Positions 1 to 64,000 of a stretch of DNA of 64,000 nucleotides are shown here, one piece after another. The stretch's first letter is position 1, and the number at the start of each line of letters is the position of its first letter. Source of the DNA: an uncultured delta proteobacterium (GTDB taxonomy: Bacteria > Desulfobacterota > RBG-13-43-22); contig CAWBOS010000011.1 in assembly GCA_963790475.1 (NCBI GenBank), positions 160,001 to 224,000 of the forward strand, written 5' to 3'. The notes under the pieces were generated by a model, which made no database searches, was not told where the DNA came from, and worked only from the letters and a program-made list of their open reading frames with translations. Made by a program: the position numbers and the translations under genes.

Positions 1-702
1 AACGAGAAGGGCGGCAATGCCAGATCCAAAGGCTGTCCTCGATCCTGTGAGAACGATGAAAACGAGCCCCACGAACACGCACACAATGAAAAACCAGCGG
101 CCGCACTTTGCGACCCTGCCGGCGGCGATACCCGTAAGCAGAAACAGAACGCAATTTATCCCTTGATGATTGGGAGAAAGCGTCCCCGCAAACCGATAGC
201 CAGGGACCCAGGGCCGAAACGTGCCGAGGCCGATCTCGCAGGCGATTCCTATCAGGAGAAAGGAAGCGGTAGCAAAGAACACCCAGAGGATTATGTCGCG
301 AAGGGAAAAGTGTTTGCACACGGCCAGAGTACCCAGGCAAAGCATCAACGGTGTCCCCAACCTTCTTAGCGTAAAAGCGGCATCATCTGCCCACGCGACG
401 CTTAAAGACGACCAAACGAGGTTAGACAGAATAAGCCAGCCCAGAACTCCTTTGATTCCAAGACGATTTTGGCCTCTCCGCGTCAGACCAACTACTCCCA
501 AAAGACCCAGCAACGAGAAAACTATGTGGGGGTTGAAATTTCTTTCCATCGACTCGGGAGACCATAAGAGGCCCTCCCGAAGAGAAAACAATAAGTCATG
601 CTGCGCTACGAAAAACACTGCCGCAAGGAGGATATATGTAATCCACCGCACCTTTGCGTTGTGGAGTAATGAGCGCGAGCGTACTACCGTAACATTGCTC
701 AT
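1..702 (-). CDS. O-antigen ligase / Wzy-type polymerase (runs off window start)
   Basis: Hand translation from ATG at 702 stays open to base 1. Hydrophobic, with YRFAGTLSPNHQG and VLTGSRTA motifs; directly downstream of the flippase. Confidence 0.75.
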   Translation of the reverse strand, partial: MSNVTVVRSRSLLHNAKVRWITYILLAAVFFVAQHDLLFSLREGLLWSPESMERNFNPHIVFSLLGLLGVVGLTRRGQNRLGIKGVLGWLILSNLVWSSLSVAWADDAAFTLRRLGTPLMLCLGTLAVCKHFSLRDIILWVFFATASFLLIGIACEIGLGTFRPWVPGYRFAGTLSPNHQGINCVLFLLTGIAAGRVAKCGRWFFIVCVFVGLVFIVLTGSRTAFGSGIAALLV

Positions 703-707
703 CCCAT

Positions 708-2066
708 TTACCGCCGATCCGGGGAGCGGGTGAGCACGGCACACATCACAACCCTCGATACTGATGCCGCGATGTTCGCTATCAGGAGGCCATAGGCTGC
801 CCCGAGAGGTCCCCAAGCCCTTACCAGCCAAAGTCCCAGCGTAAGCAGGACGAATAGAGCGGCGAAGTTAGCCATGAAGTCCACATCCGCCCGCCCCATG
901 GCAAAGAGGGCCCGTGAAAAGGTGAAAGCCGCGGCTGAGACCAGAACGCTCACCGCCAGCACGGCGACCACCATGCCGTTGCCGGCATACTTGGCGCCGT
1001 AAAGGCGGGCCATCAGCGAACCGCCGAAGACCAGTAGTATCAGGCAAAGCGGAATAACTAGAACAGAGTAGGCCATGCTCCCCCTGAGGGCGAACCGCCG
1101 CAGCGCACTACGTCCGCCTTCCGCAAATGAATGCGCTATTCTTGGGCCAAGAAAATTCTGAGCGCCAATCAGCAGCGGATTACCGATAGCAACGATTCCG
1201 AGGCATGCCGCCCACACTCCAGCGGACGCAGTCCCATGAAAACCTGCCAGGAACCATGGGTAGAGGCTCATGCTTAGAGTCCATAGCAAGCCGCTTGCGA
1301 AGACCCACTTCCCGAATGACCAGCCACGACCGAGGTCCAGTACGGCCGTGCTGATTCTCAACGTGAATTCCGTGCGAATCCAGATGAGCCAGGCCAAGGC
1401 GGCCAGGCCGCAGGCGGTGCCAATCACCCAATATGCCCGACTGGCAGACAACACGCCAAGGTAGGCCAGGAGCAAGATTCCGCCGATTTGCCCTACAGCT
1501 ACGCATGAATCCAACAGGAGGGCGGTCCTCATTCGGAGCTGCGCGAAACATATTTGCCGGGCGTAGTCCCGGAGCAGAATAAATGCAATTACCACAGCCA
1601 GTGCCCACACGACAGGCGCCAGCCCTTGGGGCCCCATGCCGAGAGAGAGCACAACTCCCCCTACCGCCAAACAGAGTATTGCCAGGGCAGACATGGCCAA
1701 TTGGTGGATCAGAGTGCTGCCAGTGTAGAGTGCCTGTGCATTCCCCTTCAGCCGAGGGCTGAAAATCATGTACGGCGTCAATATAAGTGACGTCTGCAAG
1801 TTCGTCACATAAAGCATTATGGTCAAGCTGAGCATATAGAGGCCAAATTCCTCTTTTGTGCATGCCCGGCCGATAATGACACCAGTCACGAAGTTAGTCG
1901 TGCTGGCTACGGCTTGGTCAGCCAGCGTGACCAACGCTTTACGCGGTGTTGCCCCTGATAATAAGCCAATACCCATCTGCATCCAATTTTGACGCCGAAT
2001 TTTTGTCCCAGTGCCTTCAAGAATTGGACTTCTTGCCTCCTCAGCGGAATTGCAATCCTCAGTCAA
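708..2066 (-). CDS. wzx: Polysaccharide flippase (Wzx/MATE-like)
   Basis: Polytopic membrane ORF with LADQAVASTTNF N-terminus and GPLGAAYG C-terminal motif; true start may be internal. Confidence 0.8.
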   Translation of the reverse strand: MTEDCNSAEEARSPILEGTGTKIRRQNWMQMGIGLLSGATPRKALVTLADQAVASTTNFVTGVIIGRACTKEEFGLYMLSLTIMLYVTNLQTSLILTPYMIFSPRLKGNAQALYTGSTLIHQLAMSALAILCLAVGGVVLSLGMGPQGLAPVVWALAVVIAFILLRDYARQICFAQLRMRTALLLDSCVAVGQIGGILLLAYLGVLSASRAYWVIGTACGLAALAWLIWIRTEFTLRISTAVLDLGRGWSFGKWVFASGLLWTLSMSLYPWFLAGFHGTASAGVWAACLGIVAIGNPLLIGAQNFLGPRIAHSFAEGGRSALRRFALRGSMAYSVLVIPLCLILLVFGGSLMARLYGAKYAGNGMVVAVLAVSVLVSAAAFTFSRALFAMGRADVDFMANFAALFVLLTLGLWLVRAWGPLGAAYGLLIANIAASVSRVVMCAVLTRSPDRR

Positions 2067-2186
2067 GTCTGAAATCCTAAATTGTCTCTGCAGGAACCAG
2101 GGGCGTTGTTGAATTAGTTGAATTGTGACAAACGGCGTAGAGCTGTTTGGTCTATCTAGTCTGTTGGTTGATCTAATTGATCCAGG

Positions 2187-2306
2187 CTATTGGGTTTGGG
2201 TCAGATACCAAGCGTAGGTATCTTTGATGCCGTTAACAAAATCTACTTTGGGAATCCAGCCTAAATCACGAATCTTCCCAATATCCAACAATTTTTGAGG
2301 GGTACC
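2187..2306 (-). pseudogene. Second, diverged 3' end of GDP-L-fucose synthase (39 aa)
   Basis: Translates [39 protein letters not shown], paralogous to the fcl tail at about 2579-2698. Confidence 0.85.
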
Positions 2307-2578
2307 GTGTAATCCGGGACATCGGTTATAAGTTGCATAACTCGTACTTGGCGCCTTGGTTAGGAGAAAGCTTGAACCGCTAAGGCGCTAAGGGCGCGAA
2401 GGGGGCGCTAAGTTAGCCTGCGGATTCTGATCTGATTATGATAAAGAACTTTTTGGCACGGATTACACGGATGGACACGGCTACTCTCTGTCATTTCTCA
2501 ATAAAACGGGTACTCGTTTTATTGAGACCGGCTGTCCGCCAAGGGGCGGAGACAGAAAAAAGACTTGCAACTGCCCGT

Positions 2579-3649
2579 TCACGTGGTCTGGGAGAGATAC
2601 CAGGCATAGGTGCTTTTTATACCTTCTTCAAAATTTAATTTAGGGGTCCAGCCTAATTCTTTGAGTTTACTTATATCCAAAAGTTTTTGAGGGGTGCCAT
2701 CGGGTTTGGTGGAATCAAAGACAATTTCAGCTTCGGGATAGAACTATATCCCGGACCATTTCGGCCAATTCTTTAATGGTTTGATCTTCTCCTATTCCCA
2801 CATTGATATGATTCGCATCTTCCCAGTTTTCCATAATAAATGTACATGCATCGGCTAAATCATCCACATGAAGGAATTCGCGGCGGGCGGAGCCGGTGCC
2901 CCAAATAGTGACCTTAGGTCCGTCTTTTTGGTTCATTTGGTTTATTGGGTTTATTTTGTCATTTGATCGTGTTGAATTATTTACTGTTTGAAGTTTTCGG
3001 GAAGAGGGCCAAAAATTGCTTCGTCCCGCTGGAGGCCTTCCCAGTCACTCTGGGCAGCAAGTTTAGCCAGGTGAAATTTACGGATCAGGGCCGGGAGCAC
3101 GTGGGAACTGATCAGGTCAAAATTATCGTTCGGCCCGTAGAGATTGGTGGGCATGGCTGAAATAAAATTACAGCCATACTGTTTTCGATAAGCCTGACAG
3201 AGTTTGATTCCGGCTATTTTAGCTATGGCATAAGGTTCATTGGTCGGCTCGAGGTAATTGCCGAGAAGGTATTCCTCCCGCATGGGTTGAGGGCACTCCC
3301 GGGGATAAATGCAGGAACTGCCCAGGTAAAGGAGTTTTTTTACTTTATAGAGATGGGCGGCATGAACCACAGTGGCATGGATCATCATGTTGTCGTAGAT
3401 AAACTCGGCCGGCCGGGTGGCGTTGGCCCAGATGCCGCCCACGGTCCCGGCCACCAGGAAGACGTATTCCGGGCGGTTGGCCTTGAACCAATAGTTGACG
3501 GCCGCCTGGTCGCGCAGATCAAGTTGGTCTCGGGAGGCGGTCAGCAGGTTGGTATGGCCGGCCTTCTCCAGGACGTGGAGGATGGCCGAGCCGACAAGGC
3601 CGCGATGGCCCGCAACATAGATGCGGGCGGATTTAGGGATGGAGGTCAT
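2579..3649 (-). CDS. fcl: GDP-L-fucose synthase with two apparent 1-nt frameshifts (about 2985 and 2742)
   Basis: [14 protein letters not shown] and [11 protein letters not shown] motifs. Continues in shifted frames as [20 protein letters not shown] and [23 protein letters not shown]...SQTT*. Confidence 0.9.
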
Positions 3650-3729
3650 AACGCAATTCCTCTTTTCTGAATGGTCACTATTTATATTTCAAAGTTCAAT
3701 GCTAAAAATTCAAAGGTAAATCAAGTTCC

Positions 3730-4815
3730 TCAATATCCTCTTCGCTTCACTTTTTCAAGATCGGATCTGACCATCATGCGGGCTAATTGATCAAACTTTA
3801 CTTTGGGTTCCCAGCCCAACTTCTTTTTAGCTTTCATCGGGTTTCCCATGAGGATATCGACCTCCGTCGGCCGATAATAAATTGGGTCAATACGAATAAT
3901 AATGTCTCCTGGTTGAAGCTGAGATCCTGTTAGTTCAAGGTTGTCGGACATAAAACTGGTAATTATGCCGACCTCTTCGACACCGGAATTCTGCCACTCG
4001 ATTTCCATCCCCAATTCACTGAAGGCTACTGAAATAAATTCCCTAACGCTGTGACTCTCTCCGGTGGCAATCACATAGTCCTCGGGTTGATTCTGCTGTA
4101 GCATGAGCCACATGGCTTCTACATATTCAGGGGCATATCCCCAATCTCTCTTGGCATCCAGATTCCCCAGGGTTAAGCAGTCCTGAAAACCCGTCCGGAT
4201 TCGGGCTGCGGCACGGGTGATCTTTCGGGTAACAAAAGTTTCACCTCGACGAGGGGATTCGTGATTAAAGAGAATCCCGTTGCAGGCGAAAATATTATAG
4301 GCTTCCCTATAATTGATCACAATCCAGTAGCCATACACCTTGGCCACACCATAAGGAGATCTTGGATAAAAAGGAGTCGTCTCCGATTGTGGTATTTCCA
4401 AGACTTTGCCGAAAAGTTCACTGGTCGAGGCCTGGTAGAAACGGGTATTCAAACCAATTTCCTTTATAGCATCCAGAAATCTCAAAGTGCCCACGGCATC
4501 CACTTCTGCCGTGTATTCTGGAACTTCAAAGGAAACCCGGACATGACTTTGGGCGGCCAGATTATAAATCTCATCAGGCTGAACCCGCTCCAAGATACGA
4601 TTCAGATTGCTGGAATCAGTCAGATCCCCATAATGGGTAAACAGTTTTTTGTCGAAAATTTCAGGATTGTTGTAGAGATGGTCAATCCGGGCGGTATTGA
4701 AGGAGCTACTCCGGCGAATAATCCCGTGGACTTCATAGCCTTTATTAAGGAGCAGTTCGGTTAAATAGGACCCGTCTTGGCCGGTGATGCCGGTGATTAG
4801 AGCAACCTTAGGCAC
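3730..4815 (-). CDS. gmd: GDP-mannose 4,6-dehydratase
   Basis: [26 protein letters not shown] and [16 protein letters not shown] motifs. Confidence 0.97.
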
Positions 4816-4922
4816 TTAGATTACCTCGGATTAGCATCAGGGGAAAGGGGGACGTTCTTTCCGAAATTGAATTTTATCTGTTCATGGTGTTTCATGAAAC
4901 TAACTTGAACCGCGAAGGTGGC

Positions 4923-5063
4923 TTAGGTCAATCGGGTGCGAAAATAGCCGATGGTCTCCTGCAGCCCTTCTTCCAACTCCACGTCAGGCCCCCAGCTCAA
5001 ATATTTTTGGGCGAGGGTAATGTCGGGTTTTCGTTGGATCGGGTCGTCCTGGGGCAGGGGCTT
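4923..5063 (-). pseudogene. 3' tail of UDP-glucuronate decarboxylase-like SDR, copy 1
   Basis: [42 protein letters not shown] is a typical UXS C-terminus. Upstream sequence is repeat-derived, not coding. Confidence 0.8.
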
Positions 5064-5234
5064 TTTTGAGCCCGGCCGTCCGCCGGGGGCGGAACTAAAA
5101 AAAAAGCAAAAGACAAAGACATTTTTGGCACGGATTACGCGGATGGACACGGTTACTACCTTTCAATTCTCAAGAAATCGGGGAAGCGATTTCTTGAGCA
5201 CTGCCGTCTGCAGGAGCGGAATATGAAATGTTCC

Positions 5235-5468
5235 TTAAGTATTAATAAGGAACGAGAGATACCTTTCAACCGATAGACCGATAACTTTCATGTTATTCCT
5301 TATGATGAATACCGGAATTTCTTTATATTTTGGGATGACGACCGGGCGTTTAGCGCCGGGGAAATGATAAACCAGATGATCGCCCTGGGTTCGAACATAG
5401 GAACAACCGGCCGCTTCAAATATTTTAACCTGCGTCCGGTAGTCGGTGGGTTTGATTCCAGACGTCAT
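5235..5468 (-). CDS. hicA: HicA-family toxin
   Basis: 77 aa, RTQGDHLVY...RPVVIP; TAATG overlap with the upstream HicB-like gene. Confidence 0.8.
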   Translation of the reverse strand: MTSGIKPTDYRTQVKIFEAAGCSYVRTQGDHLVYHFPGAKRPVVIPKYKEIPVFIIRNNMKVIGLSVERYLSFLINT

Positions 5469-6048
5469 TATATGGCGACTTCTATCGGGGTAAAACCAAC
5501 CAGCTCTTTTCTAATAGAAAAAATTCCTTGATTTTCATCGAACCCGGCCTCCTGTAGGAGGTTTCCCAACGTTCCAATCTTTTGAGCCTCTTCCAGATTG
5601 ATTAATATAACTTCCCCCAGATTCTTTTTAGCCTGATCGATCGTTTCTCCGCAGGAGGCTATATCGAGCTCCGGACAATAGGAGACATACATATTTCCTT
5701 CTTTCCATAATTCTTCCGTCAGTTTAAGCTTCATAGACCTCTCCTATTTCCTAAAATTCTTAGTCTATTATACTCCATTTAGGAACTAATGGGAAGAGAA
5801 CAGGTATTTTCTGTCTGGTCCATATGGTCGATTGGGTTCATTGAGTCCATTGAGTTGCTTGGGTTTGTCGGGTTGTTCAGATGCTCATAGCTGATAGCTC
5901 ATTGGAAAACCAGGAAACAATTTTTTGGCACGGGTCCGGCTGGGCCGGACACACGGATGGATACGGTTAGTGCTAAGCTTTTCTCCAGAAGTCAGGCAGG
6001 TGATTTCAGGAGACCGGCTGTCCGCCGGGGACGGAAAAGAGACAAATA
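5391..6048. repeat. ~660 bp near-identical duplication (other copy 7510-8167)
   Basis: Direct comparison at offset 2119; includes hicB, the 5' part of hicA and one R1 unit. Confidence 0.9.
5468..5734 (-). CDS. hicB: HicB-family antitoxin, copy 1
   Basis: YVSYCPELDIASCGETIDQAKKNL motif. Confidence 0.85.
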   Translation of the reverse strand: MKLKLTEELWKEGNMYVSYCPELDIASCGETIDQAKKNLGEVILINLEEAQKIGTLGNLLQEAGFDENQGIFSIRKELVGFTPIEVAI

Positions 6049-6251
6049 GAAAAGATAGAATCTATTCTTGGCACGGATTTCACGGATGACACGGCCAACC
6101 ACTTGGCTAATCAAGAACTCGGGGAGCCGATTTCTTGAGGACTGCCGTCCACCGCGGACGGAAAAGAGACAAATACAAAAGCTAAAGGAATTTTTTGGCA
6201 CGGATTACGCGGATGGACACGGTTACCAACTCAAACTTCTTCAGAAATCGG

Positions 6252-6650
6252 CTAATCGATTTCTGAAGACCGGTTGTCTGCCGAAGCCGGAGTTAAGACT
6301 TTTCGTTTGATATCAGCTCGTTCCCCGAAGTTGATCAATAGCCCTACCTCCAGGCCGGTGGCCTTCAAGTAATTAACCAACTGGGTCTCATGGGCCGGAT
6401 GGAGTTCTTTAACTGATTTGAGTTCCAGGATTATCCGGTCTTCCACCAGGATATCAACTAAGTATTCCCCGACGACCATGCCGTCATAAGAAACTTGGAT
6501 GGGAGTTTCCCTGAATGCCTTCAGGCCGTTCTTTTCCAGTTCGATGAGAAGAGCATTCTGGTAGACATTTTCCAGAAAGCCAAAGCCCAGGGTTTTGTGG
6601 ACCTTATAGACGCATTGGATGATCCGGCCGGTTATGTCCTGGTGTTTCAT
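6252..6650 (-). CDS. GxxExxY protein (PD-(D/E)XK-like), copy 1
   Basis: GFLENVY motif, DILVE...ELKSV, QLVNYLKATG...GLLINFG. Confidence 0.92.
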   Translation of the reverse strand: MKHQDITGRIIQCVYKVHKTLGFGFLENVYQNALLIELEKNGLKAFRETPIQVSYDGMVVGEYLVDILVEDRIILELKSVKELHPAHETQLVNYLKATGLEVGLLINFGERADIKRKVLTPASADNRSSEID

Positions 6651-6720
6651 TTTATTGACAGGCAGTAAATTAAGTTAAAGAAATTTTGGCACGGATTACG
6701 CGGATGGACACGGCCAACTG

Positions 6721-6805
6721 GGCATGGAGCATAGAGCATAGGGCATGGAGCAACAAACCGGCAGAGGGCCTCTTGGCATAGAGCATAGAGCATGGAGCAT
6801 GGAGC
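6721..6805. repeat. Heptamer tandem repeat GCAT(A/G)G(A/G)
   Basis: GGCATGGAGCATAGAGCATAGGGCATGGAGC...; similar tracts near 8933-9040, 10691-10745, 12637-12690 and 15306-15355. Confidence 0.85.
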
Positions 6806-6823
6806 AAAAAGCCAAGGGCAACA

Positions 6824-6940
6824 TCACTTGAGGGATCGTTGGAACATGGTGATCTGCCTACAAAGCCTGTCCAGTTCACTTAGAAGATTTTCCAACATTT
6901 CTTTGGACAAAAGGGATCTTCTTTCCAATAGGATCAATAT
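6824..6940 (-). pseudogene. C-terminal fragment of four-helix-bundle (23S IVS-like) protein
   Basis: ILILLERRSLLSKEMLENLLSELDRLCRQITMFQRSLK*; family assignment by recall. Confidence 0.6.
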
Positions 6941-7257
6941 CAATGTTCTTCCGATTTCATGGATAGAATTCTTTTCAGGGCGATTTGATAGACCTCCAGG
7001 TCTTCTCTCTTGTCGATAGCAATCACCCTGATAATGTTTTCAATTTCCTTATAAACAATCCTAATGCGCTTCTTGTCGGCGTATAATTTAAAATATCCTT
7101 CAAGGTTTATTCCAGCTTTGTTACCCAGAGGATTTCCGTACTTTGGATTCAGCTCCAGCTTGACAAGCTGTTTCAAAACTTGCTTTCTTACACTGCCTTC
7201 CAGCCGGTTAAAGTCTGCCTGGGCCTCCAGTGTCAGTTCAACCTTCCAGGTCGGCAC
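6940..7257 (-). CDS. RelE/ParE-family toxin
   Basis: WKVELT...GNPLG...IRIVYKE...VIAIDKRE; overlaps the upstream small gene. Confidence 0.85.
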   Translation of the reverse strand: MPTWKVELTLEAQADFNRLEGSVRKQVLKQLVKLELNPKYGNPLGNKAGINLEGYFKLYADKKRIRIVYKEIENIIRVIAIDKREDLEVYQIALKRILSMKSEEH

Positions 7258-7456
7258 GAGTCAATCCCTCAGCCTTTAATAAGTCGTCAAGATTTACTGT
7301 TGATTCACCGTCTTTGCGTTCTTCAATGATTCCGGCCAAGTAGGCGTGTTCAAGAATGTCCTTCGCTTTCTCAGTCCGTTCCCACTCATCGAAAGGTATA
7401 ATTGCCGCAGTCCTCTTGCCTTGTTGATCTGTGATAAATTGTATTTCCATTACCAA
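7238..7456 (-). CDS. Antitoxin partner of the RelE toxin
   Basis: IQFITDQQGKRTAAIIPFDEWE; small acidic protein overlapping the toxin start. Confidence 0.75.
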   Translation of the reverse strand: MVMEIQFITDQQGKRTAAIIPFDEWERTEKAKDILEHAYLAGIIEERKDGESTVNLDDLLKAEGLTRADLEG

Positions 7457-7509
7457 CCTCCATCTAATTAAACGGTGTCCTGTTTACCTCGAATTTGTAT
7501 AAAAGTTGA

Positions 7510-7587
7510 TCGAGCATAGGAACAACCGGCCGCTTCAAATATTTTAACCTGCGTCCGGTAGTCGGTGGGTTTGATTCCAGACGTCAT
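7510..7587 (-). pseudogene. Truncated hicA (first ~26 codons)
   Basis: Matches 5391-5468, then the similarity breaks off. Confidence 0.85.
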
Positions 7588-7853
7588 TATATGGCGACTT
7601 CTATCGGGGTAAAACCAACCAGCTCTTTTCTAATAGAAAAAATTCCTTGATTTTCATCGAACCCGGCCTCCTGTAGGAGGTTTCCCAACGTTCCAATCTT
7701 TTGAGCCTCTTCCAGATTGATTAATATAACTTCCCCCAGATTCTTTTTAGCCTGATCGATCGTTTCTCCGCAGGAGGCTATATCGAGCTCCGGACAATAG
7801 GAGACATACATATTTCCTTCTTTCCATAATTCTTCCGTCAGTTTAAGCTTCAT
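7587..7853 (-). CDS. hicB: HicB-family antitoxin, copy 2
   Basis: Protein identical to 5468-5734. Confidence 0.85.
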   Translation of the reverse strand: MKLKLTEELWKEGNMYVSYCPELDIASCGETIDQAKKNLGEVILINLEEAQKIGTLGNLLQEAGFDENQGIFSIRKELVGFTPIEVAI

Positions 7854-8474
7854 AGACCTCTCCTATTTCCTAAAATTCTTAGTCTATTATACTCCATTTA
7901 GGAACTAATGGGAAGAGAACAGGTATTTTCTGTCTGGTCCATATGGTCGATTGGGTTCATTGAGTCCATTGAGTTGCTTGGGTTTGTCGGGTTGTTCAGA
8001 TGCTCATAGCTGATAGCTCATTGGAAAACCAGGAAACAATTTTTTGGCACGGGTCCGGCTGGGCCGGACACACGGATGGATACGGTTAGTGCTAAGCTTT
8101 TCTCCAGAAGTCAGGCAGGTGATTTCAGGAGACCGGCTGTCCGCCGGGGACGGAAAAGAGACAAATACAAAAGCTAAAGGAATTTTTTGGCACGGATTGC
8201 ACGGATGGACACGGTTACTGCCTTTCAATTTCTCAAGAAATCGGAACTCGATTTCTTGAGGACTATACTGTCCCCGAGTACCCGGAAAAAATCTAATACA
8301 AAAGCTAATAAACATTTTAGGCACGGGTCCGCTGGGCCGGACACACGGATGGACACGGTTAATGCCAAGCTTTTCTCCAGAAATCAGGAAGCTGATTTCA
8401 GGAGACCGGCTGCCCGCCGGGAGCGGAAAAAAATGCAAAAGACAAGGGTTTCCTTTTGGCACGGATGACGCGGG

Positions 8475-8861
8475 TTACACGGTTAAAGGATCTTGGGACG
8501 GAGTTAAGACTTTTCGTTTGATATCAGCTCGTTCCCCGAAGTTGATCAATAGCCCTACCTCCAGGCCGGTGGCCTTCAAGTAATTAACCAACTGGGTCTC
8601 ATGGGCCGGATGGAGTTCTTTAACTGATTTGAGTTCCAGGATTATCCGGTCTTCCACCAGGATATCAACTAAGTATTCCCCGACGACCATGCCGTCATAA
8701 GAAACTTGGATGGGAGTTTCCCTGAATGCCTTCAGGCCGTTCTTTTCCAGTTCGATGAGAAGAGCATTCTGGTAGACATTTTCCAGAAAGCCAAAGCCCA
8801 GGGTTTTGTGGACCTTATAGACGCATTGGATGATCCGGCCGGTTATGTCCTGGTGTTTCAT
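8475..8861 (-). CDS. GxxExxY protein, copy 2
   Basis: Identical to copy 1 up to KVLTP, then a different tail SQDPLTV that ends inside an R1 copy. Confidence 0.92.
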   Translation of the reverse strand: MKHQDITGRIIQCVYKVHKTLGFGFLENVYQNALLIELEKNGLKAFRETPIQVSYDGMVVGEYLVDILVEDRIILELKSVKELHPAHETQLVNYLKATGLEVGLLINFGERADIKRKVLTPSQDPLTV

Positions 8862-9044
8862 TTTATTGACAGGCAGTAAATTAAGTTAAAGAAATTTTGG
8901 CACGGATTGCACGGATGGACACGGATACTGGGGGCATAGAGCATAGAGTATAGGGCTAACAAACCGGCAGAGGGCCTATTGGCAAAGAGCATGGAGCAGA
9001 GGGCCTATTGGCATAGGGCAGAGAGCATAGGGCAAAGAGCAAAA

Positions 9045-9140
9045 TCATTTAAGGGACCGTTGGAACATGGTGATCTGTCTGCAAAGCCTGTCCAGTTCAG
9101 TTAGAAGATTTTCAGACTTCCAGTTATTCAATATTTTTGG
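9045..9140 (-). pseudogene. Second C-terminal fragment of four-helix-bundle protein
   Basis: ENLLTELDRLCRQITMFQRSLK*, homologous to 6824-6890. Confidence 0.6.
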
Positions 9141-9555
9141 CCCTATCGGACAATCCCCCACTAAACGGGGTTTGATTCTCCCATCTCCCGGCCTCTTCGA
9201 TAACTTCCCGGATTGAAGGTTTTTCAGAGGCAACCACCTTTGTTTGTGTATGCTTGTGGTGGGGAAATGTTTCAAATTCTGCGAAATGAGGTGTGTTATC
9301 ATAACGAAATAAAGTATGATTATCTAAATTCTGAAAATGATATCGATAACCCAAGGGGGATATTGATTCCTCGATCACGACAACCGCCTCGCTTATCTCT
9401 ATCGTTGCCCCACTCTTAAAGCGGATCCGTAAACGAAGGTTAATCCTCTTTGAACTTAAAACCTCCTCCTCATATCTTTCAACATAAACACCTGCCAAAC
9501 GAGAAACAACATCCTCAATCTCCCTCAAATATTGTTTAAGAGAATCATGCAGCAT
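9124..9555 (-). CDS. DUF6516/TumE-like putative toxin
   Basis: YRYHFQ...FRYDNTPH...FPHHKH motif; the last ~20 aa look like read-through into foreign DNA. Confidence 0.7.
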   Translation of the reverse strand: MLHDSLKQYLREIEDVVSRLAGVYVERYEEEVLSSKRINLRLRIRFKSGATIEISEAVVVIEESISPLGYRYHFQNLDNHTLFRYDNTPHFAEFETFPHHKHTQTKVVASEKPSIREVIEEAGRWENQTPFSGGLSDRAKNIE

Positions 9556-9775
9556 GCTGTAGCCGCTCTTCTATCTCCCCGCGCATTGCCAAGTAATGCT
9601 GATAGTCATTTGACCACTCAACAAATTTTTCGGAATCCTCCAGATTCCCCTTGGTGTATTGATCAAAGAAATCCTCGGAATCCATTCCATATCCACTTTC
9701 AAATATCGCTAGACGCTTTGCCAATGCCACTAGCGCATCGACTCCCGTACTGTATTGGATGGTCTTTTTTTTCAT
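9545..9775 (-). CDS. TumA-like antitoxin
   Basis: FESGYGMDSEDFFDQYTKGNLEDSEKFVEW; overlaps the toxin start. Confidence 0.65.
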   Translation of the reverse strand: MKKKTIQYSTGVDALVALAKRLAIFESGYGMDSEDFFDQYTKGNLEDSEKFVEWSNDYQHYLAMRGEIEERLQHAA

Positions 9776-9966
9776 GTCCCCGATCTTTCTTTTAAAATTT
9801 ATTCAATTTTCCCTATCCTAATAAATTGTAGATCAGTTCTCCTGAAAGGTCAAAGGGAAAAGCGGCTGGGCACGGTCACCTGGCAGAAAAGGGGGACGTT
9901 CATTCCGAAATTGGATTGTATATGTTCATGGTGTTTCATGAAACTAACTTGAACCGCGAAGGTGGC

Positions 9967-10104
9967 TTAGGTCAATCGGGTGCGAAAATAGCCGATGGTC
10001 TCCTGCCCTTCTTCCAACTCCACGTCAGGCCCCCAGCTCAAATATTTTTGGGCGAGGGTAATGTCAGGTTTTCGTTGGATCGGGGCGTCCTGGGGCAGGG
10101 GCTT
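9967..10104 (-). pseudogene. 3' tail of UDP-glucuronate decarboxylase-like SDR, copy 2
   Basis: Near-identical to 4923-5063 (one codon deleted, D to A). The flank 9890-10196 matches 4846-5156. Confidence 0.8.
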
Positions 10105-10222
10105 TTTTGAGCCCGGCCGTCCGCCGGGGGCGGAACTAAAAAAAAAGCAAAAGACAAAAACATTTTTGGCACGGATTACGCGGATGGACACGGTTACCAA
10201 CTCAAACTTCTTCAGAAATCGG

Positions 10223-10621
10223 CTAATCGATTTCTGAAGACCGGTTGTCTGCCGAAGCCAGAGTTAAGACTTTTCGTTTGATATCAGCTCGTTCCCCGAA
10301 GTTGATCAATAGCCCTACCTCCAGGCCGGTGGCCTTCAAGTAATTAACCAACTGGGCCTCATGGGCCGGATGGAGTTCTTTAACTGATTTGAGTTCCAGG
10401 ATTATCCGGTCTTCCACCAGGATATCAACTAAGTATTCCCCGACGACCATGCCGTCATAAGAAACTTGGATGGGAGTTTCCCTGAATGCCTTCAGGCCGT
10501 TCTTTTCCAGTTCGATGAGAAGAGCATTCTGGTAGACATTTTCCAGAAAGCCAAAGCCCAGGATTTTGTGGACCTTATAGACGCATTGGATAATCCGGCC
10601 GGTTATGTCCTGGTGTTTCAT
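10223..10621 (-). CDS. GxxExxY protein, copy 3
   Basis: Three amino-acid differences from copy 1. Confidence 0.92.
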   Translation of the reverse strand: MKHQDITGRIIQCVYKVHKILGFGFLENVYQNALLIELEKNGLKAFRETPIQVSYDGMVVGEYLVDILVEDRIILELKSVKELHPAHEAQLVNYLKATGLEVGLLINFGERADIKRKVLTLASADNRSSEID

Positions 10622-10935
10622 TTTATTGACAGGCAGTAAATTAAGTTAAAGAAATTTTGGCACGGATTGCACGGATGGACACGGCCAATCGGCATAGAGC
10701 AAAGGGCATAGAGCATAAAGTATAGGGCTAACAAACCGGCATAGGGTTTCTCAAGAACTCGGGGAGCCGATTTCTTGAGCCCGGCGATCCTCCGGGGGCG
10801 GAACAAAAAAAATGCAAAAGACAAGAGCTTATTTTTGGCACGGGTCCGGATGGCCGGACACGCGGATGGACACGGTTAACCACTGGGTCACTTTTGTCAG
10901 TGGGCGGAGCCTCTGATCCTCGGGACGGCGGCCAG

Positions 10936-11163
10936 TTAAACCCCCACTTTTTCTTTTAACCAGTCGTTGATCAAACTGTCTTCATTGATCCGTAATTTTT
11001 TGGCCTGTTTTTTAATTATTTCATACAATCCATTCTCAATTCCTACATACTTCTTCTTTTTTAATTTAAATCGAAGCCCTTTTACTTCCTCAGTATCTGG
11101 AAATTCAGTAAAATCATGGCGGTCCCAAAATTCCGAGGCCTGATCTATTGACATGTTCTCCAT
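10936..11163 (-). CDS. BrnA/CopG-like antitoxin
   Basis: SIDQASEFWDRHDFTEF motif and RHH-like C-terminus. Confidence 0.7.
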   Translation of the reverse strand: MENMSIDQASEFWDRHDFTEFPDTEEVKGLRFKLKKKKYVGIENGLYEIIKKQAKKLRINEDSLINDWLKEKVGV

Positions 11164-11167
11164 TTTT

Positions 11168-11227
11168 TTACTTTTTTGCATATCTTTTTCTTTCATTTTT
11201 GTTCATATCCCTGGCGGTCACAATCAA
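11168..11227 (-). pseudogene. C-terminal remnant of BrnT-family toxin
   Basis: LIVTARDMNKNERKRYAKK*, fused directly to a partial R1 at 11228-11248. Confidence 0.7.
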
Positions 11228-11495
11228 GATTACACGGATTGCACGGTTCTTTCAAAATTAAGGCTGTCTCTCGCCCGCTTCCTTCGTTCGCTCAAGCGCG
11301 CAGAGGGCGCAGAGCGGGACCTTTTATCTTGGCCTGAATCTTTGAGAAGGAGATTCCGGCAAGCCGGCTCAGCCTTCGGCGGCTAACCGGGTTAAGATAA
11401 AAAAACCTTTTGGCACGGATTACACGGATAGACACGGTTAACCACTTGGGTAATCAAGAACTCGGGGAGCCGATTTCTTGAGGACTGCTGTCAAG

Positions 11496-11870
11496 TCAAG
11501 TCCGCATGCTGACACTTCCGGGTTGCGGCTTCCGGACACGAAATTTCGTACTCAAGGCAATAACAATCGCTCCGGATTCCAAATCCCGGCTATGCCGATC
11601 CATGACATCACGCAAAAGCTTTATTCTCTCAAAGCGCGGCAAGTTTTCCAAACGTAGGACACCACAATGAGGCTCACCTTGTCGCCATATCATTTCCTCG
11701 AAATCGTTATCTGTCGTAATAATAATCCGGTGTTCCTTTATGGCCCAATTCAAAATCTCATTGTCACTCATCTTGGGGTCCTTCTGACCGACTTCGACTA
11801 TGTCATGCCCCTGGTGAATCAACCATTGAGCCACAACCCCACTTGCGTTAACATCCAACAAGAAGTTCAT
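11496..11870 (-). CDS. DUF5615 PIN-like (VapC45-type) toxin
   Basis: MNFLLDVN...SDNEIL...IIITTDNDF motif. Confidence 0.85.
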   Translation of the reverse strand: MNFLLDVNASGVVAQWLIHQGHDIVEVGQKDPKMSDNEILNWAIKEHRIIITTDNDFEEMIWRQGEPHCGVLRLENLPRFERIKLLRDVMDRHSRDLESGAIVIALSTKFRVRKPQPGSVSMRT

Positions 11871-11875
11871 GAAGA

Positions 11876-12115
11876 TTAGCCAACTGCGACACGATCAAAA
11901 ACATCTTCTCGGGCAACCATATGATGCGCATAGAGCAAAACAGCACGGAAATCATCCGGCTCCAGTTGGGGATAGTCTTGAAGGATCTCTTCTTGTGTAG
12001 CTCCTTTGGCCAATAGCTCCAACACCATTTCGACAGATATCCTCAGACCTCGAATAAGAGGTTTTCCACAAAGAACCTCCTTATTAAAGGTGATACGATT
12101 TAATAGATCCTGCAT
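11876..12115 (-). CDS. DUF433 antitoxin
   Basis: RITFNKEVLCGKPLIRGLRISVEMVLELLAKGATQEEILQDYPQL; start at ATG 12115 after a GGGAGG RBS. Confidence 0.9.
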   Translation of the reverse strand: MQDLLNRITFNKEVLCGKPLIRGLRISVEMVLELLAKGATQEEILQDYPQLEPDDFRAVLLYAHHMVAREDVFDRVAVG

Positions 12116-12391
12116 TGTTGCCCTCCCAAAATATTTATTATTTGAAAGTTTATAGGGGTACAACCAAATTGTCAAGGAAGGCTTCTTTTTGTCACGGGTC
12201 CGGATGGGCCGGACACTAGGATGGACACGATTAATCACTCAGACTTCTACAGAAATCGGCTAATCGATTTCTGTAGACCACGTTCTTCATTCTGTTCAGT
12301 TATTCTGTTCGTCTGTGCGGTCTATTTGGTTTGTTTCGTCAGGGCCTAAGTCAAAGACAATCATATTGAATCGGGAGATGGTCGTCAAAAA

Positions 12392-12541
12392 TCAGGCCCA
12401 AGCAGTCAATCGGGTGCGAAAATAGTCGATGGTCTCCTGCAGCCCTTCTTCCAACTCTACGCCAGGCCACCAATTTAAATATTTTTGGGCCAGGGTAATG
12501 TCGGGTTTTCGTTGGATCGGGTCGTCCTGGGGCAGGGGCTT
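12392..12541 (-). pseudogene. 3' tail of UDP-glucuronate decarboxylase-like SDR, copy 3 (diverged)
   Basis: [49 protein letters not shown]; same 5' breakpoint as the other two copies. Confidence 0.8.
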
Positions 12542-12900
12542 TTTTGAGCCCGGCCGTCCGCCGGGGGCGGAACTAAAAAAAAAGCAAAAGACAAAGACAT
12601 TTTTGGCACGGATTGCACGGATGGACACGGCCAATCGGCATAGAGCAAAGGGCATAGAGCATAGAGTATAGGGCTAACATACCGGCATAGGGTTTCTCAA
12701 GAACTCGGGGAGCCGATTTCTTGAGCCCGGCGATCCTCCGGGGGCGGAAAAGAGGCAAATACAAAAGCTAAAGGAATTTTTTGGCACGGATTGCACGGAT
12801 GGACACGGTTAAAGGCCCTTGAGTTTCTTCTGAAATCGGGCTTCCGATTTCAGAAGAAAAATCCCCCTCCTGGCGGAGGAACGCAATAAAAGGATTTTCT

Positions 12901-13110
12901 TTAAGCGTAGGCCAGCTTTCCTTTGGGTTCCGGGGTTTCTCTCCCCAATTCCTGAGCTGTTTTAAGCCATTCGGGAATTACTCCCTGGGCATTTTCTACT
13001 GCTTCCCCGTAGGTTTTTCCATCGGCCATACACCCGGGAAGCTCAGGAACTTCCACAATAAAGCACCCATCCTCAGCGCTCCAATAAACAACCAGTTCGT
13101 ACTTAAACAT
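12901..13110 (-). CDS. hicB: HicB-family antitoxin
   Basis: YWSAEDGCFIVEVPELPGCMADGKTYGEAV motif. Confidence 0.9.
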   Translation of the reverse strand: MFKYELVVYWSAEDGCFIVEVPELPGCMADGKTYGEAVENAQGVIPEWLKTAQELGRETPEPKGKLAYA

Positions 13111-13364
13111 CTATGACCTCACTGTGAATTTTATATTGGAGAATGATCTTTCTAATTTGTTTGACCTGATAAGCCTTTGCCTTGCCGTCCCTCAAAGGTT
13201 GGAGGTTAATGATCTCGGGAATTCCGCTTCGATAAAAGATATAAAGGTCACCATTTATTCTCTCGAAGAATCCCAAACCGGTCAAGAGCCTTCTGATATC
13301 ATTTAAATCGTATGTTGTTATCGGCTAACCCGGAGAGAACGCTGTTCAATAGTTTTGTTTCCAT
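13103..13364 (-). pseudogene. HicA-family toxin, frameshifted near 13302, conserved His absent
   Basis: METKLLNSVLSGLADNNIRF / DIRRLLTGLGFFERINGDLYIF...AKAYQVKQIR. Confidence 0.75.
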
Positions 13365-13952
13365 CAATCCTACCTTAATATTTTAGGCTACTGGATTGGG
13401 ATAGGTACCAATTATAAGTGTTTTTGATCCCTTCTGCAAAACTTATTTTCGGCTATCCTTGTCCCTGTGGGTTTGGGGTCAAATCTTTATGCTTACATTT
13501 GCTTAGCGTCATAGGAAGGGACGCTCGTTCTGAACGTGCTTGAACCAGGGACAGGTCTATTTTCTTGGCATTGAATGATCTTAGCTCATAGCTCATTACT
13601 GATAGATCATTGGAAAAACAGGAAACAATACTCAAAGGTCTGTTCGGTCTATCTGGTCTATTTGGTTTGTTGGGTCTGTTTGGTCAGTTAAAAGACTGCA
13701 AAGATAAGCGCTTCTTTTTGGCACGGATTACACGGATTTCACGGTTCTTTCAAAATCAAAACTTTCTCTCGCCCGCTTCCTTCGGTCGCTCAAGCGCGCA
13801 GAGGGCGCTGAGAGGGGCGGGGTTTTCTTTTTCATTGCGGTTGAGAGGGACCGCAATGAAAAGCAAGCTCGGCCTGCGGCATTTTCCAGTCAGTTTTGTC
13901 TGTTTGGTTGATCTGGCTTGTTTTGGTCTAAACGAACCAGGATATGGAATAA

Positions 13953-14088
13953 TTATTTCCTGGATTTTGCTTTCTTATATATTCCCTCCCGTGAACCAAT
14001 AACCGTAACCGTTATCGTCCTCCCCTCAATGCAATAGACAATTCTATATTCCGGCCGTCGTCCAAAATGATAAGAGATATCCCTCCAT
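13953..14088 (-). pseudogene. C-terminal half of RelE-family toxin
   Basis: SYHFGRRPEYRIVYCIEGRTITVTVIGSREGIYKKAKSRK*, directly after the DUF2281-like gene. Confidence 0.7.
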
Positions 14089-14092
14089 GGAG

Positions 14093-14308
14093 TTATCGAT
14101 ATTCCTTCTGCAACTCTGCCAGACTTATAAATTTTTTCCCGGCTTTTCTATCCTCGCCGGCCTCCCGGCCTCTTTGGTTGACATAGCGGATGAACCACTC
14201 ATCCTCTTTAAGCTTTAAATATTCGACAAAATCGAAAACCTCTTTAATCTTCTTCTCCGGGAGGTCCTGGATATCATTTATAAGCTTTTGTTTTAAAGAA
14301 TAAGCCAT
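14093..14308 (-). CDS. DUF2281-like antitoxin
   Basis: IQDLPEKKIKEVFDFVEYLK motif. Confidence 0.75.
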   Translation of the reverse strand: MAYSLKQKLINDIQDLPEKKIKEVFDFVEYLKLKEDEWFIRYVNQRGREAGEDRKAGKKFISLAELQKEYR

Positions 14309-14702
14309 GGCTTATCTCTCCTTAGTTTTTCTTCTAATTTATCATATTCTTTTTAATTTTTCCAGTTGTCCATTTCATTCAGTTATTGTCTCTCCTGCCC
14401 TATCTCGTCTGGTTGGCATAGGGCAAAGGGCGATCTAATCTGTTTGGTCTATCTGGTTTGTTGGGTTGCTTTGGTTTATTGGGTTTATTGGGTTTGTCGG
14501 CTTGTTCATAAGTTCATAACTGATAGCTGTGAATAGCTCATAGCTGATAGCTCATAGCGTAAAAGTCAAATGTTTTTTGGCACGGATTACGCAGATGGAC
14601 ACGGTTTAATTCTGGTCTGGTCTGTTTGGTCGATTAGGTTCATTGGGTTTGTTGGGTTTGTCGGGTTGTTCCGGGGAAAGACGGCATGGTCGGGGGTGAA
14701 CC

Positions 14703-14912
14703 TTAGGCTGCTTGGAGTTTTTTATCCATCTGTTTAATGACGTCTTTAAATAGTTGGGAGGCTTGAAAAACCTCAACCCCGATCAGGTTACCGGCCTTGT
14801 CTAATTCCATATTTACGTTCGGACTAAGCTCCACTACTTCCTCTTCCTGTCCTTCCCTGCCCAGATACAAGATATCCTCTCGATCATCATAAAAAACCTT
14901 AAATCCTTCCAT
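14703..14912 (-). CDS. DUF2283 antitoxin-like protein
   Basis: VFYDDREDILYL...ELDKAGNLIGVEVFQAS motif. Confidence 0.85.
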   Translation of the reverse strand: MEGFKVFYDDREDILYLGREGQEEEVVELSPNVNMELDKAGNLIGVEVFQASQLFKDVIKQMDKKLQAA

Positions 14913-15189
14913 TACAGACTCCTCCATCTACCGCTGGTTATCCTCTTCCCTTTTTGCCCTTCTTTTAAGGGATGAATGGTTATAATTTTAATCCAGCTTT
15001 CTTCTTCTTTATAAGCTATCATAATTTCCCTTTACCATAAAGTTCTTCCGAGGCCACGGCAACATGATGCCCGCTCAAAATATCCAGATACTTTTCTTTT
15101 GAACTTTCAAAAACTTTTCGGGGAAGGTTTTTATCTATTTTCCTTAAAACCAGTCTGTTTTCAAGGTGTTTAGAATATCTTATTTCCAT
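14912..15189 (-). pseudogene. DUF4258/RelE-like toxin with frameshift near 15030
   Basis: MEIRYSKHLENRLVLRKI... / EIMIAYKEEESWIKIITIHPLKEGQ...SGRWRSL*; TAATG overlap with the DUF2283 gene. Confidence 0.6.
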
Positions 15190-15443
15190 TTTTTGTACGG
15201 CGCTTCAAAAATATGGTTTAGGGTCAAATCTTTATCCTTTGCATTTGCTCAGCGTCACAGGAAGGGACGTTCGGTCTGAACGTGGTCTATTCAGTCTGTT
15301 TCGTCGCATAGGGCAGAGAGCATAGATCAAAGGGCACAGGGCATAGAGCATAGGGCCAACAAACCGGCATTGGGGTTATCAAGAATCGAGCAATCGATTT
15401 CTTGTGGACTGATGTCCGCCGGGGGCGGAACAAAAAGAAAGGG

Positions 15444-15620
15444 TTATAATAGTGAGAGAAATTCTTCTCGTGACAATCCTGCCTGCTCCAGAATTGCCCT
15501 TAAGGTTCCTTTCGGTAATACTTTTCTACTTCCCTTACCTCTTTTGGGGGCATCCAGGAAGCCTCCTTTTCGTAAAGCCTGAATGACCTCCCTTGAAGAA
15601 AGGGATGGCATTCTGGTCAT
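15444..15620 (-). pseudogene. HicA-family toxin with in-frame internal deletion (58 aa)
   Basis: MTRMPSLSSREVIQALRKGGF...RGKGS|RKVLPKGTLRAILEQAGLSREEFLSLL*; the GSH His and following strands are missing. Confidence 0.75.
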
Positions 15621-15856
15621 TAAACAACAGCCTCCAAATGAGCCGTAAATTTTTCTTTAGTTGTCAGGCTTTCTTCGATATCCTCAATCAGATCGAGTTC
15701 TTTGGCGTTGTCCAGATATAATTCCACCGCTTCTTTTAAATTATTGACCGCCTCTTCAAACGTATCCCCACAACTGGCCACCCCTAGTTCAGGACACTTG
15801 GAAACAAACCCTTCCGTCTCTTTCCAGACGACGGCTGTATATTCAAAAATTTTCAT
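15620..15856 (-). CDS. hicB: HicB-family antitoxin
   Basis: FVSKCPELGVASCGDTFEEAVNNLKEAVELYL motif. Confidence 0.9.
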   Translation of the reverse strand: MKIFEYTAVVWKETEGFVSKCPELGVASCGDTFEEAVNNLKEAVELYLDNAKELDLIEDIEESLTTKEKFTAHLEAVV

Positions 15857-16282
15857 AGGGATTCCTTTTACCTATTAATTGGGGTTGTTGGATTTGTTTT
15901 GTTTGATCAATGTTTTTTATATTCAAGATAAAGTCACATAACTAATTATAATAACATAGATTGAGTCTGGTTTCAAGTGTTCCTTTGTTGAGGCTGTTCG
16001 GTCAATCTAGTCTATTTGGTCTGTTTAGTCTGTATGGTCTATAGGGTTCCTTGGGTCCATTGGGTTTGTTGGGTTTGTTGGGTTGTTCAGAAGCTCAAAG
16101 CTGATAGCTGGATTTAGCTCATAGTGCAAAGTCGATAGCGCACAGGAAAAATCAAAGAAGCGGAAAGGTTTCTTTTTGGCACGGATGACATGGATAGCAC
16201 GGTTCTTTCAAAATCAAAACTTTCTCTCGCCCGCTTCCTTCCGTCGCTCAAGCGCGCGGAGGGCGCAGAGAGGACCCATTCT

Positions 16283-16413
16283 CAGACCTTTGAAAAAGTC
16301 TCCTATTACGTCATACCGGCGAAAGCCGGTATCCAGAACCAATTAAAAACACTGGATTCCGTGTCAAGCACGGAATGACGAAAAGGAAGTTGGCATAATA
16401 ATTCAAAGGTCTC
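16283..16413. mobile_element. MITE carrying a CGTC-type REP-like palindrome pair
   Basis: TIR (C/G)AGACCTTTGAA and flanking ATTCT duplication; a related empty site exists near 11310-11345. Confidence 0.75.
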
Positions 16414-16877
16414 ATTCTCTTGGCCTGAATCTTTGAAAAGAAGATTCAAACCAACCGGCTCAGCCTTCGGCGGCTAACCGGGTTAAGATAAAAAAACCTT
16501 TTGGCACGAATGAGTTTAGCTCATAGCTCAAAGCTGATAGGCTCATTGGAAAAGTCAGAAAAGCTTAACGACTTTTTTGGCACGGATTTCACGGATGGAC
16601 ACGGTTAACCTCTGGTCTGTTTGGTGATTTGGTCTATCTGGTCTGCCGGGTCTATTCGGAAGCTCATTGCTGATAGCTCAAAGCTCATAGAAAAACCAGG
16701 GCTTCAGGGCAAGCTACCGCTCCTTCGATTCCGGGAAAGTAAGACCGGTCGATATGGAAGCTCATAGCAAGATAGCTCATAACAAGAAACAGGATTCAAG
16801 GATTCAAGGGGTCGAGGATTCAAGATCACAGAAAAACAGAATCCCCATTCATCTTGTTCAACTCACAGTGAAACCGA

Positions 16878-18315
16878 TCAAACGGCGCCTAAACCTCTTA
16901 AAGCCGCAGGAATAGTCAATACCAGAATCTTGAGATCCAGCCAGAATGACCACTGATCAATATATTGCATATCCATTTTCATCCACTCGGAAAAAGAGAC
17001 ACTGCAGCGGCCGTTGATCTGCCAGAGGCATGTCATTCCGGGTCGGACGCTGAAGCGGCGGCGCTGTCAGTCCTGGTCGAAACCGTTGTAATCTCGAACG
17101 GGCAGGGGTCTCGGGCCGACCAGGCTCATCTCCCCCTTCAGCACGTTGATCAACTGGGGCAGTTCGTCGATACTGGTTTTCCGTAAAAATTTCCCGATGC
17201 CTGTGATCCGGGGATCGTCCTTGATCTTGAAGGCCGGCCCGTCTACCTCGTTCAATGTTTCCAGGGCCGCGATCCTGGCCTCCGCGTCGGCCACCATGGT
17301 CCGGAATTTATAGAGCCGGAAGATCCTCTTGTGGAGCCCGACCCGGTCCTGGACGAAAAAAACAGGCCCCGGGCGAGGTCAGTTTGATCAACAGGGCTGC
17401 AGCCAGGAAAAACGGCGAGAGCACAATCAGCAGGAGCAGAGAGCCGATGAAATCCAGCATATACTTAACCACCACGGGAGTCCCCTCCATCCGCCCGGTG
17501 GAGACGGTGATAAAAGCATCCTCCTCGTTCTCTTCCGGCCGGACCCGGCCCAGTTTCAGGTTGAAGAAGTCCGAAGGGAAGCGGACCAGGATGCCCTGCT
17601 TTTCGCAGTCGGACACGATCTGAGAGATCTGCTGGTAATAGGACTTGATGGGCAGGCAGATGACCACTTCGTCGATAACCGCGGTGCGGAGCAGGGCCGG
17701 CAGGCTGTTGAAGTCGGCCACCAGGTGGTGGCCCGATTTCTCGAAACCCTTCATCCCGGGGCCTTCGTCCACAAAGCCCATGATCCGGTAACCGAACTCC
17801 GGGGTATTCAAAACCTTGTCCACAAAGCGCAGGGCCCGGGAACTGGTGCCGACGAGAAGTATATTTCGCAGGTTCCGTCCCCGGTTCCTGATCTTTTTCA
17901 GCCCGTACTTCAGTATAAGGCGAGCGGCAATGGTCCCCAGGGCAGAGGACCCCCAGAAAACGTCCAGGAAGAGACCGTTGATCAGCCGTATATTGAAGAA
18001 GATTGAGGCGAGCAGCAACACCAAGGTCCCGAGGCTGACGGCCTTGAAGATCTGCCGCATATCTTCCTGACGGGTTGTGAGCCGACGGGAATGGTAGAGC
18101 TTGAAAAAAGAGAAAAGGCCGTGCCAGACCAGAAGGAAGGCCACGCAGATCAGCAGGTTCGAAGCCTTGATCCGCATGGCCAGGACCCGTTCAAAGGAGA
18201 CCCCCTTCATCTCCTGGGAGGTGACCCAGGTGGCGAAAAGGAAATAGCCGGCCAAGGCTGCCAGGTCAAACAGCTTGAGAGCTTTTAAAAGGATTTTACG
18301 GCGGAATGTGCCCAT
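16878..18315 (-). CDS. Priming polyprenyl-phosphate glycosylphosphotransferase (WcaJ/CpsE-like), frameshift near 17370 and in-frame TGA at 17067-17069
   Basis: [43 protein letters not shown] and [14 protein letters not shown] motifs. Confidence 0.9.
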
Positions 18316-18332
18316 GGGTTAGCTCATAATTC

Positions 18333-18475
18333 GAGAGCTTTGAAAAAAATCCCCTTTTGCCCAATCTCAGTGTCAGACTCAAATTTTAATCCTCGAAATA
18401 CTAAATGTATTACTGTGGTTAAAATTTTCATCTTCCTTGACCTTGAACAAAGATTGAACATTTTTCAAAGCTCCC
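18333..18475. mobile_element. MITE-like element
   Basis: TIR G(A/G)GAGCTTTGAAAAA; flanks AATTC / AGTTC form an imperfect target duplication. Confidence 0.6.
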
Positions 18476-18586
18476 AGTTCATTATAGGTTTATTTCAAAG
18501 CACGTTTCGCTCAAGAAGCCAAGAGCTCAAGGTTTACTTTTTCTTTTTTCCTTCGTGTCCCTTATGCCTTGGCAGTAAAACAGGCC

Positions 18587-18955
18587 TTAAGATGATTTAG
18601 AGACGTTAAGTCCCGCTACCACCTTATGAGGAAAATTATTAATCCAGGCCACTTTCCCCGCTCGGGGAAGTTCTTCAAGGGTAAAGTTTAGACTTTGTCC
18701 AACAGTCAGAGGCAGCGGCTTGAAAACCTCAATTCCTAAACCCCGGTGGGAGCAATCGAAGGTTTGGGCTTCTACAGGCCTTCCTCTCCATATAAAATTA
18801 AAAAGGATTTGGCGTTTTTCCCGGTGTTCTCTCCTTTTTTCAGGACCATATTTCCCGCTGAATATTTTTCCACAATAGCTACAGGGGGAGAAAGCTTCTA
18901 CCGAAGCAGAATAGGTATATTGACCACAGGCTGGACAGTTAATCCGCAGCATCAT
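18587..18955 (-). CDS. PilZ-domain protein with N-terminal CxxC/CxxC zinc ribbon
   Basis: EKRREHR (RxxxR) and DCSHRG (DxSxxG); CPACG and CSYCG. Confidence 0.75.
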   Translation of the reverse strand: MMLRINCPACGQYTYSASVEAFSPCSYCGKIFSGKYGPEKRREHREKRQILFNFIWRGRPVEAQTFDCSHRGLGIEVFKPLPLTVGQSLNFTLEELPRAGKVAWINNFPHKVVAGLNVSKSS

Positions 18956-19250
18956 CTTCCTTTCCTTTCCACTGAGAAAGTATGTTAAGGAAATATGCCT
19001 TGCTTTTTTGAACTTAGATATTCCCCGGATCGCTTCCGGGTTTTTTGTGATGAGATGTTATCGGCCACTAAAGTAGAACGCAGGAGGAATGTCAAGGAGG
19101 CAAAGGTATGCAGAACCTTACAACCAAAGTACTAAATCAATGAAATGACCTTGTGTTTATTGAGGGATTGGAAGACAGAAGACAAGTGTCAGGAGAAAAA
19201 ATTCAGAAGATTAGTTCTTTAATATTATAAGGGGCAGATATTAGATTACT

Positions 19251-19430
19251 TCCACCGCAGAGCCGCAAAGGTCGCAGAGAAAGAACATTTTTTTGCTTTC
19301 CATTGAGAGGACGGAAAGCAAAAAGAGCTTTTTTCATTTGCCGCCTCTCACCGGCAAATGAAAATCTTATCTCAGCGTTCTTCGCGTCTCGAACGAGTCT
19401 CTCTTTTATCCGGACGAGTGCGCGGTGAAA
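19251..19430. repeat. ~180 bp palindromic intergenic element; inverted homolog at 24432-24610
   Basis: CACCGCAGAGCCGCAAAG...GCTTTCC-loop-GGAAAGC...GCGGTGAAA; the reverse complement aligns with 24432-24610. Confidence 0.8.
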
Positions 19431-19511
19431 AAATGTTTCTGTGACGTAACCTATTTTATACTCTCGTTAATAATTCTTACAGGGCGGCCTTTCAATCCAG
19501 CCCATGACTTC

Positions 19512-20177
19512 TCACTTGCTGATTCCTGAACTCTTAGCGGATAGAATCTGGTGCCCCCATTCAGGCCGCAATTTATAGGCATAAATGGCCAGTTGCAGGC
19601 GATCCGTCAGACCGGTTTTCTTATAAATTCGGTTGCAATGGGATTTAACCGTCTGTTCGCTAACCTGCAGTTCCTGGGCAATCTCTTTATTTCGGAATCC
19701 GCGGCAGAGAAGGGAAATGACCTTTTCTTCGGCCTTGGTAAAATGAACCATCGGCTCGGACGAAGCGTGTTTATTGGCCAGGAGCGAACTCAAAGTCTTG
19801 CGGTCAAACCAGAGCTCTCCCGAAGAAACGGCTTTAAGGGCCTTTTTGAGGACCGAGATATCCTCTCCGGTGGGAATGATCCCCACCAAACCCTTTTCAA
19901 TCAGGTCGGTCATTTTTCTTGCATCCAGGTCTCCTAAATTTCCAACATCCAGGATCAGTATTTTTAACCCTCGCGCGATTAGAATTTCCCCTTCGTTGTC
20001 CTGAAAAAGGGTGGAGTTAACGATAAGGACCTGGGGATTCATTTTGAGGGCTTCCGTTAAGTCCCTTTTCTCGGTAAAAATCCCGATAACCTTCATTTCC
20101 GGGTCGTCTTCGAGGAATTTTTTCAGGGCCTCGCCCAGGAGGTAGCTGGAACAGCCTATGGCAATTTTTATTGGCAT
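19512..20177 (-). CDS. LuxR/NarL-type response regulator
   Basis: Degenerate REC domain plus HTH GFRNKEIAQELQVSEQTVKSHCNRIYKK. Confidence 0.88.
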   Translation of the reverse strand: MPIKIAIGCSSYLLGEALKKFLEDDPEMKVIGIFTEKRDLTEALKMNPQVLIVNSTLFQDNEGEILIARGLKILILDVGNLGDLDARKMTDLIEKGLVGIIPTGEDISVLKKALKAVSSGELWFDRKTLSSLLANKHASSEPMVHFTKAEEKVISLLCRGFRNKEIAQELQVSEQTVKSHCNRIYKKTGLTDRLQLAIYAYKLRPEWGHQILSAKSSGISK

Positions 20178-20357
20178 GATGTCAGGATAGTACGAAAATA
20201 GAAAACAGGTTTCAAGGGTTCGAGGGTTCGAGGATTCTAGGGTTTTATATTCCAAGCCTTTTTCTCGAAACCTGGACCCCTTGATTCCTTAACCCTTAGA
20301 ACAATTTTCATGCCTCGTGGAGCCTCAACGAGGCATGACGGTTTTGTTTAATGTCGG

Positions 20358-21092
20358 CTAAAGCCTTTTATAAATGAACTTCGGGATGTAATACTGCCGT
20401 TTATTGAAAACCACCCCGATGATCTTCCCCCCATTCTTGATGATCTCTTCTTTGACCTTTAAGGCCACCGGCCAGCGGGTGGTTTCGGCCTCCATGACCA
20501 GGACCACCCCGTCCACCTTTCGGCAAACGGTCAGGGTGTCCTGGGATTCGGTAACTGGGGGTGAATCGATCAGGACGTATTCGAAGAGGCCCTTCAATTG
20601 GTCCATTAGACCGTAGATTTCCGGGGAATCGAAGATCTTCGTCGTCGCCCCGTTATTCCCGGCTATCAGGCTCAGGGCCGGCCGCGATTCTCCCTGCCGG
20701 TAGATGGCCTTTTCTACAGCCAAACCGTTCTTCAGGACTTCTTCCAGATAGTGCCGGGGGGTCACGCCCAGGAACAGATGCTGGGTGGGATGGGATTGGT
20801 CGGCGTCGAGAACCAGCACCGATTTCCCAAACTTTTCGGTAACGACCCGGGAAAACTCCTTGACGATCGTTGAGGTCCCCTCGCCCCGGCAGGAGGCCGC
20901 AAACTGCAGCACCTTATGGCCCCGGTCCGGCAGGGTGTTCTCCAAACCCTGATAGAGGCTGATCATGGACTCCTCGAGGTCGGAACCCGGACCTTGTTTC
21001 GGGTTCGTTTCGTTCCTTATTTCCGGCAGCCGGGTAAATATCCGGGCTTCTTCCCGGGGCTGCTGTTTGAGGGCTTCAAAAATTTTGGTCAT
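20358..21092 (-). CDS. CpsD/CapB family tyrosine-kinase-like protein
   Basis: GEGTST (degenerate Walker A), LVLDAD, VLIDSPP and terminal YYIPKFIY. Confidence 0.85.
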   Translation of the reverse strand: MTKIFEALKQQPREEARIFTRLPEIRNETNPKQGPGSDLEESMISLYQGLENTLPDRGHKVLQFAASCRGEGTSTIVKEFSRVVTEKFGKSVLVLDADQSHPTQHLFLGVTPRHYLEEVLKNGLAVEKAIYRQGESRPALSLIAGNNGATTKIFDSPEIYGLMDQLKGLFEYVLIDSPPVTESQDTLTVCRKVDGVVLVMEAETTRWPVALKVKEEIIKNGGKIIGVVFNKRQYYIPKFIYKRL

Positions 21093-21319
21093 GGGAACTC
21101 CTTAAATAGGGGTCTTCTCCCAGTTAATTTCCTTTTAAATAAACCCCCGGATTTGCCAGGGGATACCCAAAGTTTGACAATTCCGGGAGCAGGATTGGAC
21201 AATATTCAATAAAGGAGTATTCATTATTTTTCCAATACCCCGTCAGAGATATTTTTCAAAAATGAATTAACCTCTGGATTGTCATTCCGGCGAAAGCCGG
21301 AATCCGATATGGCTGACAG

Positions 21320-21620
21320 TTGTCAAGAGGAAAAGATTTTTCCTGGCCCTAGTAGAGGGTTAGACTGTCAGTTTAATCCAGGGCACAAGCAGAGACGGGA
21401 CCGATTTAGCGACGTTTGATCATTCTGATATTCGCGTATTTTGAACGCCTGACTTGACTTCGTCACAGGAGCTGCCTCGCTCTAGGATCGGAAATTCGGA
21501 TGACCTTATTCCTTGGATTCCTCGAGGATTCTCCCAACGGGGTCGCGTCTCTGCTGGTCCCCTGGATAGGATATAATGGGTGGTCTCTATACTCCTTTAA
21601 GAAGGTTTGTTTTTTGACCT
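21320..21620 (-). ncRNA. Putative bridge/seek RNA region
   Basis: ~300 bp non-coding region downstream of the transposase, with 8-nt matches to the target site (21514-21521) and the circle junction (21424-21431). Confidence 0.6.
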
Positions 21621-21623
21621 AGG

Positions 21624-22736
21624 CTACACGTTTCGCAACTGAACTTCCCTGGCAATCGCCCATATGAAGCCGGAGAGCTCGCGGGCGATGGCGGTTACCA
21701 CTTTGGTTTTCATTTTTCCTTGGGCCATAAGCCTACGGAACCGGCCGCAGAGTCTAACCTGGGCCTTCCAGGCGATCTCCCGGATGGGCTGCGGCAGTCC
21801 CTGTTGTCGTTTGAGCAGAAACCTGCTTATCCGGGCCGGATAGCTATAAGCATGCGCCGCTTCAACGAGAACGCGCCTTACGTGGCCATTGCCGGTTTTG
21901 GTGATGCTGCCCCGTTTGACGGACTGGCCGCTGGAGTGTTCCGAGGGAACCAGACCCAGATAGGCCATGAACTGCCGGGGGTTCTCAAAACGAGTGATAT
22001 CGCCGATCTCAGAGACGGTGGTTATAGCCACAGTAGGAGCCACCCCTCTGAGGGCCTGGAGGGCTTCAACCACTGGGGCCAGGCTCCATTGGGGCAACAG
22101 CTTCAGACTCTGGTCAACTAAACGACCGACTCGCAGGGTGCCCTCGTTTACCGTGTGGATATATTCCTGAAGGGTAATCTGCTGGGCGGGGTGGGGCATG
22201 GTGACGTCCGATAGCCAACGCCTATGAGCAGGCGTCCAGGATGTTTTACCGGGGTACCTATGGCCATACCGAAGCAGAAAAGCCCCTAAGTGTTGACGAG
22301 CAGTGCGCAAGGCCTTGACCGCATCTTCCCGGGCGCGGGTCAAATCTCTCATGGCTTCGTCGTCCGGTCGAGGGACATAGACCGGGGTTAACTCCCCGGC
22401 CCGATAAAGCCGGGCCAGTGTCTGGGCATCGCGATGGTCGTTCTTGACTCGGTCGCCGCTCCGTCTGGGAGTCTTCGAGGGGGCAACGACCACACAAGTA
22501 AACCCCTGCGAGGATAGGTGACGGTAAATCTCATAGCCGCATGGCCCAGCTTCATAGACAAAGTGCAGTTCCCTACTGGTGCTTTTGAGTTTTCTGACTG
22601 CTTTGTCCAATGAGGCCATGTCGCCGTTAATTTTTCCGTAATGCCGAACTTCTTCAGTTCCCGTGGTTTCGGCGATTACAATCTCTATGGAATCTTTGTG
22701 TACATCCATACCGACAACTGTGATAAAATGTTTCAT
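21624..22736 (-). CDS. IS110-family transposase/recombinase
   Basis: VGMDVHK, YEAG, VKNDHRDA and YLGLVPSEHSSG...GSITKTGN motifs. Confidence 0.95.
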   Translation of the reverse strand: MKHFITVVGMDVHKDSIEIVIAETTGTEEVRHYGKINGDMASLDKAVRKLKSTSRELHFVYEAGPCGYEIYRHLSSQGFTCVVVAPSKTPRRSGDRVKNDHRDAQTLARLYRAGELTPVYVPRPDDEAMRDLTRAREDAVKALRTARQHLGAFLLRYGHRYPGKTSWTPAHRRWLSDVTMPHPAQQITLQEYIHTVNEGTLRVGRLVDQSLKLLPQWSLAPVVEALQALRGVAPTVAITTVSEIGDITRFENPRQFMAYLGLVPSEHSSGQSVKRGSITKTGNGHVRRVLVEAAHAYSYPARISRFLLKRQQGLPQPIREIAWKAQVRLCGRFRRLMAQGKMKTKVVTAIARELSGFIWAIAREVQLRNV

Positions 22737-22995
22737 GACCTGCCTCCTTATTCTTGGCTCTGTATTGGGATCACTCCCTAATATAACCCACGACGATAAG
22801 GGGCAGGTCGCTTTTTTAATTGTCAGCCATTATGTCTAGAAACTTTCTATAGCCTTGGAAACCCCTGGACCCCGGCTTTCGCCGGGGAGACGTCTTTAAT
22901 GGGTTTGGGCTTTAGTTTTTGAGCCCCTTCGAGGGGCTAATATTTTCAACCCTCCAGCTCTGCCGGAGGTACGGGGACTAGTTGTAATAAAGGAT

Positions 22996-24341
22996 TCAAG
23001 GATTCAAGGGCCTGTTCTTTCCCCCTTTACCTGATTCCTCATTCAGCTCCGGGAAGACGATCGTCTTACCGGCGACGATCCGGTCGAGGTCCTTCAGTCC
23101 GGGGTTTTTCTCCCGGATCAGGCTGATCAGCCGACTCCGGCCGTATTGCCTTATTTCCTGGGGGCTGTATCTTTTCTCGATAAGAGAGTTCAGGGTATCC
23201 CCCTCTTCTATCTGCTGCGCAACCTCCTTGGCCTCGGTCTCCTCTTCCGAAACTTTTCCCGGCGGGGAAGACGCCTCAGGCCGGGCGCTGGTTTTCGGCT
23301 CCTTTGAGACCGTTGGATTCGTCGGCGGCAAAGTGACCGTGGGGGAAGGGGCCGGGAGGACCGGTGCAGCAGGGATCACGGCCACAACCGATTGCCCGGG
23401 ATGATTGTTTTTTTGCCCGAAGGAAGGCAGGTTCCCACGGAAAAAAAATAGCCCGCCGGCCAACAGAAGAACGGCCAGGGCCAGCCCATAGCCCAGGAGC
23501 GGTGTGCGCGCCGGCTTCTTGAATTCCGGCGCTTCCCTTCCTCTGAAATCCTTTATGATTTCCAAGGCAACTCCGATGTCAACGGGTTTCTTCCGATAGC
23601 CGAATCCGGTAATCAGGGCATTATCAAAAAGGATGTTTAAGATTCGGGGAATTCCCTGGGCCTCCTCGATGATCCGATGCAGGGCTTTCCTGGTGAAAAC
23701 GGACTTTTCACTCCCGCCGGCTTTGGCCAGCCGGTGTTTGATATAGGCCTCGCTTTCTTCAAAACTGAAGGGCCCGATGGCCAGGCGAATGAAGATCCGT
23801 TGCTTGAAGGCCCGCAGTTCGTCCCGGTCCAGGATTTCCGCCAATTCGGGCTGACCGATAAGGATAATCTGGATCAGCTTGTCCTTGACGGTTTCCAGGT
23901 TGGAGAGCATGCGCAGATTTTCCAAAGTCTCCACCGGCATGTTCTGGGCCTCGTCGATAATCAGGGCCACATTGATTCCTTGCTGGTAGGCTTCGATAAG
24001 GGCCAGATGGAGGCCGTTCACCAGTTCGGAGAGGTCATCGCTTTCGACCGCCAAACCCAGTTCCTGGTAGATGATCTTGACCAGCGCCGGGAAGGAAAGG
24101 TTCGAGTTAAAAACATAAACCACCTTAAGGGCCGAATCCCGGGATTCCTCCAGGTAGGAGCGAACCATAGTCGTCTTGCCCACGCCCACTTGACCCGTGA
24201 TGACCACACAGCCCTTCCGCTTTTCGATCCCGTAAATGAGAGAGGCCAGGGCCTGCTGGTTCTCTGCCCCCAGGAAAAAAACTCCGGGTCGGGGGTGAGA
24301 TTGAAGGGTTCTTTATGCAGTCCGTAGAACTGGAGATACAT
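22996..24341 (-). CDS. ExeA/GspA-like AAA ATPase with TM segment and C-terminal LysM-like domain; 1-nt frameshift near 24278
   Basis: MYLQFYGLHKEPFNLTPDPEF, GQVGVGKTT, IIDEAQN, LIGQPEL and GIPRILN motifs. Confidence 0.88.
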
Positions 24342-24431
24342 AGGATCAATCAGCCTATTGGTAATGGGCCATAGTTGCCAGCGATATTTATTACCGAGAG
24401 CATAAAATGGGTTTCATCACAAAAATATTTT

Positions 24432-24610
24432 CTCACCGCCCACTCGTCCCGAGAAAAGCGGGACTCGTTCGAGACGCGAAGAACGCTAAGATAAGGTTTT
24501 TCATTTGCCGGTAAGAAGCAGGCAAATGGAAAAAGCTCTTTTTGCTTTCCGTCCGCTCAACGGAAAGCAAAAAATGTTCTTCTTTGCGTCCTTTGGGACT
24601 TTGCGGTAAA
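24432..24610. repeat. Inverted homolog of the 19251-19430 element
   Basis: Direct sequence comparison. Confidence 0.8.
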
Positions 24611-24632
24611 AGCAATCTATAATCTGCTCCTC

Positions 24633-26105
24633 TTAATAAATCTTTTCCTGTAAAGAAACGGTGGCCAGAACAGGCAAGCCGAGTTTCTCTTCCGCCGTCT
24701 CGGGAGTCGAAATGCCCTGCCCCATATATTCCGATAAGAAGGCGAACCCCAGTCCGGAGACGGCCCCCAGGATGATGCTCAGCAGGATATTCAGGCGCTT
24801 TTTGGGTTTGACGGGTTTGGAAGGGACCACGGCGGCCTGGATGACGCTGATGTTGGCCAGCTTCTGGCGGTTCATCTCGTCGGAAATATGGGCCTCCTCC
24901 TTCTTTTCCTGGTAGGTTTTGTAATTCATTTCGTTGGTGCTGACCTTCCGATTCAGATCCTTAAGCTCATTTCCCCGGAGATCCAGGGTCTTGATCTCAC
25001 TGTCCAGATTACCGATCTGCAACTGGAGCGTGGCGGCCTTGGTCCGCAGGGAGGCTTCTTCGGCCTCGGCGTTCATGGCTTCCTTCTCCGCCTCCTGATA
25101 GACGGGGTTGGAGGTCTGCACCTTGACGCCAATAACGTCTTCCTGCTCTTTCAAGAAATCCTTTATGATCTGGATCTCTTTGCGGGCATTGACCAGCAGC
25201 CGGTTAGTGTCCGGGTATTTCGAGGCCAGCTCCTGCTCGCTCAACTGCAGGGTGAGCAGCTTGGCCCGGGCCTCGACGATGATTTTGTCTTGCTCGGTCT
25301 GGGTATAGCGGCCTTTGTCGGCCAGAAGGGTCTTCATCTGGCCCCGCAGGGAGGCCAGTTTTTTGCCCACCTCATCGATCCGGTTCCGGGTGTTCTTAAA
25401 GGTGGTATCCAGCTCAGTCCGCTGTTTCAGGAGTAGGCTGCGCTGCTCGTCAATAGAGAAAACCCGGTTCTTCTGCTTGAAGTCTTCCAGGCGGTTTTCC
25501 GAGTTTTTAAGTTCCTGGTCATACAGGTTCGTCTGGCTTTCGAGAAAATTCGATTCCGTCCCGCCGTGGACCTGAAGGTGCTTTTCCTTAAAAAAGTCTA
25601 CCAGCACGTTGACGGCCCGGGCGGCTACCTTCGGGTCCTTATGTTGAAAGGAGACGTCGATAACGCTGGACTTCTTGACCCCCTCGACCGTCAGCTTCTT
25701 CTGGAAGGTGATGACCGCGGCCTCCAGGGGCGTCATCCGGGAAGGGGGATTCTTCACCAGGTCGGGGTAGATATTTTCCAGCTTGATGGTTTTGATCACT
25801 TGCTCGATGATGTCCCGGCTGGTGAGGATGTTGATCTCGGAGTTGATGGCCTCTTCCTCGTTGAAGGTGATCATGGGGGCCTTATCCCCCACCTCGGGCC
25901 GATAGATGAATTCCCGCCCGAACTTGACCAGCAGGCTGGACTCGGCCTCGTAGGTAGGGGACATGAGAAAGGAGCCGGCGGTGACGGTGATGACCACGGC
26001 CAGGAAGATGGTCAGAATGGCGGCCTTTCGTTTGAAGAGGATGGAGATGAAATCGCGGAGGCTGCTGCCGTTGGGTTCCTGAATTATGCCCTCATCAGAT
26101 AGCAT
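24633..26105 (-). CDS. GumC/Wzc-type polysaccharide co-polymerase
   Basis: Two TM segments, PTYEAES, long coiled coil, ISVIQAAVVPSKPVKPKK. Confidence 0.9.
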   Translation of the reverse strand: MLSDEGIIQEPNGSSLRDFISILFKRKAAILTIFLAVVITVTAGSFLMSPTYEAESSLLVKFGREFIYRPEVGDKAPMITFNEEEAINSEINILTSRDIIEQVIKTIKLENIYPDLVKNPPSRMTPLEAAVITFQKKLTVEGVKKSSVIDVSFQHKDPKVAARAVNVLVDFFKEKHLQVHGGTESNFLESQTNLYDQELKNSENRLEDFKQKNRVFSIDEQRSLLLKQRTELDTTFKNTRNRIDEVGKKLASLRGQMKTLLADKGRYTQTEQDKIIVEARAKLLTLQLSEQELASKYPDTNRLLVNARKEIQIIKDFLKEQEDVIGVKVQTSNPVYQEAEKEAMNAEAEEASLRTKAATLQLQIGNLDSEIKTLDLRGNELKDLNRKVSTNEMNYKTYQEKKEEAHISDEMNRQKLANISVIQAAVVPSKPVKPKKRLNILLSIILGAVSGLGFAFLSEYMGQGISTPETAEEKLGLPVLATVSLQEKIY

Positions 26106-26307
26106 GGATACACCTTATGTTTTCTTGGTTCACAGTAACAACAGAAAGCTCATAGCCCATAGGTCATAGCCCATAAGTCATGAGAAAAAAAGGCGACGCA
26201 TCGACTAAGGATATCCCATTTCAAATTTCAAATTGACGCCGATCGATTCGCCGTCTATGAGATAACTTCCTATGACCTATTTTTCATGCTATGAGCTATC
26301 AGCCAAT

Positions 26308-27006
26308 TTATGGTGCTAAATTATAATAAAACCCGAAGGGGATCGGGATGTTCTTCCGGATGTACTGGTCCACCCAGGTGTTGACGTTGGCGATCGGGGA
26401 CTTGGGGACATACACGATGTCCGACGCTTGCAGGGAGAGATCCTGGGAGAGGTCGCTACCGTCGATCGCCTTTCCCACGTTCACCAGCATTGAGGCCGGC
26501 CGGTTTTCCGGACCCCGGCGGATGATGATGATCTCGTTGGTTCGGGCGGTATCTTTCAATCCCCCGGCCGAGGCGATGGACTGGAGGACCGTCATTTGGC
26601 CGGTCAGGGGGATCAGCCCTGGCTTGGCCACCTCCCCGTCCACATAGACCTTTTGGGCACTGAAGGACCGGACGATGACCGCGATCTCCGGTTGGCTGAT
26701 CTGGGATCCATACCCATTCTGGAGAGAGTTCCGCAGTTGTTCCGGGGTCAGGCCCGAGGCCTGGACCTCGTGGACCAATTGGAGGGAAATCCGGCCGTCC
26801 GGCCGAACAATCACCGACTCGTTCAATTCGGGGTGATAGAAGAACTTGATATCCAGGGCATCGCCGACCTGGATCTGGTAATCCCCGACCGAAGAGGCCG
26901 TCTCTGCCTGGGTATTCAGAGCCCCCGTCGTCCTGACAGCCGCCGAGCAAGAAGTGAACAGCGCACAGATGCCGAGAATCCAAAGGGGGATAAAGATCTT
27001 TTTCAT
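26308..27006 (-). CDS. wza: Polysaccharide export lipoprotein
   Basis: Lipobox FTSC, YQIQVGDAL, VRPDGRISL and SLBB motif. Confidence 0.9.
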   Translation of the reverse strand: MKKIFIPLWILGICALFTSCSAAVRTTGALNTQAETASSVGDYQIQVGDALDIKFFYHPELNESVIVRPDGRISLQLVHEVQASGLTPEQLRNSLQNGYGSQISQPEIAVIVRSFSAQKVYVDGEVAKPGLIPLTGQMTVLQSIASAGGLKDTARTNEIIIIRRGPENRPASMLVNVGKAIDGSDLSQDLSLQASDIVYVPKSPIANVNTWVDQYIRKNIPIPFGFYYNLAP

Positions 27007-27501
27007 GGCTTTTTTCTTTAAATTTGGTTTTTAAATCTGTTTAAGTATCGCAACAGTTTGGGGGAGATATTTTTTATATATCTCCCGGTCAGACCGACTT
27101 TTGTTTAGCAGTGGTGGCAATGGCGATGAATGCTCTTCGCTATCCGACGTAGCGGGGATGGCCTGGCATAAATCATCCGCACACGGTAATGTAATAGGGA
27201 AACGTATTCACAGGCTTTGCCATCTTGGATTTGTCCCAATGAGTCAGAGCCGAATGAAGTCATTTCCTCTTTTTAATCCGCCAACGAATGCCGATTGATA
27301 AGTCGTTATGAGATGGATTAGGCCTGAATTGTCAGGTAACCTTTCCAGTTTTTTTATAAATTTTTATAAAAAAGGTGGGAAAAATGTTGTGGTTGCATTA
27401 ATATCACAAAAATTTATCGAGTTGCAATGCTTGAAAATTACTGGCAGAATACCAGCCCGACACCAGGTATTATGGGAAGGAAAGCAGACAGGTTCTAAGA
27501 T

Positions 27502-28911
27502 TTATCTTCTTACTGTTGAGGTTCTTGCAAATCTCCCAAATTTCGTCACACCGGCGAAAGCCGGTGTCCAGAATGCATTGAAAAGACTGGATTCCGGCTT
27601 TCGCCGGAATGACATCACTGGACTTTTGCAAGAGGCTCTGTTAATACCCATCTTATTTCTGATATTATTACGATGGAATTCTACAGTTCGTCTTGAAATA
27701 TTGATAAGTTGCGCTATCTCTTTAGAATTCTTTCCTTCCCTGATCAAGGTTGCTACAGCCACCTCACTCGGAGTAAAATTCATATGGTTAAACTTTATAG
27801 TTTGTACAAAAGGGGAGGTGATATCTTTTAAATGGGATTTTATGAGGTTAAGATATATATTTTGAACTTCATCCAGGGTTGTAGCTTTCAGTTTCTCGAC
27901 GTAAGGATTTACCATCTCCCGGATATTAGCGGTTATTTCATCCTCAAAGTCTTTCTTGGCCTTTTCTCTCTGTCTGATCAAAACATTCAGCGCCGCATTG
28001 GTTTCTTCGAGATGAACTGTTCTAACCTTTAACTCCTCCTCTCGTTTTCTCAACAAGGCTTCGGCCTCTTTTCGTGTTGTGATGTCACGGGCTATACCCA
28101 GAATCGCATAGGGTTTTTGATCCCTGTAGATAAGGGATACTTTGGTTTCTACATAGACCTGTTTGCTGTCTTTGCATCTTAATTGATATTCCATCAACGC
28201 TCTTTGATAACCTGCCTGTTTAATCTCTTCTACGGATTTCAGGGCTTTGGTGAGCTGGTTTTTGTCGAGGAGAGATGCAAAACTCAATGAAGATATCTCT
28301 TCCCTTTTGTATCCCAGGAGGTCAAGGGCAGCAGGATTGGCGTCTAGGAAATGACCTTCAAAATCGTGGACATATACACAGTCAAAAGAGCGGTTGAACA
28401 GGGCATTGAAGCGTTCTTCTTTCTCCTTGGACTCCTTATCCGCCCGCTTGCGTTCTGTAAGATCTATCCCATAGACAAGATAGGTCGTTCCGAAAGAAAC
28501 CGTCCGGAATTCAATGTCTTTCCGAGAGCCATCTTTGCAGGTAACCACCGTTTCCACCGGCCCAAATACAAATTGAGTGGTCGATCTCTCCAGATACTTT
28601 CTATTCTCCTTCGCCATAACCTCTTTACGATAAGCAGGATCAGGATAAGCCCGTAACCACCAGTGGTCAATATCCGGAATATCATCAACCGAATACCCAA
28701 ACAACCTGGGAAAAATAGGATTTAAAAATTTGGTTTGTGAAGGGGAGCCTTCCAGCAATGCCATGATGAACGGAGATGAGTCCACAAACCTTTTAAAAAG
28801 TTCTTCCGTCTGTTTGGTTTCTTCCAGGGATTTTTCCATTTTTGTAATCTGCCGGCGTGATGCCATAAGTTCATCAATAAGCTCTTCCTTTGTTTTCTCT
28901 TTATCTTTCAT
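27502..28911 (-). CDS. PAS-PAS-LuxR HTH regulator, C-terminus replaced by a MITE
   Basis: Two PAS/PAC domains and GKNSKEIAQLINISRRTVEFHRNNIRNKMGI. Confidence 0.88.
   Translation of the reverse strand: MKDKEKTKEELIDELMASRRQITKMEKSLEETKQTEELFKRFVDSSPFIMALLEGSPSQTKFLNPIFPRLFGYSVDDIPDIDHWWLRAYPDPAYRKEVMAKENRKYLERSTTQFVFGPVETVVTCKDGSRKDIEFRTVSFGTTYLVYGIDLTERKRADKESKEKEERFNALFNRSFDCVYVHDFEGHFLDANPAALDLLGYKREEISSLSFASLLDKNQLTKALKSVEEIKQAGYQRALMEYQLRCKDSKQVYVETKVSLIYRDQKPYAILGIARDITTRKEAEALLRKREEELKVRTVHLEETNAALNVLIRQREKAKKDFEDEITANIREMVNPYVEKLKATTLDEVQNIYLNLIKSHLKDITSPFVQTIKFNHMNFTPSEVAVATLIREGKNSKEIAQLINISRRTVEFHRNNIRNKMGINRASCKSPVMSFRRKPESSLFNAFWTPAFAGVTKFGRFARTSTVRR
27518..27638. mobile_element. 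MITE carrying a CGTC-type REP-like palindrome pair
   Basis: TIR GAGNNTCTTGCAAA and TGTT duplication; excision restores an open reading frame. Confidence 0.8.
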
Positions 28912-29439
28912 GGAAAAATCCTCCTCGTATAAATAAAACAAATGAGGGCAAGCCTACTCTCCAGCTTTTTTTATCATTTATTCAATGGAACAATCTGGTT
29001 AAAACAAAAAAAGGCTGAATACTTATTTGTTCGAAATGGGATTATCTGTTCAGCTATCACTTCAACCGGCAATCAGGCCCGGAAACCTAATTCAGCAAAC
29101 AAAGAAATGCTAACTTCACAAATCACTGGCGGCTGGTACTCTGAAGGACGTTTGTCGCTTTTCGTTCGTCGTTGGGCGATAAAAAAAGCCTAAACCTCAA
29201 AGTTAAGAAACTCAAGGTAAAAGATAATATTATGTAAATAAAGGGGAAAAGGGGGGAAGTCAACAGATTTTTTGTCTAAGGACAAAAAATCAGCTCATAG
29301 CTGAGAGCCTATAGCTCATAGGAGGGAGAAAAAAGACGCGATGCAAGAGGGGGGAGGGGTGAGGCCAGTAAAAATTCAGAGTTCGAATTTGCCTATGCCT
29401 CAGTTTAGAACCAGAGGATCCCTCCTCGCCTCACTTCTT

Positions 29440-29664
29440 TTAATAATAGGGCCTTTGCGCGGGTTGGATGGAAACTTGAGAGGCGGACAGGAAGCCATGT
29501 AATCCTGTCAAAAGAAGGATTATCCCGGTATATTGTCAATCCCCGTTCATAAGGGTGAACCGATCAAACAAGGATTATTGAGAAAGCAGATTGAATTGGC
29601 CGGGATGACGGTAGATGAATTCCTAAATCTCTACAAAGAAAATCATTTCAAATTCCTCCCTTAA
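29440..29664 (+). pseudogene. HicA-family toxin remnant
   Basis: RAFARVGWKLERRTGSHVILSKEG / YPGILSIPVHKGEPIKQGLLRKQIELAGMTVDEFL, with a frameshift and no clean start. Confidence 0.7.
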
Positions 29665-29917
29665 CCCTTTCAATTAAGAGGCCGCACAAAAAAAGGCAGG
29701 TGGTTTCCAGGTCCCATCAAAAAAACTTCTTAACCGGGACATTCAAGTATCCAGATTAGCCTTGATATTTATGGATATTTGTTTAATTATACGGATTTTA
29801 ATTGGCAACAAGTGGATCTTTTGGAGACTGCTTTAAATTCTGTTAGAAAATCGTTGGAAAATAATATAGAATCAATTAAGAATGATGGTTCTGAAGGAAT
29901 AACTGATTGTTTTTACT

Positions 29918-29994
29918 TGGTGGGCGATGCGGGACTTGAACCCACGGCCTTTGGTTCCGGAGACCAACGCTCTATCCACCTGAGCTAATCGCCC
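29918..29994 (-). tRNA. tRNA-Arg(CCG)
   Basis: Reverse complement GGGCGATTAGCTCAGGTGGATAGAGCG TTGGT CTCCGGA ACCAA...GTTCAAGTCC...CACCA; 77 nt with encoded CCA. Confidence 0.96.
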
Positions 29995-30047
29995 CTGCTT
30001 AACAATGTGTAAGAATCGTACCAGTTTAGCTTTTTGAAATTACTATT

Positions 30048-30238
30048 CTCACCGCGGAGACGCCGAGGGCGCAAAGAAAAAAATTTAGCGATTGCCGGTG
30101 AGGGGCCGGCAATCGCTAACCTTCGCTACCCTCCGGGTAATTATTGGGCCAAGGCCAAGGCTGGTTTGTTTAATCCCGCCTCTCAGGGGATTGAACAAGA
30201 ATGATTCTCTCCGCGTTCTTTGCGACTTTGCGGTGAAA
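30048..30238. repeat. Palindromic intergenic element related to the 19251 family
   Basis: CACCGCGGAGACGCCGAGGGCGCAAAG...CTTTGCGACTTTGCGGTG, with internal hairpin TTAGCGATTGCCGG/CCGGCAATCGCTAA. Confidence 0.7.
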
Positions 30239-30307
30239 CAAAAGCTCTCTTTTTAATACCTAAATTGAGTCTATCAATCTAATATCAGAATAACGGATAA
30301 AATACAA

Positions 30308-31531
30308 ATGGAAAAAGAAGACCTCTCCCAACTCAAGATTGCCAGAACAGGGCCGGCTGCCGCCCCTTTGGGCCGACGGCGCAACAAAGGCCGAATATTC
30401 CTGATTTTTGTGATTTTATTCTTAGTGGTGATCGGCATCCTTTATTGGCAGGGTGTTTTGGAGCCCACCCGGGAAGTTGAAATAACCACGGTTTCCCTGA
30501 TCTATCCCTCTCAGGCCAACACGGTCCTAAACGCCAGCGGATACGTGGTGGCTCAGCGCAAAGCCGCCGTAGCCTCTAAGGGAACCGGGCGACTGGAAAC
30601 TCTGGCTGTGGAAGAGGGGACCCGGGTAAAAAAGGGGCAGATTATCGGCCGATTAGAAAACGCCGATCTTCAGGCGACCTTGAGCCAGGCTAAAGCCCAA
30701 GTGAACACCACCAAAGCCAACTTGGCCCAAGTCGAAGCGGAGATCAAAGATGCCCGGTTAAAGGTTGAAAGATTCGAACGGTTAATTCAATCCAAGGCCA
30801 TTGCCCAATCGGATTACGATACCGCCGATGCCAGGTTACAACAGCTTTTGGCCAATAAATCAGCCGCTCTGTCACAAATCAAAGCCGCTGAAGCCGGGGT
30901 CAGGGCCGGTCAGGTAGCCCTGGACTATACCTTAATCCGGGCTCCTTTTGATGGCGTTATTTTGACAAAAAATGCCGATGTCGGAGAAGTCGTGGCACCT
31001 TTTGGGTCTTCCATCAATGCCAAGGCGGCTGTGGTCACCATGGCCGACCTGGATTCCCTGATTGTGGAAGCCGATGTTTCGGAAACCAATCTGGAAAAGG
31101 TGAAAAAGGGGCAACCCTGTGAAATCCAACTGGACTCCCTGCCCGGAATGCGATTTGCCGGACAGGTTCATATGATCGTCCCCACAGCCGACCGTTCCAA
31201 GGCAACGGTCCTGACCAAGGTAAAGTTCCTGGAGAAAGACGAACGGGTTCTTCCTGAAATGAGCGCCAAGGTGGCCTTTCTCACCCGCCAGATCACTAAG
31301 GAAGAAAAACCGAAGGTTGCTATCCCCCCGTCAGCCCTCATCGATCAAAAAGGGAAGACCTGGGTTTACCGGGTGGAAAAAGATATAGTCCGCGAAATCC
31401 CGGTTCAAAAAGGACCTCCCCTGGCTGACTTTATTGAAATACTCCAGGGTCTCAAGCCCGGGGAGCGGATTGTTCTTAAGCCCAATCGGAATCTTCGGGA
31501 TGGGGCAAAAGTAAAAATTGCCGAGAAATAA
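30308..31531 (+). CDS. Efflux periplasmic adaptor (MacA/HlyD-like)
   Basis: N-terminal TM, lipoyl halves (VEEGTRVKKGQ, IRAPFDG) and coiled coil. Confidence 0.9.
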   Translation: MEKEDLSQLKIARTGPAAAPLGRRRNKGRIFLIFVILFLVVIGILYWQGVLEPTREVEITTVSLIYPSQANTVLNASGYVVAQRKAAVASKGTGRLETLAVEEGTRVKKGQIIGRLENADLQATLSQAKAQVNTTKANLAQVEAEIKDARLKVERFERLIQSKAIAQSDYDTADARLQQLLANKSAALSQIKAAEAGVRAGQVALDYTLIRAPFDGVILTKNADVGEVVAPFGSSINAKAAVVTMADLDSLIVEADVSETNLEKVKKGQPCEIQLDSLPGMRFAGQVHMIVPTADRSKATVLTKVKFLEKDERVLPEMSAKVAFLTRQITKEEKPKVAIPPSALIDQKGKTWVYRVEKDIVREIPVQKGPPLADFIEILQGLKPGERIVLKPNRNLRDGAKVKIAEK

Positions 31532-32697
31532 TGAACCTCCCCTTCAGCTACAGCCTCAGAAATCTCTGGACCAGAAAGATGACAACCATCCTGACGGTAT
31601 CCGGGATGGCCCTGGTGGTCTATGTCTTTGCCGCCGTCCTGATGCTCTCCGAGGGCCTGCAAAAAACCTTACAAGATACGGGGTCTTTTCAAAATGCGAT
31701 CGTCGTTCGCCGCTCGGCCGATGCCGAGGTGATGAGTATCCTGGAACGCCGGGAGGCGGCCATTATTGAAACCCAGCCGGAAATCGCCCTCGATGATAAA
31801 GGAGAACCTTTACTCAGCCGGGAGGTAACAGTCCTGGTGGCCTTGCCTAAGACAGAAACCAATCAGGATGGGAATGTCACCATTCGCGGAGTCTCTGATA
31901 ACGCCCTGGTGCTGAGACCCCAAATCAAGTTAGTGTCCGGTCGATTGTTCAGACCGGGGACCTCGGAAATTATTGTCGGCAGCAATATCGCCAAACGATT
32001 TAAAGGAACCGGCCTGGGGCAAATCATCCGCTTTGGATTGAGAGACTGGCTGGTGGTAGGCCTATTTGATGCTGGGCAGACCGGGTTTGACTCGGAAATC
32101 TGGACCGACGTGGAACAGGTCATGAATACCTTTCACCGCCCGGTGTACTCTTCCCTGGTATTGAAAATTTCGGATGAAGCATCTTTCCGGTCTTTAAAAA
32201 AACGCCTGGAGAGCGATCCCCGGTTAACGGTGACCATCAAACGGGAAGCCCAATTCTATGCCGACCAATCGGAGATGATGGCCCGTTTTATCCGCATTCT
32301 CGGATTGTCCATGACCATTATTTTTTCTTTCGGGGCTATGATCGGGGCCATGGTCACCATGTATGCGGCCGTGGCCAACCGGACAATAGAGATAGGCACC
32401 TTAAGGGCCCTCGGATTTCCTCGAAAAAGTATCCTGGCCGCTTTTTTGATCGAGTCCCTTCTGCTCGGGGCCCTGGGAGGGGGCCTGGGACTCACCGCCG
32501 CTTCCCTGATGCAGTGGGTAAGCATCTCGACCATCAACTTTCAGACCTTCTCGGAATTGGCCTTTGGCTTTGTTCTGAATTTTAGAATTGCAGCCCAGAC
32601 CTTTGCCTTTTCCCTGATCATGGGTTTTCTCGGGGGATTCCTGCCGGCCCTGCGGGCCGCCCGGTTTAATATCGTCGAGGCCTTGAGAACCTCTTAA
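31531..32697 (+). CDS. ABC transporter permease (FtsX/MacB-like)
   Basis: RTIEIGTLRALGF motif and LPALRAAR C-terminus. Confidence 0.9.
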   Translation: MNLPFSYSLRNLWTRKMTTILTVSGMALVVYVFAAVLMLSEGLQKTLQDTGSFQNAIVVRRSADAEVMSILERREAAIIETQPEIALDDKGEPLLSREVTVLVALPKTETNQDGNVTIRGVSDNALVLRPQIKLVSGRLFRPGTSEIIVGSNIAKRFKGTGLGQIIRFGLRDWLVVGLFDAGQTGFDSEIWTDVEQVMNTFHRPVYSSLVLKISDEASFRSLKKRLESDPRLTVTIKREAQFYADQSEMMARFIRILGLSMTIIFSFGAMIGAMVTMYAAVANRTIEIGTLRALGFPRKSILAAFLIESLLLGALGGGLGLTAASLMQWVSISTINFQTFSELAFGFVLNFRIAAQTFAFSLIMGFLGGFLPALRAARFNIVEALRTS

Positions 32698-32754
32698 AAA
32701 GGGGTTTTCCGCAAACTGTTAGTGCCGCCTTATAGAAGGAATTGGATACCCAGC

Positions 32755-33690
32755 ATGTCTTTCCTGAATAATCCTATTCGCTACCGTTGGCTGATGCTGG
32801 GAATCATGGGGGTCATCTATTTCCTGGCCTGCCTTCACCGGATATCGCCTACGGTTATGGCCCGTGATCTGGTGAACGAATTCGAGGCCGATGCCACCCA
32901 CCTCCCTGGGGTTGATGGCCTCGGCCTATTTTTATCTTTATGCCGCTGTGCAACCGCCGGTGGGTCTGTTGTCGGATACCATCGGGCCACGCCGGGTGGT
33001 CACCGTGTTTACGTTTGTTTTCCTGTTTGGGTTGTCTGGTTTTCGGGCTGGCCCCGAATATGTTCTTGGCCGGTGTCGGCCGGGGATTGATCGGCATAGG
33101 GGTTGGGGGCATATTCGTACCCGCCTTGAAGATCTTCTCCGCCTGGTACAGACCCAAAGAATTCGCCGGCATAACCGGCCTCTTTTTGGCCCTGGTAATG
33201 CCGGAAACCTTTCCGCCTCTCTTCCCCTGACCTATCTGGTTTTGCTGCTTGGCTGGCGTTTCTCTTTTTTCGGCCTTGGGGGCGTCTCCATGCTTCTCGG
33301 GGTTTTGGCCTGGTTTTTTATGCGGGACCGGCCGGAGGACAAAGGCTGGCCGCCTTTATCTGATGGATGTTCACGGTTACACCCGGCTTCAGGCCGGAGG
33401 AATTTTGATGATCCTCCCCCTGGGATTTATCATAGGATCTCCGCTGATCGGCTTCCTGGCCGACCGGTTAAGTTTCGGTCGACCCAGAATTCTTTCCGCC
33501 CTGGCTCACCGGTACGGCAGTCGGCCTGATGAACCCGGCCGCCTTTCTGGCGGCCGCCCTTTTTCAACCGTTTACCGTCTACCTGCTGGATTGCGGTCGG
33601 CAGAACCGGTTCGAGCTATCCTTTGGAGGCCTACCAACAGGTTTTTAGGGTCTATTTTATATCGATGCTCCTGGCCTTTGGTCTAATCCT
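32755..33690 (+). pseudogene. MFS transporter, multiply frameshifted with internal deletions
   Basis: Fragments YFYLYAAVQPPVGLLSDTIGPRR and GRGLIGIGVG lie in different frames; total length is too short for 12 TM. Confidence 0.75.
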
Positions 33691-33731
33691 CTTTCTAAAA
33701 AATCCCAAGGCGGGAGGTTGAGCCTGGACCG

Positions 33732-35555
33732 CTAGACAACAACCTCACCGGCGTTGATCGAGGCATCCACTTTCCCCTGGTGTAAGACCTGCTGGCCGTT
33801 CATGAAAACCGCCTCTATTCCCGCAGGGGTTTTGCTGGTTTCCGTCAGCGTGTTGTTATCCCGTATATTCTTCCAGTCGAAAACCGTGATGTCGGCTGCC
33901 AGGCCCTCCCTCAGGAAGCCGCGGTCCTTGATACCATATCTCTGGGCCGCGGCCCCGGACATCTTGTAGACCGCCTCCTCCAGAGAGATAATTTTATTCT
34001 CGCGGGCCAGTTGAAAGAATCGCGGGAAATTCCCGGAGAAGGCCGGATTCTGCACACCCTGGGGAGCGGGAAGCGAGTCGGTCATAAAGAGGGAAGCGGG
34101 ATGCCGCATCAAGGTTTCAACAATTGGCAGATTGCTGTAGCGGTGATTGAGTATGTTAGCCACCCCTTTGCTTTTTTGTGCGAAATCCATGGTGTTGTCG
34201 AACCAGTCCAGACCCCGTTTTTTTGCAATTTCGTCCAGGAAAAGGCTGTTGTAGCGGTTGAGGTCCTCATGATTGGCATAAGTGATCTGGATATCCTTAT
34301 TTCCGAAGCCAAGGAACCTCTGGATAAGACCAAACTCGCTTTTGAGTTTGGCCAGCATCTTTTTATCACTATACACCTCTGGGATCTTGGCCAGGAACCA
34401 GGCCGGCAATAATACATTGATGATGGTCTGGCCGCAGTGGTAGGCATAGGTATCGAACTTGACGTCCACGCCTTGTTTGACGGCCTGGTCAATCCGTTTG
34501 AGTGCCTTGTCGCAGGTCTTGAAGGTCCTGGTCCCCACAAATATCAGATGGGAAATCTGAAGACGCACCCCAGTTTCCCTGGCTATATTCAGCATCTCGT
34601 CCATGGCCAGCAGGTTGCTGGGCTCATACCCGTCGAAAGGCAAAACATAATCCAACAGGATCTTCGGGGTGCTCATCGGGTATCCCGGGGCGAGCGCGGA
34701 GTAAGCCCGGAGATGCACCGTCAGGATCTTATTTTTCTTTTTAACGAGTCTGGCGATCTCTCTGAGTTCATCGCCGGCGGTGAATATCCCCGGTTCATAC
34801 TGCAAGCCCAGAGACACGCCGGCCGCGCCCTCATCCATGGTCTGTTCCAGAAGCAGAAGCATCTCTTTCATCTCTTCCCGGTTTATTGGAGCGGCATTGA
34901 ATCCGCGTATGGAGGCTCGGGTGGTGCCGTGTCCCGACAGGACCATCATATTGTGGGTCATTTTGTTTTTTTTCAAGTGAGCGAAGTACTGGGTCATCGA
35001 ATCCCACTCGATTTGAAAAAGACCCTTTGCCCTGGGGGTGATCTTACTCATAAAGGGACTATTCTTGCGGAACCCGGCCACACCGTAGCCGCATTGACCG
35101 GCCACAAAGGTGGTTACGCCCTGGGCGGTGAAGGGAAGCTTCAGTTCATCATGTCCTTTAATGGGCAGGTACCAGTCCATATGGGAATGGGCGTCGATGA
35201 TCCCCGGCATGATGACCAATCCGCTGCAATCGATAACCTGACCGGCCACGTTGATCTCGTTGGCGGAGATTTTCTCGATCTTCCGGTCGTGGATGAGCAG
35301 ACTGGCCTTAAACCCCTTTTTCCCGGTGCCGTCTACGACCAACCCGTCTTTCAGCAAGGTATATTTCCCCCCTTTAAGGGAAATGGCCGTCCTCGGCACC
35401 TTAGGCGATCCCGGTGCGGCGTTGGCTTTGTTTCCCGTAATTTTAATGAGAGGCAGGGCCGAGAGGAAAGCCGCAGCTTTCCCCGTACAGGTTAGAAATT
35501 TTCTTCGGGAAGGGTTGGTTTCGATCAGTGTTTCCAATCGATCTTTGATGTCCAT
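33732..35555 (-). CDS. Amidohydrolase (N-acyl-D-amino-acid deacylase-like) with Tat-like signal
   Basis: SRRKFL, PGIIDAHSH, QGVTT and RGFLREGLAADITVFD motifs. Confidence 0.85.
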   Translation of the reverse strand: MDIKDRLETLIETNPSRRKFLTCTGKAAAFLSALPLIKITGNKANAAPGSPKVPRTAISLKGGKYTLLKDGLVVDGTGKKGFKASLLIHDRKIEKISANEINVAGQVIDCSGLVIMPGIIDAHSHMDWYLPIKGHDELKLPFTAQGVTTFVAGQCGYGVAGFRKNSPFMSKITPRAKGLFQIEWDSMTQYFAHLKKNKMTHNMMVLSGHGTTRASIRGFNAAPINREEMKEMLLLLEQTMDEGAAGVSLGLQYEPGIFTAGDELREIARLVKKKNKILTVHLRAYSALAPGYPMSTPKILLDYVLPFDGYEPSNLLAMDEMLNIARETGVRLQISHLIFVGTRTFKTCDKALKRIDQAVKQGVDVKFDTYAYHCGQTIINVLLPAWFLAKIPEVYSDKKMLAKLKSEFGLIQRFLGFGNKDIQITYANHEDLNRYNSLFLDEIAKKRGLDWFDNTMDFAQKSKGVANILNHRYSNLPIVETLMRHPASLFMTDSLPAPQGVQNPAFSGNFPRFFQLARENKIISLEEAVYKMSGAAAQRYGIKDRGFLREGLAADITVFDWKNIRDNNTLTETSKTPAGIEAVFMNGQQVLHQGKVDASINAGEVVV

Positions 35556-35777
35556 AGCACTATCTCCTGGGAAGGGAATTTATCTGATTAAGCGCCGGAA
35601 CTTTTTGAAGTAGTCGGGACCAGTGACGACGTGGCATGATGACTCCTTGTTGCCGGTTTGTAGATTATCTTAAGCGATAAAGACCGAGAGGGCAAGGTGG
35701 TCTGTTCTTTAAGTCGGAAAATGTAATCTACAAGAAGTTTCCTATGAGTCGATTGGAGTTGAAACCGATTAGCTTCC

Positions 35778-36431
35778 CTATTCCGTCTTGCGCAATTCCT
35801 TCAACAAATTCAAAGTATCAGACGGAAGAAGGGTTGGTTTGCCTCCGGTGGATAGGGCACCAAGATAAATTTCAGCCACTTTTTCCAGTAGTTCCACATT
35901 GAGCCAGGCTTTCTCCAGGGCAGCCCCCAGGGTTAAGGCGCCATGGTTCTGCAGCAGGTAGCAATAGCACCCGTTGTCCAGCTTCCCTCCGATATTGGCG
36001 ATAAGTTCAGGGCTTCCTGAAAAGGCGTACGGCACGACCTCCACCATAGGCCCGATATGCAGGGCGACCTCGTCAAGTAAGGAGGGAATCGGCTTGTTCA
36101 ACACGGCAAACACGCTGGCATAGGTCTGATGGGTATGAATCACGGCCTTGGCATCAGGTCGGCACTGGTAGACTTTCAAGTGAAGTCCGGACTCCAGGGA
36201 AGGTTCACGTTTCCCCTCAATCCGTTTCCGGTTAAAATCCAGGACACACATTTCATTCGGAGTGAGCTGATCATAGGGAAGGGTGGAGGGGGTGATAACG
36301 AAAGCCTCTTCACCCTCCACCCGCATGGATACATTGCCTCCGGTGCCTCTCCGGGAGCCGAAGAATCTCTTGACAGAGAGCCACTGGGCGCATTCGATGA
36401 TTTTTTCTTTATACACTGTGTGGGGTCCCAT
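35778..36431 (-). CDS. Class II aldolase/adducin family (FucA-like)
   Basis: GGNVS, PSLESGLH, HTH and LQNHG motifs. Confidence 0.9.
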   Translation of the reverse strand: MGPHTVYKEKIIECAQWLSVKRFFGSRRGTGGNVSMRVEGEEAFVITPSTLPYDQLTPNEMCVLDFNRKRIEGKREPSLESGLHLKVYQCRPDAKAVIHTHQTYASVFAVLNKPIPSLLDEVALHIGPMVEVVPYAFSGSPELIANIGGKLDNGCYCYLLQNHGALTLGAALEKAWLNVELLEKVAEIYLGALSTGGKPTLLPSDTLNLLKELRKTE

Positions 36432-36638
36432 AAACCCGACTCCTTTATTTTTTATGTTTAGGCTGATTGTCCGGTCAAAAAACCCCTGGTTTCGGATACG
36501 ATAGAAGACGTTCCTCATTGTCAGGCCAAAATTCAAGCCAAAATTCTTGACACATCAGAATACAATCCCCTATACTTCCCACACCTAAGATCAAGTCTTC
36601 GGTTAGATCAATCACATTGGCCCCAAAGGAAAAAGATC

Positions 36639-38084
36639 GTGCGCATCCATAAGTTGGAACCTTTATTCAATGCCCGCTCGGTGACCTTTGTCGGCGCCTC
36701 CAAAGACCCGACCAAGTGGGGTTTCCTTACTCTCAAACATATCATAGATGGCGGTTTCCGGGGTAGTGTTTATCCTGTTAATCCCAGGGAACCCGAGATC
36801 CTCGGTCTGAAGGTGCACCAGAGCATTGCTGATCTGCCTGAAACTCCTGATCTGGCGGTTATCATAGTTCCACCCCCATCCGTTCCGGCGGTGATAAAAG
36901 AATGCGTTTCCAAAGGGATCAGGACCGGTATTATCATAACCGCCGGTTTTGCGGAGTTGGGCGGCAAAGGGTCAAAGCTTCAAGATGAGATTGTTACAAT
37001 TGCCCGCCAAGGGGGAATGGCCTTGGTCGGGCCGAATTGCAACGGGGTCATGAGCCCCTGGAACTCTCAGTACGTCCAGTTCCCTTCTTTCTTTGTGCCT
37101 CCCGGTCCCGTGGCCGTAATCGCCCAGAGTGGGAACGTAATGGACTCCCTGTCACTCCAGATCCAGATGCACGGTTTCGGTTGTAGTGCCTGCATCGCCA
37201 GCGGCAACGAGGCAGCCCTGCACTGCGAGGACTACCTCGAGTATCTGGCCGATGACCCCCACACAAAAGTTATCCTGTCTTATATTGAAGGATTCAAAGA
37301 CGGAGAACGCTTCTTGGCGGTTGCCCGTGAGGTCAGTAAGAAGAAGCCTATCGTCATGCTCAAAGCCGGCAAAACTCAGGCCGGGGCCAAGGCGGCAGCC
37401 TCACACACCGCCGCCCTGGCCGGTTCGGATGCCGTCTTTGATGCCGTTTGCCGACAATCCGGCGTGATCAGGGCCAAGAGCCTGGATGAAATGCTGAATA
37501 TCGGCCTGGCCTTCCTGCGGCAGCCCCTGCCCCGAGGACGCGGTTTGGGCATCGTTACCGCCGGAGGGGGTTGGGGTGTGCTGGCCGCCGATGCCTGCGC
37601 GGAACTTGGTTTCGACATAGTCCAATTACCCGAGGAAACGATCAATGAGTTGGACAAAATTCTCCCGGCCTGGTGGAACCGGGGCAACCCGGTGGACCTG
37701 GTAGCCGGGGCTGCCGCCGATAACCTCTTTAAAGCCGTGGAGTTGGTGATGCAGTGCCGGTCGGTAGATGCCCTTATGTTCCTGAGCCTCATGCCGGCCT
37801 TGAGGATGGGTAGTTTCGACGCCCCCCAGGATCAATCTTCCCGGGAAAACTGGGGAGATCAAATGATAGAATCGGTCGCCCTGGCTATGGACGAGTTTAA
37901 TGCCCTGGCCGATAAATACAACAAACCTGTAATCATTGCCTCTGAATACATGTGGGCTACCAATGTGGAGCAGGCCGGAATCACCTTTAGGCTGGGGCAG
38001 CACAACGCCGTCTGCTACCGCATGCCCGGAGGTGCCGCAAGAGTATTGGACGCGCTGGTAACCTATGGCGAATATGTAAAATAA
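36639..38084 (+). CDS. ADP-forming acyl-CoA synthetase alpha-type (CoA-binding) subunit
   Basis: VGAS, GPNC, AQSG, ASHTAALAG and NPVDL motifs. Confidence 0.88.
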   Translation: MRIHKLEPLFNARSVTFVGASKDPTKWGFLTLKHIIDGGFRGSVYPVNPREPEILGLKVHQSIADLPETPDLAVIIVPPPSVPAVIKECVSKGIRTGIIITAGFAELGGKGSKLQDEIVTIARQGGMALVGPNCNGVMSPWNSQYVQFPSFFVPPGPVAVIAQSGNVMDSLSLQIQMHGFGCSACIASGNEAALHCEDYLEYLADDPHTKVILSYIEGFKDGERFLAVAREVSKKKPIVMLKAGKTQAGAKAAASHTAALAGSDAVFDAVCRQSGVIRAKSLDEMLNIGLAFLRQPLPRGRGLGIVTAGGGWGVLAADACAELGFDIVQLPEETINELDKILPAWWNRGNPVDLVAGAAADNLFKAVELVMQCRSVDALMFLSLMPALRMGSFDAPQDQSSRENWGDQMIESVALAMDEFNALADKYNKPVIIASEYMWATNVEQAGITFRLGQHNAVCYRMPGGAARVLDALVTYGEYVK

Positions 38085-38203
38085 ATTCTATTCATTAAGT
38101 GAATCAAAATTGTCTTAACCTGAAAAATAAGTGCTAGCATTAGCTGAGAATAGGAGTTTCTGTCGGCAAATTTGGTCAACAATATAATGAGACCCATATT
38201 AAT

Positions 38204-38360
38204 GACGAGTTTGTAAGGGGTCGCCGAAACCCGAATGGCGTCATTCCTGCCCCGCATCAAGTGCGGGATAGACTCCAGCCGGAATCCAGTATTCTAAAGT
38301 AGTTATTTTTTTTTCTGGACCCCGGCTTTCGCCGGGGTGACGACTTTTTACAAGACCCCC
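38204..38360. mobile_element. MITE-like element with CGTC-type REP-like core
   Basis: ATTAAT direct repeats on both sides, degenerate TIR, and core CGTCATTCC...GGAATCCAG...CTGGACCCCGGCTTTCGCCGGGGTGACG. Confidence 0.65.
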
Positions 38361-38377
38361 ATTAATATCAGTAGGGA

Positions 38378-39583
38378 GTGATGGTAATGAAATACGATTT
38401 CGATCAGGTGTGTGACCGGCAAAATACCAATTGTGTTAAATGGGATTCGGCCCAATTCATTTTCGGAGATAACGATGTCATTCCCATGTGGGTCGCCGAT
38501 ATGGATTTTCCGGTAGCCCAGCCTATTGTCGATGCCCTTAGAAAAAGGGCCGAGCATCCTTATTATGGTTATACCCAGCCTGGCCCCAGTATCAATGAAG
38601 TCATAGTAGAACGCTTGCAGCGGAAATTCAATTGGAAGATCAACCCGGAATGGATCGTTTATACCCCTGGTGTAGTGCCCGCCCTTAATGTCGCCATCCG
38701 GTCTTTGACTCATCCCGGCGATGAGGTTATTATTCAGGAACCGGTCTATTATCCTTTCTTTCCGGCCGTTACCAACAGCGGTTGCCAAATAGTCAATAAT
38801 GAGCTCAAGCGGATCAATGATCGGTATGAAATGGACTTTGAGGATCTGGAGAGTAAATTCCTGCCCCGGATGGGTATGGTCCCGGCTTCCAGACGGATCA
38901 AGGCCCTGGTTCTATGCAATCCGCATAATCCGGTAGGACGCCTTTGGAACCGGGAGGAGCTGACCCGAATGGGAGAGATCGCCATCCGGCATGGAATAAC
39001 CGTTATTTCTGATGAAATCCATTGTGAGATCCTCTTTAAAGGGCATCGACATACCCCTTTCGCTTCGATCTCTGAAGAGTTCGAGCAGAACAGCATCGTC
39101 TGTATGGCCCCGAGCAAGACCTTCAGTTTAGCCGGTCTGGGAGCCTCTTGCATTATTATTCCCAATAAGAAACTACGCCATAACTTTGCCAGCGCCAGGG
39201 CGGGAATCTTACCGGGGCCCAATCTATTTGGTTATACCGCCCTGGAAGCGGCCTACCGTTACGGGGATGAATGGTTGGATCAGGTCCTGGATTATTTGCA
39301 GGGGAATCTCGATTTTATGCTGGACTATTTTGCCCAAAAAATTCCCCGGATAAAGGTGATTCCGCCGCAGGGCACTTATCTGATCTGGCTGGATTTCAAT
39401 GCCCTGGGTTTGGACGATTTGGCCTTAAGACAATTTATGCGGGAAAAGGCCCGGGTGGGACTGGATGACGGGTTCCTCTTCGGAAAGGCGGGCAGCGGTT
39501 TTCAGAGAATGAATATTGCCTGTCCCCGTTATATCTTAACCGAGGCCTTGACCAGGATTGAAAAAGCGGTAAACGGCCAATAG
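38378..39583 (+). CDS. MalY/PatB family PLP-dependent C-S lyase
   Basis: PMWVADMDF, LCNPHNPVG, SDEIH and APSKTF motifs. Confidence 0.92.
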   Translation: MMVMKYDFDQVCDRQNTNCVKWDSAQFIFGDNDVIPMWVADMDFPVAQPIVDALRKRAEHPYYGYTQPGPSINEVIVERLQRKFNWKINPEWIVYTPGVVPALNVAIRSLTHPGDEVIIQEPVYYPFFPAVTNSGCQIVNNELKRINDRYEMDFEDLESKFLPRMGMVPASRRIKALVLCNPHNPVGRLWNREELTRMGEIAIRHGITVISDEIHCEILFKGHRHTPFASISEEFEQNSIVCMAPSKTFSLAGLGASCIIIPNKKLRHNFASARAGILPGPNLFGYTALEAAYRYGDEWLDQVLDYLQGNLDFMLDYFAQKIPRIKVIPPQGTYLIWLDFNALGLDDLALRQFMREKARVGLDDGFLFGKAGSGFQRMNIACPRYILTEALTRIEKAVNGQ

Positions 39584-39721
39584 CGGAATGAGTAACCCTT
39601 TAGCCTTATGAAAATATATTCTCTGACAGGATTAACAGGATTTACATGTACCTTGCTCAGGCTCCGGACGACCCTGAGCAACCTCGATTCGCCTTCAGCG
39701 AAAAGCTAACCTGATACCGGA

Positions 39722-39976
39722 ATGATTGTTTTAACCCAAAACGGAAGCTCCTATGATACCGAAAAGGATCTAACGGCTCCGGAGCGTCATATCCTTCAAA
39801 AGCTCCTTTTCTGGAAAGACCTGGCCACCGGCCTTGATCAGTTCCGGCAGAAGACCAGGGAAGCTTTTCTAAAAGGTTGGAATGATTCCGGTCCAATTAC
39901 AGCCGGAACGGCCTTAACATCCATTATTTCCGACCTGGAGGAAAAAATAAGGATCAGGTTGAAGCAAGAGGCCTAA
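39722..39976 (+). CDS. Hypothetical protein
   Basis: Clean 84 aa ORF with protein-like composition. Confidence 0.6.
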   Translation: MIVLTQNGSSYDTEKDLTAPERHILQKLLFWKDLATGLDQFRQKTREAFLKGWNDSGPITAGTALTSIISDLEEKIRIRLKQEA

Positions 39977-40209
39977 CAACAAAGGAAAACGTTTGTCATA
40001 AAGCCAATCCTTTTTAAGATTCTAAATTTACAAATATGAAAGTGAAAAAGGGACTCTGATCCTGATTACTGCGTGCTCAAGTTCACGGCTCAGAGTGGAA
40101 GATATTACAGCAATTTTAAATCTGAGAATTTTGAAGTTGAATAACGATAATTGCTCCCCGGATGGCTTACCTTTCCGGTGAAAGCGCTTTTTATTGGAAG
40201 GAGTTTCTT

Positions 40210-41311
40210 ATGCGAAAAAAAATAGGGATGTTTATTACCATTTTATGCCTGGTTGGATTGTCCTCTTTTTCGGCTGACTCCTGCACGGTCTTTCGGCTCA
40301 AGGCCGACGACGGCACGATCATGGTCGGCCGCTCCATGGAGTTTGCCGTTGACCTCAAATACGACGCCATCGTGGTCCCAAGAAATAAATCCTATTCAAG
40401 TCCCACCCCTGACGGGCCGGAAGGTTTGACCTGGAAAACGCGTTATGGCTACGTTGGGATTGCCTCTTTCGGATTGGATTTCGGCTTGTCTGACGGAATG
40501 AATGAAAAGGGACTGGCTATCGGGGTGCTGTGGTATGAAACTGACATGAAATGGCAGGAGGTTACCCCCGGGGAGAGAAAAACCACCCTGGCTCAGGCCA
40601 TGGTCGGAGATTGGATTCTGGGCAACTTTGCCAGTGTAGAGGAGGTTAAACGGGAAATCCGTAAAGTGAAAGTGTTCCAATATACGGACCCCAAGACAAA
40701 AATATCCCCGACCACGCACTTCATCGTCTATGACGCCAACGGCGGCTGTATCGTGATTGAATATGAAGACGGTTTATGCAACATCTATGACAATCCTCTT
40801 GGCCTTATGACCAATGGTCCCAGATTCCCCTGGCAGCTAACCAACTTGCGTCAGTATGTCGGCATGACCAGTGAAAAACCGGAACCCTATCAAATGTCCG
40901 GTCTTACCTTTCCGGCCACGGGCCATGGATCAGGCATGTTCGGCCTTCCCGGGGATCTCACTCCGCCGAGCCGATTCGTCCGCCTCGCTGTTTTAACCAG
41001 GTTCTCGGACAAACAACCGGATGCGGAACGATTCTCTTAATCTTGCCCAGCATATCATCAACACTTTTGATATCCCTCTGGGATTGGTGACGGACACCTT
41101 CCCGGATAAAAAGACCGTTCTTAAAGAATCCACCCAGTGGGCCTCTTTTCGCGATCTCACCCATCGGATGGTTTACTTCAGAACCTATGACAACCAGAAT
41201 CTTCGAAAAATCGATTTGAATAAACTTGATTTCTCGGTCTCAGCAGTGAAGCGGATTCCGATGTTCGGAACCTCCGAGCTCATTGTGGATGTTACTAATC
41301 AAACCCTTTAA
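40210..41311 (+). CDS. Linear amide C-N hydrolase (choloylglycine hydrolase/penicillin V acylase), frameshift near 41032
   Basis: Signal peptide followed by CT, GRSMEF, DGMNEKGL and PGDLTPPSRFVR; continues in ORF 41021-41311. Confidence 0.88.
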
Positions 41312-41423
41312 GATGACTTATCAAGAGTCTCATAAAGCCCACTTTTAATCACCCTCTCTCGTTGCAGAGAGGGAACCGAATTTACTCCCTCCCCCTGATG
41401 GGGAAGATGAAGGAAACTTTCGA

Positions 41424-43196
41424 ATGAGTGCGATTACCATTATTACCGATGAAGTCCGTCAGCGTCTGATTGACGAATTTACTTCCCCTGGCGGACTATT
41501 TGAAGTCACCACCGAAACCATCCGCGGGGTGAAATACCGGGTTTTTAAATCCTCCCCCAGGAACCTCAGGGAAATGTACGCCCTGGGGATGGACAAGGAT
41601 TCTTTTTATTCCGGGGTCTTTATCAACTGGTTCGGGGATCAGGACTGGCCTTGCATGATCTACAGGGACGAGCGTTATTCTTTTGAGGAAGCGTATCAAC
41701 TCGCCGCTCAACTGGCCTGGCGGATGAAAGAAAGATTCGGCATTGAGAAAGGGGACCGGGTGGCTATTGCCATGCGTAACTATCCCGAGTTTTGCCTGGC
41801 CTTCATGGCCATCACGGCCATTGGCGCTATGGCCGTGCCCTTTAACGCCTGGTGGGAAGGGCCTGAGCTGGCTTATGGACTTCAAGACAGCGAGCCGAAA
41901 CTTATTTTTGCCGATCAGCAGCGTACCGACCGTCTGGTCCCCTATTTAAAAGAATTCAAGATACCCTTAGTGGTGGCCCGGCCTGAAAAAGACCTGCCTG
42001 AGGGTTCCATCCGCTACCAGGATCTGGTTGCGGGATCAAAAGAAAAAGATTTTCCCGCGGCCGAGGTCGATCTTGATGATGACGCCTATATCATGTACAC
42101 CTCCGGCTCGACCGGCCGGCCCAAAGGGGTAGTGACCACGCACCGGGCGGTTATTAACACAGTCATGTCCTGGCATTTTCCGGTTATCGGATTACTGCAC
42201 CTGGATAAGGACTATCTGGATGAAGTCAAACCGGCCAATAGACCATCCACCATCCTGACCGTACCCATGTTTCACGTCACCGGCCTTATCTCGCAATTTT
42301 TGGCCAACTTCATCATCAAAAGAAAAATGATCATGTTGTATAAATGGGACCCGGAAGAGGCCCTCGGGCTGATCGAGAAAGAGCATATTACCCAATTCAA
42401 CGGGGTACCTTCCATGTCCTGGGAAATGGTCAACTCCCCCAATCTAAGGAAATATGACCTGAGCAGTTTGACGGTCATGGGCGGCGGAGGCGCCGCCCGG
42501 CCGCCACAGCATGTCAAACTGTTGGAACAAATTTTAGGAAGGCATATTTCCCAGGCCGGTTATGGGTTGACTGAAACCACGGCCATAGGGGCCACCAACT
42601 CCGGGGAACCCTATTTGACACATCCGGACAGCGTTGGCCGTCCCACCCCTCCCCTGGTTGAGGCCAAGATCGTCAATGAGCTGGGCAAGACCTTAAAGAA
42701 CGGTGAAATCGGGGAGATCTGTTTCAAAAGCCCGGCCAACCTGAGAGAGTACTGGAAGGACCCCAAGGCAACGGCGGATATTTTTCTCGAAGGCGGGTGG
42801 CTGAAAACCGGAGATGTGGGTTTTATTGACGATGATGGCTTTATCTATATCAAAGACCGGGCCAAGGACCTGGTGATCCGGGGAGGGGAGAACATCGCCT
42901 GTCGGGAGGTAGAGGACGCCATATACGAACACCCCAAGGTCTTTGAGGCGGCCGTGTTCGGATTGCCGGAAGAAAGACTGGGCGAACAGGTGGCCGCTGT
43001 AATTCAGGTACGACCGGAAGAAGAATTAACCGAAGAGGAATTGAGGAATTACCTGAGCACCCGGTTGGCCAAATTCAAAATCCCCACTCTGATCTGGATA
43101 CAAAAAGAACCCCTTATGCGGGGCGGTACGGGTAAGATAAACAAAAGAGGGATGAAGGAGGAAAAGCTATCCGGGTTATCAAAGGGCAAATCTTAG
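41424..43196 (+). CDS. Long-chain acyl-CoA synthetase (class I adenylate-forming)
   Basis: YTSGSTGRPKG, GYGLTET, TGD and RGGENI motifs. Confidence 0.93.
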   Translation: MSAITIITDEVRQRLIDEFTSPGGLFEVTTETIRGVKYRVFKSSPRNLREMYALGMDKDSFYSGVFINWFGDQDWPCMIYRDERYSFEEAYQLAAQLAWRMKERFGIEKGDRVAIAMRNYPEFCLAFMAITAIGAMAVPFNAWWEGPELAYGLQDSEPKLIFADQQRTDRLVPYLKEFKIPLVVARPEKDLPEGSIRYQDLVAGSKEKDFPAAEVDLDDDAYIMYTSGSTGRPKGVVTTHRAVINTVMSWHFPVIGLLHLDKDYLDEVKPANRPSTILTVPMFHVTGLISQFLANFIIKRKMIMLYKWDPEEALGLIEKEHITQFNGVPSMSWEMVNSPNLRKYDLSSLTVMGGGGAARPPQHVKLLEQILGRHISQAGYGLTETTAIGATNSGEPYLTHPDSVGRPTPPLVEAKIVNELGKTLKNGEIGEICFKSPANLREYWKDPKATADIFLEGGWLKTGDVGFIDDDGFIYIKDRAKDLVIRGGENIACREVEDAIYEHPKVFEAAVFGLPEERLGEQVAAVIQVRPEEELTEEELRNYLSTRLAKFKIPTLIWIQKEPLMRGGTGKINKRGMKEEKLSGLSKGKS

Positions 43197-43278
43197 CCTT
43201 AGTCGTGTTATCCAACAGTCAGGTGAAAATATTATCCGGTTTCAGGAGATAGTAACCCTCAAAGGAGGTAAATAAGGT

Positions 43279-44217
43279 ATGACGGAATATACTCAGTTCA
43301 AACTGGCGGCGATTCAGGCTGAGCCGGTTTACTTCGATCGTCAGGCGTCGACCGAGAAAGCCTGTCACCTTATCCGGGAAGCGGGGGCTCAGGGCGCCAC
43401 CCTGGCCGCCTTTAGTGAATCATGGCTGCCGGGTTATCCGTTTTTCGTTTGGGGTTCAGCCACGGGATCGATGGCCGCTGAATATCTGGCCAATGCGGTC
43501 GAAATACCGAGCCCCACCACCGGCCAATTGTGTGAGGCGGCTCGCCTAGCTCATACGGATGTCGTCATAGGTGTGGCGGAACGGGACTCACAGACTCGGG
43601 GAACGGTTTACTGCACCCTGCTGTTCATCGGCAGTGAAGGAACGATCCTGGGCCGACACCGAAAACTCAAACCAACCCACCGGGAACGCACAGCCTGGGG
43701 CGAAGGGGATGGAAGCGGTCTCACTGTTTACGATCGCCCCTACGCTAAAATCAGCGGGCTCAATTGTTGGGAACACAACATGGTCCTTCCCGGTTATGCC
43801 CTGATAGCCCAGGGAACTCAAATCCACGTTGCTGCCTGGCCGGGGATGAAAAACTCGCGCCATATGTTTTTGTCCAGGGCCTTTGCCTCCCAAGCGAGTG
43901 CCTATGTCATTGATGTGGGTGCGGTGCTGTCCCCCGAGCGTGTTTCAGAAACGTATAAGGATCTGGCCAGCAGTTATCCGGGAGAAAGCTGTATCATCGA
44001 TCCCCGGGGTGAGGTCATAGCCGGGCCGGCCGAGGGGGAAACCATCCTCCTGGCCGACTGTTCGATGGATCGCATCTTCTCCGCCAAGGCGCTTTGCGAT
44101 GTTGCCGGGCACTATTCGCGACCGGATCTCTTTCGACTGAGCGTTAACCGATCACCTTATCGCCGGGTGGTCGAGATGCAAGAGCACAAGCCTGACTGTG
44201 ATTCGGACAACCCTTGA
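43279..44217 (+). CDS. Nitrilase (carbon-nitrogen hydrolase)
   Basis: FSE, HRKLKPT and CWEH triad motifs; GHYSRPD. Confidence 0.92.
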   Translation: MTEYTQFKLAAIQAEPVYFDRQASTEKACHLIREAGAQGATLAAFSESWLPGYPFFVWGSATGSMAAEYLANAVEIPSPTTGQLCEAARLAHTDVVIGVAERDSQTRGTVYCTLLFIGSEGTILGRHRKLKPTHRERTAWGEGDGSGLTVYDRPYAKISGLNCWEHNMVLPGYALIAQGTQIHVAAWPGMKNSRHMFLSRAFASQASAYVIDVGAVLSPERVSETYKDLASSYPGESCIIDPRGEVIAGPAEGETILLADCSMDRIFSAKALCDVAGHYSRPDLFRLSVNRSPYRRVVEMQEHKPDCDSDNP

Positions 44218-44297
44218 ATCCTGAATATCTTGAATTGAGTCGGACCGGAGAAATTTTATGAAACAGCGGTAAGATCACTTCTGATTGGAGGTAACTA

Positions 44298-44753
44298 ATG
44301 GAACCTGAGCTAAGATTCGCCGGCACCCATGATTTGCTCCAGGCTGAAATCGGGGAGGAAATTACCCCGGTGGAGATGGTTATTACTGAGGAGATGGTAG
44401 AAAGACAGGCCTGGGCTAATGATGATTACAATCCCTGGTACATGAAGGAATCACCTTTCGGCGGCCGTATCGCTCCGCCAACCTTCCTTTCCTACGACAC
44501 CGACATCATGCTATGGAACCACTTTGTTCTGCCCGAAGGTAAAGGTGTTTGGGCGAAACAGGAATTCGAATTCATAAAACCTCTAAGGGTAGGTCAAAAA
44601 ATCAAGATAACCGGCAAAGTGACCGATAAGACCGCGAAAAGAGGGAGGGATCATATATCCTTTGAGTTCATAGTTACAGAAGAGGATGGCTCCGAGGTCG
44701 TGCGGATGCGGTCCGTGCAGGCCTTTCCTTTAATCGCCAGAATGGAAAAATAA
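44298..44753 (+). CDS. MaoC/hot-dog fold dehydratase subunit
   Basis: DDYNPWY...SPFGGRIAPPT and FIKPLRVG motifs. Confidence 0.8.
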   Translation: MEPELRFAGTHDLLQAEIGEEITPVEMVITEEMVERQAWANDDYNPWYMKESPFGGRIAPPTFLSYDTDIMLWNHFVLPEGKGVWAKQEFEFIKPLRVGQKIKITGKVTDKTAKRGRDHISFEFIVTEEDGSEVVRMRSVQAFPLIARMEK

Positions 44754-44773
44754 ATCCGGATCAGGAGCGGAAG

Positions 44774-45232
44774 ATGAACACAAAATCAATAGACCCGACA
44801 GCATTCCAACCCATGAAGGTAACCGCCAGCAGGCATACCGAGGTCGGATTCGAGATAGAACCTATTACCGAAAAACTTACCCTGGATAAAATACGCCTCT
44901 ATCGGAGTCAGTGGCCGCGCATCAGGAACTGGCACAACGACTATGAGATAGCCCAGAACTGGGGCGTTGATAAGCCCCTGGCCTTTGCCAGCCAGGTCAT
45001 GGAATACCTGGGGGAGATGCTCGTCAAATTTTTCGGTGAAGGGTATCTGGGGGGAAATCTCTCCGTGTCTATTATTCAATCGGTCTTTCCGGAAGACACG
45101 GTGGTTGCCAAAGGCCAAGTTCGGGAGAAGGTCGTGGAAGGCGAAGCGATAAAGCTGGTTCTGGATGTTTGGTGCGAAAACCAGCGGGGCGAGAAGGTAA
45201 TCGTCGGTAAAGCGACGGGGTTTGTGCATTAA
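44774..45232 (+). CDS. MaoC/hot-dog fold dehydratase subunit
   Basis: NWHNDYEIAQ, VFPEDTV and WCENQRGEKVIVG motifs. Confidence 0.78.
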   Translation: MNTKSIDPTAFQPMKVTASRHTEVGFEIEPITEKLTLDKIRLYRSQWPRIRNWHNDYEIAQNWGVDKPLAFASQVMEYLGEMLVKFFGEGYLGGNLSVSIIQSVFPEDTVVAKGQVREKVVEGEAIKLVLDVWCENQRGEKVIVGKATGFVH

Positions 45233-45286
45233 GAGGCAGGGCGGCATAACGGACCGAGAAATCCGGGACCAGAAACCCCGGACGGC

Positions 45287-45622
45287 TTACCTCCCGGCGG
45301 TACACACCATTGGGCGATAGGCCGACAGCCTGGAAACTCGGGAGATGAGATAGTCGGCTACCTGTCGGCCAATGCTGCCGAGGGTCTGATATACACGGTA
45401 CATCTCATAACGGAAGGGCAACCGGCTAACCTTGCCGAAATAGTCCGGGATAAAATCGCGATCCAGGGCAACGTTATAAGCGATAACGGTGCGGGCTGAG
45501 GGAAGCAGATAAGTGGGGTCGGCTGATGGAGGTCCGGCAAGGTTCTCCTTTACGGTGACCCGCGCATCGGTAGCCCCCACCTTTAGAATATATTCTTTGA
45601 TTTCTTGTTTCAGGTCATTCAT
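45287..45622 (-). pseudogene. N-terminal fragment of epoxyqueuosine-reductase/dehalogenase-like Fe-S protein
   Basis: GPPSADPTYLLPSARTVI motif; the ferredoxin part is absent. Confidence 0.55.
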
Positions 45623-45780
45623 TAGTGTTCTCTTTTTTTTGTTTCAAATTTTAAGAAGGGTTGGTTTTTACGGCCCAATTTTGTATAAGCCCATGAACAA
45701 GGGAATCCTCTGTGCACCCTGGAAGCCTCGGACCTGGAGCCTCCGAAACTTTTGCAACATCGAGGTTAATCTCCATAGAC

Positions 45781-47097
45781 TTAATAATGGAACTCGGCGA
45801 TGACTATTTCCCCGGCGTCCAGCGGGTAAGTGAGGACAGTCAGGGATTCTTGATTCAAAACAACCCTTACCGGGCGGAGAGGCCCCGGTTCAAAGCGCTG
45901 TTTCGCTTCGGAGGTTCCCGGCACTCCTTCATTGACCCCTGGCGGCACTTTGCCGTCGATCAGAAATGTATCCCGGCCGTGTCCGAGGTACCCGCGAGGC
46001 CGAGTGAGCGTGACAAGACTACCGCTTCCTTTGTCGCGGTCGCCAAGAGGTCTCAGACGCAGATGAATGTAGGCGCTCGAACGCGGGAATGGCGTGCGAT
46101 AGAGGTGGGTAATCGGGTAGTCGGTTGCCGTAATCACGAATTCATAATAGGCAGTCGGTTTGGCGGTGAAGGGGCCCCAGAGCCCGTTCTCAGAGGTCGT
46201 CCGCTGATGGACTGCTTCTCCCAGGCGCCGGCCGGTTAAGGGGTCGACTTCGTAGATTTCAACCTTCACTCCGGCCAGGGGAAGGTTCGTAGGGGCACCA
46301 TTGGCCCATCCGCTGACCATGCCATTCAGGGTTGGCTGCGGTTGGGGGATGACTTCGAGAGTCTTGGGTTGATAGCCGGTGATGAAGGCATATATAGCTT
46401 TAAAGGCCAGAGAATGGAAGGCGACTTCTCGATGGTCGAGCCCGGGGAGTACTATGTTTTTGGCTCCTCGAAGCTCAGGCCCGGCATAAGTAACATTGGT
46501 CGGGGACCCGGGCATTCCCAGGAATCGCCCATCGGGCTGTGCGTATTTATCATTCGAGTCACTGCGGGTGGTCATGAACTGCACTCCGGGGAAAACCTCA
46601 TCACCGGCGTTAAGTCCGGAAAGGAAAGGACCCAACCCATTCATTTCATTATTAAGATTTGCTGGAGTCGCCTGGACACCGTGATTCGGCGTAGCACACA
46701 AGATAGCTTGGGAAACATTTGCCGCGCCATTTAAGTTCTTTATGTAATTGCGGATCGCGTATCCCCCTCGCGAACTGCCGACCAGGATCACCTTTTTCTC
46801 TCCGGTGCGAGCTTGAATCTCGGAGACCTTGGCCGCGAGCTCATTGGCTTGATCGATGATGCTGCTCCGGTTTTCCTGAGGTTTGGTATCATCGTTACGG
46901 GCGGTGGGGTGCTTGAAGTCGATGGCCGAGAGAAGCGAGGGGTTGTAGCCGTTCGATTCGAAACGCCAGATGGTCGTGTACCATAAAGCGGCGCTGTCAC
47001 CGTTACCATGGACGAAGAGGACAGGGCGAGATGCGTCCGCCCCAACATTGACCGCAAGAAGCATCAGCAGCAAGGCAGCCAAAAGGAACCGGCTCAT
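45781..47097 (-). CDS. Secreted alpha/beta hydrolase (lipase-like)
   Basis: Signal peptide, PVLFVHG, GSSRG elbow and LDH. Confidence 0.82.
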   Translation of the reverse strand: MSRFLLAALLLMLLAVNVGADASRPVLFVHGNGDSAALWYTTIWRFESNGYNPSLLSAIDFKHPTARNDDTKPQENRSSIIDQANELAAKVSEIQARTGEKKVILVGSSRGGYAIRNYIKNLNGAANVSQAILCATPNHGVQATPANLNNEMNGLGPFLSGLNAGDEVFPGVQFMTTRSDSNDKYAQPDGRFLGMPGSPTNVTYAGPELRGAKNIVLPGLDHREVAFHSLAFKAIYAFITGYQPKTLEVIPQPQPTLNGMVSGWANGAPTNLPLAGVKVEIYEVDPLTGRRLGEAVHQRTTSENGLWGPFTAKPTAYYEFVITATDYPITHLYRTPFPRSSAYIHLRLRPLGDRDKGSGSLVTLTRPRGYLGHGRDTFLIDGKVPPGVNEGVPGTSEAKQRFEPGPLRPVRVVLNQESLTVLTYPLDAGEIVIAEFHY

Positions 47098-47271
47098 GAT
47101 CTGGCCCGGCGATCTTCTCTGCTGAAGGCCTTTTCATTTTTCTTGAAACTTTTCCATTTTAATTCCTCCCTTGGATATTATCACACCAATTTTCTTTTGC
47201 CCTCTATGAAACTATTCCCGGAATCCGGTTTTTATTTTTCCTCGGCCGGGTGCCTCCGATTTTTTTCTCTC

Positions 47272-48945
47272 CTATCCGAAAACCCCTCCCATGCGGCCCC
47301 CGGCCAGCCGATTGATGATCAACAAACAGGCCGCACCCAGAATGATCAAAATAAATCCCAAAGCTGCCGCTTCATTCACCGACCCGCCGATATAAAAATT
47401 GAAGATGCCCACAGTCATCATTTCATGACCGGGGACGACCAGGAGGAGCGTGGCCGAAGCCTCCTGCAGGGCCAGGATAAAGGAATAAAGAGAGCCCGTC
47501 AGCACACCTTTCCAGATCAGGGGCAGGGTCACATCCTTGAAGGTCCGCGTCTTGGTGGCCCCCACGCTTTCGGCCGCTTCTTCGAAGGAGCGGTGGACGA
47601 TGAGCAGTGACGAAAAGGTCCCGCGGACGGTGTAGGGCAGACGTCTTACCCCCAGTACGATGGGGATGACGACCCACAGTCCGATGAGAGGGATGCCCAT
47701 GAAAGGCAGCGGGTCACGGAAGGCCCGCATGTAGGCGATCCCGATCCCGGTCCCGGGCAGGGCCAGGATCAGCGTCGTCAGGGAATCCAGGATCTCCCGG
47801 CCGGGGAGTTTGGTTCGCGCCATGACCCAGGCCGCGGGGACCCCCACCGCGATACAGATGGCCACGGATATGCCCGAATAGAGCAGGCTGTTGAGAATAA
47901 ATTTGGGTGTTTCCACGGCCACCCGTTGGAAGTACTGCAGGGTATATTTGACGGGAATGGGGGTTAAGGCCCAGCCCTTGCCGAAGGAATCAAGGGCGAT
48001 TCCGACGTAAGGGATAAAAGCGAAGAGGAGTATGAAAATGAGGAAAGCGAGAACGCCGGCCTTGGACAGAGGGGTCAGCTTTTTTCGTTCGATCTGGGCA
48101 TAGGCCAGGGAGCTGTAATCTTTGATGGCCACGTATTTCTTGGCGATGACGAGAAAAACAATGGCCAGAATGACCATGATGGCCGAGATGACGATCCCCA
48201 TCTTGAAAAGGCCCCGGTCCACGAACTGGACGATATTGAGATAGGCCTGGGAGGCCAGGAGGTCATCGACCCCCACCACCAGAGGGGTGGCAAAATCGGC
48301 GAAGGTCCAGATGAAGACCAGGAGGGCCCCGGTGACATATCCCGGCGTGGTAAGCGGAAAGGTGATGTCCAGGAATTTGCGCAGGCCGCGGGAGCCGACG
48401 CTCTCGGCCGCCTCATCGAGGGAAGGCGATATTTTGCTCAGGGCATCGACAATGCTCAGGGTCATAAGGGGAAAGAGGTGCAGCGTCTCCACCAGAAGCA
48501 CCCATGGACGCCGTACATGAAATTGATCGGCTGTTGAAAGCCCAGGTAGTCCTGGAGGAGGATGTTCACCGTCCCGGCCCGCCCCAGGATGAAAGTAAAG
48601 CCCATGACCCCGACCAGGGGGGGCATGATCATGGGGATGATGGTCAGATAGGAAAAGAGGTTTCGACCAGGAAAGTCATAACGCAGCAAAAGAAAAGAGA
48701 CGGAGATACCGATGACCGAGGTAGTCATAACCGTGGCCACACCAAGCAGCAGGGAATTGATAAGTGTCCTCAGGTAGAAGGCATCGGTGAAGAACCGATA
48801 GAAGTTGGCCAGGGTGAAGATCCCGTTGTCGGTGGTAAAGCTGTCATAAAAAAGGCGGGTAAGGGGATAGATGAGAAAGATGATGAAGAAGGCCCAGAGC
48901 GCGGCGTACCCGAAAAGACCGCCGATCCGCCTATCGGACCGGGCA
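47272..48945 (-). CDS. Fe(III)/FbpB-type ABC permease, 1-nt frameshift near 48500; 5' end uncertain
   Basis: Two EAA motifs (LDEAAESVG, FEEAAESVG); ORFs 48462-49073 and 47272-48501 join. Confidence 0.82.
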
Positions 48946-49383
48946 CCGGGACTGCTGACGATTTCGGAAAGTGCGGGGAGATGAGTGAAATTCTCGTCCT
49001 GGGGAAGCAGGAAGTTGTCGCCTGTCAACAATGCGGGAGCCAAGATTTGATTAAGTTGATGTCCGCTCATCATGTTTCCGTCAGCTCTCCGTCTTTCTCC
49101 ATACCCGAACCCTCAAGCGGTTGCTGCGGATCACCCAACTCTTGCGGAACCCCGGGAAGCTGCTGTTCGAAGTAAAGAGAAAAACCCAGTAATAAACAGG
49201 CCGGGTCTCTTTATTGCCAAAATGATTTAAATAGATCCGCTTCAGCTTGATTCTGATGGGTGACTGGTGCAGTGGAGTTATCGCTGACCCATCAACCTAT
49301 GAAATTTAGCAGGGGTAATGACGTTGGGGACCTTGGGGTAGTTCTATCAGGTTTAAGGCGAAGGGGGGGCCCCTATTACAAGC

Positions 49384-50778
49384 TCATTCGATGAATTTAG
49401 TAACCAAATAAATAGAGTTGCCCTTTTGGGCCAGGTAATGCAGCCTATCTGAAGAGTCAAAAATGACTCCCCCTTCACTAAACACGATGTCATATGGCTT
49501 CTCTTCCTTTCCGTCAACCACCACAACACATTTGTCACCCTTTTTGGCAACATAAGCCAAATGTTTGCTGTTTGGGCTGAAGTTCAACATGCTTACGAAT
49601 CCGTCATACTGCCTCCCCTCATTCCCATCAACGACCACGATCTGCTTGTTACCCTCTTTAACGGCATAGGCCAGATGCTCACTGTTCGGACTGAATTTAA
49701 GTAACCGCCTCCAGATGCCCTCATAGGCCTTTCCTTCTTTGCCATCTACGATGACAAAGGGAAAAGGTTTAGTGACTTCCCGGGCCAAATAAGCGACACG
49801 GGCAGTATTGGGGCTAAATATGAGAGTGCCTTGCCCCACGTTCTGATATGGCTTCTCTTCTTTGCCATCAATAACCACAAACCATTTATCCACTGCCATG
49901 GCTGAATAGGCCACTCGCCTACTGTCAGGACTGAAGACCGGGATGTCGGTGTTATCATAGTGCTTCCCTTCATTCCCATCAACGACCACGATCTGCTTGT
50001 TACCCTCTTTAGCGGCATAGGCCAGATGCTCGCTGTTCGGGCTGAAGATTAGACTCTCCTTGGTTATAATTTCATATCCCTTCTCTTCCTTTCCATCAAC
50101 GACGACAAACTGTTTTCCGCCCGCGTGAGCCACGTAGGTCAGATGCTTGCTGTTTGGACTGAAGCTGACCATATCTATGCCGTCATACTGCTTGTCTTCT
50201 TTTCCGTCAACGACCACAAGCTGTCTGTTGCCTGCCCTGACCGAATAGGCCAATCGCTCGCTGTTTGGGCTGAACTTGAGGGACCCATTGGCGATGCCGT
50301 CGTATTTTTTCCCTTCCTTTCCATTAATGACCACAACCCATTTATTGGCTTTTTTTGCCACATAGGCGACAAGTGCGCTATTGGGGCTGAAGACGGGAAT
50401 ACTTATGCTGTCGTGTTCTCTTCCTTCCTTCCTATCAATGATTACTAACCATTTGTCGTTTTTCTTGGCTGCGTAGGCCAAACGCTCGCTGTTCGGGCTA
50501 AATATGAGGGTCCCTTTCCCTATGCTATCATAATTCTTCTCTCCTTTTCCATCAACCACGACAAACTGCTTGTCTTTCGCATAAGCCACACAGGCGATGC
50601 GCTTACTGCTGGGGCTGACCGACAAACTATCGAGCATCCATGAAGAGTCCATTTGAGCAACGAGCCTTTCGGATCCCAACCTGTTAGGCGCCTTTTCCCT
50701 GGCATAGACTGACAAACCAATACAGATAAAGAAAAGAGCCGGATACAACAATAGGATTCTCCCGCGCATTTCAACCAC
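49384..50778 (-). CDS. Secreted PD40/WD40-like beta-propeller repeat protein
   Basis: About 10 repeats of FSPNSxxLAY...VVVDGKExKxYD after a signal peptide. Confidence 0.85.
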   Translation of the reverse strand: MVEMRGRILLLYPALFFICIGLSVYAREKAPNRLGSERLVAQMDSSWMLDSLSVSPSSKRIACVAYAKDKQFVVVDGKGEKNYDSIGKGTLIFSPNSERLAYAAKKNDKWLVIIDRKEGREHDSISIPVFSPNSALVAYVAKKANKWVVVINGKEGKKYDGIANGSLKFSPNSERLAYSVRAGNRQLVVVDGKEDKQYDGIDMVSFSPNSKHLTYVAHAGGKQFVVVDGKEEKGYEIITKESLIFSPNSEHLAYAAKEGNKQIVVVDGNEGKHYDNTDIPVFSPDSRRVAYSAMAVDKWFVVIDGKEEKPYQNVGQGTLIFSPNTARVAYLAREVTKPFPFVIVDGKEGKAYEGIWRRLLKFSPNSEHLAYAVKEGNKQIVVVDGNEGRQYDGFVSMLNFSPNSKHLAYVAKKGDKCVVVVDGKEEKPYDIVFSEGGVIFDSSDRLHYLAQKGNSIYLVTKFIE

Positions 50779-51151
50779 CTCCTTGTTTCCTGGAGTCTAA
50801 GGGACTATAACTCGTTCACATCGGCGCTGCCGATATTTCTTCTATAGTTTATAATCCAATCTGTTGATTTTAAGCAACCTACGCTTACCTGGTCAAGGAA
50901 ATAAACGGGATGGGAGGCAAGGGAATGGAGATTGTTTTTTTTAAGAAAACGGGACTAGGCAGGGTTGGAATTTACAAATTGATTACCGATGGAAATGTGC
51001 GAAAATCCTACCTCCTTTAACGATTTCAAGTAATAAAAACCCTCTAAGGCTGTTAATAACAATTCAACTCGATTATAATTTTCTTTGAAATATTCTTTGG
51101 CCAAACAAAAACCCCACCCTTTTCCTGAGAAATGAGTTCCTTAGTTGAAAG

Positions 51152-51457
51152 TTATTTCCACCCTTCCTTTTCCTTTGCGGCTTCTTTGGTCAGCCATTGC
51201 ATATTACCTGGAGAGTCGGCCCCACCTCGATTAAGCGGGATAATATGATCCACTACATATCCCGGCCTACCATGGGGATATCCCGTTTGTTTCATAAATT
51301 GTTTCTTAGCAGATAAACCCCGATGAGTAATACTCCTTCTATGGCCCGCATGACCTCTGGATCCGGAAGATTTCCTGCCGCTACTCCGGGCAAAGATATC
51401 GGTTGAAAAAGATAAGAAAAGTAGTGCCGATAGAATTATGGGGAAAATTTTCTTCAT
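51152..51457 (-). CDS. Small HNH-motif protein with signal peptide
   Basis: VVDHIIPLNRGGADSPGNMQWL motif; hydrophobic N-terminus. Confidence 0.7.
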   Translation of the reverse strand: MKKIFPIILSALLFLSFSTDIFARSSGRKSSGSRGHAGHRRSITHRGLSAKKQFMKQTGYPHGRPGYVVDHIIPLNRGGADSPGNMQWLTKEAAKEKEGWK

Positions 51458-51940
51458 ACTAATCCTCTTTACTCTTAAATGTTCGCTCTAATCATTTTAA
51501 TTGATTATGGAAATTAAACGGTCTTCTCCCTATCTTTTTCTATGAATTCGGAAAGTCCTTTCTTAGAATCTTTATCGGGTGATCTAAAGCGTAGTAGAAT
51601 AACTTCAATTTCTTCAGGAGTAGATCCATTGATTTGTTTTCAAATTACCTAGATCGAATCACTTGTCCTTGACAATAGTTAGGTTGATGGATTGTGTCAA
51701 GATAACTTTTCTTGTGACTTCACCTATCAGGCCTATCTTATATTGACCTACCGAAGAGTCAATTTTATTGATTTTTTCAGGCGCAGATACTCCTTTCGAA
51801 TCCGTTTGGATTAGACCCCTTTACAAGACTTGTCATTAAACTATGGAGCACGGCCTTGGAACTGAAGATTTTCCGGTCCGCCTAATGCGGAAGGGGTGCC
51901 CCCCCCCTTTTAAACTTCAGATTGGAAATTAGGCGGTCTC

Positions 51941-52927
51941 CTATGGCCTTATCTCAACCATCGTACCATTTGGCGCTAATTTGTTAATTTCTTCTATTTC
52001 TTCGTCTGTAACGGCAATACACCCTTTCGTCCAGTCAACCTCCGTGTGAAAATCACCAACCCACGACAAACCATTCTTAATGCCGTGGATCATGATGTCT
52101 CCGCCCGGAGAAACACCAAGTTCTTTTGCCCGCTTTTTGTCTTTCTCGTTTGGATAAGAAATATGAAGAGATAGGTGATAACGGCTGTCCTTGTTTCTTG
52201 AATCGATTAAGTAGGTTCCCTCCGGTGTTTTGTTATCGCCTTGCCTTTCTTTGGGGCCATTCGGGTTTCCCCCCAAAGCTATTTTGTAGGTCTTGAGCAC
52301 CTTGCCCTTTGAGATCAACGTCAATCGACGTTCTTTCTTTTCAATCAGAACTTTATCTGCCGGTCCCGACTGGAGTGTAAAAACCTCTTTTTGCAGGGCA
52401 GTAATCTCATTCTCTTTACTCTTGACCTCCTGTTCAAGGGCTTCAATCTTTTTTTGCAGGGTAGTAATCTCACCCCCCTTGCTTTTAACCCCCTGCTGGA
52501 GAGTCTCAATCTGAGTTTGCTGCGCAGCAATCGTCTTATCCTTGATAATGATATTATTGATATGAAATATCATCATCTCACTGTCCTTCCTGTATCCACT
52601 CCCCGGGTAATCCTTTACGAGTTTCTGAAAACATTCCAGAGATTTCCGATAATCTTTTTGTTCATTCCTTGAATAAGAATAAATAATACCCATCTCGAAA
52701 AGAACTCTGTCTCCCGCCTTGGGATATTTTTCAATAATCTGCTTGTATTTGCTCAGAGAGGCCTGGTAGCTTCCCTGGCTGAAAAGATCATTCGCTTCTT
52801 TGAAGGTCGACTGGGCCTGAAATCCCTCATTAAAGTGACTGCACCCGCCTATTAGAATTGGCGTTATTATGATGCCGACAACTAAAATGTAAAGATGCCC
52901 ACGTATCCTGTTTTGCTTTTTACCCAT
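51941..52927 (-). CDS. L,D-transpeptidase family lipoprotein with TPR and coiled coil
   Basis: Lipobox IGGC, GDNKTPEG and IMIHG...WTKGCIA motifs. Confidence 0.88.
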   Translation of the reverse strand: MGKKQNRIRGHLYILVVGIIITPILIGGCSHFNEGFQAQSTFKEANDLFSQGSYQASLSKYKQIIEKYPKAGDRVLFEMGIIYSYSRNEQKDYRKSLECFQKLVKDYPGSGYRKDSEMMIFHINNIIIKDKTIAAQQTQIETLQQGVKSKGGEITTLQKKIEALEQEVKSKENEITALQKEVFTLQSGPADKVLIEKKERRLTLISKGKVLKTYKIALGGNPNGPKERQGDNKTPEGTYLIDSRNKDSRYHLSLHISYPNEKDKKRAKELGVSPGGDIMIHGIKNGLSWVGDFHTEVDWTKGCIAVTDEEIEEINKLAPNGTMVEIRP

Positions 52928-53228
52928 ATACCCTTCGTGTTCTTTATTATATTTTTGGATGAGCGCAGAACCATTCCTCTTCCTCATGTATCCAAAAATA
53001 TACCACATTATAACTTAAATTCTGCAAAGTTTTCACTATTTCCGCAATAGTTTAGAAGACTAAAGCCATCAGCCTGCTTTTGGAATTTGTAGAGACTCTC
53101 TCGGGTTCATGGATCAAAGCCAGACCCAGGCTGCGCAATATTGGATAGGAACGGTGATGAGAGCCTGATCCCTGGTTTGATTAATTAGATGTTTGAATGG
53201 TCCAGACAGGTTTGAATGGTGGTAGCAT

Positions 53229-53266
53229 AAGGAAGTGGCAGGGTTTCAAAACCATGCCACTTCCTT
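53229..53266 (-). terminator. Stem-loop downstream of the lipoprotein gene
   Basis: AAGGAAGTGGCA ... TGCCACTTCCTT 12-bp stem; the U-tract is weak. Confidence 0.45.
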
Positions 53267-53309
53267 CCCGAGCGCTAAAGGCAAAGTTAACGGCTCCCCT
53301 GAAATTGAC

Positions 53310-53654
53310 CTACTTCTTCATGGATTTCTGGAAAGTGGCCTCAACCTTCTTCGCCTTTTCATCTGCGAGCTGCGCCTTTTCCTCAGCCATCTTCGCCTTT
53401 TCCTCGGCCATCTTCGCCCTTTCCTCGGCCATCTTGACAGCATCTTCGGCACGGGCTGCGGCTTCATTTGCCTTCAACGTGGCCGCATCAGATGCCGCCT
53501 TGGCAGCCTGGGCTTCCTGCGCTGCCTGATCAGCTTTCGCATTAGTCATGTTTTGCTGAGACTGAACTTTCGCGAGGTCACCCCTTGTTGCACAACCCCC
53601 CACAGCAATAGCAAGAACAAGCATCATTGAGATTATCAAAAGACTCTTCTTCAT
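53310..53654 (-). CDS. Lpp/OprI-like alanine-zipper lipoprotein
   Basis: Lipobox VGGC, Ala-rich heptads and terminal KSMKK. Confidence 0.82.
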   Translation of the reverse strand: MKKSLLIISMMLVLAIAVGGCATRGDLAKVQSQQNMTNAKADQAAQEAQAAKAASDAATLKANEAAARAEDAVKMAEERAKMAEEKAKMAEEKAQLADEKAKKVEATFQKSMKK

Positions 53655-53661
53655 CGTCTAA

Positions 53662-54999
53662 TCACCTCCTTTCTCTCGACTGTCTCTTATTGACCGGTTC
53701 AATCAATATACCATCTATTTCCAAATCAATTTTCAAGCGTTTGATGGCATCCTTGGCCTCTTTGATATCATTGAAGGGGCCAGCGATAACACGGTAGCTT
53801 TCATTCTTTGATAGCACCCAGGCCGGGATTTGTGGACCCTGGTGGTTGATAATGGCGGCAAGTCTTACAGCATCAATCTCGTCGCGCACATCAGCGGCCA
53901 AAACAGTCCACGCTCCTGTTTTCAGTTCTGGTATTTCCGGTCTGCCATATAATTCGTCTGGGTGCTTGACTTCTATGGTTTCCTCAATCCCTTTTTCACC
54001 TCCTTGTCTGATCTCAAATATTGGGACGGGAATCCCCCGGGCTTCGGCCAATACTTTCTTAACCTTGCTCCAGTCAAGCGTGCGCCCCGTTTCCTTTTCA
54101 ATATTTCTCAATTTTGCATATATCTTATCGAACTCAACAGTGTCCGAGTCTTCCGGGGGGGCATGAACTTCGAGGTAAATTATTCCATTACTCTGACCTA
54201 GGAGATAGGGCTGGTTAACGAATCGTACGGGGGTGTTAACCGGCGTGTTTTCATAGACCTTCTTTATGTTTTCCGGATAGAGTCTTATGCAGCCGTTGGT
54301 CGCTCTAAGACCAATGCTGGCCGGTTTATTTGTGCCATGGATCAAATAACTCGGCTTGCTTAAATATAGCGCGTATTCTCCTAAAGGATTTAGGGGGCCA
54401 GGCAGGACGTTAGCGGGCAGAGGATCTCCTTTTTTTCTATGATCTTCAGCAATTGAGGCAGGCACATGCCAGGTAGGGCGGATCGCCTTGCGCTCCACAT
54501 GCATTTGACCTGTGGGCGAGGGTCGCTCTTCGGTACCGACACCGACCGGGTAGGTCGACACCGCCAGCGACTCACTATTTCCTTTAAATTGAAAAAGCCT
54601 CATCGCGGCTAAGTTGATCACGATACCTTTTCTAGGAGTGTCGGGCAGGATAAATCTCAGAGGCAATAGGATACGTTCTCCGACCTTAGGCACCCATATA
54701 TCTACCCCCGGATTAGCTGCACTAACTCCATTGATTCCCAGGCTGAAGTGCCTTGCAATATCAGGTAGCGTATCCCCCTTTTCAAGACTGATGAAAGCCA
54801 ACCGGCCAATGATATTATCTCCTTTGGGAACTAAAAAGTCATTTCCTTCGATATTCTCTTCCAGATGTCTCGGAATGGGCTGGTATTCCTCACGAACCCC
54901 TTTCGTTGTCGCACAGGCATAAAGAGATAAGATACCGATAAAAAGAACTATAAGTCGAAGACTATTGGACAAGAGCGACAAGTCAATGATTCGGCACAT
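53662..54999 (-). CDS. L,D-transpeptidase (ErfK/YcfS-like) with LysM and SPOR domains
   Basis: GDTLPDIARHF, YLIHGTN...ATNGCIRL and YRVIAGPF motifs. Confidence 0.92.
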   Translation of the reverse strand: MCRIIDLSLLSNSLRLIVLFIGILSLYACATTKGVREEYQPIPRHLEENIEGNDFLVPKGDNIIGRLAFISLEKGDTLPDIARHFSLGINGVSAANPGVDIWVPKVGERILLPLRFILPDTPRKGIVINLAAMRLFQFKGNSESLAVSTYPVGVGTEERPSPTGQMHVERKAIRPTWHVPASIAEDHRKKGDPLPANVLPGPLNPLGEYALYLSKPSYLIHGTNKPASIGLRATNGCIRLYPENIKKVYENTPVNTPVRFVNQPYLLGQSNGIIYLEVHAPPEDSDTVEFDKIYAKLRNIEKETGRTLDWSKVKKVLAEARGIPVPIFEIRQGGEKGIEETIEVKHPDELYGRPEIPELKTGAWTVLAADVRDEIDAVRLAAIINHQGPQIPAWVLSKNESYRVIAGPFNDIKEAKDAIKRLKIDLEIDGILIEPVNKRQSRERR

Positions 55000-55558
55000 G
55001 GGCCCAAATAAGGATTGATGAGAAGTTGCTTTTTAATTGTATTTCCTTTCACTATTTGGATCCCAGGTTAGTGTGACTTGGAGGCAATGTCCCCCATGGA
55101 AAGGAAGAACCAAAATAGTGGCAAGAAGAGTACGGGAAAAAGAAGGCGTAAGTGAGATTTGGACGGGCGGTAAAAACGTTACTGATAATCCAAGTTTTCA
55201 TGTATACTTACCTTCAGGGAAAAATGAATGGCAAAAGAAAAAAATTATAAAGCCTCTTCTTTTCTTTAAGCAAAAGATGTACCATTTTATTTATTTTTTA
55301 TATCTCAATGAAATGAAAAAGTTTTTTAAGATAGAGGATTTTCGGAAAGGGTCAAACGATTGAGTTTTTCCTACTGAAGTCAGAAAGGAATGTATGATAT
55401 TTCATACATGTCGAGAGAATTATTAATATTTTCCTATTTTTAAGAACTTTCTGAATCCTTGTCTTGTTTCAAAAATGGAAGTTTGAGGATTAAAGAAGAA
55501 AAAGTTAAAAAAAGGATTGTTTCTTAATTAATGGGGATCTGGTAAATCCGCCCCCTAG

Positions 55559-57224
55559 GAGCCTGTCGATCTTGAGCTAAAGATATTGTCTCCCAAGAGG
55601 TCCGATTTTATTTTGAGGACTCCAAAGGGTTATAGTAAGTTCAAGATAATAGAATAAGGCCTTTTTTTGTAATTTTTCTTTGTGGATTTTTTTATTTGGC
55701 AGCTAAGGCATACATTCTTTTTAAGTTGTAGGCCATACAGACTAAATTCCATTCGCCGCTGACCATCTCTAACCCGCGAAGGAAAAATTGTCGAAAGCCC
55801 ATAATGGCCTTGATAATGCCGAATAGCGGTTCGACCGTACTCTTCCGCTGGGCGTATATCTTTTTGCCCTCTGATGTTTTTAGCCGATGCTTCATTCGGG
55901 TAAGCACATCAGCCTCTTCCGGCAAAGGTTCGGGCTGGGCGAAACGTTCTTCTAAGGGAATATTGTGTTTTTCACGATTTACAGCAATATAGGGGGTAAT
56001 CTGCTCGGCTGCGCACTTATCCAGGTTGGCCTCACTAAAATAGCCTGAATCGGCCACTAGGGTGTCCACCGTGCCTAACTGGTCTGGTAAGGAAATCAGG
56101 TTTTCCAAGGTCGTCTGGATTTCTTGCTTGTCATTGGGTTGTTGGGTAACATGATTTTCGACAATAAGCATGGTTGAAAGATCCACCCCGGCTTGGGCGT
56201 TGTAAGCTTGTTCAAAGGTCCCGCCGGCAGCGGGCATAATCCGGGAATCTTCATCGGTCAGATTCACTTGATCGGTTTTTTTAGGGCCGGACTCGGGTGG
56301 TTTAGGTTCACGTCCTCGGGGTTTCTTACCACCCTCTTGCTCCTTGGCATAACGTTCGGCCATCTTTTGGTCGTAGACTTCTTGCTCTTTGGCATAACGC
56401 TCAGCGGCTCGACGTTCAATCTCTCGCTTGGCCAGTTCTATAGTTTCAAGCCGTTTTCCTCTTCGAGAAAGTTCCTCCGGGATACTCATCCCTTCGGGAA
56501 CCGCTTCCCGGTCCGCTACTTCGGCCTGACGTAAGAGCGAGTCAACTTCTGCCTGAATCTGTTGTTCCAGTTTACAGGCATGATCCCAACTCAAGGCCTT
56601 ATGTTGGGAGGCATTGGCCTTGATCTTAGTTCCGTCTAAGGCCACTTGGCCCAGTTTGGCTATACCCATTGTTTGAGCAATCATCAGGATCTGGGCGAAT
56701 AGAGGCTTTAACTCTTCCAGAAAACGTTTGCGGAAGGCAGCTATCGTGTCATGATCCGGGTGTTGATTGGCCGTAATATAACGAAAAGCTACCGACTCAT
56801 GGGTGGCCAATTCCAGTTTGCGGCTGGAGAAGACGCCCGTGGCATAACCGTAAAACAACAATGCCACCAGCATGGTCGGAGAATAAGCCTCGGAACCCCG
56901 GCCGTCGTAGGCGTTTTCGATGGGCCTCAAGTCAAGTTTGGTGACCACCTCCACAATAAATCTGGCCAAGTGATTTCGTGGTAGCCAATCATGAATAGAG
57001 GGAGGCATCAGGTATAGGGTATCGCGGTCACAACACTTAAATCGTGGAGGATTCATATTTTCTCTCTACGTAATTTTAAAGTCGAATATATTTAACTAAT
57101 TGAATTAATTTATATTTTATCATATAATCCAACTTATGCCAAGAGAAATCTTGTCTTTTGAGCACATTTTTAATAGATTTTTTAAACGAAAATTTAACCG
57201 GACAAATTTAAGTCCGACAGGCTC
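55559..57224 (-). mobile_element. IS1182-family insertion sequence
   Basis: TIR GAGCCTGTCG(AT/GA)CTT and CTAG target duplication (55555-55558, 57225-57228). Confidence 0.92.
55692..57056 (-). CDS. IS1182-family transposase
   Basis: SSRKLE, PDHDTIAAFR, DGTKIKANAS, ADSGY and RKSTVEPLFG motifs. Confidence 0.93.
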   Translation of the reverse strand: MNPPRFKCCDRDTLYLMPPSIHDWLPRNHLARFIVEVVTKLDLRPIENAYDGRGSEAYSPTMLVALLFYGYATGVFSSRKLELATHESVAFRYITANQHPDHDTIAAFRKRFLEELKPLFAQILMIAQTMGIAKLGQVALDGTKIKANASQHKALSWDHACKLEQQIQAEVDSLLRQAEVADREAVPEGMSIPEELSRRGKRLETIELAKREIERRAAERYAKEQEVYDQKMAERYAKEQEGGKKPRGREPKPPESGPKKTDQVNLTDEDSRIMPAAGGTFEQAYNAQAGVDLSTMLIVENHVTQQPNDKQEIQTTLENLISLPDQLGTVDTLVADSGYFSEANLDKCAAEQITPYIAVNREKHNIPLEERFAQPEPLPEEADVLTRMKHRLKTSEGKKIYAQRKSTVEPLFGIIKAIMGFRQFFLRGLEMVSGEWNLVCMAYNLKRMYALAAK

Positions 57225-57259
57225 CTAGATCTATATCTGATTTTAAGGAGTGAATATCC

Positions 57260-57982
57260 ATGGCCTATCTATTCAACACAAAAATCAAGATTTTTGTCTT
57301 AACCCTATTGTCGGGGATAATCCTGGCAGGGCTCTGCCAGATGGCCGGCGCGGTCGAACGTGAATTTCGTCACCGTCAATTTTTTGATTCACGTTATCAT
57401 CATAACCATTACTACCCGCCTCGAGGTCTTTATATTGATGTACTGCCACCAGGACACCGGTTGGTGGTTTTCGGCAGAGCAAGATTCTACTTTTTTGAAG
57501 GAGTCTGGTATCGTCCTCTGGGGCGGCGTTTCGTGGTCGTGGCCCCTCCGATCGGACTGTTTGTTCCCTTTTTACCTCCCTATTACACGACCATCTCCGT
57601 AGGGGGAGTTCCCTATTACTACGCCAATGAGGTCTATTACACGGCCGCTCCCGGCGGATACCAGGTCGTTGTGCCCCCGACCGGGGAGGTCATCCCAGTT
57701 CCGTCTTCAGAAGTACTGTCTCCGCCGGGCCCTCCTCCATTACCAACTGCCGGAGGTCAGATACCGGGTGATCAGATCTTCATCTATCCCCGCCAGGGCC
57801 AGAATGAAAAAAAACAAGCGGACGATCGATATGAGTGTCACCGTTGGGCGGCAAACCAGACAAACTATAATCCGACAAAGCCGCCCGACAGTGTGCCCGA
57901 ATCACAAAAACTCCAGAAACATGCGGACTATAATCGGGCCATGGGTGCTTGCCTTGAGGGGCGAGGGTATTCGGTGAAATAA
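57260..57982 (+). CDS. DUF6515-like secreted Pro/Tyr-rich protein
   Basis: Signal peptide, YFFEGVWYRP...VVVAPPIG and YPRQGQ...DRYECHRWA. Confidence 0.7.
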   Translation: MAYLFNTKIKIFVLTLLSGIILAGLCQMAGAVEREFRHRQFFDSRYHHNHYYPPRGLYIDVLPPGHRLVVFGRARFYFFEGVWYRPLGRRFVVVAPPIGLFVPFLPPYYTTISVGGVPYYYANEVYYTAAPGGYQVVVPPTGEVIPVPSSEVLSPPGPPPLPTAGGQIPGDQIFIYPRQGQNEKKQADDRYECHRWAANQTNYNPTKPPDSVPESQKLQKHADYNRAMGACLEGRGYSVK

Positions 57983-58101
57983 ACGGGAACCCTATCAACA
58001 CCCATAGGGTGACAAACCGGAGAAGGCGATAATGCTTTCAGGCCCTGCTCTTGAAAGCCCTCTATCTTATTAAAATTCAAAAAAATGGGGGAGGAAAATT
58101 T

Positions 58102-58332
58102 ATGAAGGAAATAATAGGAGAGATGGCTGGAAGAGTTTGGAAAACTCTGGGGAAAAAAGGACGGGTAGAGATTTCGAAGCTCCCTCAAATTCTGAGAGAG
58201 AAAGGAGAAATCGTCTACCAGGGCTTAGGCTGGTTGGCCCGAGAAGAGAAAATAATTTTTCATAAAAAAGAAGGGAGGATCTTTACCTCCCTGAAACCCG
58301 AAGAGCAGGAAATATATAAGCGATCAGTCTAA
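58102..58332 (+). CDS. Winged-helix protein (DUF2582-like)
   Basis: IGEMAGRVWKTL...GLGWLAREEKI motif; GGAGG RBS. Confidence 0.8.
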   Translation: MKEIIGEMAGRVWKTLGKKGRVEISKLPQILREKGEIVYQGLGWLAREEKIIFHKKEGRIFTSLKPEEQEIYKRSV

Positions 58333-58366
58333 TACCCCTTTTTTTTGACCTCCTGCCTCCTTCTTT

Positions 58367-58825
58367 TTAGACGGATTCGTCTTGATTGTTCTTATTGCGG
58401 ACACTCGAAGATGAACAGAATGGCAAGTTGTTGGCAGCATAAAATAAACCAGCGGCTACTAAAACGGTTATGAAGGTTAGGATAAAGGAGAGTGATTTCG
58501 CTTGCCATAACCCAACCAGCCAAAGCCTGAATTCGGTTACAAGCACATTTGCCCTTCCGCCATAGAGTTCCAAGTCCCGGATATACTTTTTGGAATCCTC
58601 TGGCCTAATTAGATAAACAGATCCGCCCTCTTCTTGGTAAATCAAATCTTTGCTCGAATTATTTCCAGCAGTGCGATAAATCAGAATTGCGCCACCCAAA
58701 CCGCCCAGCAGAATAATGAAGCCGATAAGGTTGAAGATTAGACGACGATTTTGAATTTTCCAATGGTCAGGCATCAACTTTTGGCCAGAAATTTCCCATA
58801 CAGTTTTTCGGTGCAGGAAGGACAT
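58367..58825 (-). CDS. Hypothetical membrane protein
   Basis: Two TM segments, DSKKYIRDLELYGG; start uncertain. Confidence 0.6.
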   Translation of the reverse strand: MSFLHRKTVWEISGQKLMPDHWKIQNRRLIFNLIGFIILLGGLGGAILIYRTAGNNSSKDLIYQEEGGSVYLIRPEDSKKYIRDLELYGGRANVLVTEFRLWLVGLWQAKSLSFILTFITVLVAAGLFYAANNLPFCSSSSVRNKNNQDESV

Positions 58826-59163
58826 AGACTATGGGAGAACTGTAATTCAGAATTATCGCTAATGACATTTTCTATTCTGACCCAACGGTCATCTATCCTG
58901 ACGCTTTTGCAGGAAGAGCACATAACCAGGAATCCCTCCAAGTATTTGATCCCTTGGATAAGTCTCCGCGTCAAATTTACCGTAAAAAATCCCAAGAGGA
59001 TTATTATCGTCGATTCGATTATGACCTGTGTGGTGCTGAAGGGGGGTTCAAGGTATTCAGTCACCCATAAGGTCAAGACCGCCAATAGAAATCCTAACCC
59101 CTCAAAAACAAAAATACTTTTCTGTACATAAATCTTTGATAATTTCACCTGAGAATCTTTCAT
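58774..59163 (-). CDS. Hypothetical membrane protein with C-terminal Cys motif
   Basis: Two TM segments, then LEGFLVMCSSCK...FSHSLCPSC. Confidence 0.7.
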   Translation of the reverse strand: MKDSQVKLSKIYVQKSIFVFEGLGFLLAVLTLWVTEYLEPPFSTTQVIIESTIIILLGFFTVNLTRRLIQGIKYLEGFLVMCSSCKSVRIDDRWVRIENVISDNSELQFSHSLCPSCTEKLYGKFLAKS

Positions 59164-59421
59164 CTTCTTTTCCCCCTTCGGCTGACTCCATTGAGGTCAT
59201 CATCCGTATACTTTTAGATCAATAAAGTTTCACTAAGTTAAATTATTTTTGAAGGATCGTTAGGCCAGGTTCCGAGCCTTGATTATTCTCTCTTGAGTTT
59301 TCTCTATAGTGGCATAAAAAAAGTGTAATAAAAGTAATAAAGAGCTTGAAAGGTGGCTCCAGTATTGGTTAAAGTGAGATTAGCACATCACACAATTTTC
59401 CGTCACTGGAGGCCACCTAAG

Positions 59422-60798
59422 GTGAAGTATAGCAAAAGGCATTTTTTTAGTCGAGCATATAAAACTCCTCAGATCCGATTTGAAGATCAGAAACTTACAT
59501 CCTTTTCAGGTTTGATAATTTTTCATCCTTTGTTTCAGAAACTGGGTTTGAAAGAACGACTGCGCCAGTGTTTTCGTCACCTGCACGTCTCGGAAATTAT
59601 AGGACATCATGTAATTATGATGCTGCTGATTATCCATATTCTTTTGGGCTTTCGAAGACTCCGGGATATGGACTATTATAAAGATGATCCTTTGGTTCAA
59701 AGACTATTAGGAATGAAACGCCTCCCGGATGTCTCTACGGTTTGTCGCGCCTTAAAAAGTACCGATCCAAAAGCCATCCAAAAAATCCGAGAACTGAACC
59801 GCCAGATGGTTATCGAACGTCTCCAAAAAACTGGTCTGAGTCGATTAACCGTTGACTTTGATGGATCAGTTTTATCTACATCCCGAAAAGCCGAAGGCAC
59901 GGCGGTTGGATTTAACAAGAAAAAGAAGGGAGCCCGAAGTTACTATCCCCTTTTTTGTACCATTGCCCAAACCGGACAAGTATTTGATTTCTATCATCGC
60001 CCCGGCAATGTCCATGATTCGAATGGGGCCAGTGAGTTTATCCATCAATGCCTTAGCTGGCTCAAACAAGAACTGCCGGGTATTACGCTTGAGGTCCGGA
60101 TGGATAGCGCTTTTTTCAGCCAGGAAATAGTTGCCTTATTAGACCAGGAATCCATCGAATTTACCCTCAGCGTTCCTTTTGAACGCTTTGCCGAATTAAA
60201 ATCGATGATTGAAAATCGAGTGCGTTGGCGTCATTTAAATAATCGCTGGTCGTATTTTGAAACCCCCTGGAAACCGAAAAAATGGCCGGTAAAGTTCCGT
60301 TTTGTTTTTATACGACAACGATGCAAGCAAATCCAAAAAGCCCCGATTCAATTGGATCTCTTTATCCCTTTAGAATATGGGTACGAGTATAAGGTCATCG
60401 TAACCAACAAGAGGATTTCTGCTAAAAAGATCCTGGTCTTTCACAATGGTCGAGGAAGTCAGGAGAGTGTCTTTGGGGAATTGAAATCCCAAAGCCAACT
60501 GGATTATATTGCGGTTAAGAAACTTTCAGGAAACCAATGTTACATGATAGCGGCTATTTTTGCCCATAACCTGAACCGGGAATTACAAATGGCTACCCGG
60601 GATAGAGATCGAGGAACCTCCGAGAAAAGAACCCCGCTTTGGAATTTTCATGAATTAAAATGGATCCGCCATCGTTATATTCAAAGAGCAGGAAGACTCA
60701 CAGCACCCCAGGGTAACCTGACTCTTACTATGAGTGGTAATGAAGTCGTTAAACATGGTTTGTTCGAATTCTTAGATACTTTTAAAATGGCAGCATAA
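59422..60798 (+). mobile_element. IS1380-family transposase
   Basis: LTSFSGL, VDFDGS, YYPL, VRMDSAF and HNGRGSQESVFGELK motifs; element ends not resolved. Confidence 0.88.
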
Positions 60799-61050
60799 TT
60801 CAAAATTTGGCGATTTCTTTTGCAACGTTTAGGTTTTGAAGAGTTCCACCCTGAGATTTTCTTGGCCGATTCCCTTTAGTCTACCTTTACCTTGGCCCTC
60901 AAGCCCGGGCGGCATAAATGGATGAAATAGTCTGAAGTTGCTGAAAACGGATTTGTTCAAAATTGTGTTTATAGTGACAATGCACCTCCGGAGGCCTTGA
61001 TCATTTTTCTATTTTAGGCTATTATAAACCCCAAATAAATAAGGCCAGCT

Positions 61051-63573
61051 ATGGAAAATATGTCCACCAATTTTTGGAGTATACCTCCTGAACAAATCCT
61101 CCGGGAAATGGCGACTTCCCTACAAGGATTGACCGTGATCGAGGCGGAAAAGCGGCTTAAGCTATATGGGCTTAATCTTCTCCGGCCGCCCAAAAGATCG
61201 GATGCCTTTTCTTTACTGCTCGGGCAATTCAAAAGCCCTATTATCCTCATCCTGATCTTTGCCGCCGGTTTATCTTTGTTTCTTCAGGATTCGGTCGATG
61301 CCCTGATCATCCTGACCATTGTCCTGGTCAGCGGTCTCCTGGGATATTGGCAGGAACGGGGCGCAACCGATGCGGTTAAGAAATTGTTGGAAATAGTGCA
61401 GATCAAGACGACGGTGTCGCGGGATGGGACACCTATGGAAATCCCGGTCGAAGAGGTCGTTCCCGGAGATATCGTCCAATTGAAGGCCGGTGATGTCATC
61501 CCCGGGGATGGGCTGGTTCTAAGCTCAAATGATCTCTTTGTGGATGAGGCTTCTTTGACCGGGGAAACCTATCCGGTGGAAAAGATGACCGCGGTACTGG
61601 CAGCGGAAACCCCATTGGCCCGTCGGACCAACGCCCTTTTCATGGGAACCCATGTAGTCAGCGGTAATGCCCAAGCCCTGGTGGTCCAGACCGGAATCGA
61701 AACCGAATTCGGCCGGGTCTCCGAACGCCTGAAACTCAGGCCCCCGGAAACTGAGTTTGAACATGGGGTCCGGCGCTTCGGCTATCTTCTGATGGAGGTC
61801 ACTTTAATCCTGGTCATTGCCATCTTTGCCATCAATGTCTATCTGGTCCGGCCGGTCCTGGAATCCTTCCTCTTTTCCCTGGCCCTGGCCGTGGGCTTAA
61901 CTCCTCAGCTTTTACCGGCCATCATCAGTATCAATCTGGCCCATGGAGCCAAAAAAATGGCCCGGGAAAAGGTGATTGTCAAACGGTTAACCTCCATAGA
62001 AAACTTCGGCAGTATGAACGTCCTGTGTTCCGATAAGACCGGCACCCTGACCGAGGGTTTGGTCAAAGTCCACTCGGCCCTGGATTGGGAAGGCCGGGAG
62101 AACGAAAAAGTTTTGCTCTATGCCTATCTGAATGCCTACTACGAGAGCGGCTTTACCAACCCCATCGATCAGGCCGTCCGCACCTTTCACCCCTTTGACC
62201 TTTCCTCTTTTCAGAAGGTGGACGAGGTGCCCTATGATTTTATCCGCAAACGTTTGAGCATCCTGGTCTCTCAGGGGGACAAGCATCTGCTGGTCACCAA
62301 AGGGGCGTTATCCAATGTCCTGGAGGCCTGTTCCAGGGCTGAAAAGGCCGATGGAACCCAAATAGACCTGAGCCAGGTCCAGGAACAGATCCAGGGCCAT
62401 TTTAAGGAATTCAGCGCCCAAGGTTTTCGCGTGCTCGGGGTGGCTTACCGGGAAATGGAATCCAAGGTCGTTCTGACCAAAGACCTTGAAAAGAATTTGA
62501 TCTTCTTAGGCTTTCTAGTCCTATTCGACCCCCCCAAGGAGGGTATTGTAGAGACGATTAAGCAACTCAAAGGTATGGGGGTGGCCCTTAAGATCATCAC
62601 CGGAGATAACCATTTGGTGGCGGCTACTATCGGCCGTCAGATGGGTCTTTCCGACCTCAAAATCATCACCGGCCCTGAACTCCAAAAAACCGGCAGCCGG
62701 GCCTTGACTCAATTGGTCTTGGAGGCGGATATATTTGCCGAAGTCGAGCCCAACCAGAAAGAGCGTATTATTCTGGGGTTAAGAAAGGCCGGCCACGTCG
62801 TCGGCTATATGGGGGACGGGATTAACGATGTCTCGGCCCTTCATGCCGCCGATGTGGCCATTTCGGTGAATCAGGCCGTAGATGTGGCCAAGGAGGCTGC
62901 TGATATCGTCTTGCTGGAAAAGGATTTAAAAGTCCTGGCTCAAGGTATCGGCGAAGGCCGGACCACCTTTGCCAATACCCTTAAGTATGTCTTTATGGCC
63001 ACCAGTGCCAATTTCGGCAACATGTTCAGCATGGCCGGGGCCTCCCTCTTTCTGTCCTTTCTTCCCCTCCTGCCCAAACAGATCCTTCTGACCAACCTGC
63101 TGACTGATTTCCCGGAACTGACCATTGCCGCCGATCGGGTGGACCAGGAACTGGTGGAAAAACCAAGGCGCTGGGACATCCGTTTTATTCGAAATTTTAT
63201 GATAACCTTCGGTCTGATCAGTTCCATCTTCGATTACCTGACCTTCGGCGTCCTTCTTTTTTTCCTCAAGGCCCAACCGGCTCAATTCCGAACCGGCTGG
63301 TTCATCGAGTCGGTCATCTCAGCGGCCCTGATCGTCCTGGTTATCCGTACCCGGCGTCCCTTTCTCAAGAGCAAACCCGGCCGGGCCTTAACCTGGGCTA
63401 CCTTGATAGTAACCGGGGTAACCCTGCTGTTTCCCTATACCCCCTTAGGACCAATGTTCGGCTTCCAGGCTCTGCCCCTTTATTTTTTCCCTTTACTGGC
63501 CCTCATCGTGTTGCTGTATATTTTTACCGCCGAAGCGGCTAAAAAGATTTTTTACCAGAAGATTACTTTTTAA
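61051..63573 (+). CDS. mgtA: Mg2+-translocating P-type ATPase
   Basis: TGE, AVGLTPQLLP, CSDKTGTLT, GDGIND, SANFGNMFS and TGWFIES motifs. Confidence 0.92.
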   Translation: MENMSTNFWSIPPEQILREMATSLQGLTVIEAEKRLKLYGLNLLRPPKRSDAFSLLLGQFKSPIILILIFAAGLSLFLQDSVDALIILTIVLVSGLLGYWQERGATDAVKKLLEIVQIKTTVSRDGTPMEIPVEEVVPGDIVQLKAGDVIPGDGLVLSSNDLFVDEASLTGETYPVEKMTAVLAAETPLARRTNALFMGTHVVSGNAQALVVQTGIETEFGRVSERLKLRPPETEFEHGVRRFGYLLMEVTLILVIAIFAINVYLVRPVLESFLFSLALAVGLTPQLLPAIISINLAHGAKKMAREKVIVKRLTSIENFGSMNVLCSDKTGTLTEGLVKVHSALDWEGRENEKVLLYAYLNAYYESGFTNPIDQAVRTFHPFDLSSFQKVDEVPYDFIRKRLSILVSQGDKHLLVTKGALSNVLEACSRAEKADGTQIDLSQVQEQIQGHFKEFSAQGFRVLGVAYREMESKVVLTKDLEKNLIFLGFLVLFDPPKEGIVETIKQLKGMGVALKIITGDNHLVAATIGRQMGLSDLKIITGPELQKTGSRALTQLVLEADIFAEVEPNQKERIILGLRKAGHVVGYMGDGINDVSALHAADVAISVNQAVDVAKEAADIVLLEKDLKVLAQGIGEGRTTFANTLKYVFMATSANFGNMFSMAGASLFLSFLPLLPKQILLTNLLTDFPELTIAADRVDQELVEKPRRWDIRFIRNFMITFGLISSIFDYLTFGVLLFFLKAQPAQFRTGWFIESVISAALIVLVIRTRRPFLKSKPGRALTWATLIVTGVTLLFPYTPLGPMFGFQALPLYFFPLLALIVLLYIFTAEAAKKIFYQKITF

Positions 63574-63729
63574 GTGCCCCTTTTATTTCGCTTGACTACC
63601 TGCCTGTGGCCCATCATAATCCACACTTAAATCACCGGTCTTCTATCCTTCAGGGATCCTTTTTTTCCTCAAGGCAGGCATTAACCGGTTCTTCCCCTTC
63701 ATCAACTGAATGACGTTATAAGAAAAACC

Positions 63730-64000
63730 ATGAAAAATTTACCGATTATCGTCGGAGCGGCTCAATATCGTCAGGAAAAAGACCAGGCCCTCCCACTCCA
63801 TCCTCTCGGATTGATGGAGGAGGCCAGTCGGCGCGCCCTGATCAATACCGGAAGTGCCGAGATAAGGAATAGCATCGACGAGATCCACGTCGTCAATCTC
63901 TTCCTCTTTTCCTATCACGATGCTCCCGGGCTTCTTGCCCGTAACCTGGGCTTGAATGCCCAAAGACGATACTACACAGCGGTCGGAGGCAATACCCCCC
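63730..64000 (+). CDS. Thiolase-like protein, N-terminus (runs off window end)
   Basis: Hand translation MKNLPIIVGAAQ...PLGLMEEA...VGGNTP. Confidence 0.65.
   Translation, partial: MKNLPIIVGAAQYRQEKDQALPLHPLGLMEEASRRALINTGSAEIRNSIDEIHVVNLFLFSYHDAPGLLARNLGLNAQRRYYTAVGGNTP

Follow-up and report, generated by a model that had tools for sequence, protein, structure and literature searches.

A co-oriented, repeat-punctuated array of small genes sits inside a polysaccharide operon of an uncultured delta proteobacterium and is best explained as a tolerated dumping ground for small selfish genes. In this reading, to which we assign a probability of roughly 0.55, the repeat R1 would be an arm of a hairpin cassette and array growth would be driven by homology. 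The first-pass annotation of the 64,000-nt stretch of DNA analyzed here (the window) had described such an array of about 12 kb, and our census bears this out: between the priming transferase gene and gmd we find 10 toxin-antitoxin (TA) modules, three GxxExxY genes, orphan gene ends and 21 R1 copies (Table 1). Its novelty lies in the one-directional array of half-elements, each consisting of a hairpin and R1, that punctuate the TA cassettes. The window had also been described as holding no integrase, Cas or reverse transcriptase. It gave no match to a tyrosine recombinase or a reverse transcriptase, but is not free of recombinases, as it contains an IS110-family transposase (21624-22736), for which no tie to R1 was found on checking its 3 genome copies. 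No integron integrase was found in the genome; all 25 tyrosine-recombinase matches lie outside the window, the best scoring 105 bits against a cut-off of 265.

R1 is about 30 bases long, is built of three direct boxes and is confined to a single locus of the source genome. A search with the 33-mer originally quoted for R1, allowing up to 3 mismatches, yielded 13 matches in the window, all on the minus strand, compared with 0.00 expected from shuffles; 12 of these lie within 4846-16870. A looser scan combined with reading brought the copies in this interval to 21, all on the minus strand, with 16 plain copies and 5 carrying a 17-nt GC hairpin between the second and third box. A truncated remnant is present near 11225-11250. 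The units in the window consist of a GC hairpin module (M2), a hairpin of variable sequence (M1) and then R1. By reading, the M1 hairpins retain their pairing among copies even where both stem strands have changed. All 15 strict R1 matches of the genome fall on one contig within 39 kb and the rest of the 6.3-Mb genome lacks R1, M1 and M2, so R1 is not scattered across it. Such confinement is unexpected for a passive dispersed repeat and leaves room for a locus-bound process.

Pfam supports at least one partner in 9 of the TA modules while the tenth is a duplicate of another. The families represented are HicA, HicB-like, RelB-like, TumE, CopG antitoxin, DUF433/DUF5615, DUF2281 and DUF2283. The DUF2283 partner (15019-15189) and the 105-aa toxin-like ORF (6940-7257) have no family match, and the TumE partner (9545-9775) has no match. 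Several modules appear truncated and, by reading only, a broken toxin-like frame follows the DUF2281-type antitoxin. The array holds three copies of the terminal 44 codons of a gene for an SDR sugar-nucleotide dehydratase; a full 310-aa paralogue is encoded on another contig of the source genome. A second orphan frame end occurs twice; its copy at 9048-9113 has no Pfam match and matches nothing beyond its sister copy.

Table 1. Features of the array and its borders, listed in the reading direction of the operon.
Feature	Position	Strand	Evidence or remark
Priming sugar-phosphate transferase (CoA_binding_3 + Bac_transf)	16878-18315	-	Pfam; upstream border
R1 plain	16575-16607	-	33-mer and looser scans
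R1 degenerate	16174-16204	-	Looser scan; M6 module (16224-16255) precedes
HicB-like (15620-15856) + shortened HicA (15444-15620)	15444-15856	-	Pfam HicB_lk_antitox E 6e-6; HicA_toxin E 1.8e-6, two stretches
DUF2283 gene (14703-14927) + small upstream ORF (15019-15189)	14703-15189	-	Pfam DUF2283 E 5.8e-12
R1 plain, 3 mismatches	14575-14607	-	33-mer scan
DUF2281-type antitoxin	14093-14308	-	Pfam DUF2281 E 7.5e-6
R1 variant	13716-13746	-	Looser scan; M6 module (13766-13797) precedes
HicB-like antitoxin (12901-13110) + upstream unassigned ORF (13103-13285)	12901-13285	-	Pfam HicB_lk_antitox E 1.8e-8
R1 plain	12779-12811	-	Both scans; hairpin (12827-12856) precedes
R1 plain	12601-12633	-	Both scans
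Orphan SDR end, copy 3	12392-12547	-	tblastn 92% to copy 1
R1 with hairpin insert	12187-12230	-	Looser scan
DUF433 (11876-12127) / DUF5615 (11496-11870)	11496-12127	-	Pfam E 7e-22 and 6.5e-22
R1 plain	11408-11440	-	Both scans; M1 hairpin (11454-11481) precedes
Solo CopG-type antitoxin	10936-11196	-	Pfam CopG_antitoxin E 5e-11
R1 with hairpin insert	10833-10875	-	Looser scan
R1 plain	10655-10687	-	33-mer scan; end 33 nt upstream of GxxExxY copy 3 start codon
GxxExxY copy 3	10223-10621	-	98% aa identity to copy 1
R1 plain	10164-10196	-	Both scans; hairpin (10210-10239) precedes
Orphan SDR end, copy 2	9967-10110	-	Sequence match to other copies
TumE toxin (9124-9555) + small upstream partner ORF (9545-9775)	9124-9775	-	Pfam TumE E 9e-21
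Second orphan frame end, copy 2	9048-9113	-	Sister copy is only match
R1 plain	8895-8927	-	33-mer scan; upstream of GxxExxY copy 2
GxxExxY copy 2	8475-8861	-	Near-identical to other array copies; 3' end abuts R1
R1 variant	8454-8484	-	Looser scan; GxxExxY copy 2 3' end runs into it
R1 with hairpin insert	8316-8358	-	Looser scan
R1 plain	8185-8217	-	Both scans
R1 with hairpin insert	8042-8085	-	Looser scan
Duplicate of 5391-6094 (98.4%, 706 nt)	7510-8214	-	Self-BLAST; holds HicB-like gene (7587-7853), cut HicA, repeat modules
RelB-like antitoxin (7238-7456) + overlapping 105-aa toxin-like ORF (6940-7257)	6940-7456	-	Pfam RelB-like E 9.6e-7
Second orphan frame end, copy 1	6827-6937	-	Parent gene not found
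R1 plain	6684-6716	-	33-mer scan; upstream of GxxExxY copy 1
GxxExxY copy 1	6252-6650	-	PF13366 E 5e-43, TIGR04256 E 1e-42
R1 plain	6193-6225	-	Both scans; hairpin (6239-6268) precedes
R1 degenerate	6066-6096	-	Looser scan
R1 with hairpin insert	5923-5966	-	Looser scan
HicB-like (5468-5734) / HicA (5235-5468)	5235-5734	-	Pfam HicA_toxin E 9.7e-9; HicB-like weak, E 0.24
R1 plain	5123-5155	-	Both scans; M1 hairpin (5169-5198) precedes
Orphan SDR end, copy 1	4923-5069	-	68% identity to residues 266-309 of 310-aa SDR paralogue
gmd (GDP-mannose 4,6-dehydratase)	3730-4815	-	Pfam GDP_Man_Dehyd E 2.6e-152; downstream border
R1 outside 4846-16870	2451-2483	-	33-mer scan; after fcl-like gene end, before orphan second copy of that end (2190-2300)

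The internal organization of the array points to growth by duplication. In self-BLAST, the direct duplications measure 351-706 nt and are 93-98% identical; no inverted repeat reaches 70 nt. R1 edges coincide with the ends of the duplicated blocks less often than do HicA, hairpins, heptamer runs and the 3' end of GxxExxY, and no site-specific junctions are in evidence there, so homologous or illegitimate recombination fits better than site-specific capture. The three array GxxExxY genes share 97-100% pairwise identity and, being recent duplicates, represent one association with R1 and not three. In another MAG, three tandem 1.14-kb GxxExxY-hairpin-R1 units precede gmd. A few cassettes and TA modules may first have entered the spacer, and their co-oriented repeat modules would then have been the homologous stretches at which unequal crossing-over, slippage and gene conversion took place. 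Such recombination would duplicate blocks, cut genes and leave orphan gene ends. The array contains only right halves (M2, M1, R1), all in the reading direction of the operon and alternating with TA modules; inverted partner arms would have been lost because they cause inversions or long RNA stems. The one-way orientation of the 21 copies and the absence of 5'-side arms are explained here by argument only.

On comparison of gene flanks, R1 appears to be one type of inverted cassette arm. Gene-less elements with R1 at each of their two inverted ends are found in Xylanibacter ruminicola, in two relatives and once in the source genome (C11:137958-138136). Gene-less hairpin elements are 120-190 bp long, often with R1 as the two inverted ends, and carry the same M2 and M1 hairpin modules that precede R1 in the window. 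Arms around genes were scored where the two 150-nt flanks matched each other in inverted orientation at 14 or more of 16 positions, with mismatched flank pairs as control. Such a match is present at 13 of 26 GxxExxY loci in the phylum (1/26 and 3/26 for mismatched pairs) and at 6 of 10 four-helix-bundle genes in the source genome (control 0/10). The arms around both gene types are inverted runs of tandem 7-10-mers. By reading, those of GxxExxY are variations on one heptad theme phylum-wide and are R1-like at loci L130, L137, L140, L141 and L145. In the paired arms of Roseiflexus, the spacers between heptads are, by reading, not complementary, indicating conserved words more than conserved stems. 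R1 would then be the 3'-side arm of widespread tiny hairpin cassettes and not a dedicated recombination site. In the full cassette, a GxxExxY or four-helix-bundle gene would be flanked on both sides by inverted arms, each made of three to six tandem 7-10-mers, and the gene-less form would be a MITE-like hairpin.

Copies in other genomes show that R1 is neither dedicated to the array as a recombination or recognition site nor specific to surface-polysaccharide loci, as had been proposed. A 28-nt R1 motif also occurs in Bacteroidales, Roseiflexus, Planctomycetota and related Thermodesulfobacteriota, and one-genome-per-species contigs contain 100 exact matches in 95 stretches from several phyla. 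Of 100 copies, 83 fall outside long ORFs, and most are intergenic. Five genomes contain 22, 43, 9, 57 and 20 copies on both strands (reversed control pattern, 0), and R1 in other genomes is dispersed ahead of housekeeping genes. A same-genus genome carries an R1-TA array among housekeeping genes. On 51 metagenome contigs with exact R1 the neighbors are again TA-type and GxxExxY genes, adjacency to TA-type genes is far above chance and all four multi-copy contigs are co-oriented. R1 hairpin elements are a widespread, barely described and poorly known class.

MITE, Correia, REPIN and BIME-type repeats are short, gene-less, intergenic and mosaic, with inverted ends and internal hairpins. Gene-less R1 elements share all of these traits and reach up to dozens of copies per genome. 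They differ in that no partner transposase was found, target duplication is inconsistent (Xylanibacter ruminicola), the end sequence is common to several phyla and the source-genome copies lie in one locus and one orientation. A second resemblance is to the 23S rRNA intervening sequences (IVS) of Coxiella and Leptospira, in which a small ORF of the S23p/four-helix-bundle type lies between terminal inverted repeats, forming a small, horizontally transferred selfish element (PMC4990558). Similarly, PF05635 and PF13366 genes lie between inverted arms in the source genome and phylum. In contrast to IVS, which reside in rRNA, the array is located in a protein-coding operon, cassette arms are tandem 7-10-mers, the window has one arm type, all direct and consequently forming no enclosing stem, and most array units hold TA modules instead of S23p genes.

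The array site appears, from sequence comparison, to be a hot spot common to relatives and filled differently in each. Four relatives encode orthologues of the priming transferase (72-75% aa identity) and in all four TA modules follow directly; their content differs, so array content is not invariant. The DUF433/DUF5615 cassette is 84% identical at the nucleotide level to cassettes in genomes G014 and G020, with homology confined to the ORFs, and this divergence about equals that of the transferase gene (79-81%). In three genomes from two genera, this same cassette is followed by a hairpin and R1 or its last box, and a HicB...M1-R1 arrangement is kept between genomes G000 and G017, suggesting that the repeat travels with cassettes in an attC-like manner.

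This last observation, the R1-TA adjacency above chance and the co-oriented multi-copy contigs count against the dumping-ground reading and favor the alternative already suggested by the first-pass annotation, in which hairpin-R1 would be the site of an integrase-less cassette capture system and a candidate enzyme, possibly the GxxExxY nuclease working on the heptad arms, would move units singly. A unit would comprise one or more genes and a 3' hairpin-R1, analogous to the gene and attC of an integron cassette. We consider this unlikely, though it is the strongest rival. The co-oriented repeat at nearly every module boundary and the variable content behind the same transferase agree with capture, while dispersal of R1 on both strands in other genomes, duplication ends that mostly miss R1 and cassette divergence equal to that of the flank speak against it. 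Integron cassette arrays and CALINs consist of co-oriented small modules with boundary repeats and variable content, and some chromosomal arrays are TA-rich. The present array resembles them in orientation, in its many TA pairs, in boundary repeats and in content that differs between relatives. However, its genome has no IntI match, R1 consists of three direct boxes instead of an imperfect palindrome and is dispersed genome-wide in other species, site-specific junctions are not apparent, and the modules bear promoter-like sites of their own (29 compared with 17.1 +/- 4.3 in shuffles). As for the enzyme, residues E27, D66, E76 and K78 of GxxExxY are invariant across 26 sequences, and a structure model of copy 1 (pLDDT 91) matches Cas4, exonuclease and Hjc folds, making it a predicted small PD-(D/E)XK nuclease whose catalytic residues are in place. 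The proposed tie between GxxExxY and R1 holds in part: R1-type arms are the repeat style flanking GxxExxY phylum-wide and exact R1 lies near GxxExxY on metagenome contigs, but 3 of 5 R1-rich genomes tested have no PF13366 match, three further GxxExxY genes of the source genome are without R1 and the array trio are duplicates. The presence of R1 hence does not need GxxExxY.

Slightly less probable still is a role at the RNA level, in which hairpin-R1 units would be kept as putative processing or stabilizing signals separating selfish modules from polysaccharide genes in the operon transcript. Every copy is on the transcribed strand, the elements more often than not lie in sense between co-directional genes (33 same/same compared with 17 opposite/opposite), M1 pairing is preserved and the arms of full cassettes could pair; excision by RNase III has been shown for the Coxiella IVS (PMC4990558). 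On the other hand, co-oriented R1 copies are unable to pair mutually, the Roseiflexus heptad spacers are not complementary and an Rfam search returned no family match.

That the array is an artefact of assembling a repeat-rich region from long metagenomic reads is very improbable: at least one homopolymer error (base 17367), a contamination estimate of 9.68 for the source genome and the near-identical 0.35-0.7-kb duplications would fit, but public low-depth short-read contigs from one metagenome cover most of the array, with 46 of 75 pieces at least 99% identical (cassette order being beyond their reach), short-read run X1 reaches 28 of 30 bins and comparable arrays occur in independent assemblies. 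The priming transferase gene is interrupted in frame by a TGA (17067-17069) and appears to shift frame near 17367. Base 17367 is absent from short-read contigs (4.08 of 4.08 depth), indicating that the frameshift is an assembly error, and the TGA lies within a 326-nt short-read contig with 0 differences.

The array lies between gmd and a priming sugar-phosphate transferase gene and carries all of its modules and repeats on the - strand. A looser scan combined with reading identified 21 R1-type copies within window positions 4846-16870, 16 of them plain and five with a hairpin insert, together with one truncated remnant. The 33-mer form of R1 matched the window 13 times at up to three mismatches, always on the - strand, against 0.00 expected. 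R1 is built from three direct boxes without internal symmetry, and the insert of the five variant copies is a 17-nt GC hairpin placed between box two and box three. Ten toxin-antitoxin (TA)-like modules lie between R1 copies, nine of them with one or both partners supported by Pfam, and are recognized as putative type II modules by adjacent small genes of toxin and antitoxin families (HicA, HicB-like, RelB-like, TumE, CopG antitoxin, DUF433/DUF5615, DUF2281 and DUF2283 by Pfam). The three GxxExxY genes (PF13366, TIGR04256) are mutually 97-100% identical. Orphan gene ends complete the inventory: the final 44 codons of an SDR sugar-nucleotide dehydratase are present three times, with 68% identity to a complete paralogue on another contig, and a second frame end without identifiable parent is duplicated. 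The array as described in the first-pass annotation, with about 21 R1 copies, about ten TA modules, three GxxExxY genes and orphan ends, is thereby borne out. A reading of the second frame end as the tail of a four-helix-bundle gene was rejected: it has no Pfam match, tblastn finds only its two copies and BLASTP against two four-helix-bundle proteins gave no alignment.

R1 is seldom solitary. Along the coding strand, the short GC hairpin module M2 is usually followed by the hairpin M1, a spacer of about 12 nt, R1, an A-run, in many cases heptamer and nonamer runs, a promoter-like site and then the next module. M1 is 28-30 nt long and its stem sequence differs among copies with pairing preserved. 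Promoter-like sites number 29 in the array compared to 17.1 +/- 4.3 in shuffles, several of the predicted sites being located directly 5' of module starts. Elsewhere in the window, an fcl-like epimerase gene is interrupted after residue 222 by about 90 nt of nonamer repeats. Its last 37 codons exist in two copies separated by an M2-hairpin-R1 module, and the orphan copy directly adjoins a short R1-like fragment in inverted orientation.

Positions of the array borders, duplications and further features in the window
Feature	Position	Second copy	Strand	Match or identity	Basis
gmd, downstream border of array	3730-4815		-	GDP_Man_Dehyd, E 2.6e-152	
Priming sugar-phosphate transferase, upstream border of array	16878-18315		-	CoA_binding_3 and Bac_transf	Pfam
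Large duplication	5391-6094	7510-8214		98.4%	self-comparison
Large duplication	6131-6746	10103-10716		94.8%	self-comparison
Large duplication	6288-6892	8499-9113		92.8%	self-comparison
Large duplication	4844-5194	9888-10235		94.0%	self-comparison
Duplicated frame end without identifiable parent	6827-6937	9048-9113			
Interrupted fcl-like epimerase gene	2190-3649				
Last 37 codons of fcl-like gene (second copy orphan)	2582-2692	2190-2300		69% amino acid identity	
IS110-family insertion sequence	21281-22839				
ORF of IS110-family insertion sequence	21624-22736		-	DEDD_Tnp_IS110 and Transposase_20	

We favor, at a probability of roughly 0.55, a reading in which R1 is the one-sided arm of IVS-like hairpin cassettes and the array is a selfish-gene sink that would have been enlarged through homology between its co-oriented arms. 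Self-comparison of the array yielded direct repeats only, inverted repeats of at least 70 nt being absent. Only in some cases is an R1 edge where a large duplication stops; the other ends are located within HicA, within the 3' end of GxxExxY, in a hairpin or in a run of heptamers. Another MAG possesses three tandem 1.14-kb GxxExxY-hairpin-R1 units 5' of gmd. Judged from sequence, duplications and tandem units are putative traces of unequal homologous recombination or illegitimate recombination between co-oriented repeats and not of single-site exchange, the role initially proposed for R1. Block ends that mostly miss R1 edges likewise argue against a true cassette-capture system with hairpin plus R1 as its site. 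Such a system is unlikely, even though R1 copies all run one way, are confined to one locus in the genome and travel together with the cassettes.

R1 also forms the ends of complete hairpin elements. Gene-less elements of 120-190 bp with an inverted R1 pair as their ends are found in X. ruminicola and two relatives, and one such element is present in the source genome. The gene-less elements of the relatives share the internal modules of the window, namely the first hairpin, M2 and M1, and each array unit can therefore be read as the right half of such an element. MITEs have a short non-coding core flanked by terminal inverted repeats, a feature present in the gene-less R1 elements and absent from the 21 half-element copies of the array. 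The flanks of four X. ruminicola copies have no one common target-site duplication, and the R1 coordinates of five R1-rich genomes reveal no evident autonomous element in the form of two R1 ends 1-3 kb apart with an ORF between them. The element of the source genome, at positions 137958-138136 of C11, the contig that contains the window (9958-10136 of fetched locus L001), is the only complete two-ended R1 hairpin element of that genome and is located 22 kb beyond the window start.

Within the 6.34-Mb source genome, all 15 strict R1 matches fall on contig C11, and with looser patterns every convincing copy is found within C11:137,958-176,604. Like R1, M1, M2 and a further hairpin repeat are found in this part of C11 only (135-180 kb), in contrast to the genome-wide dispersal of the palindromic unit in REP/BIME systems with RAYT. 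Heptamer and nonamer runs are, unlike R1, M1 and M2, spread genome-wide. No R1 lies near the three other GxxExxY genes of the genome, and no tandem-repeat arms were seen at TA modules elsewhere in the genome (two HicB homologues on contig C12). At C11:141-145 kb, more R1 copies are found together with 11 copies of another hairpin repeat.

Of 151 genomes sampled from the phylum, 49 carry GxxExxY genes, which are typically enclosed by inverted arms. At the typical locus (30 fetched), about three 7-10-mers upstream are matched by their reverse complement downstream, the word differing per element. Using 150-nt flanks and excluding four loci (one from the window's own genome, three with short flanks), an inverted match of at least 14/16 was found at 13 of 26 loci versus 1/26 and 3/26 for mismatched flank pairs. 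The same test on the four-helix-bundle (PF05635) genes of the source genome gave 6/10 versus 0/10. Loci of both kinds with inverted arms have the layout of ORF-bearing intervening sequences (IVS) of 23S rRNA. RNase III cleaves IVS at their terminal inverted repeats, and their mobility is unexplained (PMC4990558). The array resembles IVS-like cassettes in its three small PF13366 ORFs but differs in that these sit between direct R1 copies, with enclosing inverted arms absent. By reading, R1-like words serve as arms in 5 of the 30 GxxExxY loci, and none were found around five four-helix-bundle genes of genomes G041-G045, where the arms are of other sequence. Contig C11 has no PF05635 match. On contig C6 of the source genome (181-239 kb), five PF05635 genes lie within 58 kb, each between its own inverted tandem-repeat arms. 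Tiny hairpin cassettes of this class are common in genomes and almost missing from the searched literature, where we found nothing on GxxExxY function and no R1 strings; a TA array is now linked to them.

The GxxExxY protein is plausibly an active small nuclease, as predicted from its invariant residues and modeled fold. E27, D66, E76 and K78 are invariant in an alignment of 26 sequences, and the predicted model (pLDDT 91.2) has as nearest solved folds Cas4 (4ic1, E 2e-4, TM 0.54 on the query), alkaline exonuclease and the archaeal Holliday-junction resolvase Hjc. A sequence search of solved structures returned one chance match only. GxxExxY as the enzyme of the array is a lead, not a finding. 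In an integrase-less cassette system, hairpin and R1 would be the working site at which a structure- or sequence-specific GxxExxY nicks the heptad arms, variations of which its cassettes would have in common across many phyla, the breaks driving homing into operon spacers as well as, at co-oriented arms, capture and reshuffling of adjacent selfish genes, TA pairs among them. We consider this quite unlikely. If true, it would represent a second, integron-independent route to gene-cassette arrays, and the element would have spread between phyla, as marked by the near-identical 28-nt arms of Bacteroidales, Chloroflexota, Planctomycetota and Thermodesulfobacteriota. R1, its hairpin-insert variant and full versus half elements provide concrete substrates for testing GxxExxY nucleases. 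An RNA-level role of the hairpin-R1 modules, compatible with the sink and capture readings alike, is improbable to a similar degree.

R1 is found far beyond the source genome, in settings with and without GxxExxY. It is present in 9 of 20 related genomes of the same family, covering three genera, and absent from all 20 genomes that represent other families of the phylum. In a scan of one genome per species, the 28-nt pattern gave 100 matches in 95 stretches, chiefly in Bacteroidales (Prevotella, Bacteroides, Xylanibacter) and otherwise in Thermodesulfobacteriota-type MAGs, a Roseiflexus MAG and Brocadiia and Phycisphaerae MAGs. Such a non-coding word common to distant phyla is itself unexplained. 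83 of the 100 matches fall outside long ORFs, frequently a few bases 5' of ordinary housekeeping-gene starts, and orientation relative to the neighbors shows a bias without being constant (33 same/same, 17 opposite/opposite, 9 convergent, 8 divergent). Five R1-rich genomes contain 22, 43, 9, 57 and 20 copies on both strands and many contigs, compared to 0 for a reversed control pattern, and three of the five have no PF13366 match. The expected association of R1 with GxxExxY and cassette boundaries holds only in part: R1 is confined to one region in the source genome but dispersed elsewhere, also in genomes lacking PF13366. In six loci of relatives (L018, L051, L060, L089, L095, L093), a conserved outward-facing promoter-like stretch is located 3' of R1 before unrelated housekeeping genes, and these R1 elements may therefore be mobile promoters. 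In the Roseiflexus MAG (L112-L114), four-heptad versions of the R1 word build hairpins as well as tandem arrays of one direction, whose periods are about 45 and 88 nt; the inter-heptad spacers of the two arms are not complementary.

On 51 metagenome contigs, many of which may derive from related populations, 56 copies of exact array-type R1 were found, co-oriented in all four multi-copy contigs. Among 61 distinct neighboring ORFs of at least 55 aa, each of which may match several Pfam families, TA-type and GxxExxY neighbors comprise PIN (3), PDDEXK_3 (3), DUF5615 (2), TumE (2), UPF0150/HicB (2), MqsA (2) and one each of TacA1, HEPN, DUF2281 and YafQ, while polysaccharide or envelope neighbors comprise DegT (2), DUF218 (2) and Epimerase (1). 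A same-genus genome carries an R1-TA array among housekeeping genes, away from its transferase homologue; a polysaccharide setting, to which R1 had been tied at first, is therefore not required. A group II intron domain fragment (RF02003, 60.7 bits) is present at 820-967 of L011, within the R1-TA array of a same-genus genome (G009).

The position after the priming transferase represents a conserved selfish-gene hot spot in a surface-polysaccharide operon that may influence expression and exchange of the locus. Close transferase orthologues (72-75% amino acid identity) come exclusively from other genera of the family, with 46% as the best value within the genus, and horizontal movement of the locus is therefore probable. 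All four genomes with a close orthologue have TA modules directly 3', their contigs breaking 2-7 kb later: AbrB/PIN, CopG, DUF433/DUF5615 and RHH/RelE in G014; Phd/PIN, RHH/RelE and DUF5615 in G020; DUF433/DUF5615 in G018; and HicBA in G017. Cassette content after the same transferase thus varies among relatives, as anticipated. The DUF433/DUF5615 cassette common to relatives shows 84% nucleotide identity versus 79-81% for the transferase, with homology ending at the ORF ends; in three genomes hairpin and R1, or the last box of R1, follow 3' of it.

The array shares co-oriented cassettes and content that varies between relatives with integrons and CALINs. However, attC sites are imperfect inverted repeats with paired outer and inner boxes, and R1 consists of three direct boxes. 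Searching the whole genome for IntI with TIGR02249 gave 25 tyrosine-recombinase matches, the best at 105 bits compared to a cut-off of 265, and none in the window. IntI may be missing in a CALIN.

Several other identities of R1 were considered and not adopted. Rfam gave nothing at the gathering threshold in the window or in 20 R1-bearing loci, and a single chance lncRNA match in the array at E up to 1. Judged against consensus sequences, an opposite-strand sigma-54 promoter has a box spacing two bases longer than that of R1 and would be antisense to the genes, a bidirectional terminator would have the A-run on the other side, and CsrA-type GGA sites and DnaA boxes were set aside on the consensus alone.

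Read data consisted of low-depth contigs from three metagenome runs of one study, in which an uncovered part is not evidence. In the best run, 46 of 75 pieces were recovered at a match of at least 99%, with cover in 28 of 30 bins. Joints in the contigs are few, have a depth of 2-3.1 and lie between repeat modules, and they do not confirm the array order. Short-read contigs identify the transferase frameshift at base 17367 as an assembly homopolymer error, so other frameshifts of the assembly need care. The in-frame TGA of the transferase at 17067-17069, where relatives have tryptophan, is confirmed by a short-read contig and real in that sample.

The IS110-family insertion sequence of the window belongs to a set of three genome copies with at least 99.7% identity. 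The other two are located at loci without R1, and this one lies 4.7 kb upstream of the array.
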